From Macrostomum lignano (taxonomy: Eukaryota): DNA of 64,000 nucleotides. The stretch spans positions 744,001 to 808,000 of the forward strand of contig NIVC01000176.1 in assembly GCA_002269645.1 (NCBI GenBank), read 5' to 3'. The notes beneath the pieces were generated by a model. The model saw nothing but the letters and a program-made list of their open reading frames with translations. It was not told the origin of the DNA and ran no database searches. Below are positions 1 to 64,000 of the stretch, piece by piece. The position numbers and the translations under genes are program-made. Numbering within the stretch: position 1 is the stretch's first letter; every line of letters begins with the position of its first letter.

Positions 1-2019
1 AGAGCTCTTTGTGAGAGGCTAACGCACTCACATCTCACCAGATGGATCATGTACATGATCAGCCATCGCACGGCCACCGCCAGTCTGCTGGGCTACCAGA
101 GGACGGTCCCCGTCTGCAAAGGTAGCCCGCAAGGTGGGGTGCTGTCTCCAGTTCTCTGGAATATGGTCATCGATGAGCTCCTCCGGGATGTTCGGCCTGA
201 CCCCATTCTGAAAGTTGGATATGCGGACGATGTCACCGCGGTGGCATCTGGTCCGTCCCCTGATACCCTCAGGGACCTTCTTCAGAACTTCATCTACGCT
301 GCTGAGCAATGGGCGGACCGCTGTGGTTTAAGGCTCTCTGAGACTAAGACCGCAGCGATCATGTTCACCAGCAGGACCAAGTGGCAGATTCGGCCGCTCA
401 CGCTTTACGGAAGGGAAATCCCCTTCTGCAAGCAGACTAAATGTCTGGGTATTACCCTGGACCACAGGCTGAACTGGTCTCCCCACGTTCAAACAAAAGC
501 CAAAAAGGCCTTCGCAGTCCTCGCGCAATTGCGCAGGGCCGTCGGCACCACCTGGGGGCTCACCCCCAAGCGCCTCTGGTGGATCTACACTGCAATGGTT
601 AGGCCCGCTATCTCGTATGGCGGCCTGATCTGGGCTAGCGCCCTGCAGATAAAGACCTGTCTAGAGGCTCTCAGGAGAGCGCAAGGGCGCGCTTGTCGCA
701 CGATCATGAGCGCCCCTCCGTCTGCTCCTTACGATGGCCTCAACGCCTTCCTCAACATTCCTCCGCTGGACATCTTTGTCCGCAGGGAAGCGGCTAAGAC
801 TGCCCGCCGTCTAGCTGACGCTGGCATTCGAATCCAGCCCCATAGGGCCATGGCTAAGCGCAAGCTTCTGCCCCACGCTGACCTCTGCCTCAAGGACTTG
901 AGAGACAGCGGCGGGCTCCACGTCCTATCTGACGGCGAACCCCGCACTCTCAACCTCTTTCAGCGCTACAAGGTCACCATCCCCTCTAGGGATGCTGCCA
1001 ATGACCACTGGAATTTCCAGGAGGTCCATTGCTACACGGACGGATCCATCAAAGACGGTCGCGCCGGCTTTGGGGTCTGCATCATCATCAACGGCCGCGT
1101 AATTGCCACGCATGCCCAGCACACTGGTAGACTCTCCACAGTCTTCCAGAACGAAGTCCTTGCCATCAGCTCTTGCGCTGCAGAGCTAAACGCCAAGGTT
1201 ACGAGAGGAAAGACTATTGTCATCCACTCCGACAGCCAAGCGGCCTTACAGGCCCTTTGCCACACCACAACGAACTCCCGGACAGTCGCCGACTGCGCCC
1301 GGCAGCTCAACCTCCTGGCCAGAAGCAATACTGTCAGGCTGAAGTGGATCCCAGGGCACGCAGGGTTTCCGGGGAACGAGCTGGCAGACACCCTCGCCAA
1401 GAGGGGCGGCTCTGGCTCTTTTTTCGGCCCTGCCCCCTGGTCCCTATGCCCTTGACAGTCATCAATCGTCAGATCGACGACTGGGCTGACTCCCTCCACA
1501 GGGACAGATGGGCGGGCACCCAAAACTGCCGGCAATCTCGTGCCGCGGTTCCTTGCCCGTCTCACAGGCTCAGAAACATCCTTCTGAACCAGAATCGGAA
1601 GGATATTCGAGCCCTTGTCATGACCCTTACCGGCCATGGCTACCTCGCCAGGCACTGCTTCCTCCGAGGCGACCTCGAGAGCGAAATTTGCCCCTTTTGC
1701 GAGTGCGACAATGAAGATGCTCAGCACTTTGTCTGTCACTGCCCTTTCTTTAACAGAGACCGGCTACGCTACCTCGGGCCGAACCCGTCCATTGACGAGG
1801 TTTGCCAGCCCGACAGCATCCCACGGCTCATCCAGTTCCTTCGGGCGACTAGACGAGCCAGTTTCTTCCCAACGGAAGATCACGCTGCAGGACGGACCGG
1901 CGGACCACCCTGACCGGCCCCACGCCTCTGCCTGTCTGCGGGCCTTCAGGGGCTAGCGGAATGGGCGACCCTCGCCTCCCCGCTGTGTCTACGGACCACC
2001 CTGCAGCTAAGTCAAGTCA
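1..2019 (+). mobile_element. Non-LTR retrotransposon 3' portion (LOA/Lian-like, I superfamily): RT + RNase H + C-terminal Cys/His knuckle, with one frameshift at about 1433-1437. Runs off the left edge of the window.
   Basis: Frame is open from base 1. RT motifs GSPQGGVLSPVLWNMVID and YADD. RNase H motifs YTDGS, NEVLAI, SDSQAAL and WIPGH..GNELAD. Protein continues in another frame (LVPMPLTVINRQIDDW...LTGHGYLARH...CPFCECDNEDAQHFVCHCP) to TGA at 1913. Short 3' UTR ends in aagtc repeats at about 2010-2019. Clade call is from motif style. Confidence 0.9.
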
Positions 2020-2236
2020 TCGCAATCTCCGAAGTCTATAAATTCTATAAAAGTCTAAAAAAAGCTGAGCTTTATTAGTTTACAAATAAAATTTGTTTTT
2101 TTTTCTAAACAAAACGTTTATTAACTCTCTATATATGAGCTTTTTTATAACCTTCAACTGTCACACAGGGATCGATTGTTCCAGCTTTGCATTCAAAGCT
2201 TCGTACTTCTCAAGCGCAAATACGCACACGTGTCTT

Positions 2237-2840
2237 AAGAGCGCAGTGTCATAAGCGCGCAGTGTCATAAGAGTGCAGTGTCATAAGCGCGCAGTGTCAT
2301 AAGCGCGCAGTGTCATAAGCGCGCAGTGTCATAAGAGTGCAGTGTCATAAGAGTGCAGTGTCATAAGAGTGCAGTGTCATAAGCGCGCAGTGTCATAAGC
2401 GCGCAGTGTCATAAGCGCGCAGTGTCATAAGAGTGCAGTGTCATAAGCGCGCAGTGTCATAAGCGCGCAGTGTCATAAGAGTGCAGTGTCATAAGCGCGC
2501 AGTGTCATAAGAGTGCAGTGTCATAAGCGCGTAGTTTTGTCATAAGCGCAGTGTCATAAGCGCGTAGTTTTGTCATAAGCGCGTAGTTTTGTCATAAGAG
2601 CGCAGTGTCATAAGCGCGCAGTGTCATAAGAGCGCAGTGTCATAAGCGCGTAGTTTTGTCATAAGCGCAGTGTCATAAGGGCGCAGTCGCAGCGTGGTCA
2701 TAAGCGCGTAGTGTAGTCATAAGCGCGCAGTTTGGTCATAAGCGCGCAGTGTGGTCATAAGCACGCAGTGTGGTCATAAGCGCGTGGTGTTGTCACAATC
2801 GCGCAGGTTTGTAATAAGCGCGAAGTGTCATAAGCGCGCG
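2237..2840. repeat. CpG-rich 16-bp minisatellite (CAGTGTCATAAGCGCG)n, about 230 bp upstream of the GPCR start
   Basis: Tandem units visible directly, degenerating towards the 3' end. Confidence 0.9.
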
Positions 2841-3074
2841 CTTATACAAACACGCTCTTTTATGATTATATTGCGCGTTCCAAAAAGAACTTGAAGGAAA
2901 TTCCCATCTCGCCAAGTCATTCGGTCTCAGCCAATCACAGCGGCCCTCCTATCGGGAATTCGGACCAGCCCAGCTGACTTTAATCTCGAACTCCTCCACC
3001 AAGCGGATCAGCTCGTGTCCATAATTCCATCCATCCATCCATCCATCCATCTGTTCTTCGAGACAGAAAGCAAA

Positions 3075-3759
3075 ATGGTTTCAGTTAATCCGATCGCGGT
3101 AACCATGACAACGCCACCATTTGACGCCAACTCCACTGCTCCAATACTGAGTCGGACCTACTTCGCAATGAAAGGCACCTCAATTGTGGCCGCAGTGGTT
3201 GGCACAGTCACCAGCAGCTTCTCTTTGCTGGTGCTGCTGAAGAAGTACCACGCCACCAAGGAGGTGTTCGACGTCGGGCTGATCCTGCTGGAGGCCTGCC
3301 ACGCTGTCTACTGCCTGATGTTCGCTGGGTTAAGCAGCGCGGATCTGGTTAGCCAAGTCACCGAATTGTACCAGCAGCCTCAGTTTGCCGTATTTTACAA
3401 GGTGAATTTTCGATTAAAAAACAATACATGACCTTGATATTACGAGTATTAATTCCACAACGAATCTCTGGTGGCCCAGGGTAAATTACCCCGGGCAGTT
3501 TGATTTGCACGAAGGGCTTAAGCCTTCCATCCACTCGGCTCTTACCACCCCCCCCCCCAAGACCTTGAAAGATTGACCGAATCTCTGCGACACTAATTAA
3601 GCCGAAGTCTGACTATTGGCAAACAGAGTGACTGGGGATCGAGGAGAGGAGGGTGGGGATTATACTCCGATACTCCAGCGGTGAGCGATTGCAACCGCGA
3701 ACTTGAGACTTGCTGAGGTGGCGGGTCGGCAGGGCTTTCCTTCCACTTGTAGTTGCGCC

Positions 3760-3828
<69 letters not shown>

Positions 3829-6806
3829 GTCTGTGTCTGTCTGTCTGTCTTAGTGCCTGTCTGTCTGTCTGTCTGTCTGTGTGCGATCTCTCCCTGCCTT
3901 TTTTCAGTTTCGTCCATCTCTCCCATCCAAAATCCCAGATGTCGCGCCCCCACTAGTTAAAGCAGACTTTAAATCACGATAGAAATGCACTCTGCAGGCC
4001 CACAGCTCATGTCACACTCGAGCACCCGTGCTGCAATCCCGAGTTCGCATTTTCGGGCACAGTTAAATTTCATGTAAAATATGGCGGCAGACTTCCAATG
4101 GAAAATATTTCTCATACTTTGTTGACCGAAGCATATGATTAGGAACTCATGCGGAGGCCATATGAGAATGCCACTGAGGCCAGTCAATGTCGCGACCATA
4201 GCTTATGGCTTCGCTGCTTTCAAAACCAATACTCGTAATAACTCAATGTTAAAGTGCAGCTTTGCCGGTCATTGCTGCTTCTGAAAGACAATCTCTGCAA
4301 GCACATCTATGGCTTTTCCTTTTTGAGCTCCTGCAGCCTTTCTGTCTAAAGAGCATTGACTTTTTTACATTGGAAGACTCGTTCCGTCTGTCTGTGAAAC
4401 ACGAGACGCTACAACTCGACTTTCCGGCACATTTAGTATGCTCTGGAGCTGCGGGAACTCCGTCTACCGGCTGCATGTGGCTCTTGGGTCCTTTAAAAAT
4501 TCACAATAGCAATTCGGCCCGCTCAATTTTTGTGTCGCTTCTCAGCTCTCCTCTCTCTGATCTCTAATCTCATCTCTCTTCTCTTCTCTTCTCTTCTCTT
4601 CTCTTCTCTTCTCTTCTCTTCTCTTCTCTTCTCTTCTCTTCTCTTCTCTTCTATTCTCTTCTCTTCTCTTCTCTTCTCTTCTCTTCTCTTCTCTTCTATT
4701 CTCTTCTCTTCTCTTCTCTTCTCTTCTCTTCTCTTCTCTTCTCTTCTCTTCTCTTCTCTTCTCTTCTCTTCTCTTCTCTTCTCTTCGTTTCTCTTCTCTT
4801 CTCTTCTTTTTTCTTCTCTTCTCTTCTCTTCTCTTCTTTTCTCTTCTCTTCTCTTCTCTTTTCTTCTCTCCTCTCCCCTCATCCGCCCCGCAGTCTTGCT
4901 CTAGTTTGTTTATCTGGCACTTAAGATAAAAAAATTGCCAACCCCTGCGCCTAGAGAGAGAAAGCATTGTGCTAAATGAAGTTTCACTCAGTGATCATTT
5001 CTGAGAAAATCGAGTGTAGACTCGATGCTTTAACCTGAATCAATTGCAATGACTGACTGAGTCAATTCCCCAGTCAACTGTCACATCCTGTGCTGAGAAG
5101 TGCAAATCAGCTTATGCAGTCTCTGGGGCGGAACTTCGGGAGCTGCCCAAATAAATCAAACACAACAGCAGAAGAAAAGGTGACAAAGAAGCTGACAGGA
5201 TGGATCTGGGGGATTTGTGGAGGGCCCAGTGAAGACTGTGGAGACGGATCCCATCGTGAGATGCTACGATCGTACGAGTGATTCTGGTAGATCAATGTAG
5301 TGACAATTTTTTAGCAAATAATCATACTAGGAACGCGACTTAAGCATCGGACACATAAAAATTATCGAATTTTTTTATATTGTTAGGAAATCGAAATTGA
5401 ACAGTTCAATTCAAATGACCCAGGGGAAATTCCGGCCCAAGTGCCCTTGGGGAATCCAAAAAAATGACCTTGGGAATCCAAACCAAATGGCTTTGGGGAA
5501 TCTAAATCAAACAACCTTGGGGAATCCAAACTAAATAACCTTAAGTAAATAATCCAATTTAATCTAATAAATAATCCAATAATCCAATCCAATCCAAATT
5601 AAATGACCTTAAATCCAATCCAAACCAAATGACCTTGGTGAATCCAAACCAAATGACATTAAGTAATCCAAACCAAATGACCTTGGGGAATCCAAACCAA
5701 ATGAATTTGGTGAATCCAAACCAAATGACCTTAAGTAATCCAAACCAAATGACCTTGGGGAATCCAAACCAAATGACCTTAAAGAATCTAAACCAAACAA
5801 CTTGGGGAATCCAAACCAAATAACCTTGGGGAGTCCAAACCAAATGACCTTAAGTAATCCAAACCAAATGGCCTTGGGGAATCCAAACCAAATGACCTTA
5901 AGTAATCCAAACCAAATGGCCTTGGGGAATCCAAACCAAATAACCTTAAGTAATCCAAACCAAATGACCTTGGGGAATCCAAACCAAATGACCTGGGGAA
6001 TCCAAACCAAACAAAAGTGCTTAAGGAATCCAAAACTACGAGTAAATGACCTTGGAGAATCTAAACTCAGTATCCTTAGAGAATCTGAAACAAATGACCA
6101 TGGTGAATCCAAAACAAGTGAACTTAGGGAATCCAAACAAAATGACCTTGTAGAATCTAAACCAAATGACCTCGAAGAATCTAAACTGTGTGACCTTGGG
6201 GAATCCAAACCAAATGACCTTGGGGAATCCAAACCAAATGACCTTGGGGAATCCAAACCAAATGACCTTGGGGAATCCAAACCAAATGACCTTGGGGAAT
6301 CCAAACCAAATGACCTTGGGGAATCCAAACCAAATGACCTTGGAGAATCTCCTGCCAGTGACCTTGAGAGATCCAAACAAATTGGCGTTAAAGAATCTAA
6401 ACCCAGTCAGCCTGGGGAATTTAAACCGAATGACCTTAAGCTAGACTTATCCACTAACCCCAGAAAGCTCCACAACCCTGCAGATCCTATACGCATTCGC
6501 GAACGCGGCCATGCTGCAGCGCAACCAGTGGACCACCTGCGTGACTCTGTTCCGCACCCTGGCCACTCTGAGCCCCATCGCAGTGCGCAACCGTCTGACC
6601 AGGTGCGCCCAGCTGGCCGTCTTCAACCTGGTCCTGCTCATCTCGCTCACCTTCTGCGTCCTGTTCATCGCCTATCCGAGATCCCGGTTCCAGGAGCTGC
6701 TGAGAATGTCCCGGATATTCCAGTCCGGCATACCCATACCAGTGGTGTTGATCAGTTCCATTGTGATGGCTGCTTTTCTCTACGCTACCTACAGACCGTT
6801 TCTCCT

Positions 6807-6837
<31 letters not shown>

Positions 6838-7506
6838 CAGAACCAGCTGCTTCCAACGCCAGCCGGAAGCGACATGGCTCAGAATCAGCGTCGGAACACT
6901 CGCATAGCAACAGCGATCGTGCTCTGCCTGGCGGTGACCTTCTGCGTGTTCGAAGCTCCAGGAGCCGTGATGCTGATGTTCGACTGGCAGCAGTTCACCA
7001 CCGCCGACTGGTTCTTCAGCTTCAACGACACGCTGGTGTCGCTGGACACCGCCTGCAACTTTCTGATCTTCGTCTGTCTGAGCCGGAATTTTCGTCGAAC
7101 AGCCGGCGCCGCCCTGCCGGCGGCTTGTCGCGCTGCAGCTGGCGTTGGCGGCGGAGGCGGAGGCGGCGGAGGCGCTGGAGGCAGAGGCGCGGGCGGCGGT
7201 CGAAACGGCGCCGCTTCTGGCATTGGGGGCGGCGGCGGTGGTCGCCGAGCCGGTGGCGTTGGCAGCGTCGGTCGAGGAGGTCGCAACGAAATTTCGAGAG
7301 CCACAGAGAGAAGCAGCGGAGCCAGCCGGGTTGTCAGAGGCTTCGGCATCAGCGGGGGCGGAGGAGGCGGCTGTGGCGGCGCCGGTCCAAGCGGACTCTC
7401 CCTGGCCGGGGTCGCTGAGGTGGGCGTCAGTGAGACTCTGGACGATCCGTTCCTGCCGACTGAGGAGTACCAGATGACCGCGCTGTCCAGAGGCCGCTGC
7501 GACTGA
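3075..7506 (+). CDS. Divergent class A (rhodopsin-like) 7TM GPCR, peptide/chemoreceptor-like. Exons 3075-3401 and 6484-7506; about 449 aa.
   Basis: Donor TACAAG|gtgaat and acceptor ctgcag|ATC join in phase 0. Seven hydrophobic segments. TM3 end [11 protein letters not shown] is the DRY-equivalent, TM6 has TFCVFEAP, and TM7 [16 protein letters not shown] is the NPxxY/helix-8 equivalent. N-glycosylation sequon NST at the N-terminus, poly-Q in ICL3, Gly-rich C-tail. Confidence 0.88.
3759..3880. repeat. (CTGT)n microsatellite in the GPCR intron
   Basis: Seen directly. Confidence 0.95.
4575..4865. repeat. (TTCTC)n microsatellite in the GPCR intron
   Basis: Seen directly; explains the spurious EKRRE and SSLLF ORFs. 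Confidence 0.95.
5430..6345. repeat. 24-bp minisatellite (CCAAACCAAATGACCTTGGGGAAT)n in the GPCR intron
   Basis: Seen directly, with a degenerate middle section. Confidence 0.9.
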
Positions 7507-7650
7507 TGGAGGCGCTTGACAGAAGGAATTGGGAATGGGAAGCTGTGTTTGTTTGAGAGTCTGTGTTCAAGGACCTCAGAAGACTTGGATTGGAAATGAT
7601 CAAAATCTTTTGCTATGGCTAGTTTCCTAATTAGGTAGTAAGTTTTTACT

Positions 7651-7735
<85 letters not shown>

Positions 7736-7763
7736 CAGTTAGTTAGTTAGTTAGTTAGTTAGC

Positions 7764-7809
<46 letters not shown>

Positions 7810-7827
7810 CTTAGTTAGTTAGTAGTC

Positions 7828-7909
<82 letters not shown>

Positions 7910-7910
7910 C

Positions 7911-7950
<40 letters not shown>

Positions 7951-7951
7951 C

Positions 7952-8038
<87 letters not shown>

Positions 8039-8039
8039 C

Positions 8040-8090
<51 letters not shown>

Positions 8091-8115
8091 CAGTTAGTTA
8101 GTTAGTTAGTTAGTC

Positions 8116-8158
<43 letters not shown>

Positions 8159-8159
8159 C

Positions 8160-8204
<45 letters not shown>

Positions 8205-8223
8205 TTTAGTTAGTTAGTTAGTC

Positions 8224-8285
<62 letters not shown>

Positions 8286-8286
8286 C

Positions 8287-8334
<48 letters not shown>

Positions 8335-8443
8335 CAGTTAGTTAGTTAGTTAGTCAGTTAGTTAGTTAGTTATTTAGTTAGTTAGTTAGTCAGTTAGTTA
8401 GTTAGTTAGTTAGTTAGTCAGTTAGTTAGTTAGTTAGTTAGTC

Positions 8444-8486
<43 letters not shown>

Positions 8487-8487
8487 C

Positions 8488-8532
<45 letters not shown>

Positions 8533-8551
8533 TTTAGTTAGTTAGTTAGTC

Positions 8552-8613
<62 letters not shown>

Positions 8614-8614
8614 C

Positions 8615-8662
<48 letters not shown>

Positions 8663-8719
8663 CAGTTAGTTAGTTAGTTAGTCAGTTAGTTAGTTAGTTA
8701 TTTAGTTAGTTAGTTAGTC

Positions 8720-8770
<51 letters not shown>

Positions 8771-8835
8771 CAGTTAGTTAGTTAGTTAGTTAGTTAGTCA
8801 GTTAGTTAGTTAGTTATTTAGTTAGTTAGTTAGTC

Positions 8836-8870
<35 letters not shown>

Positions 8871-8888
8871 CAGTTAGTTAGTTATTTA
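7651..8888. repeat. (TTAG)n microsatellite, about 1.2 kb
   Basis: Seen directly, with recurring TCAG/TTAT variants. Confidence 0.97.
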
Positions 8889-9179
8889 GCAGATACTAGA
8901 CTACTTTTATTTTCAGTCCAGATTTTAGAGGTCCTCGGCGGGTTGTTTTTGTCACAAAATATTTATTGCTTGTTTTGCGCTTAGTCGTGTTTGTCTCTAG
9001 AATGTTTATTACTGAAGTATGAACAGATTTGATAATTGTTAATCCAGCCCTAGTATTAGAATTGCTATAGTATTGATGTGCACTGGAATTTCTGCAAACT
9101 TTCCCGTGTCTGTCTTTTCAGCGCCCAGTGTTCAAATACTGTAACATTGGTAACTTGACATGGTAACTTGTTATAAGGG

Positions 9180-9796
9180 AAACAGTGAGAGGGAGAGTGA
9201 GAGGGAAACAGTAAGAGGGAGAGTGAGAGGGAGAGTGAGAGGGAGACAGTGAGAGGGAGACAGTGAGAGGGAGACAGTGAGAGGAAGACAGTGAGAGGGA
9301 GACAGTGAGAGGGAGACAAGGAAAGGGAGACAGTGATAGGAAGACAGTTTGAGGGAGACAAGAGAGGGAGACAGTGATAGGGAGACAGTGAGAGGGAGAC
9401 AAGGAGAGGGAGACAGTGAGAGGGAGACAAGGAGAGGGAGACAGTGATAGGGAGACAGTGAGAGGGAGACAAGGAGAGGGAGACAGTGAGAGGGAGACAA
9501 GGAGAGGGAGACAGTGATAGGAAGACAGTGAGAGGGAGACAGTGATAGGGAGACAGTGAGAGGGAGACAGTGAGAGGGAGACAGTGATAGGGAGACAGTG
9601 AGAGGGAGACAGTGAGAGGGAGACAGTGAGAGTGAGACAGTGAGAGGGAGACAGTGAGAGGGAGACAGTGAGAGGGAGACAGTGAGAGGGAGACAGTGAG
9701 AGGGAGACAGTGAGAGGGAGACAGTGAGAGGGAGACAGTGAGAGGGAGACAGTGAGAGGGAGACAGTGAGAGGGAGACAGTGAGAGGGAGACAGTT
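9180..9796. repeat. 14-bp minisatellite (GAGAGGGAGACAGT)n
   Basis: Seen directly. Confidence 0.95.
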
Positions 9797-10096
9797 CTTG
9801 ACCAACTGGCTACATTCTACATTTTAACGGTTCGTTCTGTCCGTTAATCAGTTCACCGTCAGAAAAAAGCAATATATTTTACTACTTATAAAATTAAAGT
9901 GTATAATATATACTTAAGTAAGTATTGTTAACGCGCCCCAGTGTTGTCCTTCAGACTCCACTAATTAGTCGAGGGTAAATAGTAACTTTTAATAAAAAAC
10001 TTTTATTTTATTTAAAAAAATATAGTGTCTCTGTACTGTGTGTCAGCTGTATCAGTTTTGTACATGATTCCTACCATTATTGTGTACTTTTAATAG

Positions 10097-10936
10097 CAGT
10101 GTTGGGCACTTCCGTTACCGAGTAACTTGCAAATGGTAACGCAAGTTACTTTTTCGTAAAGCGTTCCTTACGCAAGTTACTTTCCTATTTTGGTAACGGA
10201 GTAACGGTAAGTTACTCAAATTTCAGAAGTCCGTTACAGTTACTTTGCAACAATCGCAATATTTAAATTTAAAACTGAAATGCTTAGCTATTACGCCGGT
10301 TGTCACATGTTTTTGCATTTTTCATTCCTAAATTCAAAATTAAGTGAATAGTATCATATGGTATTGCGCTTAATTAATGAAGAAATACTTGAAACATGTT
10401 TTACTTTGTTAATTTCGGTAAAATATTGTCGCCTTTCATTTTCGTTACTAAAAATTTTCAAGTTTGATTCAAACAAACAACCAAAGAAAGAAATTCATCT
10501 GTAGCCTCCACAAGTCCCTCCACTGGCACTGCAGTACACTAAACCATTTTATACAGTTCTATTTATTTTACTCTATTGAATTATTGATATTCGTTTATTT
10601 TATCATTTATAATTTTAATTATTGATTGCCATTGCCCATTGGTCCTTCTACTTGCCTCACATCGTGTCGCCAATTCCTGTCTCTGTCTGTTAATCGGTTA
10701 ATCCCAATGCCCAATGGCAAATTTCGGTAACAACAATGTGAAAAAATGTGCAATGTGAAAAAAAGCTGAAAATTTTGTTAATAACATGGGTAACGGAAGT
10801 GAGTAACGGACAGTAACTTAAAAGTTACCAGATTTTTGTCTAAAGTTACTAGGCTAACGTAAGTTACCTTTTAAAAATTGGTAACTTAAGTTACAGTAAC
10901 GCAAGTTACTTTTTTTGAGTAACTTGCCCAACACTG
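10097..10936. mobile_element. Non-autonomous hAT DNA transposon (MITE), 840 bp
   Basis: 12-bp TIRs CAGTGTTGGGCA (10097) and TGCCCAACACTG (ending 10936). Perfect 8-bp TSD TTTAATAG at 10089-10096 and 10937-10944. Clustered subterminal GTAAC/GTTAC motifs at both ends. An 8-bp TSD with CAG termini is typical of hAT. Confidence 0.9.
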
Positions 10937-11278
10937 TTTAATAGTATCATTAGTAGAAATGTTATAATCGAACCACTATTTTATACATGCAAAGTTCGTA
11001 TATATTAAAAAAATATACATTGTTAGCTTCATGTCAGCTTATCTTAGCTTGTAATATTGTGTTTCTGTGAAAATATAATACATGATTAATGCATAAATAC
11101 AGATTTTTCACACAAATATTTGTTGTGGATATAAATTTGAAAGTAGTTTTGCGCTAAGGAGCTTTCTATGTCTCAATTGATTTTGGTTGTCAACTAGACT
11201 GAGGAGAGTTTGAGTTCTGATGAGGGAGGAAGCCGAGTGAGCTGAGAAAGATAAGGAAGCTGAGGGAGCTAAATATCT

Positions 11279-12064
<786 letters not shown>

Positions 12065-12329
12065 AAGTCCTTCACTTGTCGAACTTCCCTCTTGTGCCAA
12101 ATTTGGAAAGCGCCAAGAAAAGTTTTTGATTGGCACAATTCGCTGCAATGCACGATTGATGAAGGGAGTTGCCCCAATCAGTCAAAAAAGATTCAGATTG
12201 TCTTCCTCAGTTGACGTCTTTTAGAATCGTGAACGTGACGGTAACGCCTTTGCGACTCTTTGAAAGGGTTGCAGTGAAGAAGAAGGCCAGTTCCCAGTAG
12301 TAAGTTCTCAATCGGAAAGCGCTACTCTC

Positions 12330-13720
12330 TCTAGGTGTCATATTGACGCAAGGACCTTGGCGACCGCAGTCTTCCACAAAGCACGGTCCAATATTGAGTC
12401 GCGTTGAGTATCTCGAGGCTGTTCATGTTCATCCATTGAGATACGTTTTTCTCAGAAAGGTTATTCGCTGTCTTCCACGGTCTCTTTTTCCTTCAATCTT
12501 CCCAGTCACTGACAGCTGCTCAATGTCTCATCTTCCCTTCGTCTTCAGATTGACTTTCCTTTTTGTCAGGATTTTGTTCAGCTGTTTGAAGGCATCCATT
12601 GCTATGCTGATTCTCCCTTTGATTCTTTGTTCACCTTTTCCATTCGAAGTTATAAAACTTCCCAAATATAGTCGAATTTGCTTCCATACAAACCATGCAA
12701 TCATTAAACACATCTCCCTTTCCAATACCGCTCACCCTATTCAAAATTTCTTTCAACTTCTCTGAGCTTTCCTAATTATTAATTTCTTAAGAACAAATTT
12801 CTTAATTTCCGCAAACTTTGACAGTCTTACAGCCGTACCTTGCTTCTAATAGAGATTATTGAGAACTCAAGTGTCTTTTCCATCAATGTAAATTTATTCC
12901 AGCATCTTCATCAGTTCTTCGTGTCTGACACTATCGAAAGCTCTTACTTAGTATGGATCACAGTGGTATAGATAGCTCGTAGCTCAAAGACAAACACAGA
13001 TTATTCTTCATTTCAACAGCTCTTTCACTAGGCATTCGAACAATTCGAAGATGGCATTTCGTGTTTCACGGTCTTCAATAAAGCCGCACTGAACTTCAGA
13101 GCTCTCTCGATGCAATCTGCTTCACGCTCCCATCATCAGAGCCCCTCATCAGCATCTTGGTAACGTGGCTCATTCGCATTCAGTTGCTCCCGTCTTTTTG
13201 GCATGGCAATAAAGCTTGGCTGACTCATATCTTTTGTTCAATTTGTTCAATTACATGCTCACAATGGCATCTCTCTGACTTCCGATTTCCAGATTGCTGA
13301 TCCATGTGGCTCCTTCCTGATGTTGGTCTGCTAACTGCTGTGATCATGGAAGAGATCGGTGACAGATTCAGATCACCGTTTTAGCACCTCCTCTCCTTTC
13401 CAAAGATGCAACCTGATGCAGCTACATTGGTAATGCATATCCGTCAGGTTTCTGTCCTTCTGCTTTTCAATCTCTTCATTAAGCCTTACCCATTTTTCTT
13501 CACTGCACATTGCCCTAATCTTCCGGATTTTTACCTGTCCTCTTTGTTCCATGGGCAGAAGGATTTCCTCTGTCATCCACTTCTTGCATTTCTGCTTCCT
13601 CTTTAGTGGATTGGCTTCTTTTGCACCTTCGTTCACTCCTACTTAGTCTTAGTTTGTTCGACTTCTTGTTGTTGAAATCGCGATTCCTGACTTTCACATT
13701 GAGCTTTGCCTTGACAGCTT
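12330..13720 (-). mobile_element. Degenerate RTE-clade (BovB-like) LINE remnant
   Basis: Minus-strand peptides YLGSFITSNGKGEQRIKGRISIAMDAFKQLNKILTKRKVNLKTK (RTE thumb region), KAFDSV-like RT motif, GFIEDRETRNAIF and KWMTEEIL. Many stops and frameshifts. Confidence 0.8.
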
Positions 13721-14359
13721 CATCCAAAATAAAGTTATTAACAATCGATGCAAAATTCAAAGGAAGCATTGTTGTAACAAAAGATTTCGCCAGACAGAGC
13801 TGCTGTGTTAGCAAAGCCCGAAGGCAGCCAGCCTCACACGGCAGACAGATTATGCAGCGATATCGAGGACCTGCTGAGGGACAGTTCGACTTGCTTTTGC
13901 ACTGCGGGCATAAAAATAAAGAAACTCTTGTTGGATTCCAGATTTACAGGCAGGTTTTTCCATTCTTAGTCTAAAACTAATTTGGCGAATTTTAATCGGA
14001 TTCGTTAAAGAATCAGATTCCTATATTTTGCGCTACACCTGCGGTTTAGATTGTAACATGAGGTTGAACTCACAGCTGACCACCGCCATGCACATGAGCT
14101 GCATACTTGATAAATACGTTCCTCCTAAATAAGTCGGTAACTGCCATCTAGCTACTACTTTAAGTACTCGTAGCAAAGCAGCAGCTACGACAGCAATTAT
14201 TTTGTAGCCAAGCCAAACCGCACCCAAACCTCATTTATTTCAATTGGACGGTGGTAGCGCTGCCAATGGCAGACAATTGTGACGCAAATTAGCAAAAACA
14301 GATAAATGCCAGCAAAATGCGGCGCTCTCTGCCTTCCACAGCACCGAAATCGAGCCAAC

Positions 14360-15744
14360 ATGGAAGCTCTTTGGAGAATCCTGACAGCCATTGCAGCAGT
14401 TCTGATGCAGACCTTCGGCAGGTCCGCAGGCCGAAGCGAGAGCCTTGATGGGACCGAACAGGAGATCCTGGAAGCTGTTATGTCCGAAAATGAAGCAATA
14501 ATTTCACGATACCTGCAGACGGCTCCTAACGTCGATAGGCTCCTCAGCATCAATGGGATAACATTCTCACCGCTTCACATTGCATGCGAAATAGGAAAAG
14601 ACAAAATTGTCAAGATGTTCATTCAGGCCCAAGCTGACGTCAATATTCAAGAAGTCTATGGCTACTCACCTCTCTGGATTGCATCACAGAATGGTCACGA
14701 CCAAGTTGTGAGCTCACTCATCAAAGCACAAGCTGACGTCAGTCTTCAAGAAGTCGATGGCTGCTCACCTCTCTACATTGCATCACAGAATGGTCACCAC
14801 CAAGTTGTGAGCTCACTCATCAAAGCACAAGCTGACGTCAATCTTCAAAAAGTCAATGGCTATTCACCTCTCTACATTGCATCACATAATGGTCACAACC
14901 AAGTTGTGAGCTCACTCATCAAAGCACAAGCTGACATCAATCTTCAAGAAGTCGATGGCTCCTCACCTCTCTACATTGCATCACAGAATGGTCACCACCA
15001 AGTTGTGATCTCACTCATCAAAGCACAAGCTGACGTCAATCTTCAAAAAAACACTGGCGAGTCACCTATCTACATTGCATCACACCAAGGCTACCACCAA
15101 GTTGTGAGCTCACTTATCAAAGCACAAGCTGACGTCAATCTTCAAAATATCAATGGCTATTCACCTCTCTACATTGCATCACAGAATGGTCACAACCAAG
15201 TTGTGAGCTCACTCATCAAAGCACAAGCTGACATCAATCTTCAAGAAGTCGATGGCTCCTCACCTCTCTACATTGCATCACAGAATGGTCACCACCAAGT
15301 TGTGAGCTCACTCATCAACGCACGAGCTGATGTCAATCTTCAAGTAAACACTGGCGAGTCACCTCTCTACATTGCATCACAGAATGGTGACGAAAAAGTT
15401 GTGAGCTTACTCATCAACGCACGAGCTGACGTCAATCTTCAAAATATCAATAGCTATTCACCTCTTTACGTTGCATCACAGAATGGTCACGAAAAAGTTG
15501 TGAGCTCACTCATCAACGCACGAGCTGATGTCAATCAAGAAGTCCATGGCCGCTCACTTCTCTACATTGCATCACAGAATGGTCACCACAATGTTGTGAA
15601 CCTACTCACCAAAGCACAACAAGATGACGCCAATTCTGAGTATATTGGGAGTCAAAACTCCAGTGTACTTTGTTGTTGTTCGAGTCAAAAAGTAACTAAA
15701 ACTTCATCTGCTTTGGAAAAACCACCGAAAGAGCCAGAATTTGA
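14360..15744 (+). CDS. Exon 1 of the ANK-cGLR gene: hydrophobic N-terminus plus 11 ankyrin repeats (99-bp DNA units)
   Basis: Repeats of [28 protein letters not shown]. The ORF stop at 15746-15748 lies inside the GTAAGT donor. Confidence 0.9.
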
Positions 15745-18700
15745 GTAAGTTTCAATCCTTAATTTTTTGAATATTTTCTCTTTAATTCTCGTTCTCGTTT
15801 TTTAATAGCATTTATCTTTTAGTTTTTCGGGATTGAAAAAAATTCGTGCAATTTTCGGCGGCCAAACAAATAATTTTTGTTGAAATTTTAACAGAAATAG
15901 CACACAAACAGCGAAAGGCGAAAGAGAGAGAAAGGCTGAGTTAATATGGTTTTGACATTGTAATTATACTTTTACCCAGACGAAATAACAAAATATTTTG
16001 GCCATTATTCCCCAGTTTTGATGTGTACCATAGACATTTGGATTGAAAAAATCCATCGCTTAGTATTTTTGTTAATAAATACAGAACAACAAGAAGTAAA
16101 TGAACAAAAAGGAAAATCATTAAAACTAAAGTACCAAAGTATACTCGTGTTATGGCCATTATTTAACTCCGTAACATACTGTATAATCTACCATTGCTGA
16201 TTTCAGCACACTGGTAGGAAAAATGTTGACTGCCCTGCCGATTGGCCATTTAGCGAGGGGGAGGCCGCTATCTCAATAAACGCTCAGATCAACACCGTTT
16301 GCCCAATAAAGTTGAACCAACCATACCACAGACACTCTGCATGGACAGTCAGAGGAAATTGGACCATTTTCAAGAACAATCCATGCAGACATTTGCTCTG
16401 GACACTCATCCTCTAGACACTTGCCCCTGGGTCATGGACACTCAGCCCCGAGTCAATGGACTCAATGCTCACCCTATGGACCCACCTCCGGCCTGCCCAA
16501 CCCCACCTCCGGCCTGCCCAACCCCACCTCCGGCCTGCCCCATCCCACCTCCGGCCTGCCGCACCCCACCTCCGGCCTGCCCCACCCCACCTCCGGCCTG
16601 CCCAACCCCACCTCCGGCCTGCCCAACCCCACCTCCGGCCTGCCCCATCCCACCTCCGGCCTGCCGCACCCCACCTCCGGCCTGCCCCACCCCACCTCCG
16701 GCCTGCCCAACCCCACCTCCGGCCTGCCCAACCCCACCTCCGGCCTGCCCAACCCCACCTCCGGCCTGCCCCATCCCACCTCCAGCCTGCCGCACCCCAC
16801 CTCCAGTATGCCCCAGACCACCTCCAGTCTGCTCCACTTCAGCTTCACTGCTTTAAAACTCAATTCTAAGTCCTCGTCTTTGAATGGACCCTTTAATTCC
16901 TCTTACTCAATAATTCTAATAATTAATTACACCTGCCCCAGTGGCCAGATGTGCAACCGACAGCTCAGCCGCAGCTATTGCACGGCGCATCTGAAGGCTG
17001 AGTACGGCTGTTCAGTCCAATGACTGGGGGGTCGACACACACACACCCTCAATTACCCCAGCTAATGCTGGCACCCATTTTACAGCTGGGTGAACTGAAG
17101 CAATGCAGAGTCAAGTGTCTTGTGAAGTGATACATTTTGGCCCTAAAAGTTCCTATCCAGCTCAGTAGTAGGCAAGAGGGAAGTTCTAACACAAAATTGC
17201 CAAAAATTAGCCTTTTCCCCTTAGCTCAACATCTACTAAAATCTATCCATACACAATGCGCTTACATCTAAAATCAGCTATCACCATGCAATACCTACAA
17301 CCGCTGATCTAAGGGGAAAAACCAGTCAGCCACCCCCTTCCGACCCCTTCCATAAATGCACTGTTCGGGAGAGCTGCCCGATGCTACACAAATTAGTCAG
17401 TTAACCCTTCTAAAGCTGCACGTTTTTCACCAACAACTCACATTTTAGATGCAGTCTCAGCGACTCAGAGCTGAGCGAGCAGCTGCACTCAGCACTGGAG
17501 CAGTCAGGCTTCACCGAATCCCGAGCCGCATTGCAGAGCGCGGCTGCCGATGCCCTGCAGCAGATTCTGAGAAGTCGACTGAGCAAAAATCCATTTTTTG
17601 TGGTCGGCAGCTACTCAGAAGGCTGGGGCAACAGCCTGACGACACTGGATGGCAGAACTGACGCCAATTCCGACATTGATGTGATGTATTTGATTCCCGG
17701 CCGAGAATACCACCTGAAGGACCTGTGCGAGTGCGATGGAGCTCCGGAGCAGCACGAGCTGGTGAACGGGCACATTCAGTGCTCAGGATTCGGTGAGTTC
17801 TCTCTTAGGGTGTGAGATGGTCTGTTAGTTCTGTTAGTGATTGCCGGAGATTCTTGCAGTGCAGACGTTTGCTTTTTGTGTGTCACACATTGGTGCAGAA
17901 ATTATAGCTGTATGCGATAGCTGAGCTCAGTAAGCAGATCTAAACAAGAACCTTACTGTCATCCTTTAGTCTTTCAACGTAAAAAACGCATGGGAAGTTC
18001 GATTTATTGATGCTGTCGGGTAGAAATCTGAATTGGAAAATTTTTGTCTGTATTTTGCCCCATCGGGAACTAATCGTCTTTACAGCCTCCAATCCTGCCA
18101 GTACAAAACCCGGTTTCACACTGAGGCCAGCGCTGGACAATGTCTCCGCGTGCCGTCTCTGCCGCTATCCGCCCATCGCACCGCTGCTGCCAAACCGCGT
18201 CTTCAACATCCCCCATCCGGTGCTGGAGGCCCTCCGCAATGCTCTCACCTCCGCCTCATCGCCCTGCCACGTGGTGCACGCAGCCTCTCCTGACCGAGGC
18301 GGCGAAGAGCTCCGCGTGAGCACCAGCTTCCTGGAGAACCGGATGCTGCGAAGTCTCACTACCCTGCAAGGTCAACTGTTCGTCACACTCAAATACCTGG
18401 TCAAGAAGGTCATCTGTCACAAGAATGGCTTCAATCAGCAAGGCTTGAAGTCCTACCACGTGAAGACCATCACCTTCCGAATGGTGGACGAGACGCCGGT
18501 CGAGCAGTGGAAGAAGGAGAACCTCGTGAGTCTCACGAGACAGTCGCTGCAGATGCTGCTCGACTGTGTGGAGAAGAGCCGAGAGCAGGACAGACAAACA
18601 CCTGACACACCTGACCGATCTCGGGGTCGCATCATGAATCATTTCTTTCTCAGCGATGCGGCCATCTACCTCAAGGGTGCGGGCAAGGAGAGAGTGGACC

Positions 18701-19479
18701 AGCATTTGGACGGCATCATGAGCACACTGAGAACAGTAATCGATCGGCTGCCCCAGCTGCTGCAGCAGTTCATCGGCAGTCTCAGACCTGTGAGCGACTC
18801 AGGCACATTCTACTTCCACCCGTTCCAAATCCTGCCGGATCTGAGGCCGATGCCGCTCACGGAGTCCAGTACTCTCGAGTACTATCAGATCTACGACGTG
18901 GCGAGAGAGTGTCTGGTGCGTCTCTCTTGCAGTGACTGCAGCCCGCGATCTCAGGAGTCGCTCACAGAGCTGATTGCCAGACTGCCAGACTGCGCCCTCT
19001 CAGCACGGGAGGCTCTCAGAGCGCTGGCTTGCCTGAAGTTCGGCTACCGAGGAACTGCAGAGAGAGTCGTGAGCTCGTGCTCAGGTCACTCGGTGAGCAG
19101 AGGCATCGCTTGGTCTCGTGAGAAGTCGGCGACTGAAGCGACTGTGGAGTTCGTGATGCGGCATCTGAGTAGCCGCGACTCGGCGTGGAAATTCTGCTTT
19201 GAGTTCGACCAGCGACCGAAACTCGAATTCTGGACAGGAGCTCTGGTGGAGTTTTTTCCCTTCCAGTTGACAGGCAGTTATAAGAGCAACTATTTTTACA
19301 TGAACTTTGACGCTTTGCTGTGGGCTCTGCGGCTAGAGCTGCGGACTGATGGAGAAGCGCGCGCTCAGGACTGGATCGGGGATGTGGCTGAGAGAGAGGA
19401 CTCGGATGAACAGGAGCTGCTGGTTGCCACTCCGTATTCTTCAAATCCGGAGCAGCGTCTGAAAATATTTAAGAAGTAG
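14360..19479 (+). CDS. Ankyrin-repeat + Mab-21/cGAS-like nucleotidyltransferase (cGLR-like) fusion protein. Exons 14360-15744, 17449-17792 and 18086-19479; about 1040 aa (alternative start 14306).
   Basis: Splice phases match: GA|gtaagt...ttttag|A (phase 2) and G|gtgagt...tacag|CC (phase 1). Eleven 33-aa ANK repeats. NTase signature VGSYSEG...SDIDVM, third acidic residue in [14 protein letters not shown], and Mab-21 motifs [12 protein letters not shown] and [11 protein letters not shown]. Confidence 0.88.
16478..16830. repeat. 21-bp C-rich minisatellite (CCACCTCCGGCCTGCCCAACC)n in intron 1 of the ANK-cGLR gene
   Basis: Seen directly. Confidence 0.93.
16930..17125 (+). mobile_element. Possible SINE or L2-type LINE 3'-tail fragment
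   Basis: GGCACCCATTTTACAGCTGGGTGAACTGAAGCAATGCAGAGTCAAGTGTCTTG resembles the widely conserved MIR/L2-type tail motif. Recognition only. Confidence 0.4.
17449..17792 (+). CDS. Exon 2 of the ANK-cGLR gene: nucleotidyltransferase GS and DxD active-site region
   Basis: [21 protein letters not shown]...[33 protein letters not shown], flanked by canonical splice sites. Confidence 0.88.
18086..19479 (+). CDS. Exon 3 of the ANK-cGLR gene: rest of the Mab-21 domain plus an uncharacterised C-terminal helical region
   Basis: ORF 18007-19479 entered at the acceptor tacag|; Mab-21 motifs as listed for the whole gene. Confidence 0.85.
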
Positions 19480-20430
19480 GAGACGATGGGAGCAGATCTT
19501 CAGAATTGGCTGAAGGTATATCGGAAGTAAGTGCAGAAAGAAGCAGAGGAAAAAATGGCATTTTTAGGACTGCTGGACAGTGAAAGCTGCAGGAAGTGTT
19601 TTTAATGCATATAAACATTTTTTGCTTTTGATGAGTTGCTAATTAATATTCGATTTTAAAACTTTAAACTTCAGCCCCGAATTTCATGCTTGCTGTTTTC
19701 AATTTGCTTTTTAATCCACTGAAGTACGACTTGGAGTGCAGAACATCAGCTAGGAGTGCAATATAAAGCCACACTGAAAATTCGCTAGGCAAAATCTGCA
19801 ACAAAACATTTGCTCCCATTTGAGAGGCTTAAGGGGGGGCAATATATTTGCTATTTCCCCAAATTTTAGATTTCGCTACTCCGAGAACTCTTGCTAATTA
19901 ACATATTTTAGTTTCAGTTTGTTGCATGAAATTTTTAGTAATAAAGAACAATAGCAGTGCCATTTTCGTTGAATTTGATGGAAATTCTTATTTTATACCA
20001 AAATTATCAGCTCAGCAATATTTTAGCAAACATATGTACATAAACTTCTCATTAACAAATTTATCTAATTACAATTTCGTCCGCAGCCCACCGACCGCTT
20101 TTGCACTCTTATATTTTAGAGCACCACATTGTTTTAATTCCCCCGTGGTTTGATTGCTGTAGTAAAAATAAAGAAGTAATATTTACAGTTTTATAGCAAA
20201 TCCTTTAAATATTGCTCTGTGTTTGTTTAAATGTTCCGTAATCATATTCTGCTTTCTTGTTCAATATTTCTACTGCTTTGCTCTCTTATCTAATTTTTTG
20301 TTTGGATATATTTTACTCACATTCATGAAGACATCTATGAAAGGTAAATTCCTTGCTGGAATTTGTCTCTAGCTATTATTGAACACGAAAGCTCCTGTTA
20401 AATACTCCTTGCTTTATCGAAAAAATAGAG

Positions 20431-21159
<729 letters not shown>

Positions 21160-22034
21160 CGATGAGTTAGTCGGCCCATTTTTATTTTAACGAGCTTTGC
21201 ATTTTGCATTCTTGCCACCTGCAACAGACAGGCGTGAGCCACACTGAATGGCCTGAGAGCCATAAAACTCTGAGATACGAGCATGATTACAATGGATTTT
21301 TTATGTCACAATAAGTGAGTGCAGTCTTGAGCGGGTGGTTAGAGAGGCAGCTCAACCTCAAGAAGTAATTATCTCTGCTCGCTCGCTATTCTCAGGCTGC
21401 AGTTTAAATTCGAGCGCAGTGCAGCCTCAGTGGTTGCCGGGGGCAACCAGCGATGCTGTGCTCGGTCTGTTTTGAGTAGTGAGCTGGGTGGAGTTGCATT
21501 CTAGCCAGACTTGTTTATCGTCTCTGAGGCAGGCTCTGCGGGCGGTTGGGTGGTTCGAGAGGCTAGTATGGGGCGATTGCGAACTCAAAGCAGTTGTCTC
21601 TTTGCCAGCTTTTACCTTGCCGAGCAGGGTGGGGCCGTTTTAGATGAAGGTTGGAGACTGCGAGCGCATTTTCAGTGCTTTCCTTTCATAATTTTGCCTC
21701 AGGCGCTGCTCTGCTTTAGCTGCAGTGGATGCAGCAGCGGGGTAGGACAGATTTACAAGCTGCGTTTTTCAAAAAGCTTGACTCAGAAATAAGAGATGAA
21801 ATGCATCTGCAGACCTTTAAATTAATGAATGTTTGCAGGAGGGCTGCGGCGATCATCTAAGTCGATCAATAAAACGGATTCGAAAGGTTGGCAGATGTTT
21901 AGCAGAAAAAGCGAAGCTGCCGGTTGCAAAGCTGCAGAGCAGGTGGAAGCTGCCCCTCTATAGCTGGAATATCTGAAAGCACCACCTCCGGTCTCTCTGC
22001 TCTTATCGAATTTGTTTTTAAGGCAGCTTTAATA

Positions 22035-22987
22035 GCAGTTCCCAAGCATTAATCCCGTCAGTTCCTGAGCATTAATCCCATCAGTTCCCAAGCATTAATC
22101 CCGTCAGTTCCTGAGCATTAATCCCATCAGTTCCCAAGCATTAATCCCGTCAGTTCCTGAGCATTAATCCCATCAGTTCCCAAGCATTAATCCCGTCAGT
22201 TCCTGAGCATTAATCCCATCAGTTCCTGAGCATTAATCCCATCAGTTCCTGAGCATTAATCCCATCAGTTCCTGAGCATTAATCCCATCAGTTCCCGAGC
22301 ATTAATCCCATCAGTTCCTGAGCATTAATCCCATCAGTTCCTGAGCATTAATCCCATCAGTTCCCAAGCATTAATCCCGTCAGTTCCTGAGCATTAATCC
22401 CATCAGTTCCCAAGCATTAATCCCGTCAGTTCCTGAGCATTAATCCCATCAGTTCCTGAGCATTAATCCCATCAGTTCCCGAGCATTAATCCCATCAGTT
22501 CCCAAGCATTAATCCCATCAGTTCCCAAGCATTAATCCCATCAGTTCCCGAGCATTAATCCCATCAGTTCCCAAGCATTAATCCCATCAGTTCCCGAGCA
22601 TTAATCCCATCAGTTCCTGAGCATTAATCCCATCAGTTCCCGAGCATTAATCCCATCAGTTCCTGAGCATTAATCCCATCAGTTCCTGAGCATTAATCCC
22701 ATCAGTTCCCGAGCATTAATCCCATCAGTTCCTGAGCATTAATCCCATCAGTTCCTGAGCATTAATCCCATCAGTTCCCGAGCATTAATCCCATCAGTTC
22801 CCAAGCATTAATCCCGTCAGTTCCCGAGCATTAATCCCATCAGTTCCCGAGCATTAATCCCATCAGTTCCCGAGCATTAATCCCATCAGTTCCCGAGCAT
22901 TAATCCCATCAGTTCCCGAGCATTAATCCAATCAGTTCCCGAGCATTAATCCCATCAGTTCCCGAGCATTAATCCCATCAGTTCCTG
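22035..22987. repeat. 23-bp minisatellite (AGCATTAATCCCATCAGTTCCCG)n
   Basis: Seen directly. Confidence 0.96.
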
Positions 22988-24024
22988 AGGAAAGTGTCTG
23001 TTATTTTTAGAGAGACCTGGCATTAAAGAGTGCCATTTGATGTCTGAAATCAAAGCCGCTTGCCTTTGCTACCCCAAGAAAAAACCGAACTGCTTTGGAG
23101 GAAAAAGCACAAGCGATAGAAATGAATATTAGAGAAAATGAGAATAAGTTTGGCTGGTGCAAAATATTTTTGCAGAGCAGCAGCGGAAAGAGTCTGCAGA
23201 ACTCCATGTCTGAGTCTTCTCTCAAGCTTTTTCTTGTTTTCCTTTCCTGCAGCCATGGCTAGAGAGAGCTGAGTTCGCTCCCCTGGTCGTCGAAGAGACA
23301 TCAAAATGCGAAATCTGAGGGGTGCTACGAGCTGCACACATTCTAGCTTTTATTTTCCTGTCATCTTCTGCTCACCTGACAGAAGGGCTGCCCAACACAC
23401 TGGCCTCTAAAGGCCCCATTATGAGTGCGAGGCTATCATCTCAAACTCACCGAACCGAACCGAAAATTATTCAAATTAAGGCACTGTATTTTATTGTCGA
23501 TGAGAACGCATAGGCACAATGCAAAGCAATGGGTGGTTTGGGCAGGGCAGGGTTGGCGCTCATGCTGTTTATCTCTGTCAGGTTGCTAGGCAACCATCAA
23601 CCCCCCCCCCACTCCAAAGCATTTGCTGCGAGTCTTCTGTGCCACGCGTTCGCAGGCTGCTGGCTCGGCTCTCAAACCTCTCATCTTGGCTATTGTCCTT
23701 TGGGCATTGAGGCCGGCTGGTCTGGAGCTGGGCTGCTTGGGTAGCTGCGGTCGGGACGGGTAGAGGTGGCTGCTTTTTCCGCTCCGGTGTGAGCTGCGCT
23801 TCTCCAGTGCTTGCAGGCAGCTCCGATTCCACTCAATAAACAGCCCACCAAACTGCAGACAGAATACATTTGCTTAAGCCTTTAATAGCTAAATATATAT
23901 TTGAGCCTAAAAAGAAAATTATTATGCCGATAAAATACAAGCTGCAGTGAAGCCGATACACACTACTCTTGTAGTCAAGATTTCAGTAAGCAAGTAGCGA
24001 ATTTTAATTTCTAGATTTTTTGTG

Positions 24025-24560
24025 TTTCTCTTGGTGGGCGCCTCTGTCTCTTGGTGGGCGCCCCTGTCTCTGTGGTGGGCGCCCCTGTCTCTTGGTGGGC
24101 GCCCCTGTCTCTTGGTGGGCGCCCCTGTCTCTTGGTGGGCGCCCCTATCTCTGTGGTGGGCGCCCATGTCTCTGTGGTGGGCGCCCCTGTCTCTTGGTGG
24201 GCGCCCCTGTCTCTTGGTGGGCGCCTCCGTCTCTGTGGTGGGCGCCCCTGTCTCTTGGTGGGCGCCTCTGTCTCTGTGGTGGGCGCCCCTGTCTCTGTGG
24301 TGGGCGCCCCTGTCTCTTGGTGGGCGCCCCTGTCTCTGTGGTTGGCGCCCCTGTCTCTTGGTGGGCGCCCCTGTCTCTTGGTGGGCGCCCCTGTCTCTTG
24401 GTGGGCGCCCCTGTCTCTTGGTGGGCGCCCCTATCTCTGTGGTGGGCGCCTCTGTCTCTTGGTGGGCGCCCCTGTCTCTGTGGTGGGCGCCCCTGTCTCT
24501 TGGTGAGCGCCCCTGTCTCTGTGGTGGGCGCCCCTGTCTCTGTGGTGGGCGCCCCTGTCT
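24025..24560. repeat. GC-rich 20-22-bp minisatellite (GGTGGGCGCCCCTGTCTCTT/CTGT)n
   Basis: Seen directly; related units recur at about 56850-56975. Confidence 0.95.
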
Positions 24561-25294
24561 CGAAAGTGAGCTCCTGTCATTGTTTGGCTTGGTGATCTCA
24601 ATTCTTCATTGATAATAAAATAATTTGATAGCAATTTTTAAGTCTGGGCACTGAGAGGAGCAATTCAAGCCAAAAGTTAACAGACAGACACAGACAAAGC
24701 TGAGCATGCGAGCTGAAATGCTTTTAATTCAGTGCAGATGCACTTGCTGCACAGTTCCTTCACTTCACAAGCTCGACACTTCACAGCTATTGTCAAAAGG
24801 CCCTTCTGGTTACTTTTCAAAATCGTTGAAAACTCAAACGTGAGTCACTTTAACAACTAAGGAACTTCAGTGTGTCGCAAACTTGTCAGCCACTTTACTT
24901 AAAACTTCATTCATGATTTCGCTATGTAAAATTTTTGATGTTGCAAAGTCTTTGAGCTTTTGAAGTTGACTCTGTCAGCAGCTGAATGGATTATGAAATT
25001 AATTTTACATAAGACACCACACCAAAACGGTTGCATGGATATTAAAATCCTTGATGAGCCACTCCGTCAGCCTGGTGGCAACTGCCATGCCATTCCAATA
25101 TTTGTTGCAGAATAAGCACTTGGGGAAGCCAAGATGGTTTCCATAGCAACTGCATGACTGACTAATGTTGCGTGTGAATCGCACAGCACTTTGTGTCTGC
25201 GGTTGCTTCGGGTCAGGTCATGAGCAGCCATCGATGAGACATCGAACTCCACACGACTGATGTACAGAGGAATGAAAATTATCTAAAAATGGAG

Positions 25295-26615
25295 TCATCA
25301 AGGATAATTTGTGTAAAAATTGTGTCATCAATGAAATTCATGTAAAAATTGTGTCATCAAGGATAATTTATGCGAAAATTGTGTCCTCTAGGAAAATTTA
25401 TGTAAAAACTGTGTCACCAAGGAAATTCATGTAAAAATTGTGTCATCAATGAAATTCATGTAAAAATTGTGTCATCAAGGATAATTTGTGTAAAAATTGT
25501 GTCATCAAGGATAATTTGTGTAAAAATTGTGTCATCAAGGATAATTTATGTAAAAATTGTGTCATCAAGGATAATTTGTGTAAAAATTGTGTCATCAAGG
25601 ATAATTCATGTAAAAATTGTGTCATCAAGGATAATTTGTGTAAAAATTGTGTCATCAATGAAATTCATGTAAAAATTGTGTCATCAATGAAATTCATGTA
25701 AAAATTGTGTCATCAAGGATAATTTGTGTAAAAATTGTGTCATCAAGGATAATTTGTGTAAAAATTGTGTCATCAAGGATAATTTATGTAAAAATTGTGT
25801 CATCAAGGATAATTTGTGTAAAAATTGTGTCATCAAGGATAATTCATGTAAAAATTGTGTCATCAAGGATAATTTGTGTAAAAATTGTGTCATCAAGGAT
25901 AATTTGTGTAAAAATTGTGTCATCAAGGATAATTCATGTAAAAATTGTGTCATCAAGGATAATTTGTGTAAAAATTGTGTCATCAATGAAATTCATGTAA
26001 AAATTGTGTCATCAAGGATAATTTGTGTAAAAATTGTGTCATCAAGGATAATTTATGTAAAAATTGTGTCATCAAGGATAATTTATGTAAAAATTGTGTC
26101 ATCAAGGATAATTTATGTAAAAATTGTGTCATCAAGGATAATTCATGTAAAAATTGTGTCATCAAGGATAATTCATGTAAAAATTGTGTCATCAAGGATA
26201 ATTCATGTAAAAATTGTGTCATCAAGGATAATTCATGTAAAAATTGTGTCATCAAGGATAATTTGTGTAAAAATTGTGTCATCAAGGATAATTTATGTAA
26301 AAATTGTGTCATCAAGGATAATTTGTGTAAAAATTATGTCATCAAGGATAATTTATGCAAAAATTGTGTCATCAATGAAATTCATGTAAAAATTGTGTCA
26401 TCAAGGATAATTTATGTAAAAGTTATGTCAAAAGAAAAATTAATGTAAAAATTGCGTCATCAAGGATAATTTATGTAAAAGTTGTGTCAAAAGAAAAATT
26501 AATGTAAAAATTGTGTCATCAAGGATAATTTATGTCAAAATTGTGTCATCAAGGATAATTTATGTAAAAGTTATGTCAAAAGAAAAATTAATGTAAAAAT
26601 TGTGTCATCAAGAAA
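25295..26615. repeat. 30-bp AT-rich minisatellite (AAAATTGTGTCATCAAGGATAATTTATGTA)n with a periodic shorter variant
   Basis: Seen directly. The variant unit ...TCATCAATGAAATTCATGTA recurs at intervals, indicating higher-order structure. Confidence 0.95.
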
Positions 26616-26849
26616 ATTCAGTCCAGTTTTGAAAGACTTTATGCCTTTGCCCTGTTCCGGCTGGCAAACCGGGTGGACCCAAGTTCTAACATTCATCCAG
26701 TTATGCTGCGGAAAGCAGGTTCATCTATAAGATATGCAACAGTTGTCAGGTCCGTAGCTCGTGTTGGTCAGTAGAATTCCCACCCAGGCATCACTCCCAA
26801 TGCCGGTGAGTGCCAATGGGCTGCTGACTCAGTGCAACTCCTGGGGCTT

Positions 26850-27250
26850 CGCCTGTCTGCTATTAGCGCCTGTCACCAGTGCGGTCCACCGTGGAAGCCA
26901 CCGAGGAGGTGCCGGAGCTGGAGAGCAGCTGAGGCCGGAGCTGCAGCCATTCTGGAGAATCTGGGAGCGGCTCGCTGTGTGGAACGATGGCAATTGCCTG
27001 GCAAACGGAACTCGCGCGGTGATTCCCGCTGCTCTGTGAGAAATATTTCAAGCCTTCAAAGACGGTCCTGACACCGACGAAGTGGTCAACGCTGCCATGC
27101 GAGGAGCTTCAGTTGGACATCTTTGGGGAGCTGCACTCGGCACCGAACTGCTGCCGCTTCACCCTGGTGCTGCACGACTTGCACTCGGAGTGGCCGGAAG
27201 CAGCCTGCATGTCGACAGAGACCACTGCGGATGTGATCGACGCCCTGAGG
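26850..27250 (+). mobile_element. Degenerate Ty3/Gypsy integrase fragment
   Basis: PCEELQLDIFGELHSAPNCCRFTLVLHDLHSEWPEAACMSTETTADVIDALR matches the N-terminal part of the rve core. Truncated by a (TC)n tract. Confidence 0.7.
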
Positions 27251-27384
27251 ACCTCTCTCCTCTCTCTCTCCTCTCTCTCTCTCTCTCTCCCTCTCTCTCT
27301 ACACTGCATGCCTCGGTGTCAGCTTTATTTTAGTTTTTTTACTCAGTAATTTTTCTGCTCCTATGCTTTTGCGTGTACTTCTTT

Positions 27385-28420
27385 GCTGAGTCGCCGTGTG
27401 TCGAGGATCGACTGCAACTCGGTCAACGCCGTCTAAACGGTGTTCTGCCGCCGCTGCAGCTGCACGGTCTACGTCGGCGAGACGGTCAACAGCATCCGCG
27501 CCCGCATGCTGGCGCACATCGGCGACATCAGGCACGCACGCGACACTCCGGTGGCCCGCCACTTCAGCAACGATGGCCATAGTCTCGAGGACTTCGCCTT
27601 CACCGGAGTGTGGACGCGAGACGGCTCAGGACCCAAGGCCAGTGAACGACGTCAACGTCAGGAAGCCAAACTCATTGCGGTCCTGAAGACTCTGGTCCCA
27701 CATGGCGCCAACGAGCTGGCCGGGGTGCTGCACAATCCGGCGATCCCACTGATCGTGCCGCACTGCGCTGGGTCGCACACCCTGGTTGCCAAGGTCCCAG
27801 TCGACTGGAGTCCACCACTGATTGATTTTTTTCTTTCTGATTTTCTTTGCTACTTAGCTTTGTTAGCTTTGTCTTTGTACCTACCTAGCCTTTTATTGCT
27901 CCTAGAATTTTTTATTCTCATCGCTAGTCCAAGGTCAGCTTTTATATATTCTCAGCATTTATCTTGCACCTACATTTCTATTGTTTTTTGACACCCTGTA
28001 CATTTTTATTACACTTTACTTTTACTCTTTTGCTTATCGGATAATTGCTTATTTTTTCAGTTTTTGAGGGCCTTTTCATTATTTATTTATTGAGGTCCAT
28101 TTTCGAAAGTGCTTAGCGTCACTCTCCCTTTTAAGACACCGGTGCAGTTGCACCGCTCCAATATTTATTTCGCGTGTAGGGTCGCTGCAGCCCACGTGCG
28201 GTTCACTTTATTTGTGCACTGATTCAGTTATTTTGCATTTTTAAGTCTAATAGTGTTTTATCGACGCTCTCTACGAGTATCCACCTGTCTACTCTCTCTC
28301 CCCTCTAACCCCGCCTATTTAGTAACTTTTACAACGCCACTTGTCGCTACTTTTCACTTGCCCTGACGAATAAATATAATAATTTCGAATATCGGCAATT
28401 CAATTAAACTGACTTTCTTC
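27385..28420 (+). mobile_element. Penelope-like element 3' end: GIY-YIG endonuclease plus AT-rich 3' region (possible pLTR)
   Basis: CNSVNAV*TVFCRRCSCTVYVGETVNSIRARMLAH...VARHF...GH...EAKLIAVLKTLVPHGANE shows the PLE EN pattern with its CCHH motif. The first-motif Tyr is replaced by TAA at about 27432-27434. Confidence 0.82.
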
Positions 28421-28429
28421 AGTGCTTTC

Positions 28430-28466
28430 TACCGTGTCAGTGCCTGAGATTGGAGGTGCCCTCCTC

Positions 28467-28498
<32 letters not shown>

Positions 28499-28545
28499 CA
28501 GTCCTTTCTACCGTTACCGTGTGAGTGCCTGAGATTGGAGGTGCC

Positions 28546-28622
<77 letters not shown>

Positions 28623-28672
28623 CTTCAGTCCTTTCTACCGTTACCGTGTGAGTGCCTGAGATTGGAGGTGCC

Positions 28673-28738
<66 letters not shown>

Positions 28739-28788
28739 CAGTCCTTTCTACCGTTACCGTGTCAGTGCCTGAGATTGGAGTTGCCCTC

Positions 28789-28827
<39 letters not shown>

Positions 28828-28886
28828 TCTTTCTTTCTTCAGTCCTTTCTACCGTTACCGTGTCAGTGCCTGAGATTGGAGTTGCC

Positions 28887-28979
<93 letters not shown>

Positions 28980-29007
28980 GTCTCTCTCTCTCCCCTCTCT
29001 CTCTCTC
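28430..29007. repeat. Compound tandem repeat: a fixed unit of about 60 bp interleaved with variable-length (TC)n tracts, 5-6 copies
   Basis: GTGCCTGAGATTGGAGGTGCCCTCC(TC)nTTTCTTCAGTCCTTTCTACCGTTACCGTGT repeated. Confidence 0.9.
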
Positions 29008-30851
29008 CGTGCCAAAAGGTTTCAGTGCGGAACAAATCCAAAGACAGACGCAGGAATTCAAGCCGCGCTGAGCGCCATCAAGACAGGAAACTGGAACACA
29101 CACGACTCGGTACAACGCGCACTAAAAGCCATCAGCAGCGAACTGACAGAAGACAATGGAATGCTACTTCGAGGAGACCTCATTGTCGTCCCAGAGTCAC
29201 TACGGAGACCAATTTTGCAACTGGCCCACACCGGACATCTTGGTGCCGATCGAACACTCAAGCGTCTGCAGACCAAAGTCTGGTGGCCAGGGATGCGCAG
29301 TGACTGTGGTACCTTCGTGAAATGCTGCATTCCTTGTCAAGCGTCGGACACTCTTACCAATCAGACACCTCTGAGACCGACAAAGTTACCCGAGGGTCCC
29401 TGGCAGCAACTTGGAATGGACTTCTTCGGACCTGTCCAAGGCCAAATGCTTCTAGTTACCACGGACCTGTATTCTAAATACCCGGAGATCAACATTTTGA
29501 GCTCGACAACAGCAGAGAGTGTAAAACCGCATCTGAGGAGACTTTTCAGCAGGCACGGCGTTCCAGTCGAAGTCGTGACAGACAACGGACCTCCTTTCAG
29601 TTCGGCCGATTTTCGTAGCTTTCTAGCCGACTTCGGAGTCCATCATCGCCTCATCTGCCCGCTGCATCCGGAGTCCAATGGGGCAACCGAGCGCCTCAAT
29701 CGAAGCATCGGCAAAGCAGTGAAAACCGCAGTTTCTGAAGGTCGCAATTGGAGAGAAGCCATCGAAGACTGGCTGCTGGCTTTCCGCACGACACCACACA
29801 GGGCTACCGGACGCACCCCTGCAGAGCTTCTAATGGGCAGAAAAATCAACGACGGAATCCCGACTAGCAAACCGTTCGTTCCAACAGCCGGTGAGGTCCA
29901 CGACACTGTTAGAGCCTGGAATCGCAAGTATGCCGACAGCATGAAGCAGCAATTTGACACGCGCAACGCAGTGAAGGATCACAGCATCCAACCCGGCAAC
30001 CAAGTGCTCCGCAAACAACAGACGCTAAACAAACTGCAACTGCCTTTCGAGCCTCTGCCATGGACGGTAAAGGAAGTTCGAGGAGACACCTGCATCTTAG
30101 AGCGAGGGCGACAGTCCTGCATGCGCCATGTAACGCATCTGCGACCTATCAGCCAACCTGCCTCTGCCGGCCAGCCTGCCTCAGCCGGCCAACCTGCCTC
30201 AGCCGGCCAACCTGCCTCAGCCGGCCAGCTTGCCTCAGCCGGCCAACCTGCCTCAGCCGGCCAGCCTGTGTCTGCCGGCCAACCTGCCTCGGCCGGCCAG
30301 CCTGTGTCTGCCGGCCAGCCTGTGTCTGCCGGCCAACCTGCCTCAGCCGGCCAGCCTGTGTCTGCCGGCCAACCTGCCTCGGCCGGCCAGCCTGTGTCTG
30401 CCGGCCAGCCCGCCGGCCAGAGGGACTTCCTAGCCTTCAGGAGGCATCCACGTGAGGCTAAAGAGGGGCCGAAAATTTATAAATGACAAGCGCTGTTTGA
30501 ATCACAAACTGAACTGACAACAACAATATTATTTTTATTCCCGTCAACTGATTTACTGACAATAATAATATTTTTTATTTCCGTCAGCTGTTTTTTTTTA
30601 TTCCTCATCACTTTTTCCTTAGGGGGGAAGAATTGTAGGCTTGCGCCTTAGCAGTTCTCAGTGTCGTATTTACTAGCCTCTTTCTATCTCTCTGTCATTC
30701 TATATCGGCGTACATTCAACTCTCTAACCATGCACGCGCCAACCCCCCATTGACTAATATTTAAATACACGCATTGGCATTTACTCGTATTTGGGACTTT
30801 GCTATCGGTATCGATCCAAACAAACTCACACGGCTTGTCAGAGTTCCTACA
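29008..30851 (+). mobile_element. 5'-truncated Ty3/Gypsy LTR retrotransposon: integrase ORF ending at 30486, PPT 30621-30632, 3' LTR 30634-30851
   Basis: H2C2 motif (AHTGHLG...CIPC). DDE residues in MDFFGP, VTDNGPPF and SNGATER. The PPT AGGGGGGAAGAA is followed by an LTR bounded by TGTAGG...CCTACA inverted ends. An 18-bp (SAGQPA/V) repeat lies in the integrase tail. Confidence 0.88.
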
Positions 30852-31499
30852 ATGATGAGCTGGTAATTAATATATCTTATTTATGAACTCTTTTTCATCC
30901 TTATTATAGCTTTCACAAAAACTGTTTTACGTGTGAGCTGGTGGTTAATTAGCTACGAGTATCTAAAGAATTCTACTACTGACATTGCTATGCGTTGAGG
31001 ATGATGATGTAGCCGCTGGTGGAGGCTGGTATGTTACTGACACAAATTAATTCCTATTAAAACCGAGAATTATCATGAGTGCAAATTTGGAAGAAGCCAC
31101 AATGTGCTGTCGAATGTACTGAATGACATATTGGGGTGCAGAACATCAGCTATGAGCGCAATTATGAAGCCACTGAAAAGTTTCACTAATGAACAATAAT
31201 GGCAGTGCCATTGTCGTTGAATTCGTTGGAAATTCCGATGTTTATAACAAAGTTGTCAGTTCAAGCTTATTGTAGCTAGAATATGTACATAAATTTCCTC
31301 ATTAATAAATTTATCCAATTCCGCTTTCGTGTGCAGTTCACTGACGGCTTTGGCACTCTTGTATTTTAGAGAATCTCAGAGCTTTGATTCCACCGCGTTT
31401 GACTGCTGTAGTGGAAAAGCTACGTAATATTCACAGTTTCAAGTCTTAAATATTGTTCTGTGTCAGTTTAAATGTTTGGTAATCATATACAGAAGCTGG

Positions 31500-32050
31500 A
31501 GATGACGAGAGCCCATTAGAGACATGTGTATTTCATCCACTATTAGTAACACGACCTTCTAATCTGAATCAGCTTACTTGCTCGGAGGGTAGCCGTGGCA
31601 ACTCAATTTATCATGCCCAACTCATCTGAGGACATTTTAGCAAGCTAAAGAAATCCCAGCACAGACCTTAATATTTTCCGTCTAAATATGCTCATTGTCT
31701 GCGGGACAACTGCAAGTGAAAATGTGGCCTAGATTAGCATGTCTTGTATTCTCTCAGCCCTTGGCTCGCTGTGTCAGAGGGCGCCAGATGCTTGATACAC
31801 TGAGCAGATACAATCTAGTCGGTCCATGAGCAATGCAGGTATAAAGGCCCAAAACAGATCAGAACAGAAGATCAAAGCAAAGTGGTGCGACCGGGGACCG
31901 GAAAGAGTTCGAAGTGCGGATTGTAAAGATGATCAACCTGATTAGAAAGTCTGGTGACAACCAGTATAAACATATAACCGGTTTTCCCTGTCACTGGTGG
32001 CCTGGGCTGGCACGAGGTAAGTCGGTACAGATGGACCAGGGGTGCAAAAC
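31500..32050 (+). pseudogene. Possible highly decayed Penelope-type RT remnant
   Basis: Broken peptides KEIPAQTLIFSV*ICSL and DNQYKHITGFP loosely resemble PLE RT motifs. Weak. Confidence 0.3.
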
Positions 32051-32354
32051 TTGCTGATCAAAAATAAGATAGATGGGCCACTTCACTAAATGCATTCTTA
32101 CCAAGGACTACTAAGCAAACAAACAATTTAAGTAATTTTAAGTAGTCCTTGCTCCTTACATAGTCTGTGTTTCTCCAGAGCTTCAACTGTTCTAAAACTG
32201 CAGTTAAACAAATATATTTTGTACGGCGGCTTTTGACGAACACACGAAGGGTTTGTAACGCAATTTAAATATAAACAGAAAAATTGCAAATTATAACTGT
32301 TTTGCTGAAGCTGGCTATGGTGCAAGTGGGAGGGCGCCGGCGCTTAAGCGGCAG

Positions 32355-33390
<1,036 letters not shown>

Positions 33391-33857
33391 CATAACAGGG
33401 AGGTAAAATTGTGCAGATAAGGCTACAAAAGAAGATCCAAAATAAAGTTATTAATAATCGCTGTAAAAATCAAACGCAGCATTGTAGCAAAAGATTTCGT
33501 GAGACAGAGCAGCTGTTTAGCGAGCCCGAAGTCAGCCAGCCTCACACGGCGGACAGATTCTGCAGCGATGTTGAGGACCTGCTCAGGGACAGTTCGACTT
33601 GCTTTTGCACTGAGGGCATAAAAATAGAGAATTCTTGTTTGATTCCGCTTTGCAACAGCTGTTTTAAGTTTGGTCTGGGGACTAATTAGACAATTTAATT
33701 GCATCTTGGATTCGGCGCCACACCTGCGGTTCATTCATGCGGAAGCATTCAGCATCAACTCGTCAGAGTTTTCGGGGCGTTGAGGAATTTTTGAAGAACG
33801 GAGGGATTTCCCCGGACACAGTTCTTCTCAAAACTTCACAGATGCTATGCCTCATAT

Positions 33858-34175
33858 ACTCACCGGACAAAATCCCCGCCGGACAGCCCGCACTCACCGG
33901 ACACAATCCCCGCCGGACAGCCCGCACTCACCGGACACAATCCCCGCCGGACAGCCCGCACTCACCGGACACAATCCCCGCCGGACAGCCTGCACTCACC
34001 GGACACAATCCCCGCCGGACAGCCCGCACTCACCGGACACAATCCCCGCCGGACAGCCCGCACTCACCGGACACAATCCTCGCCGGACAGCCCGCACTCA
34101 CCGGACACAATCCCCGCCGGACAGCCCGCACTCACCGGACACAATCCCCACCGGACAGCCCGCACTCACCGGACA
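33858..34175. repeat. 34-bp minisatellite, about 9 copies, each containing a copy of the neighbouring splice donor
   Basis: Minus-strand unit TGTCCG|GTGAGTGCGGGCTGTCCGGCGGGGATTG is identical to the exon end and donor at 34169/34170. Confidence 0.92.
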
Positions 34176-37100
34176 CCCGGACGCCGCGGCCAACCGTGTC
34201 AATCAGGGTGTACCGGTCCAGATGCCGGCTAATGGAAATCCCAGACCGGTGGAAGCCCCTCCTGGCCAGGCTGTCCATCCTGCAGTGCTCCGGCCAGGCC
34301 AGCCGGTGCTCTCCGGACAGGGCCGGCAGTCCGTCCTCGCCGCCACCGCCGCCGGCCGCCCCGGACAGTCGAGCCCAGTCGCGGCTGCTGATGTAGCTCG
34401 GCCGGCCGCCGGCCGAGGAGGCGGCGAGTTTCGGCTCGGTTCTCGACCGAGTCATGAAGCTGAACGGAGCGGGGTTCTTCGACTGCTCAGCAGGTGGTTC
34501 GGCGGCGAGGAGGTCGTCCGGCGCCGTGGGGGTCAGTATCGTCACCCGACGCTTGCCGGAGGCTTTCGTGAGCGCTGCTGCGTCGGCTCCGGCCGAGCCG
34601 TGTCGCTGGTCGATGGCCAGCAGCAGGGCGGCGCTGCGGCTGGAGCTGCCGCCGGGTGTGCAGATGACGTTGTCGCGTCCGGGTACGAACTCCCTGCGGA
34701 TTGGGGGGTTCGGCAGCTTGTTGCAGTGCTTTTAGGGATGTGGGATGTGGGAGCTTTGGTTAGTTTGTTTTGTTTTGTTTTGGTTGCTGCCCGGTTGACT
34801 ATGAGAGAGCGGACAGGTACGTGGGTTCAGGTAGACAGACAGGTAGACAGACAGGTAGATAGACAGGTAGATAGACATTTATATAGACAGGTAGATAGAC
34901 ATTTAGATAGACAGGTAGATAGACAGGTAGATAGACAGGTAGATAGACAGGTAGATAGGCAGTTAGATAGACAGGTAGATAGACATTTAGATAGACAGGT
35001 AGATAGACAGGTAGATAGACAGGTAGATAGACAGGTAGATAGGCAGTTAGATAAACAGGTAGATATAGACAGTTAGACGGACAGGTAGATAGACAGGTAG
35101 ATAGACAGGTAGATAGACAGGTAGATAGACATTTATATAGACAGGTAGATAGACATTTAGATAGACAGGTAGATAGACAGGTAGATAGACAGGTAGATAG
35201 ACAGGTAGATAGACAGGTAGATAGGCAGTTAGATAAACAGGTAGATATAGACAGTTAGACGGACAGGTAGATAGACAGGTAGATAGACAGGTAGATAGAC
35301 AGGTAGATAGACATTTATATAGACAGGTAGATAGACATTTAAATAGACAGGTAGATAAACAGGTAGATAGACAGGTAGATAGACAGGTAGATAGACAGGT
35401 AGATAGACAGGTAGATAGACAGGTAGATAGACAGGTAGATAGACAGGTAGATAGACAGGTAGATAGACAGGTAGATAGGCAGTTAGATAAACAGGTAGAT
35501 ATAGACAGTTAGACGGACAGGTAGATAGACAGGTAGATAGACAGGTAGATAGACAGGTAGATAGACAGGTAGATAGACATTTATATAGACAGGTAGATAG
35601 ACAGGTAGATAGACAGGTAGATAGACAGGTAGATAGACAGGTAGATAGACAGGTAGATAGACAGGTAGATAGACAGGTAGATAGACAGGTAGATAGACAG
35701 GTAGATAGGCAGTTAGATAAACAGGTAGATATAGACAGTTAGACGGACAGGTAGATAGACAGGTAGATAGACAGGTAGATATACAGGTAGATAGACAGGT
35801 AGATAGACAGGTATATAGACAGGTAGATAGGCAGTTAGATAGACAGGTGGATATAGACAGATAGATAAACAGGTAGATATAGACAGGTAGACGGACTGGT
35901 AGATAGACAGGTAGATAGACATTTAGATAGACAGGTAGATAGACAGGTAGATAAACAGGTAGATATAGACAGGTTGATAGACAGGTAGATAGACAGGTAG
36001 ATGGACAGGTAGATAGACAGGTAGATGGACAGGTAGATAGACAGGTAGATGGACAGGTAGATAGACAGGTAGATGTTTAAAAAGGATATGCAGATTGGTG
36101 AACGGACAAGTAGGTGGACGGCGGAAGAGAACGGCGTAGTGAAAATGTTGATGGCACAACCCGAAGAGAGGTGAGGCACCGGGGCGCAGTCAAGATCGAA
36201 CTCAGAAACAGAAATTTAACACGAGATTCATTCTAATCTCAAAAATCTATTCTGCAACATCTGTTATCTAAGAAATCATCTTTGCTACACAGCCAAACCG
36301 TTTACTCAACTGAGATATGAAGGGTAATGGGCAAGAACCATATTGCATCAGACAAAGCCGAGATGTTAATATTGTGAATAGATTTTTACACGTAACTCTG
36401 GCAATCGTTAAAGGTGTTGTACGTAAGGTACCAAATAACTTGTGAGTTAAGTGAATTCACGAGCTCAGCTCAATACAATTTGGTGACAAAAAACTGACTA
36501 GAATTTGTTAGAACATTCGCAACTCGATTATAAAAGTGCTTGATGTACTTTTCTCCTGTTTCAAGCCGATTCAGGCCATAGACTATCTGTCTAGCCCGCC
36601 TGTTAGCTGGCTCAGTATCAACTGGCTGAATTTTCGGCAGATTCAGCAGCATCTTTCGAATCCGATGATCGTCTAGGAGGCTGCGAAATTCGATTCCAGT
36701 TTCAGTTAAACAGTTTCGAAATTCCGCGCGACCAGTCAGATTTGAACGAAGTTTCGCTATTAAGATAACTACATCTCAAATCCAAACCCAAACCCTCCAC
36801 CCTATTTTCTCGAACCAAGACCCACAACCCCATTTTTTGCTACCAAAGACTCGCCACCCTGTATTCAACCTAGACCCACCACCCCATTTTCTCCACTCAG
36901 AACCCACCACCCCATTTTCTCCACTTCAGACCCACCACCCCATTTTCTTCACTCCAGACCGACCACCCCATTTTCTCCACTCCAGACCCACCACCCCATT
37001 TTCTCCACTTCGAACCCACCACCCCATTTTCTCCACTCCAGACCCACCACCCCATTTTCTTCACTCCAGACCGACCACCCCATTTTCTCCACTCCAGACC

Positions 37101-40100
37101 CACCACCCCATTTTCTCCACTTCGAACCCACCACCCCATTTTCTCCACTCCAGACCCACCAACCCATTTTCTCCACTCAGAACCCACCACCCCATTTTCT
37201 CCACTCCAGACCCACCACCCCATTTTCTCCACTCAGAACCCACCACCCCATTTTCTCCACTCAGAACCCAACACCACATTTTATCCACTCAAGACCCACC
37301 ACCCCATTTTCTCCGCTCCAGAACCACCACCCATTTTGTCCGACAGCCACTGTTACTTACTCGTACAATCCAGTGTGCTGCGGCAGCAGCGGCTGTCGTC
37401 CACCCTGCTGACTCATCCGGCCTCCTTTGTCCAAGCGACTGTCAACTAAGAGCACATCGGGCAGCTGCTGCAGTTGAGACTTGAATGTAAGAAAGGGAAG
37501 AAGTACTGCAAATTTTATCTTTTTACTTTAAAATTCACACCTATCTACTATTAGTATTCTAGTTAATAAGAATTCACCAGACACTGGAAATTAAAACTCA
37601 AATTCACTCAGACTCATTTACAGACTGGTCACACCTCAGAGCTCACCTGTCTCCCAGTGTCAGTGCTGCTACTTCCGCTATCAGTTCTGATGTCGCTCCG
37701 TCTACTGTGATTGGCTGATCGATTTGTCCTCACTGATGCCGTGATTGGCCGGGTTTTGAGTTCCTCGGTGACGCTGCCGCTGTCGGGCGCTCCTTCGGCG
37801 CCACGGCTGCCACCTGCGCTGCCACCGCCGCTGCCGCTGCCGCTGCTGCTGCCGCTGCTGTCGCTGCGCTGTTGCTGCTCTTCGCTGAGCACCGTCAGCG
37901 GCGGCTGATGCTGCTGACCGAGCGGCTGCTGCTGCAGCTGCTGTAGATTCTGCGATGAGGCTTCGAGACTGTCCGAAGTCAGCGTCGTCCGAGTGGCATC
38001 CCGGCCAGGTGCGTGATGGCGGTCTGGATGGGTAGGGACAGTGCCTATAGATCTAGTGTGTGATCTATAGAATCTAGTGTGTGATCTATAGAATCTAGTG
38101 GGTGATCTATAGAATCTAGTGTGTGATCTATTGAATCTAGTGTATGATCTATTGAATCTAGTGTGTGATCTATTGAATCTAGTGTATGATCTATAAAATT
38201 TAGTGTGTGATCTATTGAATCTAGTGTATGATATATAGAATTTAGTGTGTGATCTATTGAATCTAGTGTGTGATCTATAGAATCTAGTGTGTGATCTATA
38301 GAATCTAGTGTGTGATCTATAGAATCTAGTGTGTGATCTATAGAATCTAGTGTGTGATCTATAGAATCTAGTGTGTGATCTATAGAATTTAGTGTGTGAT
38401 CTATTGAATCTAGTGTGTGATCTATAGAATCTAGTGTGTGATCTATAGAATCTAGTGTGTGATCTATAGAATCTAGTGTGTGATCTATAGAATCTAGTGG
38501 GTGATCTATAGAATCTAGTGTGTGATCTATTGAATCTAGTGTATGATCTATTGAATCTAGTGTGTGATCTATTGAATCTAGTGTATGATCTATAAAATTT
38601 AGTGTGTGATCTATTGAATCTAGTGTGTGATCTATAGAATCTAGTGTGTGATCTATAGAATCTAGTGTGTGATCTATAGAATCTAGTGTATGATCTATTG
38701 AATCTAGTGTGTGATCTATAGAATCTAGTGTGTGATCTATAGAATCTAGTGTGTGATCTATAGAATTTAGTGTGTGATCTATTGAATCTAGTGTGTGATC
38801 TATAGAATCTAGTGTGTGATCTATTGAATCTAGTGTGTGATCTATAGAATCTAGTGTGTGATCTATAGAATCTATTGAGTGATCTATAGAATCTAGTGTG
38901 TGATCTATAGAATCTAGTGTATGATCTATAGATCTAATGTGTGGTCTATAGAATCTAGTGTGTAATATAGAATCTAGTGTGATCTATAAAATTTAGTGTG
39001 TGATCTATTGAATCTAGTGTGTGATTTATAGAATCTAGTGTGTGATCTATAGAATCTATTGTGTGATCTATAGAATCTAGTGTGTGGTCTATAGAATCTA
39101 GTGTGTGATCTATAGAATCTAGTGTGTGGTCTATAGAATCTAGTGTGTGATATATAGAACCCAGTTTGTAATCCATAGAATCTAGTTTTTGATCTATAGA
39201 ATCGATCGCTTTTAATCTGTAGAAACTGGGCTCTATCAAGGTTTTCTAATTTACAGTCAGTCTACAGAATCTGTCACTCCAATCTACAGAGTCTGTCACC
39301 CCGATCTACAGAATCTGTCACCTCAATCTACAGAATCTGTCACCCTAATCTACAGAATCTGTCACCCCAATCTACAGAATCTGTCACCCTCAATCTACAG
39401 AATCTGTCACCCTCAATCTACAGAATCTGTCACCCTAATCTACAGAATCTGTCACCCCAATCTACAGAATCTGTCACCCTCAATCTACAGAATCTGTCAC
39501 CCTCAATCTACAGAATCTGTCACCCCAATCTACAGAACCTGTCACCCTAATCTACAGAACCTGTCACCCTAATCTACAGAATCTGTCACCCCAATCTACA
39601 GAATCTGTCACCCCAATCTACAGAACCTGTCACTCTAATCTACAGAACCTGTCACCCAAATCTACAGAACCTGTCACCCAAATCTACAGAATCTGTCACT
39701 CTAATTTACAGAACCTGTCACTCTAATCTACAGAACCTGTCACCCCAATCTACAGAACCTGTCACCCCAATCTACAGAACCTGTCACCCCAATCTACAGA
39801 ATCTGTCACCCCAATCTACAGAATCTGTCACCCTAATCTACAGAATCTGTCACCCTAATCTACAGAACCTGTCACCCCAATCTACAGAACCTGTCACTTT
39901 AATCTACAGAACCTGTCACTCTAATCTACAGAACCTGTCACCCAAATCTACAGAATCGGTCACTCTAATTTACAGAACCTGTCACTCTAATCTACAGAAC
40001 CTGTCACCCCAATCTGCAGAATCTGTCACCCCAATCCACAGAACCTGCAGCTCAGTCTCACCCCAAGCGGTCAGGCTGGTGACCTCGCTGCTCCCCAGCC

Positions 40101-43100
40101 CCGAGTCCGCAAAACTGGCCGCTCTAGCGGGTCTCTTCGCTCGCGCAGCCTCCTTGACAGAAGATGCAGCTGATGAGGTCCTTTCCTGCTCCGTCTCAAC
40201 TTTTTCCTCCGCAGCCTCCTTCTCAGCTTCATCCGGGTTTTGAGGCAGGTTTTTCAACCGAACCATCAGGTCGCTTTCGAACAGCTGCACCACCGGCTCG
40301 TCCCGTGCCAGCAGCGCCTCCTCATCCTGTCTGACCATCCCGGAAGATTCTCGAGAGGCCAAAGCCAGGGCGGAGTCGGCGGCGGCTGCAGAGGACTTCT
40401 CAGCTTCAGCCTTCGCCGCTTCGGCAGCTGCGGCGGTGGCGGCAGCGGCAGCGGCGGCCGCGGCGGCCTCTTGAAGGCGGACATCGAGTTCTTGACGAAC
40501 GGTGTTCCACCTCTGAATTGGGGAAGGAGTGGGATTGGAATTGAATTAGCAATCCCATGTGAGATAGATTAGCAATCCCATGTGAGATAGATTAGCAATC
40601 CATGTGAGATAGATTAGCAGTCCATGTGAGATAGATTAGCAATCCCATGTGAGATAGATTAGCAATCCCATGTGAGATAGATTAGCAATCCCATGTGAGA
40701 TAGATTAGCAATCCCATGTGAAATAGATTAGCTATTCACTCTGTTCCCACGTTCACCTCTTTCAGTCTGGCGATATCCTTGTAGCCCAGGAACTCCAGCA
40801 GATCAACGGTTTGATCTCCTTTGATGAGCATCAGCTTGAGTCGCTGCTCAGACAGAACGCCAGCTTCCTCGCTCTGTTCGAATATGGTTGCCATGTGACT
40901 GATGAGCTGGTCCTCCACGGATTTGTGTAGTTCTGGCTCGAGATCTAGTTGCCTGCGATTTGAAGCCGGGGTAGACGGAGAGTTAAGTTGAGTAGACATA
41001 GACACTGAGTTGGTGGAAATGAGAATTGAGTAGAGTGGTGAGTAGAGTGGTGAGTAGAGTGGTGAGTAGAGTGGTGAGTTGATTAGGGAGTAGAGTGGTG
41101 AGTAGAGTGTTGAGTAGAGTGGTGAGTTGATTAGGGAGTAGAGTGGTGAGTAGAGTGGTCAGTAGAGTGGTGAGTAGAGTGGTGAGTTGATTAGGGAGTA
41201 GAGTGGTGAGTAGAGTGTTGAGTAGAGTGGTGAGTTGATTAGGGAGTAGAGTGGTGAGTAGAGTGGTCAGTAGAGTGGTGAGTAGAGTGGTGAGTAGAGT
41301 GGTAAGTAGAGTGGTGAATAGAGTAGTGAGTAGAATGGTGAGTAGAGTGGTGAGTAGAGTGGTGAGTAGAGTGGTGAGTAGAGTGGTGAGTAGAGTGGTG
41401 AGTAGAGTGGTGAGTAGAGTGGTGAGTAGAGTGGTGAGTAGAGTGGTGAGTAGAGTGGTGAGTAGAGTGGTTAGAAGAGTGGTTAGTAGAGTGGTGAGTA
41501 GAGTGGTTAGAAGAGTGGTGAGTAGAGTGGTGAGTAGAGTGCTGAGTAGAGTGATGAGTAGAGTGGTGAGAACAATCACTCACCTCTTAATATCCCGCAC
41601 TCTGTCGCACATGGCCAGGTGATCCCAGCCGCTAACTGTAAACTTCATCAACGTGAGCAGGCCCCTAGTAACTGGTTCTTTCTCCGCTGGTGGTACCTCA
41701 GCCATTGTAAACCAGGGCTCGGCCAGGATCTGCTCCAGCAAAGAGTCGGCAGTTGTCGACACTACATTAGCAGCAGGTTTTGTTCCGTCATCGCCGAACT
41801 GAACACGGCGAGTCCGTTCAGCTGACGACCTTCCGCCTGTTTGCGGCTCTGTCTGCCGCGTCAGCGGCTGCACCTCAGGCAGCGGCGGCGGCTGCTGCGT
41901 CTGTCGATCGGCTGCCGATCCGGCAGATGTCGGCGTCTTGAGTATCGACTGCGGCGGTGGCGGCTGTTGCGGATGCGGCTGCTGAGGCTCAGGTGGCTGA
42001 GCCGCCTGATTGGCTGGCTCTTCTTTTGGCTGAGAGTTGCAGAAGAGTTTTTATAGATGTAGATGGGATAAACGTCTAATTAGATGACGTGAAAGAGCAC
42101 TAGATTACTTAAAAGCACACTAGATAAGCTAAAAGTACACTAGATAAGATAAAAAGTGCACTAGATGAGATAAAAGTACACTAGATGAGATAAAGTACAC
42201 TCGATAAGATAAAGGTACACTAGATACGATAAAAGTGCACTAGACGAGTAAGAAGTACACTAGATGAGATTAACGTACACTAGATAAGATAAAAGTACAC
42301 TAGATAAGATAAAAGTCCACTAGATAAGATAAAAGTACACTAGATAAGATAAAAGTACACTAGATGAGATAAAAGTACACTAGATAAGATAAAAGTCCGC
42401 TAAATGAGATAAAAGTACACTAGATAAGATAAAAGTCCGCTAAATGAGATAAAAGTACACTAGATAAGATAAAAGTCCGCTAAATGAGATAAAGTATACT
42501 AGATGACAAAGTCAGATAAAGTTAATATGGTAAGTGGGGATAAAATCCTAAGAAATCCCTAAAAACCGAACACTCACCTCGGACACCTGAGTCTGTCCCG
42601 ACTTGCCCTTCCCAGTTCCGGGCATCGTCAGTTTCTTCGTCTTCTTAACGATCGGCTTCCTGGCCTTCTTTTTCGCCACTTTCTGTTGCTCCTGCGGCGG
42701 CTGCTCCTCCTTTGGCGTCTCCGTCGATGGCAGCTCCGTCGTCACCGGCGTCGCTTCGCGCGTAGTCGCAGCCGGGGTCGCCGACTTGACGACCGGATCC
42801 TCTGTGTCGGGACTGACGGCGGCGGTGGTGACCTCCTCCGGTGGCGCCGCCGGCACTGGAGCGCTAATTGGCGGCAGGGTGCGCAAGTTGATCTGCCGCT
42901 GCTGTCGCGGCTCCTTCGGCGGCGTCGGCGCCTCCTCGGCTCGGCTGGGCGCCTGCGATTGCTGCTGCGACGCTCGGCTGCCGGCCGCCGCCGCCGCCTC
43001 GGCCGCCGCCTTCTGCTGCATCTCCTCGAGCATCTGGCGCCGCTTCTCCAGGGCGGTCTCGAGGTCGGCGAGGCTCGCGCCGTTCAGCCAGTCGCGCTCG

Positions 43101-44313
43101 GCCTCGGCCAGCTGCTGCTGACGGGCGCGCTCGGCCGTGTCAGCGCTGTTCAGCGAGCGGCGCCGGCGAGGTGCGTCCTGGGTAGGGGATTGGGGATGTG
43201 AAGATGTGTGGATTCCAGGAATAGGTGAATGATTCTTCAAGTGGGTCAAGGAATCTTGGAATAGGTCAATAATTCTTCGATTGGGTCAAGGATTCTTGTA
43301 ATGAGTCAAGGATTCTTCAAGTAAGTCAAGTATTCCTTGAATGGGTCAAGAATTTTTTTATTTGGTCATGGATTCGTCAAGTGGGTCAAAGATTCTTGGA
43401 ATGGGCCAACTTTAAAGATCATCAAGACATATTCTAAGTTATTTTGGACTCAAGTGTTATACTTCTGTCCCGTTTGAGAGGCATGAAAGATAAATAGAAA
43501 GTATTCGAAAAAAGTTATAAACAGTATCAAACTCACGCCGAATTGCGTCATCAGATCGCCTGCCTTGGGTTCGTACAGATCTCGGATTACGGAGTTGGGA
43601 ATTTCACCTGGTTTTATGATAGAAATTGGCTGTTTGAATTGGTTCCTCTGTATAGTGAACTAAATAGATATTGATCGATAAAGAGTGAGATAGAGATCGG
43701 TAGAGAGGGAGATAGAGATCGGTAGAGAGGGAGATAGATATCGGTAGAGAGGGAGACAGAGATCGGTAGAGAGGGAGACAGAGATCGGTAGAGAGGGATA
43801 TAGAGATCGGTAGAGAGGGAGATAGAGATCGGTAGAGAGGGAGACAGAGATCGGTAGAGAGGGAGATAGATATCGGTAGAGAGGGAGACAGAGATCGGTA
43901 GAGAGGGAGATAGATATCGGTAGAGAGGGAGACAGAGATCGGTAGAGAGGGAGATAGATATCGGTAGAGAGGGATATAGAGATCGGTAGAGAGGGAGACA
44001 GAGATCGGTAGAGAGGGAGATAGATATCGGTAGAGAGAGACAGAGACCTGCAGAGAAGTGACACAAATCTGCAGTGATCCTCAAGCAGCTCACAGTCAGG
44101 CGCCACCGGGTAGCGACTCCGTGGCGCCGCCCGCGGCCGTCCCGCCCGCAGGTCCCAGGCCAGGTCCAGCTGGCAGGCTCGCGCCAGTTCGACTTTCCGG
44201 CCGGGCGGGTAGCCGAGGGTGGCCGCGGCAGGCCAGACCGGAACTGCAGGTGCCGGAGAAGCCGAAGGCGAGGGCGAAGCCGCTGCAGAGCTCTTCTGAG
44301 TTGCGGAAGCCAT
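34132..44313 (-). CDS. Uncharacterised low-complexity (A/P/Q/S/E-rich) protein, about 1000 aa. Exons 44313-44094, 43607-43537, 43177-42578, 42029-41584, 40952-40757, 40512-40062, 38023-37647, 37467-37361 and 34693-34170. The last exon either reads through to TGA at 34132 or splices to an unlocated terminal exon.
   Basis: All eight introns have GT-AG ends, and their phases (1,0,0,2,0,1,0,2) join into a single open frame starting MASATQKSS. Exons are GC-rich. No domain recognised. Confidence 0.78.
34831..36075. repeat. 12-bp intronic minisatellite (GATAGACAGGTA)n
   Basis: Seen directly. Confidence 0.95.
36865..37335. repeat. 28-bp intronic minisatellite (CCACCACCCCATTTTCTCCACTCCAGAC)n
   Basis: Seen directly. 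Confidence 0.92.
38055..39175. repeat. 21-bp intronic minisatellite (TCTATAGAATCTAGTGTGTGA)n
   Basis: Seen directly. Confidence 0.95.
39265..40050. repeat. 22-bp intronic minisatellite (AATCTACAGAATCTGTCACCCC)n abutting the exon donor
   Basis: Seen directly. Confidence 0.95.
40545..40735. repeat. 23-bp intronic minisatellite (GATTAGCAATCCCATGTGAGATA)n
   Basis: Seen directly. Confidence 0.92.
41025..41570. repeat. 12-bp intronic minisatellite (GAGTAGAGTGGT)n
   Basis: Seen directly. Confidence 0.95.
42095..42505. repeat. 20-bp intronic minisatellite (ACTAGATAAGATAAAAGTAC)n
   Basis: Seen directly. Confidence 0.92.
43685..44045. repeat. 22-bp intronic minisatellite (GAGATCGGTAGAGAGGGAGATA)n
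   Basis: Seen directly. Confidence 0.93.
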
Positions 44314-44712
44314 GTCGTCAATCTCCGGCTCCTTTGTCGCTCAAACTGCTTGAGTCCTCTCTGTTGTTCAAGCTTTTATTTGGCGAAAAAAGACAAAGAA
44401 CTGCACGAATTTGTGGATTTCTGCTTCTGTTCTCTGCCGGAGGAGGAGGGGTGGCTGATGCTTTCTGTCCATATCCCTCCTCTCTCTCCCTCTACCCGTA
44501 GCCCATTGTTTCTCACGTGAAGCAGAAGACTGGGCCTTGTCCCCCCCACGCTGTAACCAAGGAGAGCAGGCGGTTCTGTTTCAAGGGACAGAAAGTGACG
44601 GGAGGGCGCAATCCAATCTTGATCTGCCTCCCCCACTGCTCCAGTGTACGCCTGTGCTCAAACAGTTGAGGTCTGTCCCCTTCCTCTCCCCCTGTCTCTC
44701 TCTTTTTTCCGA

Positions 44713-44726
44713 GTTGCCATGGTTTC
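44713..44726. promoter_or_regulatory. Possible RFX X-box-like motif about 400 bp upstream of the orphan gene ATG
   Basis: GTTGCCATGGTTTC contains a perfect GTTGCCATGG half-site. A short motif like this can occur by chance. Confidence 0.3.
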
Positions 44727-45244
44727 CATGGCTTATGCTAAAGCTCTCTTCTCTAGACCATTCTCATCTGTTTCTATAACCAGCCTATCTGGCTAATTTT
44801 GATACAAGCTTTTTGTGTCAACAGCTCTCGCATTGAGTCTACACTTGAGTCTGTCTCTTGAGCGCAGTGTGAGCTGTTTATATTCTGCGATTTTTTCCAT
44901 GTTTTCATTTCTTAGCTCGCAAAAGAAAGTGAAAGTTCTTTACTGGGGCTGCAAAATCGTATGTATGAGTCCCGACTGGAGTCTCTGTGTGGGCCAGTAA
45001 TTACACAGACTATAAATAAGAAAGTGAATATTTTACCTGTCAGCTGGGTACCCCCCGCGGAGATAATTGTGGTGGCGCTGATTTACGAGTTAAAAAAATA
45101 TTTTTTGTTTTTATTACTCTTCTATTTCTTGGAAAGAGCTCTGTTGGCTTCAGTATTGATTGTGTATTGTGTATCAAAAGAATAATTTAGATTTCTAGAG
45201 ACCCGAAATGCATTCAAAGAGAAGAGACCGAGTGTCTGACTGAG

Positions 45245-45660
45245 GTGTCCGAAAAAATTGATAGGTGTCCGATAGATTTAAGAGGTGTCCGAACTATTCA
45301 AATGGTGTCCGAAAGATTAGGGAAGTGTCCGAAAGATTAGGGAGGTGTCCGAAAGATTAGGGAGGTGTCCGAAAGATTAGGGAGGTGTCCGAAAGAGTAA
45401 GGAGGTGTTCGAAAGATTAGAGAGGTGTCCGAAAGAGTAAGGAGGTGTCCGAAAGATTAGGGAGGTGTCCGAAAGAGTAAGGAGGTGTCTGAAAGATTAG
45501 GGAGGTGTCCGATAGATTCGGGAGGTGTTCGAAAGATTACAGAGGTGTCCGAAAGAGCACTGGGGTATCCGAAAGATCACAGGCGTGTCCGAAAGATCAC
45601 TGGGGTGTCCGAAAGATCACTGGGGTGTCCGAAAGATCAATGCGGTGTCCGAAAGATCAC
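45245..45660. repeat. 20-bp intergenic minisatellite (GGAGGTGTCCGAAAGATTAG)n
   Basis: Seen directly. Confidence 0.92.
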
Positions 45661-45986
45661 TAGGAGCGATTAATGAACTTTAAGGAGAATAAAACTCAAT
45701 GACTCAAAACTGTGTTTCGAGAAAATTAAAGATTTTTTGTACTGCAATCAGCAATTTGATTTAAATATATTTGGTTTCAGGAAAGTCAGCTGACAGCAAT
45801 TAATTTCTATCCATACTGGCATTCTACTGGAAACAGGAAAATTTAATATTTGATCGCATTTATTAATATTTGCACCGACAAGCCTAATGGTTAATTAAGT
45901 ATTGTGATTCGAAAAAACGTAACAAAAGTTTCGAGCTCTTAAAAAATGTGAAAAAAGTCTGATTGTCCAAAAGTGCGCCGCAGGCG

Positions 45987-46211
45987 TCAGCACTGATTGT
46001 CCAGGTAGTAAATGGTGACGGAGCCGTCAATGCTGGCCTCATTGCCACCGGTGACGCTTGAGCACGAGTTGCTCAGAGCCATGGTGGCGTTGCAGAACGA
46101 GCCGCCTCCGCCCCCGGCCTGCAGCGAAGAATTTTAATGCCATTGCCAATAACTCTACTGTTAGTAGTGTGCTAATCTGTGCCTTCAATATTAATACGAC
46201 TGATACTACAA

Positions 46212-46281
<70 letters not shown>

Positions 46282-46344
46282 ATGATAATAATACTACTAC
46301 TAGTACTACTACTACTACTACTACTAATGATAATAATACTACTA

Positions 46345-46422
<78 letters not shown>

Positions 46423-49400
46423 TTACTACCACTACTACTACTGCTACTAACATTAATAATAATACTACTACTAGTACTACTACTAATACTACTACTACTA
46501 CTCACCTGCTTGTCGTGGGTGCCGGCGCCGCCGCCGCTGTAGCCGCCGCCGCCGCCGCTGGCGCCGTTGTCTTCGCTGCCGCCGCCGCCACCGCCAAAGC
46601 CACCAACGGCGCCAGGATTCATTCCGCCGGGTTCGCCGCCAACGAACGGCTCCCTGGTGCCGGACAGTGGACCGCCGTGTCCGGCGCCGCCGTGCTCGGG
46701 TCCGGCGCGCCTGGCGCCACCGCTGAGCCAGCCGGCGCCGCAGCCGCCGTGGTAGCTGGCGGCCTCCGTGTTGGTCCAGCCGGCGCTACCGTTGAAGCCG
46801 CCCCGGCCAGTCTGGCCGAGATTCGGTCCGGACGAGTCGGTGCCGTTCGTGCCGGCCTGTCCGGGGACGCCGGTAAGGGTGTAGCTGGCGCCGCCGCCGC
46901 CGCCAGCGGCCAGGTAGAGGACCAGCGAGCGCGGGTTGTAGACAAAACTGCCGCCGCCACCGCCCGTGCCAGCATTGTCTTCGATCTGGATTTTCAAGGG
47001 TACAGTCCAATGTCACATCTCTGGAATTCTCTATGGTCTTTTCCTAGGGATTTTCCAAAATCGTGTTTCAGGATAGGGAGTTTCCATTGTCGTGACCCAG
47101 GGATTTACCAAGTTCACATTTCAGGAATTTCCCATTGTCGTGTCACAGGGATTTGCCAAGGTCATATTCCAGGAATTTTCCAGTGTCGTGTCCCAGGGAT
47201 TTGCCAAGGTCATATTCCAGGAATTTTCCAGTGTCGTGTCCCAGGGATTTGCCAAGGTCATATTCCACGAATTTTCCAGTGTCGTATCCCAGGGATTTGC
47301 CAAGGTCATATTCCAGGAATTTTCTACGGTCTCTTTCTAGGGAGTTTCCTAGGGATGCTAGCAATAGGCGTTGCTAGTTTGGTTTTAGGAGTTACGATCC
47401 TTTGTGTTTGTGATGTTTCGGGTTTATGATTTCGGGAGTTGTCTCTTCTAGGGTTTGTGATGAAACCCTCCCCCCGCCCTTACGTGAGGAAAGAGGCGAG
47501 AGCCAATCAGAAGGCAGCGAGGGGGAGAGAAGAATAACAAGACTGAACCAGACAGAGAGGGAGAGAAATAAGAATAACAGGACTGAACCAGACAGAGAGG
47601 GAGAGAGATAAGAATAACAAGACTGAACCAGACAGAGAGGGAGAGAGATAAGAATAACAAGACTGAACCAGACAGAGAGGGAGAGAGATAAGAATAACAG
47701 GACTGAACCAGACAGAGAGGGAGAGAGATAAGAATAACAAGACTGAACCAGACAGAGAGGGAGAGAGATAAGAATAACAAGACTGAACCAGACAGAGAGG
47801 GAGAGAGAACAGAGTAAACAGAGGCCAATAGCAGATGAACTGAAGAAAGTCGCTGAAAAAAGTACTTTTCAAATCCAAAAGTAAAGAAAATCTAGAAAGA
47901 AAGCATTACCGACGGCCGACGAGAAGGCGAAACTTCGCTAGAATTGCCTCCATGTTGGCCGACAACAATGGCCAGCATCTGGCCGCGCTCCAGGCGGAAT
48001 TTGCCTCGCGCCGAGGCGCCCCGTCCACCGAGCCAGGTGCCGCCGCCCGAGTTTCCGTAGCTGGTCGAGTGGTTGCCACCCGCCGCGCCTGCGGCCGAGA
48101 TTTCAAAGCAGCCAGTTTTTGGCACAAAATATCTGATGATGCTCCCTGTGGCGCCCTGGCCTGTGGCGTCGAATCGAACATCTAAAAAATGCCGGCGCTT
48201 TCTTATCATACTACTTTCCCGCCATAGGTCTTCAGTAGCATAATCAGCGCTTTTTTATCTCACTCACATCTTGGCGCAGTGCAGAAATAATCCACCTCAA
48301 TGCGCATCATACCGCCGCTGAAGGAGAAACACTCGTCTGGGATAATGTCCTGGGATCGAATCGCATTCTGGAGGAACGGGTCCATCAGCCAGGTCGTGTC
48401 CAGCTGGCAGCCTTCTTCTGTCTTCTTGCAGCTGCGGTTGTTTCCGGTTGAGGTGTCGGGAACTGCGTCCTTGACCCATCTGATCACTGACCCCTGTCAG
48501 ATCCCTGAGGCATCTGATCACTGACCCTGTACTGACCCCTATCAGATCCTTGACCTGTCTGATCACTGAACCCTATCAGATCCTTGACCCATCTGATCAC
48601 TGACCCCTATCAGATCCTTGACCCATCTGATCACTGACTCCTATCAGATCCTTGACCCATCTGATCACTGACCCCTATCAGATCCTTGACTCATCTGATC
48701 ACTGACCCCTATCAGATCCTTGACTCATCTGATCACTGACCCCTATCAGATCCTCCGATCCTTGACCCCCTTATGACCCCTCCGATCCTTGACCCCCTAA
48801 TGACCCCTTCGATCCTTGACTCCCTTATGACCCCTCCGATCCTTGACCCCCTTATGACCCCTCCGATCCTTGACCTTTTCTATACTTGGCCCCTTCATAT
48901 TCTTGACCCCCTCGTATTCTTAACCCCTCCTATACTTGACCCCCTCCGATCCTTGACCCCCTCCGATCCTTGACCCCCTCCGATCCTTGACCCCCTCCGA
49001 TCCTTGACCCCCTCTGATCCTTGACCCCCTCCGATCCTTGACCCCCGATCCTTGACCCCCGATCCTTGACCTTTCCTATACTTGACCCCTTCCTATTCCT
49101 GACCCCCCTTCGATCCTTGACCCCTGACCCACCTTTGATTATCGGCCCCCTCGGATTCTTGACCCCCTCTGACCCCTCCGACCCGAGCGACTCACTTGCG
49201 CCGAACCCTAGCAAGCGCGGTATGCGAGGTGCAGTTGTAGATGCTGCATCCGGCATCCTCCGCCACCATCGCGGCCACAGCCGAGCTGCTGCGTCCCCGA
49301 GTGAGGTTCTCAAGCTTAACTGAGCACTTCAGCTTTGAGTAGCGCACCTGCAGGATGCCCATGGTTGAGCGCTCGCCGCAGACCAGCGGCGACTCCCGCC

Positions 49401-52400
49401 GGCCGTCAGTGTCGAACATGACCACAGTGTGAAGGGTCGAGTTGCCTGCGAAAGGTTGATGGAGTGAAATTTATTCTGTCACTCGCATGTCACTCCCTTT
49501 GCTAGAACTCCCACTGTCACTCCCATGCATTCTTTCTTTCTCCAATTCTGCCATTCTGATTCTGTCACTGCCATTCTGTCACTCCTATTCTGTCACTTTC
49601 ATTCTGTCACTCCCAGTTTGTCACTCCCATTCTGTCACTTTCATTTTGTCACTCCAATTCTGTCACTCCAATTATGTCACTCCAATTCTGTCACTCCAAT
49701 TCTGTCACTTCCATTCCGTCACTCCGGAACTCACCGCGGAAGCTGACGCACACCTCGCTAGAGTATTTCTGCCCGTTGAGCACGTTCATCCCCTTGCAGC
49801 AGATGGGGTAGTAGAGATTCACGTGGGTCAGGCTCAGGCTCTGTCCTTTGGTCGCAACCAACTGACTGGTCTGGATAATCCGCCAGGAATAGGTGACCTC
49901 CGGCATGCCCACATCCGCCTGGCAACTGAGGGTGTCCGATTTGTCGATGCTGCTGTCGTTGGTAACGACTCGACCTGTGGCCGCATTGATTATACTGACT
50001 CGCCTGAGACCGGCTTTGTAGGCCACCTGGGTGGGGATTGAGAATTTTATTGCTTTGGGGAAATTTTGAAAGTACTGGATTCTTATAAAGATTTTAGAAA
50101 GTATCAGGAGACTACTGTAAGTGTCAGGATTCTACATTAGGTGTCAGGAGACTACAGTAGATGTCTGGAGACTAAAGTAGATGTCAGGAGACTGCAGTAG
50201 ATGTCAGGAGACTACAGTAGATGTCAGGAGACTACAGTAGATGTCTGGAGACTACTGTAAGTGTCAGGATTCTACATTAGGTGTCAGGAGACTGCAGTAG
50301 ATGTCAGGAGACTACAGTAGATGTCAGGAGACTACAGTAGATGTCAGGAGACTACAGTAGATGTCAGGAGACTACAGTAGATGTCAGGAGACTACAGTAG
50401 ATGTCAGGAGACTACAGTAGATGTCAGGAGACTACAGTAGATGTCAGGAGACTACAGTTTCAGGAGGTTACAGTGTCAGGATTCTACAGTGTCAGGATTC
50501 TACAGGGAGTGTCAGGATTCTACAGTAAGTGTCAGGAGACTACAGTAGATGTCAGGAGACTACAGTTTCAGGAGGTTACAGTGTCAGGATTCTACAGTGT
50601 CAGGATTCTACAGGGAGTGTCAGGATTCTACAGTAAGTGTCAGGAGACTACAGTAGATGTCAGGAGACTACAGTTTCAGGAGGTTACAGTGTCAGGATTC
50701 TACAGTGTCAGGATTCTACAGGGAGTGTCAGGATTCTACAGTAAGTGTCAGGAGACTACAGTAGATGTCAGGATTCTACAGTGAATGTCAGGATTCTACA
50801 GTGAATGTCAGGATTCTACAGGGAGTGTCAGGATTCTACAGTAAGTGTCAGAAGTCTACACAGGTCCCCAGAAGACACAGGGATTTCAGGGATGTCAGGG
50901 ATATCAGTGATGTCAGGAGATGTCAGGGGGTGTCAGGAATGTCAGGGGATGTCAGGGGTTGTCAGGAATGTCAGGGATGTCAGGGATGTCAGGAATGTCA
51001 GGGATGTCAGGGATGTCAGGGATGTCAGGAATGTCAGGGATGTCAGGGATGTCAGGTATGTCAGGGATGCTAATGACACACCTTCAACCGTTGGGTCGCG
51101 GTCTCCAAAGTGAGCGGATCGTCAGCCCGGCACTCGAACGAGTCGGTGGCATTGTTCGCGTCGGGCTGGTAGGCCAGGTTCTGCCGGACAGTCAGGCTGC
51201 TGCCGTCGGCGCTCCAGTCGAATTCGAAGTCGGTGGGCAGCGAGGGCACTGCGGCACCGTTGCGGAACAGAGTCAGCTGGGCCTGCTGGGGCGCGCTGGG
51301 CAACACGACCACCTGGCACGAGACGGTGTTGGCCTGCGACTTTAAAGGCGCGTCGCTGGCAGATTTCAGCTCGAGGGAAGCCTGCCGGGGTTCGAATTTT
51401 GTAGGATTTGTTTAAATGGGGTGCGTATATGACTTTTTGTTTATCTGCTTTGCTTTTACCTAATCAGGGGTCTATTAAATTTCCAAAGAAATTAACAATA
51501 CTTTACAGTCGTCTGCAGTAGCAAGCATCAATCTACAATAGTAAAAATCAGACTACAGAAAACTACAGTAAGCTACAGCATACTACAGTAAGTTACAGCA
51601 TACTACAGTAAGCTACAGCATACTACAGTAGGCTACAGCATACTACAGTAAGTTACAGCATACTACAGTAAGCTACAGCATACTACAGTAAGCTACAGCA
51701 TACTACAGTAGGCTACAGCATAACTACAGTAAGCTACAGCATAACTACAGTAAGCTACAGCATAACTACAGTAAGCTACAGCATACTACAGTAAGCTACA
51801 GAATAATACAGTAAGCTACAGCATAACTACAGTAAACTACAGCATAACTACAGTAAGCTACAGCATAACTACAGTAGGCTACAGAATAATACAGTAAGCT
51901 AGAGCATACTACAGTAGGCTACAGCATAACTACAGTAAGCTACAGCATAACTACAGTAAGCTACAGCAAAACTACAGTAGGCTACAGCATAACTACAGTA
52001 AGCTACAGCATAACTACAGTAAGCTACAGCATACTACAGTAGGCTACAGCATAACTACAGTAAGCTACAGCATAACTACAGTAGGCTACAGCATAACTAC
52101 AGTAAGCTACAGCATAACTACAGTAAGCTACAGCATAACTACAGTAAGCTACAGCATAACTACAGTAAGCTACAGCATAACTACAGTAAGCTACAGCATA
52201 ACTACAGTAGGCTACAGCATAACTACAGTAAGCTACAGCATAACTACAGTAAGCTACAGCATAACTACAGTAGGCTACAGCATAACTACAGTAAGCTACA
52301 GCATAACTACAGTAAGCTACAGCATAACTACAGTAAGCTACAGCATAACTACAGTAGGCTACAGCATAACTACAGTAAGCTACAGCATACTACAGTAAGC

Positions 52401-54395
52401 TACAGCATACTACAGTAAGCTACAGCATAACTACAGTAAGCTACAGAATAATACAGTAAGCTAGAGCATACTACAGTAGGCTACAGCATAACTACAGTAA
52501 GCTACAGCATAACTACAGTAAGCTACAGCAAAACTACAGTAGGCTACAGCATAACTACAGTAAGCTACAGCATAACTACAGTAAGCTACAGCATAACTAC
52601 AGTAAGCTACAGCATAACTACAGTAAGCTACAGCATAACTACAGTAAGCTACAGCATACTACAGTAAGCTACAGCATAACTACAGTAAGCTACAGCATAA
52701 CTACAGTAGGCTACAGCATAACTACAGTAAGCTACAGCATAACTACAGTAAGCTACAGCATAACTACAGTAGGCTACAGCATAACTACAGTAAGCTACAG
52801 CATAACTACAGTAAGCTACAGCATAACTACAGTAAGCTACAGCATAACTACAGTAAGCTACAGCATACTACAGTAAGCTACAGCATACTACAGTAAGCTA
52901 CAGCATACTACAGTAAGCTACAGCATAACTACAGTAAGCTACAGAATAATACAGTAAGCTAGAGCATACTACAGTAGGCTACAGCATAACTACAGTAAAC
53001 TACAGCATAACTACAGTAAGCTACAGCAAAACTACAGTAGGCTACAGCATAACTACAGTAAGCTACAGCATAACTACAGTAAGCTACAGCATAACTACAG
53101 TAAGCTACAGCATACTACAGTAAGCTACAGCATACTACAGTAAGCTACAGCATACTACAGTAAGCTACAGCATAACTACAGTAAGCTACAGAATAATACA
53201 GTAAGCTAGAGCATACTACAGTAGGCTACAGCATAACTACAGTAAACTACAGCATAACTACAGTAAGCTACAGCAAAACTACAGTAGGCTACAGCATAAC
53301 TACAGTAAGCTACAGCATAACTACAGTAAGCTACAGCATAACTACAGTAGGCTACAGCATAACTACAGTAAGCTACAGCATACTACAGTAAGCTACAGCA
53401 TACTACAGTAAGCTACAGCATACTACAGTAAGCTACAGCATAACTACAGTAAGCTACAGAATAATACAGTAAGCTAGAGCATACTACAGTAGGCTACAGC
53501 ATAACTACAGTAAGCTACAGCATACTACAGTAAGCTACAGCAAAACTACAGTAGGCTACAGCATAACTACAGTAAGCTACAGCATAACTACAGTAAGCTA
53601 CAGCATAACTACATTAGGCTACAGCATAACTACAGTAAGCTACAGCATAACTACAGTAAGCTACAGCATAACTACAGTAAGCTACAGCATAACTACAGTA
53701 AGCTACAGCATAACTACAGTAAGCTACAGCATAACTACAGTAAGCTACAGCATAACTACAGTAAGCTACAGCATAACTACAGTAAGCTACAGCATACTAC
53801 AGTAAGCTACAGCATACTACAGTAAGCTACAGCATACTACAGTAAGCTACAGGAAAGCCGGAAGCCTCACATTAAGCGCTTGACTAGGAGAATAGTTTGA
53901 GTCCAGCCAGGCCTCATTGCTCATCAGCTTGGCTCTGGGATCAATGATCAGCACATTCCACTCGGTGATTGACAGGTTCCTAGCCGCATAGGCGTAGTTC
54001 ACTGAGCAGGCTAGAACGATTTGAGCCTCGGTGCCGGCGGCCGGCAGCAGGCGGACGACTCGGCCACGGATGCTGGCCAGCGGTGATGAGGCGTTGCTAG
54101 GCTGCAGCACGGCAACTGAGTAGCTCACGGAGCGGGCGCCGCGCCACCTGGAGCGGCCGCTGCGGAACGAGCAAACGAAAGCTGCCGAATCGGGCTTCGG
54201 GTTGTCATAGTAACCGAACAGTCTCCGACCTTCGGTTGTGTAGAAAGCCACGGCTGGTGAATGGGGAACGATTCGTTGGGAGAGATTCGCCGAGCGGGTC
54301 GCGGCGACGGCTAGGGCGACAGATTCTTCTGCTCCTAGAAGAGCAGCGAACAGAAACGCCAGCAAGACGGCGAAGCAACGATAGCGCTGCTGCAT
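45987..54395 (-). CDS. Secreted protein, 820 aa: signal peptide, 2-3 Ig-like domains, SUEL/rhamnose-lectin-like Cys module, ALK/LTK-type glycine-rich domain. Exons 54395-53871, 51381-51082, 50026-49735, 49445-49196, 48479-48268, 48181-47910, 46985-46506 and 46118-45987.
   Basis: Intron phases 0,0,1,2,1,0,0 join into one ORF from MQQRYRCFAVLLAFLFAALLGA to GGNEASIDGSVTIYYLDNQC*. Ig-type Cys pairs (SCQVVV...FECRAD; LSCQAD..YSWR..ICCKG). GRD motifs SAAGAAGG, GGRGASARGKFRLERGQMLAIVVGQHGG, GGGGGSFV, LAAGGGGGA and GGFGGGGGG...GGGGGYSGG. No TM or kinase before the stop. Confidence 0.82.
46205..46500. repeat. (ACT)n/(AAT)n trinucleotide tract filling the last intron
   Basis: Seen directly; ends at the CTCAC donor at 46501-46505. 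Confidence 0.95.
47090..47330. repeat. 48-bp intronic minisatellite
   Basis: CCAGGGATTTGCCAAGGTCATATTCCAGGAATTTTCCAGTGTCGTGTC units. Confidence 0.9.
47520..47810. repeat. 40-bp intronic minisatellite
   Basis: AAGAATAACAAGACTGAACCAGACAGAGAGGGAGAGAGAT units. Confidence 0.92.
48470..49180. repeat. 34-bp repeat (48470-48750) containing copies of the adjacent splice acceptor, followed by a C-rich repeat of about 19 bp
   Basis: The minus-strand unit contains GATCAG|ATGGGTCAAGGA, the same as the exon start at 48479. Confidence 0.9.
50100..51065. repeat. Intronic 20-bp repeat (ATGTCAGGAGACTACAGTAG)n with higher-order blocks, then (GTCAGGGAT)n
   Basis: Seen directly. Confidence 0.92.
51545..53850. 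repeat. 20/21-bp minisatellite (CTACAGTAAGCTACAGCATA[A])n, about 2.3 kb, filling intron 1
   Basis: Seen directly; variant blocks recur. Confidence 0.97.
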
Positions 54396-54884
54396 GTTGG
54401 ATGCAGTCTCGAGTATTGGCAGGTGTCTAAAATCTTGAAATTTGAGCGTTTATTAAAGCCCAAATAGCTGGTTTGGAACAGTAAAATCTTATCTTCTTGC
54501 GCAGAATTTCGATGCCAGAAAATTGCCAACCCAATCTGTAAATTTATGACACAGTGATGACACAAGCAGAAACTCAATATACAGCGCCTACCACTACTAA
54601 CCTGCGCGTATACATTTAAGGCTAAAAATTCAAACAAATCAGCATGATAAGCTGCGCTTTGAAGTAAGTTCAGGAAATTTCTGAATTGAAGAAAGTTATT
54701 TGACGACGTTTGGAGGAGATGCAAGCAAGACTGATAAGATGCCAATTAGCTGGGGGCAGATGGATAAGGGGGTGAAGCAATGAAGATTTGTGCGCTCAGA
54801 ATCTAGATAAGATAGTAAGTTAAAGCCTGTAGGTTTTTGGACTTGGTTGGTTTTTCTATAACAGCTGAAGAAGCACCAAATTTG

Positions 54885-55545
54885 GGTGTCAGATGGTGCA
54901 TGGTGTCAGGGTGAATCAATCTGGGTGTCAGATGGTGCATGGTGTCAGGGTGAATCAATCTGGGTGTCAGATGGTGCATGGTGTCAGGGTGAATCAATCT
55001 GGGTGTCAGATGGTGCATGGTGTCAGGGTGAATCAATCTGGGTGTCAGATGGTGCATGGTGTCAGGGTGAATCAATCTGGGTGTCAGATGGTGCATGGTG
55101 TCAGGGTGAATCAATCTGGGTGTCAGATGGTGCATGGTGTCAGGGTGAATCAATCTGGGTGTCAGATGGTGCATGGTGTCAGGGTGAATCAATCTGGGTG
55201 TCAGATGGTGCATGGTGTCAGGGTGAATCAATCTGGGTGTCAGATGGTGCATGGTGTCAGGGTGAATCAATCTGGGTGTCAGATGGTGCATGGTGTCAGG
55301 GTGAATCAATCTGGGTGTCAGATGGTGCATGGTGTCAGGGTGAATCAATCTGGGTGTCAGATGGTGCATGGTGTCAGGGTGAATCAATCTGGGTGTCAGA
55401 TGGTGCATGGTGTCAGGGTGAATCAATCTGGGTGTCAGATGGTGCATGGTGTCAGGGTGAATCAATCTGGGTGTCAGATGGTGCATGGTGTCAGGGTGAA
55501 TCAATCTGGGTGTCAGATGGTGCATGGTGTCAGGGTGAATCAGTT
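54885..55545. repeat. Perfect 39-bp tandem repeat, about 17 copies, upstream of the secreted-protein gene
   Basis: GGGTGTCAGATGGTGCATGGTGTCAGGGTGAATCAATCT; no variant units seen. Confidence 0.97.
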
Positions 55546-56471
55546 CTGGCAGACTTTGCTACCGATATGTACATGTAGCGCATGAAACTTTGTAAAGGGT
55601 ATTTAAAATACTTTGATACACGAAAATTTATTAAATAAATTACCTTCAAAAATGAGCTTTCACTTCTCGGGTACTCCGAGTGTTCCTCTCAAGGTGTCAA
55701 AATGTTTTTTGAGTCAACTATCCGTAGATCCGCCGCGGTTTTTAAGTCGTCCCAGCCACAGGAATTCCGATTGTGTAAACAAATTGAAAATTTCCGGATT
55801 TTTTTGTTGTAATTTAAATGAGTAGACAGACATGCGGTACTATATATTGAATATTCAGCAAGCCAAAAAAGTTCTTTTTACCTTTGGAAAGGAAATAAAA
55901 TTCTGCAATGAGTCACAGTCTCGCCTTGTGTCGCCCTTCTGACCTGCCTAATTGCACCCTCTCTTGACCGAAAAAATTATTTGTTTAAATTATTCCATTT
56001 TTTGTTAATCAAAGCACAGTCGAGTCATTGGGGGGGGGTTCGCTTGTCCCATTAGAAATGCGAGAATTTCTACCCAACCAGTGAGTTGCCGTGAGTCATG
56101 AACTCTACTCTGAAATGCCGAAACTCGCAGCACAAATCACGCGCACAACGCCCATTGCCCAGTGACTCGGTGTGACTCAGCGTCTCTGCTCAAACACACT
56201 CGATCTTCAAAGTCTTCTTTTGTGCTCAATGAAGGCGACTCAAACCCAATTACGGCTGAGAAATTGTTTCGGAGAGCGTGGGTTGAAGCGTGAGTGAGTG
56301 TTAGCTAAGCTCTTCCGCATTCCGGGGTGTTATTATTTTTTAATTTTATTTTATAGAACAAATATACGCCGTCCCTACTGTTAGTAGGAGTTAGTAGCTT
56401 GAATAATTGAGTAAGTAGAGTGAATTGACAGCTGTTAATCGAGTTAAATATAGCATTCCCCCAAACCAATT

Positions 56472-56745
56472 CATTCCAATTCTTTTTTCGCGCACTCCCG
56501 GGATCTGTCTGCTGGGTGGTGGCCTGGGTGGACTCGGTCCTTGCACCGTCCCTGATTCCACTAATATTGGGTTGGCGGTGTCTTAGTCCATAAGGCTTGG
56601 GTTAGTAGCTCCCCCTGGCCCAGACGTCAGGGTCCAACCTCGGGGTATCTCGGGCTAAGGCCCCTGGAAGTGCCCCTCAGCGGCAGAGCCCCTCCCAGGG
56701 CTGATCCGCGGGTAGCCCCCGGCTTCCCTCCCCGTTTAACAACAA
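56472..56745 (+). mobile_element. SINE-like or 5'-truncated LINE 3' UTR insertion
   Basis: GC-rich body ending in an (AAC)n tail, flanked by the 10-bp direct repeat CAAACCAATT (56462-56471 and 56746-56755). Confidence 0.55.
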
Positions 56746-58081
56746 CAAACCAATTGAGCCAAGAAGAGTGCAATTCCATTCTAAGCAATCAACAGTACAG
56801 CATAGAGGTTTTACCATAGACAAAGACTGAATAGATGTACATGTTTAGCCCCTGTCTCTTGCTGGCGCCTCTGTCTCTTGGTAACGCCTCTGTCTCTTGA
56901 TGGGCACCCCTGTCTCTTGGTGGGTCACCCCTGGCACCCCTGTCTTTTGGTGGGTCACCCCTGGCACCCCTGTCACTACTAAGGACTGGCAGATGTGTTG
57001 ATTTTGGAGGTGGGGTGGGTGTCAACCCTCCTCGCCTCTCATTGGCTGGCGCCCCGATCACTAGGTGATCGATACCCGTATCGATATCGGCGCTCGGCGC
57101 GCGCGCGCCGCAGGCGCGTGGCGCCAAGCGCCGCAGGCGCACCCTCCCGATATTAGATCCCAATAAATCAATCAGACCCCAAATCAATCAGATCCCAAAT
57201 CAATCAGATCCCAAATCAATCAGATCCCAAGCGCACCCTCCTGAGCCGCAGACGCCCATGCCGCAGGCGCCCCGAGTGTACACTCTCCCGAGCCAAAGGT
57301 ACACTCTCCCCAGTACACTCTCCCCAGTACACTCTCCCGATATGTACACTCTCCCACTCTCCCGATATGGGTGTACACTCGCCCAATACAGGTGTACACT
57401 CTCCCGATATGTAGTCAACGATACGTACCCCGCAGGCACCCTATACCTCACGCCCTGCCCCCACCTAGCCTCTTCCCCTCTCTCACCCACATCTCAACTA
57501 GCGAAATCGAACCCAGGTCGCGCCCATACTAGGCCACTACACGGTTTGGGGGTATAGGGAGCGAGAAGTTTTAACCCTGATGCTGACGCAGCCCTGTACA
57601 GTGAGCGTGTACGGGCAGAGAGGGGTGGGGCGGACAGAGAACCAGCCACTAGGTTGTTATACTGTTGAAGCATAGGGAGCGAGAAGTTTTAACCCCGATG
57701 CTGACGCAGCCCTGTACAGTGAGCGTGTACGGGCAGAGGGTGGGTGGAAAGAGATGTGAATAACACAGCCTGCTGCAGGAGCCGGATAGAGAGGCGCATG
57801 CTAGGACAGAGAGACAGTGTGAGTCACACACACACCCACAGAGAGAGCCGTACAGAGGATAGAGAGCTCCCTCCCCAGTTGCAGGGGACAGAGAGGCAGG
57901 CAGGGTATGCAGGGGCATGCGAACAGTCAAGGGGCCACGCGAGGATAGAATGGAGGAGCAGAGATGTGTATGGACAGAGAGCAGGCCACGCGTGCGTAGT
58001 GTGAGGGAACAGAAACATATGGAGCAGGAGGGAGATAGGAAGCAAACGCGCAGGGTAAGGGAGCCACACAGGGCGGTACAG

Positions 58082-61000
58082 TGAGACACGGGCAGGGGTG
58101 GAGCCGTGCGTGGACAGAGCTGAACGGCATGGTCAGCTGCAGGAATAGGATGATAGAGAGGCGCGGATAGGAGGGACAGAGAGCAGTGTGCAGGGGTAGG
58201 CAGCCACGCTGGCAGGGAACAGAGGCGCGTGTAGCCAGTTGCAGCCCGGGACAGAGAAGTGTGAAGGGGGCCTGGGACAGAGTTCCGAGCAAGGCACAGA
58301 GAGGTAGGGTCCGGTAGCCATGTATAGACAGGGACCCACGCGAGGGCAGGACAGGGGAGTAGACATGCAAGTTGCATGCAAGGCCAGAGAGGTGTGCGCG
58401 GAGGGTGACAGAGAGCAGTGTGTAGGGGTAGGTAACAGCAAACTTTAGTAGAGGTGCGTGCGGGGACGGAGAAACCAGTCTGAGCGTACAGAGACGTTAC
58501 AGAGAGGTACACAAACAGAGAACAAAGCGAGCAGAGCACATGTGTAGGCGCAGAGACGTGAGGGAGAATCGACCAAAACACGCTATGTATTATCAAAAGT
58601 TGGTTTTAGTGCAGCATATTTAATAGTGGGTAGTATAATAGTATGTACATAGTAGGTATAATGGTAGTAATAATAGTAAGTATATTAGCCCAAAAGGTAG
58701 GCTAAAACAGGCTAAACTGTGTGTACGCATCCTCATCACCCCACAAGCCCCCTCTCCCGCCAGATTCACTCTTCCAAACCCTCCTGTATTGCTGTATGAA
58801 GGAAAATATAGTGTAAAAATACAGATGTTAACCGTCAGACCGCTGAAATCAGGGCACACTAGAGGGGGTTTCGGGTCTGCATGCTCTATGTAAGCTGCTT
58901 GAGGAGGTTCCAAGGGCGTTGTGAGGGTTTCCATTATGTTTTGAAAAAACTAGGGGCTTAAATACAACGTTTTATTCAAAAAGTAGGTTATTTTAATGAA
59001 ATAGCTGACACAATCATTGTCGAGAGTAGAAATTTTTATAAGAAACCAGGCATTTTAGCAAAAATAAACCTTCAAACCACATAAAATTGAATAAAAAGCA
59101 GACATTTTCAATTATAAACCGCAAGTATTTTAATAGAAAAGTAAGCAAACAAGGCACAAAAGCAGCAAATTTTACCTTTTTTATTTTAATGTTACTGTTA
59201 AGGTAGAGAGTAGAAACTTGTGAGCTGTACGGAGTTAGAAAGTATTAACCATTATGTATCGTATGAATTATTAGTTCAGTACCAGCCATTGGTCAAGCGA
59301 GCATTTATGAAGTTATTACGAGTGATGAAGGGATAGAGAGCTATATACAGGAAGACAGTATCCTTCTAAACCACCACGAACAGATTGCTAATACAGATAA
59401 GCTTTGTCTGTGTGCAGTATGAGTAAGCGAAGGCGGGGCAAATACTTTTCCACATGCCGGACAGAACAGTATTGTGCTAGGATTTCTCTCGAAATCGCGG
59501 TACGTTACTAGTTTTTATCACACCATCCAGATGCGTCAACTAGTCAGCAGTAGTCATTTATATGTTATTAGAACTTACAAACCCAGGTCAGGTAAATATT
59601 ACAAAGAGTATATTACGTACACACGCCAACTCCGAATACCAAGCCATACTAGTCTACTTGCAGTGCTCCTGGAGGGAAGGGACGGTCAAGAGTTACACAC
59701 CAAGAATGCATTCACACAAAGAGTACACCACTCGAGCCCCGTCCATGCGCCCCGATATGTATGACGCAGGCAACCCTCCCGACATGTATGCCGCAGGCGA
59801 CCCTCCCGACATGTACCCAACATGTATGTCGCAGGCGACCCTACTCACATGTACCCCGACATGTACACCCTACCAAATGGCACTCGAGCCACAGGTGCCA
59901 AGCGGCCCCCGAAATGTACGCCGCGGGCGCCCCCCCCCTCCCGAGCCGAAGGTACACTCTTCCAATATGAGTGTACACTCTCCCAATACAAGTGTACACT
60001 CTCCCAATATGAGTGTACACTCTCCCGATATGAGTGTACATCGATTTGTAGTCAACAATACCTATTAACACAAAATTAGGCTAGTGAAAACTACTTATAG
60101 TAGGTGAAATTGCGTATATTTACGTAAAAAGTAAGCAAAACACATATTAATCACATCAGTAGGTGTAAATATCAGGGCATAATACATATTACGAAACATA
60201 TAGGTGTACGGACATATAGAATTAAGCATATGGACAGCAAAAACACACAATGTAGGTGCATTTTATCGATATTTTGGCAGAAAAGTAGGTGAAATAGACA
60301 AAATAGTAGGTATAATACACAGAACCTACTCATTAGTGTAGTAGGCGCTTGTAGATGCTAGTATATTGTAAAACATAGGTTGAAATACACATACGCACAG
60401 TAGATACAAGTATAATGCAGGTGCATATGCACACACTGTAGATTCGAATTATGTAGATGCATAGGCTAAAATACACACATCGTAGAGACAGAAGCAGGCA
60501 TAATGCAGGAAAATTATGATACATATTAGTGCGTAAAGTATCATATTATGACACGCTGTAGCACATATTGACATAATGCAGGGGAAAATATTGACAGAAA
60601 TAGTACACAATTGTAGAGGTAACAACCCGCCAACTAGTAAGGGCATCCAGCACTTGTTCAGGTTTTTATTATTTCGAGACGAGTGTCATGCCCCCGCAAG
60701 AGATCTTGTGTTTGTGTTTGTGTGTGTGTGTGTGTGTGTTTGTTTGTGTACATTGTGTACATTTGCGTACATGTGGTCCTATATACCGGAAATTGCGTAC
60801 ATTTATGCGTACAATTATGTCTATGCGCTACATTGTGTGTAGTTCGTTGCCCTGCGTTTGTAAATACAGTTTAGTCCGTGCACTGCATTGATGCCTACTT
60901 TTGTGTTAGGTACCTGCTTTTTATTAAATACACTGCACCAAAAGCAACTTTAATCGGTACATACTGTGTTTTTGTAGAGGTGCCGGTATGCTTTTTAATA

Positions 61001-64000
61001 CATATGTCTTTAGTGTAATTTGGTGTGCTTCAACTTGGCTCGCGAATCTTGCACTATAGCTCTCTAGTGGAAAGTACTCTTACTTGTGCTGGCTGCAGGT
61101 GATAGTAAGGCTTTCTGCTTGACTTCTTTAGTTTACTTGATGGTTAAATGAGGAGTGGGAGCTGACGCGCCTACCTCGGGGAGGAATGCAGCCCCACGGT
61201 CTGGTGCAGTGCAGCGCTTTCTGTTATCCCTCTCCGTCCGCACTGTACTTGGTCTCCGCTAGGATCACCCCTTGGGGTTAAGAGTGGGCGGGTCCTTTGT
61301 ACTCGACCCTGGGTTAAAAACTCGCATTTGGAGGCTCTGGGGAGAGTTGCAGTGGAGTTCAACAAATTTCTGATAAGATCTCTTGCGGGGGCATGACACT
61401 CGTCTCGAAATAATAAAAACCTGAACAAGTGCTGGATGCCCTTACTAGTTGGCGGGTTGTTACCTCTACAATTGTGTACTATTTCTGTCAATATTTTCCC
61501 CTGCATTATGTCAATATGTGCTACAGCGTGTCATAATATGATACTTTACGCACTAATATGTATCATAATTTTCCTGCATTATGCCTGCTTCTGTCTCTAC
61601 GATGTGTGTATTTTAGCCTATGCATCTACATAATTCGAATCTACAGTGTGTGCATATGCACCTGCATTATACTTGTATCTACTGTGCGTATGTGTATTTC
61701 AACCTATGTTTTACAATATACTAGCATCTACAAGCGCCTACTACACTAATGAGTAGGTTCTGTGTATTATACCTACTATTTTGTCTATTTCACCTACTTT
61801 TCTGCCAAAATATCGATAAAATGCACCTACATTGTGTGTTTTTGCTGTCCATATGCTTAATTCTATATGTCCGTACACCTATATGTTTCGTAATATGTAT
61901 TATGCCCTGATATTTACACCTACTGATGTGATTAATATGTGTTTTGCTTACTTTTTACGTAAATATACGCAATTTCACCTACTATAAGTAGTTTTCACTA
62001 GCCTAATTTTGTGTTAATAGGTATTGTTGACTACAAATCGATGTACACTCATATCGGGAGAGTGTACACTCATATTGGGAGAGTGTACACTTGTATTGGG
62101 AGAGTGTACACTCATATTGGAAGAGTGTACCTTCGGCTCGGGAGGGGGGGGGCGCCCGCGGCGTACATTTCGGGGGGCCGCTTGGCACCTGTGGCTCGAG
62201 TGCCATTTGGTAGGGTGTACATGTCGGGGTACATGTGAGTAGGGTCGCCTGCGACATACATGTTGGGTACATGTCGGGAGGGTCGCCTGCGGCATACATG
62301 TCGGGAGGGTTGCCTGCGTCATACATATCGGGGCGCATGGACGGGGCTCGAGTGGTGTACTCTTTGTGTGAATGCATTCTTGGTGTGTAACTCTTGACCG
62401 TCCCTTCCCTCCAGGAGCACTGCAAGTAGACTAGTATGGCTTGGTATTCGGAGTTGGCGTGTGTACGTAATATACTCTTTGTAATATTTACCTGACCTGG
62501 GTTTGTAAGTTCTAATAACATATAAATGACTACTGCTGACTAGTTGACGCATCTGGATGGTGTGATAAAAACTAGTAACGTACCGCGATTTCGAGAGAAA
62601 TCCTAGCACAATACTGTTCTGTCCGGCATGTGGAAAAGTATTTGCCCCGCCTTCGCTTACTCATACTGCACACAGACAAAGCTTATCTGTATTAGCAATC
62701 TGTTCGTGGTGGTTTAGAAGGATACTGTCTTCCTGTATATAGCTCTCTATCCCTTCATCACTCGTAATAACTTCATAAATGCTCGCTTGACCAATGGCTG
62801 GTACTGAACTAATAATTCATACGATACATAATGGTTAATACTTTCTAACTCCGTACAGCTCACAAGTTTCTACTCTCTACCTTAACAGTAACATTAAAAT
62901 AAAAAAGGTAAAATTTGCTGCTTTTGTGCCTTGTTTGCTTACTTTTCTATTAAAATACTTGCGGTTTATAATTGAAAATGTCTGCTTTTTATTCAATTTT
63001 ATGTGGTTTGAAGGTTTATTTTTGCTAAAATGCCTGGTTTCTTATAAAAATTTCTACTCTCGACAATGATTGTGTCAGCTATTTCATTAAAATAACCTAC
63101 TTTTTGAATAAAACGTTGTATTTAAGCCCCTAGTTTTTTCAAAACATAATGGAAACCCTCACAACGCCCTTGGAACCTCCTCAAGCAGCTTACATAGAGC
63201 ATGCAGACCCCGAAACCCCCTCTAGTGTGCCCTGATTTCAGCGGTCTGACGGTTAACATCTGTATTTTTACACTATATTTTCCTTCATACAGCAATACAG
63301 GAGGGTTTGGAAGAGTGAATCTGGCGGGAGAGGGGGCTTGTGGGGTGATGAGGATGCGTACACACAGTTTAGCCTGTTTTAGCCTACCTTTTGGGCTAAT
63401 ATACTTACTATTATTACTACCATTATACCTACTATGTACATACTATTATACTACCCACTATTAAATATGCTGCACTAAAACCAACTTTTGATAATACATA
63501 GCGTGTTTTGGTCGATTCTCCCTCACGTCTCTGCGCCTACACATGTGCTCTGCTCGCTTTGTTCTCTGTTTGTGTACCTCTCTGTAACGTCTCTGTACGC
63601 TCAGACTGGTTTCTCCGTCCCCGCACGCACCTCTACTAAAGTTTGCTGTTACCTACCCCTACACACTGCTCTCTGTCACCCTCCGCGCACACCTCTCTGG
63701 CCTTGCATGCAACTTGCATGTCTACTCCCCTGTCCTGCCCTCGCGTGGGTCCCTGTCTATACATGGCTACCGGACCCTACCTCTCTGTGCCTTGCTCGGA
63801 ACTCTGTCCCAGGCCCCCTTCACACTTCTCTGTCCCGGGCTGCAACTGGCTACACGCGCCTCTGTTCCCTGCCAGCGTGGCTGCCTACCCCTGCACACTG
63901 CTCTCTGTCCCTCCTATCCGCGCCTCTCTATCATCCTATTCCTGCAGCTGACCATGCCGTTCAGCTCTGTCCACGCACGGCTCCACCCCTGCCCGTGTCT
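58082..64000. repeat. Large inverted repeat: left arm about 58082-60707, unique spacer 60708-61374, right arm 61375-64000 (runs off the window)
   Basis: Mirror ORF pairs are symmetric about 61041 (60333-60524 minus = 61558-61749 plus; 58133-58441 minus = 63643-63951 plus). Inner junction ...GCAAGAGATCTT / AAGATCTCTTGC.... The differences I found are homopolymer-length indels. Confidence 0.95.

What the first reader, a model, noticed from the sequence alone, without database searches (positions are those of the whole stretch)
14360..19479. Ankyrin-sensor / cGAS-like (Mab-21) nucleotidyltransferase fusion: candidate protein-sensing innate immune receptor
Seen in sequence: three exons with matching splice phases join 11 ankyrin repeats to an NTase core. 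The core keeps the GS motif (VGSYSEG), DxD (SDID) and the third catalytic Asp (ALDNVSAC), plus the Mab-21 lobe motifs ([15 protein letters not shown]). The ORF track splits this into three unrelated-looking ORFs. Established knowledge: animal cGAS-like receptors (cGLRs) and bacterial CD-NTases make cyclic nucleotide second messengers. cGAS and fly cGLRs are activated by nucleic acid, and ankyrin arrays are protein-binding modules used as sensors in some NLR-type receptors. Inference: this receptor may replace nucleic-acid sensing with an ANK ligand-binding or autoinhibitory module that switches on cyclic oligonucleotide synthesis. Its roughly 250-aa C-terminal region is unrecognised and could be an effector or regulatory domain.
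Basis: partly seen in the sequence, partly recalled or inferred. Interest (0 to 1): 0.92.

Follow-up and report, generated by a model that had tools for sequence, protein, structure and literature searches.

The report
Flatworm ankyrin–cGAS-like receptor gene
This is a real three-exon gene of the flatworm Macrostomum lignano that joins eleven ankyrin repeats to a cGAS-like enzyme core with an intact active site, but this kind of fusion, in this species, was already catalogued and partly tested in 2023, so it is a new copy of a known kind.

Summary
Exons 14360-15744, 17449-17792 and 18086-19479 have GT-AG introns with matching phases. An independent gene model spans the ANK/NTase junction, and a 59%-identical paralogue has both introns at the same position and phase. 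The product (1040 aa) has 11 ankyrin repeats, a cGAS/Mab-21-fold core and a family-specific 232-aa C-terminal domain. Foldseek's top hits for the core are all cGAS, and the profile matches cGAS at E=5e-7. GS, DxD, the third Asp and the cGAS-type R-x-S-x-S and SYHxKT pocket motifs are present and conserved across paralogues. The C-terminal domain folds confidently and has no Pfam, PDB or BFVD match.

The source is Macrostomum lignano. The gene is one of dozens of paralogues: 86 representatives at 50% identity score E<=1e-30, and 40 of 42 scanned carry ANK.

The "novel receptor" reading is overstated. Li et al. 2023 list ANK-cGLR fusions as a class, include M. lignano members with Ank_2 domains, and cloned five NTase cores. 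None is among their 15 active enzymes.

New details: ANK repeat differences cluster on the binding face, and some relatives carry caspase or RING domains. Enzymatic activity, ligand and downstream receptor are unknown.

Verdict: new member of a known kind, moderate interest.

The parts
14360..15744 (+). Exon 1 (CDS start at Met 14360; an upstream in-frame ATG at 14306 has a poor context). It encodes the N-terminal hydrophobic segment, the ANK array and most of the linker.
   Evidence: ORF 14306-15748; donor GA|GTAAGT at 15744/15745; Kozak gccaacATGG; N-terminus aligns with P0009, P0020 and P0044.
14360..14422 (+). N-terminal ~21-aa hydrophobic/amphipathic segment [21 protein letters not shown], conserved in the closest subfamily. 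Its role is unknown.
   Evidence: Comparison of N-termini.
14537..15625 (+). Eleven ankyrin repeats. Nine are near-identical 33-aa units forming a 99-bp DNA tandem array (14630-15619, 10 copies, 87% matches, no indels). Differences between repeats cluster at repeat positions 6, 7, 8, 10, 18 and 22 (hairpin tip and end of helix 1).
   Evidence: Pfam Ank E=1.4e-74, 11 stretches; TRF; per-position variability and non-synonymous/synonymous counts.
15626..15744 (+). Acidic, low-complexity linker with a Cys cluster ([10 protein letters not shown]), continuing into exon 2.
   Evidence: Translation; pI 4.4.
15745..17448 (+). Intron 1 (GT-AG, phase 2, 1704 nt). It contains a 21-bp minisatellite x17 (16481-16837) that creates spurious proline-rich ORFs.
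   Evidence: The homologous intron in the P0006 locus is 105 nt, at the same position and phase.
17449..17792 (+). Exon 2: N-terminal 'spine' helices and the first part of the NTase N-lobe, with GS (17606-17611) and D-I-D (17672-17680).
   Evidence: G53/S54 and D75/D77 are conserved in 22-24 of 27 paralogues. AF2 places GS after strand 49-52 and DxD on strand 75-89.
17793..18085 (+). Intron 2 (GT-AG, phase 1, 293 nt), splitting an Ala codon as G|CC.
   Evidence: Same codon split in the P0006 locus.
18086..18774 (+). Exon 3, first part: the rest of the cGAS-like core. It holds the third catalytic Asp (18136-18138), RVSTSF (18313-18330, aligned to cGAS WRLSFS), the Mab-21_C region (18385-18579) with KSYHVKT (18448-18468), and MNHFFL (aligned to bivalve CPNYF).
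   Evidence: Pfam PF20266; HMM against PDB gives cGAS E=5e-7; hhalign against human cGAS E=4e-5; hhalign against bivalve cGLR-like proteins E=1e-34; Foldseek.
18775..19476 (+). Family-specific C-terminal domain (232 aa, helical with a small sheet). It folds confidently and has no recognisable relatives outside the Macrostomum family.
   Evidence: AF2 pLDDT 85, pTM 0.87; no PDB hit below E=0.9; no BFVD hit below E=1.3; no Pfam hit; hhalign against bivalve tails gives probability 0.4%.
19477..19530 (+). TAG stop (19477-19479) where the closest paralogue has Leu, followed by a still-recognisable vestigial tail (ETMGADLQNWLKVYRK*).

Best explanation
This is an intact three-exon gene of Macrostomum lignano. 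It is one of dozens of paralogues of a lineage-specific family whose conserved architecture is an ANK array, a cGAS-like (Mab-21 fold) nucleotidyltransferase core and a family-specific C-terminal domain. The family is the flatworm branch of the invertebrate cGLR radiation.

Most likely mechanism (inferred, not shown): the ANK array is the ligand-binding or regulatory module. Its repeats are kept nearly identical except on the canonical binding face. On engagement, the NTase core uses NTPs to make a nucleotide second messenger that is read by an as-yet unidentified receptor. The core keeps GS, DxD, the third Asp and the cGAS-type R-x-S-x-S and S-Y-H-x-K-T pocket motifs, but it lacks the Zn thumb and the strongly basic surface of DNA sensors. 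The C-terminal domain appears to form one compact unit with the core and probably acts in regulation or output.

Shown here: gene structure, domain identities, fold, motif conservation and family distribution. Inferred: catalysis, ligand type and immune role.
For: Gene model: GT-AG introns with matching phases. An independent model spans junction 1. Intron positions and phases are conserved in the P0006 locus.

Fold: the AF2 model has pLDDT 87 and pTM 0.89. Foldseek's top 19 hits are cGAS (E down to 6e-7, target TM 0.5-0.58), followed by MAB21L1, MB21D2, a CD-NTase and MiD51/49.

Sequence: the family profile matches cGAS at E=5e-7 and Drosophila cGLR1 at E=1.4e-3. hhalign places RVSTSF on WRLSFS and KSYHVKT on SSYHVKT and shows that the Zn thumb is absent. 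The core matches bivalve cGLR-like proteins at E=1e-34, with GS, SDxD and D in register.

Catalytic residues are conserved in about 21-24 of 27 paralogues, and GS and DxD are at least 90% conserved among 42 representatives.

ANK: 40 of 42 family representatives carry ANK. Differences between repeats are mostly non-synonymous (8.4 against 1.0 codons per pair; at least 30 against 6 events) and sit at hairpin and helix-1 positions.

Expansion: 86 representatives at 50% identity score E<=1e-30, and all those sampled are M. lignano.

Immune or cell-death flavour: relatives are fused to caspase or RING domains.

Charge: core pI is 7.3 and whole-protein pI 5.9, below the >8.5 typical of nucleic-acid-sensing cGLRs (Li et al.).
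Against: There is no biochemical evidence of activity. Five cores from the same family were cloned in Li et al.'s screen, and none is among the 15 active enzymes, which came from insects, anemones, molluscs, hydras and corals. Those constructs lacked ANK and were only offered dsDNA and dsRNA.

PF03281 does not match, and PF20266 only just passes for this copy.

The segment between DxD and the third Asp is about 40 residues shorter than in cGAS.

No STING or other receptor was identified, and STING is reported lost in parasitic flatworms.

This copy has a premature stop that clips the extreme C-terminus.

The non-synonymous/synonymous pattern among repeats is suggestive but is not a formal test of selection.
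Confidence: 0.6

Rival explanations
1. Non-enzymatic scaffold or adaptor. As in MiD49/MiD51 or MAB21L1, the Mab-21 fold would serve as a nucleotide-binding or purely structural platform. ANK and the C-terminal domain would recruit partners, and relatives would bring caspase or RING effectors into proximity, in the manner of an NLR-like hub.
For: MiD51, MiD49 and MAB21L1 are among the Foldseek hits. No activity is reported for five family cores. Relatives are physically fused to caspase or RING domains, so an output need not be a diffusible messenger. STING is reported absent from parasitic flatworms.
Against: GS, DxD and the third Asp are conserved across a deep paralogue radiation, along with the cGAS-type pocket motifs. 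From my own knowledge of those families, these residues are degenerate in MiD49/51 and MAB21L1. cGAS ranks above all the non-enzymatic members.
Confidence: 0.17
2. An active nucleotidyltransferase that is not a cyclic-dinucleotide synthase. It might make linear 2'-5' or 3'-5' oligonucleotides (OAS-like), or nucleotidylate a protein or RNA substrate held by the ANK array.
For: The Pol-beta NTase signature is generic. One paralogue scores on PF01909 NTP_transf_2, and UniProt labels several fragments NTP_transf_2. The N-lobe is shorter than in cGAS. ANK could present a protein substrate rather than an activator.
Against: The closest structural and sequence relatives are cGAS and cGLRs, not OAS, poly(A) polymerases or TUTases. 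The R-x-S-x-S and SYHxKT motifs align with cGAS pocket residues.
Confidence: 0.13
3. A decaying or redundant paralogue with no function of its own, sitting in a repeat-rich region of a recently duplicated genome.
For: The TAG is premature relative to the closest paralogue, and a vestigial tail follows it. Intron 1 is inflated to 1.7 kb by a minisatellite. The surroundings are retroelement fragments and satellites. Very many paralogues exist.
Against: A 1040-codon reading frame is open across three exons with intact splice sites and all catalytic residues. P0001, 97% identical and from another assembly, ends at the same stop, so the truncated form is stably present. C-terminal tails vary among paralogues anyway.
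Confidence: 0.1

Closest known systems
ANK-fused cGAS-like receptors (cGLRs) catalogued by Li et al. 2023 (bioRxiv 10.1101/2023.02.22.529553 / PMC9980059), including M. lignano PAA45980.1, PAA86972.1 and PAA68676.1
   Same: Same species, same family and same architecture (N-terminal Ank_2 repeats plus a cGLR core). PAA45980.1 falls in a cluster that matches the family profile at E=9e-119. The cloned cores start at the same helix as exon 2 here.
   Different: This particular paralogue is not one of those listed or tested; its nearest database entries are 97% and 89% identical. The C-terminal domain, the binding-face pattern of ANK variation and the caspase/RING relatives do not appear in the parts of that paper and its tables that I could read.
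Vertebrate cGAS (e.g. PDB 6ct9, 4k8v, 8sj2)
   Same: Bilobal Mab-21 NTase fold (Foldseek E=6e-7). GS, DxD, D, R-x-S-x-S and SYHVKT are shared.
   Different: No Zn thumb. The N-lobe insert is shorter. The core pI is near neutral instead of basic. ANK and C-terminal domains are added. Identity is about 14%.
Bivalve cGLR-like proteins of ~700 aa (Mercenaria, Sinanodonta and others; the type screened by Li et al.)
   Same: The core is clearly homologous (hhalign probability 99.9%, E=1e-34) with the catalytic motifs in register. They also carry a long C-terminal tail.
   Different: The tails are not detectably homologous (probability 0.4%). The bivalve proteins sampled lack the ANK array and have the longer N-lobe insert.
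Human MB21D2, MAB21L1 and MiD51/MiD49
   Same: Same fold.
   Different: They rank lower than cGAS. From my own knowledge, MAB21L1 and the MiD proteins lack an intact catalytic triad, which this family keeps.
Bacterial CD-NTases (CBASS)
   Same: Distant structural similarity (ClCdnE, Foldseek E=3e-4).
   Different: No PADLOC CD-NTase model matches any of 10 family members. This is an intron-containing animal gene.

Membership tests
Animal cGLR (cGAS-like receptor; Mab-21 superfamily with active site) | Bilobal cGAS/Mab-21 nucleotidyltransferase fold | tested here: met
   AF2 pLDDT 87, pTM 0.89. Foldseek's top 19 hits are cGAS, E 6e-7 to 2.5e-5, target TM 0.5-0.58.
Animal cGLR (cGAS-like receptor; Mab-21 superfamily with active site) | Catalytic signature G-S ... 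[D/E]x[D/E] ... [D/E] | tested here: met
   G53-S54, D75-I-D77 and D132 are present, conserved in paralogues and in register with bivalve cGLR-like GS/SDxD/D. Spatial convergence was not measurable.
Animal cGLR (cGAS-like receptor; Mab-21 superfamily with active site) | Significant sequence similarity to Mab-21 / cGAS family models | tested here: met
   PF20266 scores 25.0 bits against a cut-off of 24.1 for this copy and hits 7 of 10 family members, best 2.8e-9. The family profile matches cGAS at E=5e-7. PF03281 does not hit.
Animal cGLR (cGAS-like receptor; Mab-21 superfamily with active site) | Synthesis of a nucleotide second messenger | not testable with these tools
   Five ANK-less cores from the family were cloned by Li et al., and none is among their 15 described active enzymes.
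Animal cGLR (cGAS-like receptor; Mab-21 superfamily with active site) | Ligand-dependent activation and a cognate receptor (STING or other) in the same organism | not tested
   The M. lignano proteome could not be queried for STING. The literature reports loss in Schistosoma, and Li et al. Table S5 gives zero counts for cestodes.
ANK-cGLR fusion architecture (Li et al. 2023, Fig. 1C / Table S2) | Ankyrin repeats and the cGLR core in one polypeptide | tested here: met
   Spliced model, junction-spanning model P0001 and conserved introns. 40 of 42 relatives carry ANK.
Bacterial CD-NTase (CBASS) | Match to CD-NTase HMMs | tested here: not met
   PADLOC: no CD-NTase hit for 10 members.
Non-catalytic Mab-21 proteins (MiD49/51, MAB21L1) | Degenerate active site | tested here: not met
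   The triad is intact and conserved.

The most novel reading that the evidence does not exclude
The Macrostomum ANK / cGLR / C-domain family could be a large repertoire of protein-sensing (not nucleic-acid-sensing) receptors. Recognition surfaces would diversify on a homogenised ANK scaffold. Signalling would proceed without canonical STING, through the family-specific C-terminal domain or, in some members, through a directly fused caspase or RING effector. That would be a cGLR-to-cell-death axis not described in animals.
Probability: 0.15. Interest if true: 0.8.

Novelty: new member of a known kind. Interest (0 to 1): 0.38.

Why it matters
Most animal cGLRs are orphans with unknown ligands. 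ANK-fused members are the most obvious candidates for sensing something other than nucleic acid. M. lignano is a transgenic-ready, regenerating flatworm in which such a family could be studied genetically.

What this window adds is modest:
- a well-supported gene model for one more paralogue;
- evidence that variation among the ANK repeats sits on the binding face;
- a confidently folded C-terminal domain with no known relatives;
- the observation that relatives are fused to caspase or RING domains.

It does not reveal a new class of receptor, because the architecture and this species' family are already in the literature.

Tried and rejected
- PF03281 (Mab-21 NTase) gives no hit.
- Single-sequence phmmer against PDB gives only E~0.06. 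A family profile was needed to reach significance.
- PADLOC gives no CD-NTase hit.
- Foldseek of the C-terminal domain against PDB and BFVD finds nothing significant, only weak TPR-like fragments.
- hhalign of the C-terminal domain against bivalve tails finds no homology.
- tblastn of the protein against the window finds no second copy.
- Literature searches for Macrostomum + cGAS, Platyhelminthes + STING + cGLR, and cGLR + caspase domain returned nothing beyond Li et al. 2023 and Wu et al. 2014.
- I ran no further search on STING. Ranked global output could not show absence from one species.
- The bacterial origin suggested by the 'Kangiellaceae MAG' hit P0031 is rejected. It is a 1,065-nt contig and probably mis-binned animal DNA.
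- Other long ORFs in the window are retroelement fragments or repeat artefacts.


Full report
**1. What is in the sequence**

The region holds three + strand ORFs (14306-15748, 17531-17815 and 18007-19479). They can be joined through two canonical GT-AG introns:
- Exon 1 ends at 15744 (GA|GTAAGT).
- Exon 2 runs from 17449 to 17792 (ttttag|A ... TTCG|GTGAGT).
- Exon 3 starts at 18086 (ttacag|CC).

The phases match (phase 2, then phase 1). The joined CDS is 3177 nt without internal stops. It has a strong Kozak context, and the peptide [21 protein letters not shown] aligns with the N-termini of paralogues P0009, P0020 and P0044. That gives a 1040-aa product.

**2. Is the splice model real?**

No transcript data were available, but two independent lines support it:
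- UniProt A0A1I8HGT1 (P0001, 97% identical, from another assembly) reads ...KEPEFE|CSLSDSE... across junction 1 and continues through junction 2.
- The genomic locus of paralogue P0006 (BOX15_Mlig031899g1, 59% identical in the core) has the same three-exon layout. Intron 1 is in phase 2, exactly 7 residues before the conserved LSxQLxSAL helix. Intron 2 splits the same Ala codon as G|CC in G[FY]|AS[NS]PA.

Conservation of intron position and phase at that divergence is hard to explain unless the three exons form one gene.

**3. Source and family**

All close database relatives are from the free-living flatworm Macrostomum lignano. An exhaustive HMM search of 1.84 billion representatives at 50% identity, using an ANK-free family profile, gave 1088 hits at E<=1e-3, 185 at E<=1e-10 and 86 at E<=1e-30. 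Every strong hit that I looked up is M. lignano.

The weaker hits (E about 1e-12 to 1e-15) cover only the Mab-21 core. They come from bivalves (Mercenaria, Sinanodonta), an annelid (Lamellibrachia) and a sea anemone (Actinostola).

A profile-profile comparison with the ~700-aa bivalve proteins gives probability 99.9% and E=1e-34 for the core, with GS, SDxD and the third Asp in register. The family is therefore the flatworm branch of the invertebrate cGLR radiation.

One 'bacterial MAG' hit (P0031) sits on a 1,065-nt contig and is almost certainly mis-binned animal DNA. The window holds only this one copy.

**4. Domains**

*(a) ANK array.* Pfam finds 11 repeats (Ank E=1.4e-74). At the DNA level, nine to ten of them form a 99-bp tandem array (14630-15619, 87% matches, no indels). 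Differences between repeats are overwhelmingly non-synonymous: a mean of 8.4 non-synonymous against 1.0 synonymous codon differences per pair, and at least 30 against 6 minimal events. They concentrate at repeat positions 6, 7, 8 and 10 (hairpin tip) and at 18 and 22 (end of helix 1). From my own knowledge of ANK and DARPin structures, these are the canonical target-binding positions. The pattern fits a homogenised scaffold with a diversified binding face, but it is not a formal test of selection.

*(b) NTase core.*
- Single-sequence HMM evidence is thin. PF20266 scores 25.0 bits against a cut-off of 24.1, PF03281 does not hit, and cGAS in PDB scores only E~0.06.
- Family-level evidence is solid. 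The profile matches cGAS at E=5e-7 and Drosophila cGLR1 at E=1.4e-3.
- hhalign against human cGAS gives E=4e-5. It places EELRVSTSF on ETWRLSFSH and KSYHVKT on SSYHVKT, and it shows that the Zn-thumb insertion is absent. The SYHVKT correspondence is confirmed independently by the PDB alignment.
- The AF2 model of the 578-aa non-ANK part is confident (pLDDT 87, pTM 0.89). Foldseek's top 19 PDB hits are all cGAS, followed by MAB21L1, MB21D2, a bacterial CD-NTase and MiD51/49.
- G53-S54, D75-x-D77 and D132 are conserved in about 21-24 of 27 paralogues. GS and DxD are at least 90% conserved among 42 divergent representatives.
- In the model, GS follows strand 49-52, DxD lies on strand 75-89 and D132 on strand 130-139. 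This is the expected Pol-beta topology. I could not measure convergence of the carboxylates because coordinates are not exposed.
- No bacterial CD-NTase HMM matches.
- The core is near neutral (pI 7.3; whole protein 5.9). Paralogues range from 6.0 to 9.1. Li et al. associate pI >8.5 with nucleic-acid sensing.

*(c) C-terminal domain (18775-19476).* It is 232 aa and confidently folded, both on its own (pLDDT 85, pTM 0.87) and as part of a compact 578-aa model (pTM 0.89). It has no Pfam hit and no PDB or BFVD fold match (best E 0.95 and 1.3). It shows no homology to the tails of bivalve cGLR-like proteins (probability 0.4%). It is conserved throughout the Macrostomum family.

**5. What the literature already says**

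Li et al. 2023 (bioRxiv 10.1101/2023.02.22.529553 / PMC9980059) surveyed about 3,000 predicted cGLRs.
- They explicitly list ANK-repeat fusions as an architecture class, and they note that 'most platyhelminthes' have only Mab21-like proteins.
- Their Table S2 lists M. lignano PAA45980.1, PAA86972.1 and PAA68676.1 with Ank_2 domains.
- Their Table S3 shows that five M. lignano cores (#89-93) were cloned for the 140-enzyme screen. The constructs start at the helix that exon 2 encodes here, so they lacked ANK. PAA45980.1 belongs to a cluster that matches my family profile at E=9e-119.
- The 15 active enzymes they describe come from insects, anemones, molluscs, hydras and corals. So no flatworm member is among them. 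The paper itself cautions that many cGLRs look inactive because their ligands are unknown.

Wu et al. 2014 (PMC4117786) report loss of cGAS and STING in Schistosoma, and Li et al. Table S5 gives 0/0 for cestodes. M. lignano is not in that table, so whether it has STING remains open.

**6.

Of 42 strong representatives, 40 carry ANK. ANK is therefore the constant partner and is not one of many swapped N-terminal domains. Rare additions are:
- a C-terminal Peptidase_C14 caspase domain, in P0081 (PAA59752.1), P0189 (PAA80948.1) and P0096 (PAA93319.1);
- a RING finger plus a WSC domain, in P0085;
- a P-loop kinase-like domain;
- EGF/DSL in one very long model that may be chimeric.

I found no paper describing cGLR-caspase fusions in the held library.

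**7. How it most likely works**

Shown here: a real gene, an ANK array, a cGAS-fold core with an intact and conserved catalytic signature and cGAS-type pocket motifs, a novel C-terminal domain, and a large species-restricted expansion.

Inferred: the ANK array binds a ligand, most plausibly a protein. The arguments are the binding-face variation, the acidic or neutral charge and the missing Zn thumb. The ANK array would control an NTase that makes a nucleotide signal, read by an unknown receptor. The C-terminal domain would be regulatory or an output module.

The failure of ANK-less cores to appear among active enzymes argues weakly against simple ANK autoinhibition. It fits better with ANK-dependent activation or with a missing cofactor. 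I give this composite reading about 0.6.

Rivals are a non-catalytic scaffold that couples to caspase or RING effectors (0.17), a non-cyclase NTase (0.13) and a decaying redundant copy (0.10).

**8. Peculiarities of this copy**

- The TAG at 19477 replaces a Leu of the closest paralogue, and a vestigial tail is still readable after it.
- Intron 1 is inflated to 1.7 kb and holds a 21-bp minisatellite.
- The exon-1 donor contains an in-frame TAA, so intron retention would give an ANK-only protein.
- The neighbourhood is retroelement debris and satellites.

**9. Verdict**

The domain assignment is supported. The functional claim is plausible but untested. The novelty claim is not supported, because the architecture and this species' family are already published and partly screened. 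This is a new member of a known kind. Interest is moderate (0.38), carried by the unrecognised C-terminal domain, the ANK variation pattern and the caspase-fused relatives.

Noticed in passing
window 19477-19530: The TAG stop replaces a Leu codon of the closest paralogue (P0002: KK-L-KMMRADLLSWLK; window: KK-*-ETMGADLQNWLK). The homologous tail is still readable in frame for 16 codons, so this copy is clipped by about 20-30 residues at its extreme C-terminus.
   Followed up: partly
window 15742-15750: The exon-1 donor GA|GTAAGT contains the in-frame TAA. An unspliced transcript would therefore encode an ANK-only protein of about 462 aa. This is not conserved in the P0006 locus (L001 6875-6890).
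   Followed up: partly
window 14360-14422 and 15668-15680: A ~21-aa hydrophobic N-terminal segment is shared with P0009, P0010, P0020 and P0044. The linker contains a Cys triplet ([10 protein letters not shown]). Together these hint at membrane association or palmitoylation. Not tested.
   Followed up: no
window 16481-16837: A 21-bp minisatellite (CCCACCTCCGGCCTGCCCCAC x17) inside intron 1 generates spurious 120-200-aa proline- or glycine-rich ORFs on both strands.
   Followed up: yes
window 49-1455 and 28759-30486: Retroelement ORFs: reverse transcriptase plus RNase H (49-1455), and integrase zinc-binding plus core domains (28759-30486). They are probably LTR-retrotransposon remnants.
   Followed up: partly
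whole window, e.g. 7651-8889 (TTAG x310), 11280-12064 (ATAG x196), 20432-21159 (TTTG x182), 32352-33390 (CAGA x260), 51553-53852 (21-mer x111): The density of micro- and minisatellites is extreme (52 TRF rows at score >=200). They account for many of the long 'ORFs' in the window.
   Followed up: partly
related proteins P0081 (PAA59752.1), P0189 (PAA80948.1), P0096 (PAA93319.1), P0085: M. lignano relatives fuse the same cGAS-like module to ANK plus a C-terminal caspase (Peptidase_C14) domain, or to WSC and RING domains. I found no description of cGLR-caspase fusions in the held literature. The gene models need checking for chimerism.
   Followed up: partly
L002 (GCA_036350755.1, JAZBNS010000776.1, 1-1065): A 1,065-nt contig binned into a 'Kangiellaceae bacterium' MAG encodes 347 aa that are 41-43% identical to the Mab-21_C plus C-terminal domain of this family. 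It is probably contaminating DNA from an unidentified animal, and it is the only sign of the C-terminal domain outside M. lignano.
   Followed up: partly
window 46179-47429 (+), 57649-58596 (-), 62003-62521 (-): Long ORFs without Pfam matches, or with only a weak low-complexity match. Whether any is a real gene was not examined.
   Followed up: no

What the first reader, a model, noticed from the sequence alone, without database searches (positions are those of the whole stretch)
45987..54395. Secreted Ig + lectin-like + ALK/LTK glycine-rich-domain protein with no membrane anchor or kinase
Seen in sequence: 8 exons give a complete 820-aa ORF with a signal peptide, Ig-like folds, a Cys module resembling SUEL/rhamnose-binding lectin (LVCGERSTMGILQVRYS...NCTSHTALARVR...C...DEC...RIEVDYFC) and a full ALK/LTK-type GRD ending in the usual GxNxxxxGxVxI strand followed by a stop. 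Established: the GRD (TNF-like strands plus polyglycine helices) is the ligand-binding and dimerisation part of the ALK/LTK receptor kinases. Inference: a soluble decoy, ligand trap or pattern-recognition/adhesion molecule with an architecture I do not recognise. The lectin call is tentative.
Basis: partly seen in the sequence, partly recalled or inferred. Interest (0 to 1): 0.7.

Follow-up and report, generated by a model that had tools for sequence, protein, structure and literature searches.

The report
Secreted flatworm protein with ALK-type glycine-rich domain
This is an intact Macrostomum lignano (flatworm) gene for a secreted protein whose C-terminal third has the glycine-rich fold best known from the ALK/LTK receptors. 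It belongs to a large, uncharacterised family of kinase-less proteins with that fold and is not a cut-down ALK, and the proposed lectin module could not be confirmed.

Summary
The 8-exon minus-strand gene at 45987-54395 is real. I reproduced the 820-aa ORF. The public Macrostomum lignano homeologue (BOX15_Mlig022246g1, 804 aa) is 98.8% identical and uses a different exon-5 acceptor.

Exons 6-8 (aa ~511-804) encode a genuine TNF-like/glycine-rich (GRD) domain:
- Pfam alone is below threshold.
- A 31-sequence family profile hits LTK and ALK structures at E about 1e-26.
- The AlphaFold model (pLDDT ~90+) gives ALK/LTK/SCD-2 GRDs as its top 21 PDB Foldseek hits.

There is an N-terminal signal-like segment, no other hydrophobic segment, AATAAA about 125 nt after the stop, and no kinase-like sequence anywhere in the 64 kb.

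The GRD is not ALK-derived. It clusters with cnidarian secreted GRD proteins (55-60% identity against 34% to ALK/LTK). It sits in a family of at least 835 cluster representatives from bacteria, viruses, choanoflagellates, cnidarians and other M. lignano genes, whose partner domains are adhesion modules and never kinases.

The N-terminal 500 aa have no relatives outside M. lignano. Ig-like calls are weak, and the SUEL-lectin call has no sequence-search support (fold untestable).

Most likely it is an extracellular binding or adhesion protein. An ALK decoy is unlikely.

The parts
53871..54395 (-). Exon 1 (aa 1-175): start codon at 54395, signal-like peptide (aa 1-21/31), first Cys-containing domain (C75...C130), 5 N-glycosylation sequons
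   Evidence: Donor |gtgagg. 98.1% nt identity to the homeologue exon.
51082..51381 (-). Exon 2 (aa 176-275): Ig-like domain (C197...F214-RNG...C259)
   Evidence: Pfam C1-set E=4.9e-4, 20.8 bits, just under the cut-off of 21. CD22 Ig d6-d7 E=0.03.
49735..50026 (-). Exon 3 (aa 276-372): second Ig-like domain (C310...W323...C351/352)
   Evidence: Pfam Ig_2 E=0.064. Motif read from the sequence.
49196..49445 (-). Exon 4 (aa 373-455): first half of the orphan 8-Cys module
   Evidence: No Pfam or PDB match. Conserved only in M. lignano copies.
48268..48479 (-). Exon 5: second half of the 8-Cys module.
   Evidence: Both are in-frame AG acceptors. P0001 maps from 48436 down.
47910..48181 (-). Exon 6 (aa 511-601): start of the GRD, holding the TNF-like beta-strands and the first glycine motifs (ISAAGAAGG, IVVGQHGG)
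   Evidence: Best single-sequence match to human ALK GRD, E=0.0022. pLDDT >90.
46506..46985 (-). Exon 7 (aa 602-761): glycine-rich core ([36 protein letters not shown])
   Evidence: Invariant and near-invariant Gly columns. 99.8% identical to the homeologue.
45987..46118 (-). Exon 8 (aa 762-804): last GRD strands (GGGGGSFC...C..TGGN.....G.V.I) and stop codon TGA at 45989-45987
45859..45864 (-). AATAAA poly(A) signal about 125 nt after the stop
   Evidence: Read from the sequence.
51553..53852 (.). Intron 1 minisatellite (21-bp unit x 111). The other introns also hold minisatellites.
   Evidence: TRF. The array is much larger in the homeologous contig NIVC01000355.1.

Best explanation
A functional M. 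lignano gene encodes a secreted, heavily N-glycosylated, disulfide-rich modular protein of about 800 aa. Its order is signal peptide, an Ig-like/orphan N-terminal half, an orphan 8-Cys module, and a C-terminal TNF-like/glycine-rich (TG/GRD) domain. The GRD belongs to an ancient family of kinase-less extracellular or surface proteins found in bacteria, phages, giant viruses, choanoflagellates, cnidarians and flatworms. ALK/LTK carry only a divergent branch of this family.

Inferred mechanism: the rigid polyglycine-helix lattice on a TNF-like sandwich acts as a stable binding platform, as it does for cytokines in ALK and for host-surface receptors in phage tail-fibre tips. The N-terminal modules act as spacers or co-binding modules. 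The protein would therefore work as an extracellular binding, adhesion or recognition molecule, not as a signalling receptor or an ALK decoy.

Shown: gene structure, secretion features, GRD homology and fold, family membership, purifying selection. Inferred: the binding/adhesion role and its target.
For: - Gene model and identity.
- Purifying selection between the two genomic copies: 20 synonymous against 10 non-synonymous differences, dN/dS about 0.16, exons 98-99.8% identical against introns ~91-95%.
- Secretion: only one hydrophobic segment, at the N-terminus; 15 N-glycosylation sequons; 22 Cys.
- GRD: PDB profile hits at 1e-26, AF2 pLDDT ~90+, Foldseek PDB top 21 all ALK/LTK/SCD-2 GRDs.
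- Viral GRD-like proteins, including phage tail-fibre and giant-virus proteins, match down to E=1e-17.
- Family breadth and partner domains (EGF, PAN/Apple, WSC, C-lectin, LamG, cadherin, T9SS tail; no kinase).
- The window GRD clusters with Nematostella, Pocillopora and Sanderia secreted GRDs at 55-60% identity. ALK/LTK are most distant at 34%.
- Literature: phage Pam3 gp24 TNF-like + glycine-rich domains recognise the host receptor and resemble SCD-2 GRD 7LIR (PMC9608196). The ALK kinase family is placed as arising in Bilateria (PMC8662651), whereas the GRD is older.
Against: - No expression, localisation or binding data were found. Mlig022246 is absent from the searched papers and supplements.
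- The N-terminal 500 aa could not be modelled (pLDDT 28), so their role is a guess.
- No kinase-less eukaryotic GRD protein was found functionally characterised in the papers searched, so the analogy rests on ALK and phage adhesins only.
- The signal peptide was judged by hydropathy, not by SignalP.
Confidence: 0.6

Rival explanations
1. Soluble decoy or ligand trap of the ALK pathway. A secreted GRD would sequester the flatworm's ALK ligand (Jeb/HEN-1/ALKAL-like).
For: The fold is that of the ALK/LTK ligand-binding domain. The protein is secreted and lacks a kinase.
Against: - The GRD is the most distant from ALK/LTK of all those compared and nests with cnidarian kinase-less GRDs.
- Single-sequence similarity to ALK is marginal (E=0.002).
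- No ALK-type MAM, LDLa or EGF modules are present.
- GRDs occur widely in organisms without ALK, including bacteria, choanoflagellates and cnidarians.
- None of the eight M. lignano GRD proteins looked up (P0011, P0022, P0024, P0031, P0069, P0075, P0091 and this gene) showed a kinase domain where Pfam was run, or a credible kinase name.
Confidence: 0.07
2. Bulk structural or secretory material, such as a component of mucus, rhabdites, adhesive, eggshell or seminal fluid. The glycine-rich domain would serve mechanics rather than specific recognition.
For: - Secreted, glycosylated and Cys-rich.
- The N-terminus is lineage-restricted, as is typical of secretory-product genes.
- Relatives are annotated 'loricrin-like'.
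Against: - The GRD is a compact globular fold predicted with high confidence, not a low-complexity fibre.
- dN/dS of 0.16 indicates ordinary constraint.
- The gene was not found in the adhesion or reproduction gene lists searched.
Confidence: 0.2
3. Incomplete model of a receptor kinase, with TM and kinase exons lying outside the window or reached by alternative splicing.
For: Old UniProt models of this locus are named 'Protein kinase domain-containing protein' (P0004, P0007).
Against: - Those models are frameshifted fusions with the downstream gene. P0007 has no Pfam kinase hit, and neither sequence shows a recognisable kinase domain when read.
- An in-frame stop is followed by AATAAA.
- There is no kinase-like sequence in the 64 kb.
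- The next gene downstream starts at about 44313 in the same orientation.
- The NCBI model ends at the same stop.
Confidence: 0.03

Closest known systems
Cnidarian secreted GRD proteins annotated 'loricrin(-like)' (Nematostella XP_048576998, EGF+GRD; Pocillopora verrucosa XP_058944677, two GRDs in a cluster named Apple-domain-containing; Sanderia EGF x6 + C-lectin + GRD)
   Same: Closest GRD sequences (55-60% identity; domain scores ~205-215 bits). They have no kinase, and an adhesion-type module lies N-terminal to a C-terminal GRD that ends the protein.
   Different: The partner domains are EGF, C-lectin or an Apple/PAN annotation there. Here they are Ig-like domains plus an orphan 8-Cys module with no relatives outside M. 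lignano. None of the cnidarian proteins has a known function.
ALK/LTK/SCD-2 ligand-binding TG (TNF-like + glycine-rich) domain (PDB 7NX0, 7N00, 7LRZ, 7LIR)
   Same: Same fold and homologous sequence over the whole domain. The glycine motifs and terminal strand are shared.
   Different: - Only ~34% identity in conserved columns, on the most distant branch.
- No following EGF-like domain, TM helix or kinase, and no MAM or LDLa.
- ALK has a long insert after VGQQGED that is short here (alignment).
- The known ligands (ALKALs) are reported from vertebrates (my knowledge).
Other M. lignano GRD proteins (PAN + 2 GRD, P0011; WSC + GRD, P0022; UniProt-named Apple-domain GRD proteins, P0075 and BOX15_Mlig028980g1/P0091)
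   Same: Same species, a GRD alongside a different N-terminal module, and no kinase.
   Different: Their GRDs are only 44-47% identical to this one and form separate branches. Their N-terminal modules differ.
Phage tail-fibre tip adhesins with polyglycine-rich domains (Pam3 gp24, S16 gp38) and the Bxb1 tail tip
   Same: A TNF-like and/or polyglycine-II lattice is used as a receptor-binding tip (PMC9608196). Foldseek hits: Bxb1 tail tip E=0.01; viral glycine-rich proteins down to E=1e-17.
   Different: These are trimeric fibre context and much shorter domains. Similarity is mostly structural, and homology to the window protein was not established here.

Membership tests
ALK/LTK receptor tyrosine kinase family | Extracellular TNF-like/glycine-rich (TG/GRD) domain | tested here: met
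   Profile against PDB at 1e-26. Foldseek top 21 hits.
ALK/LTK receptor tyrosine kinase family | Membrane-proximal EGF-like domain and transmembrane helix after the GRD | tested here: not met
   The protein ends 7 aa after the last GRD strand. There is no hydrophobic segment beyond the N-terminus.
ALK/LTK receptor tyrosine kinase family | Cytoplasmic tyrosine kinase domain | tested here: not met
No Pfam kinase hit. A stop plus AATAAA follows the GRD.
ALK/LTK receptor tyrosine kinase family | GRD orthologous to ALK (closest relatives are ALK GRDs) | tested here: not met
   NJ tree and identities: cnidarian GRDs 55-60%, ALK/LTK 34% and on the most distant branch; the ALK+LTK split has 100% bootstrap. 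The tree is a simple distance tree with only two ALK-family sequences.
Pfam PF12810 ALK_LTK_GRD (domain family, kinase-independent) | Score above Pfam's gathering threshold | tested here: not met
   15.2 bits against 24.5. Close relatives do pass: 37 of 82 at E<=1e-4.
Pfam PF12810 ALK_LTK_GRD (domain family, kinase-independent) | Homology to solved GRDs over the full domain, with the conserved glycine motifs | tested here: met
   hmmsearch of a 31-sequence profile that includes the window protein: LTK profile positions 11-276 of 282, E=1e-26. Invariant Gly columns.
Pfam PF12810 ALK_LTK_GRD (domain family, kinase-independent) | TNF-like beta-sandwich plus polyglycine lattice fold | tested here: met
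   The AF2 model has pLDDT ~90+ for aa 510-804. Foldseek TM (target-normalised) reaches 0.68 to the ALK/LTK TG domain. Polyglycine-II geometry was not measured directly.
SUEL / rhamnose-binding lectin (PF02140) | Match to the family HMM or to a solved RBL domain | tested here: not met
   No PF02140 hit at E<=10 on the isolated module. No PDB chain at E<=10.
SUEL / rhamnose-binding lectin (PF02140) | YGR, DPC and KYL motifs and the 8-Cys pattern (motifs recalled from my own knowledge) | tested here: not met
   The sequence has YSK, DEC and MRI at the candidate positions. It has 8 Cys in 112 aa, but with spacings 18-26-5-13-7-26-16, unlike the RBL spacing I recall.
SUEL / rhamnose-binding lectin (PF02140) | RBL alpha/beta fold | tested here: inconclusive
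   AF2 mean pLDDT is 28 for the N-terminal half, so no fold search was justified.
Immunoglobulin superfamily | Ig-domain HMM match, or a Cys...Trp...Cys core at the expected spacing | tested here: inconclusive
   C1-set 20.8 bits against cut-off 21; Ig_2 13.9 against 27. CD22 Ig E=0.03. C197...C259 has F214 in place of the core Trp; C310-W323-C351. The structure model is unusable.
Secreted (non-anchored) protein | Cleavable signal peptide, no TM helix, no GPI signal | tested here: met
   By hydropathy and n/h/c-region inspection only. SignalP, DeepTMHMM and NetGPI were not available.

The most novel reading that the evidence does not exclude
The protein is an animal-encoded soluble recognition molecule that uses the GRD the way phage tail fibres do, binding microbial or foreign cell-surface structures. 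That would make it a new class of innate pattern-recognition or adhesion receptor, shared in kind with the cnidarian 'loricrin-like' GRD proteins. It would also represent the ancestral, pre-ALK use of the domain from which the ALK ligand-binding region was later recruited.
Probability: 0.12. Interest if true: 0.7.

Novelty: new variant of a known kind. Interest (0 to 1): 0.4.

Why it matters
The GRD is usually described as the ALK/LTK-specific ligand-binding domain. This locus and its relatives show that animals also keep it in secreted, kinase-less proteins fused to adhesion modules. The flatworm copy is closest to cnidarian ones. That points to an old metazoan family of unknown function which predates ALK and could show what the domain bound before it became a cytokine receptor.

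Two practical points follow:
- Automatic names mislead. GRD-only proteins are labelled 'receptor protein-tyrosine kinase', 'Protein kinase domain-containing' or 'loricrin-like'.
- M. lignano is genetically tractable (RNAi, transgenesis), so the function is testable.

The gene itself is already deposited as a hypothetical protein, and nothing here shows an unusual mechanism.

Tried and rejected
1. Pfam on the whole protein and on four sub-regions gave only sub-threshold hits.
2. I asked whether the 8-Cys module is a degenerate TNF-like half of a GRD. It starts VMFDTDG like the GRD's VRFDATG and ends CFSFSGG..IEVDYFC like CSSVTGGN..VTIYY. HMMs of the GRD N-part, C-part and N+C core scored the module below shuffled controls, so I rejected this.
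3. SUEL/RBL lectin: no HMM or PDB hit. I ran no further search on building an RBL profile.
4. AF2 of the N-terminal 495 aa with the only available alignment (M. lignano copies) gave mean pLDDT 28. It is unusable, so I ran no fold search on it.
5. Homologues of the N-terminal half: only copies of the same gene were found. In the first word-index search glycine words apparently swamped the candidates (4 hits), so I used the exhaustive search.
6. Expression data: Mlig022246 was not found in full texts or in the supplements of four M. lignano papers.
7. Kinase exons: none in the window. The 'kinase' names of P0004, P0007, P0010, P0011 and P0016 are automatic. P0011 is a chimeric model fused to IFT140.
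8. The literature searches found no paper on kinase-less metazoan GRD proteins. They found only a note on three fungal PF12810 proteins of unknown function.

Full report
**Source and gene model**

The window is Macrostomum lignano DNA. The spliced protein is 98.8% identical (10 differences in 804 aa) to NCBI BOX15_Mlig022246g1 (P0001). The window is collinear with contig NIVC01000355.1 at about 91-95% identity outside the exons, so it is a homeologue, allele or another assembly of that locus.

There are eight minus-strand exons: 54395-53871, 51381-51082, 50026-49735, 49445-49196, 48479-48268, 48181-47910, 46985-46506 and 46118-45987. Together they give exactly 820 aa. The public protein maps onto the same exons but uses the in-frame acceptor 48431 for exon 5, which gives 804 aa. 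A donor at 47934 is another in-frame alternative (812 aa).

The introns are packed with minisatellites. Intron 1 holds a 21-bp unit repeated 111 times, and that array is many kilobases longer in the other copy.

The two copies differ at 30 of 2415 coding positions, 20 synonymous and 10 non-synonymous. That gives dN/dS of about 0.16, with exons 98-99.8% identical. The gene is therefore under purifying selection and is not a chance ORF.

**Secretion and absence of anchor or kinase**

- The only hydrophobic 19-residue windows are at the N-terminus. That end reads MQQRYR, then CFAVLLAFLFAALLG, then an AVA|A site.
- The C-terminus (IYYLDNQC) is polar.
- There are 15 N-x-S/T sequons and 22 Cys.
- The stop TGA at 45989-45987 is followed by AATAAA at 45864-45859.
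- A different gene without any Pfam domain starts at about 44313 on the same strand.
- Older UniProt models of this locus (P0003, P0004, P0007) are frameshifted and read through into the downstream gene. Two of them are named 'Protein kinase domain-containing', but P0007 has no Pfam kinase hit and neither sequence shows a recognisable kinase domain.

**The C-terminal domain is a true GRD**

- Pfam on the protein alone is below threshold: ALK_LTK_GRD E=0.021, 15.2 bits against 24.5.
- phmmer against PDB puts human ALK GRD first, but only at E=0.002.
- The exhaustive search of 1.8 billion cluster representatives found 835 proteins at E<=1e-3 and 130 at E<=1e-10. Every hit among the 150 best listed that is not a copy of this gene aligns only to aa ~490-804.
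- A profile built from the window protein plus 30 of these domains hits LTK (7NX0, E=1e-26), ALK (7N00, 4.6e-26) and C. elegans SCD-2 (7LIR, 2e-15) across the whole domain.
- With that alignment, AlphaFold2 models aa 510-804 at pLDDT mostly 90-98.
- The 21 best Foldseek PDB matches are all ALK, LTK or SCD-2 TG/GRD structures. E runs from 7e-12 to 1e-7, probability is 1.00 and target-normalised TM reaches 0.68. The next hit is a mycobacteriophage tail tip at E=0.01.
- The GRD coincides exactly with exons 6-8.

**It is not an ALK derivative**

The relatives whose sources I could look up include the following:
- Nematostella 'loricrin' (EGF + GRD)
- Pocillopora 'loricrin-like' (two GRDs; its cluster carries the UniProt name 'Apple domain-containing')
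- the jellyfish Sanderia (six EGF + C-type lectin + GRD)
- Monosiga and Didymoeca proteins of about 2200 aa with four or five GRDs plus EGF
- bacterial surface proteins (DUF285 + GRD; CHU_C/T9SS-sorted; a Candidatus Kentron 'glycine rich protein')
- an intron-less three-GRD gene on a metagenome contig
- at least seven other M. lignano GRD genes, including PAN + 2 GRD and WSC + GRD by Pfam, and two that UniProt names Apple-domain proteins

A Pfam census of 82 relatives lists ALK_LTK_GRD in 37. The partner domains are the T9SS sorting tail, EGF types, LamG, Ig_7, SprB, C-lectin, HYR, cadherin and NHL. No kinase appears among the 25 most frequent of the 46 families found.

UniProt names such as 'receptor protein-tyrosine kinase' on these proteins appear to be automatic, since no kinase domain is detectable. 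P0011 is in addition a chimera with IFT140.

In a distance tree of 25 GRDs the window domain groups with the cnidarian proteins and the metagenomic three-GRD protein at 55-60% identity. The other M. lignano GRDs are at 41-47%. Human ALK and LTK are the most distant at 34%, on a long branch of their own. This is a simple NJ tree, and the ALK and LTK sequences were taken from the tool alignments and my memory.

A kinome study places the ALK kinase family as arising in Bilateria (PMC8662651), so the GRD is older than ALK. GRD-like folds also occur in giant-virus and phage proteins. The phage Pam3 tail-fibre tip uses TNF-like plus glycine-rich domains for host recognition and resembles SCD-2 GRD (PMC9608196).

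**The N-terminal half**

Residues 22-505 have no relative outside copies of the same M. lignano gene, in either the exhaustive or the word-index search.

Ig-like assignments are weak:
- C1-set 20.8 bits (cut-off 21) for exon 2
- Ig_2 E=0.064 for exon 3
- CD22 Ig domains E=0.03
- plausible Cys...(F/W)...Cys cores
- UniProt's automatic 'Ig-like domain-containing' name

It lacks the YGR and KYL motifs as I recall them. Only the Cys count and a 'DxC...YxC' tail are reminiscent.

My own alternative, that the module is a degenerate TNF-like half-GRD, failed a shuffle-controlled HMM test. Both structure predictions leave this half at pLDDT below 50, so its folds remain untested.

**Interpretation**

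What is shown:
- a constrained gene for a secreted, glycosylated, multi-domain protein;
- a C-terminal domain that is a bona fide TG/GRD of the kinase-less, cnidarian-like subfamily.

What is inferred: the GRD is a rigid binding platform, as in ALK and in phage adhesins, and the protein acts outside the cell in binding, adhesion or recognition. I give this about 0.6.

Rivals:
- A bulk structural or secretory-material role is the main rival (0.2).
- An ALK-ligand decoy is unlikely (0.07) because of the phylogenetic placement and the wide occurrence of GRDs without ALK.
- A truncated RTK model is very unlikely (0.03).

No expression or functional data for Mlig022246 were found. The literature searches found nothing on kinase-less metazoan GRD proteins, only a note on three fungal PF12810 proteins of unknown function.

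**Verdict**

The GRD, secretion and absence of a kinase are confirmed, the Ig calls are weak, and the lectin call has no sequence-search support.

The architecture is a lineage-specific variant within a large, database-visible but uncharacterised class, and the gene is already deposited as a hypothetical protein. Interest is moderate (0.4). It offers a tractable entry point into what the GRD does outside ALK, but nothing here shows a new mechanism.

Noticed in passing
window 58084-60707 and 61375-64000: A perfect (100%) inverted repeat of at least 2.6 kb per arm with a 667-bp spacer, running to the end of the window (three collinear blocks). It is either a very recent palindromic duplication or a fold-back artefact of long-read assembly. 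No convincing genes lie inside it.
   Followed up: partly
window 28759-30486 (+): A 575-aa ORF with Integrase_H2C2 and rve domains, a fragment of an LTR-retrotransposon pol. Its C-terminus runs into a (PASAGQ)n repeat.
   Followed up: partly
window 51553-53852; L001 ~10540-24560: The intron-1 21-bp minisatellite has 111 copies here. In the homeologous contig NIVC01000355.1 it is expanded to well over 10 kb, stretching that gene to 20 kb. Nearly every intron of the gene carries its own minisatellite.
   Followed up: partly
window 46212-46502: An (ACT)n trinucleotide array of 97 copies starts just 4 nt after the exon-7 donor site (intron begins at 46505). The exon-7 reading frame stays open through it as poly-Ser/Ile. 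A gene caller could easily read through the donor at 46506.
   Followed up: no
window ~39980-44313 (-): The downstream same-strand gene (start MASATQKSS... at 44313; further ORF blocks at 43249-42548, 41873-41580, 41005-40736 and 40362-39982) has no Pfam domain. Older UniProt models (P0003, P0007) fuse it to the GRD gene through frameshifts.
   Followed up: partly
related proteins P0010, P0011, P0016, P0172, P0004, P0007: GRD-only proteins carry automatic names such as 'receptor protein-tyrosine kinase' or 'Protein kinase domain-containing protein' without a detectable kinase domain. They come from Monosiga, Desmophyllum, Candidatus Kentron and M. lignano. Cnidarian GRD proteins are named 'loricrin(-like)'. 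This looks like systematic misannotation.
   Followed up: partly
window 48431 vs 48479 and 47910 vs 47934: There are in-frame alternative splice sites. The shorter exon-6 form removes VSPSRRPS from a GRD loop.
   Followed up: no
L002 (ENA ERZ25878582 contig, 575 kb), 3001-5535: An intron-less 844-aa protein consists of almost three tandem GRDs. It is the closest non-cnidarian relative of the window GRD, at 46% BLAST identity (55% in the conserved columns of the tree alignment). The source organism is unknown.
   Followed up: no
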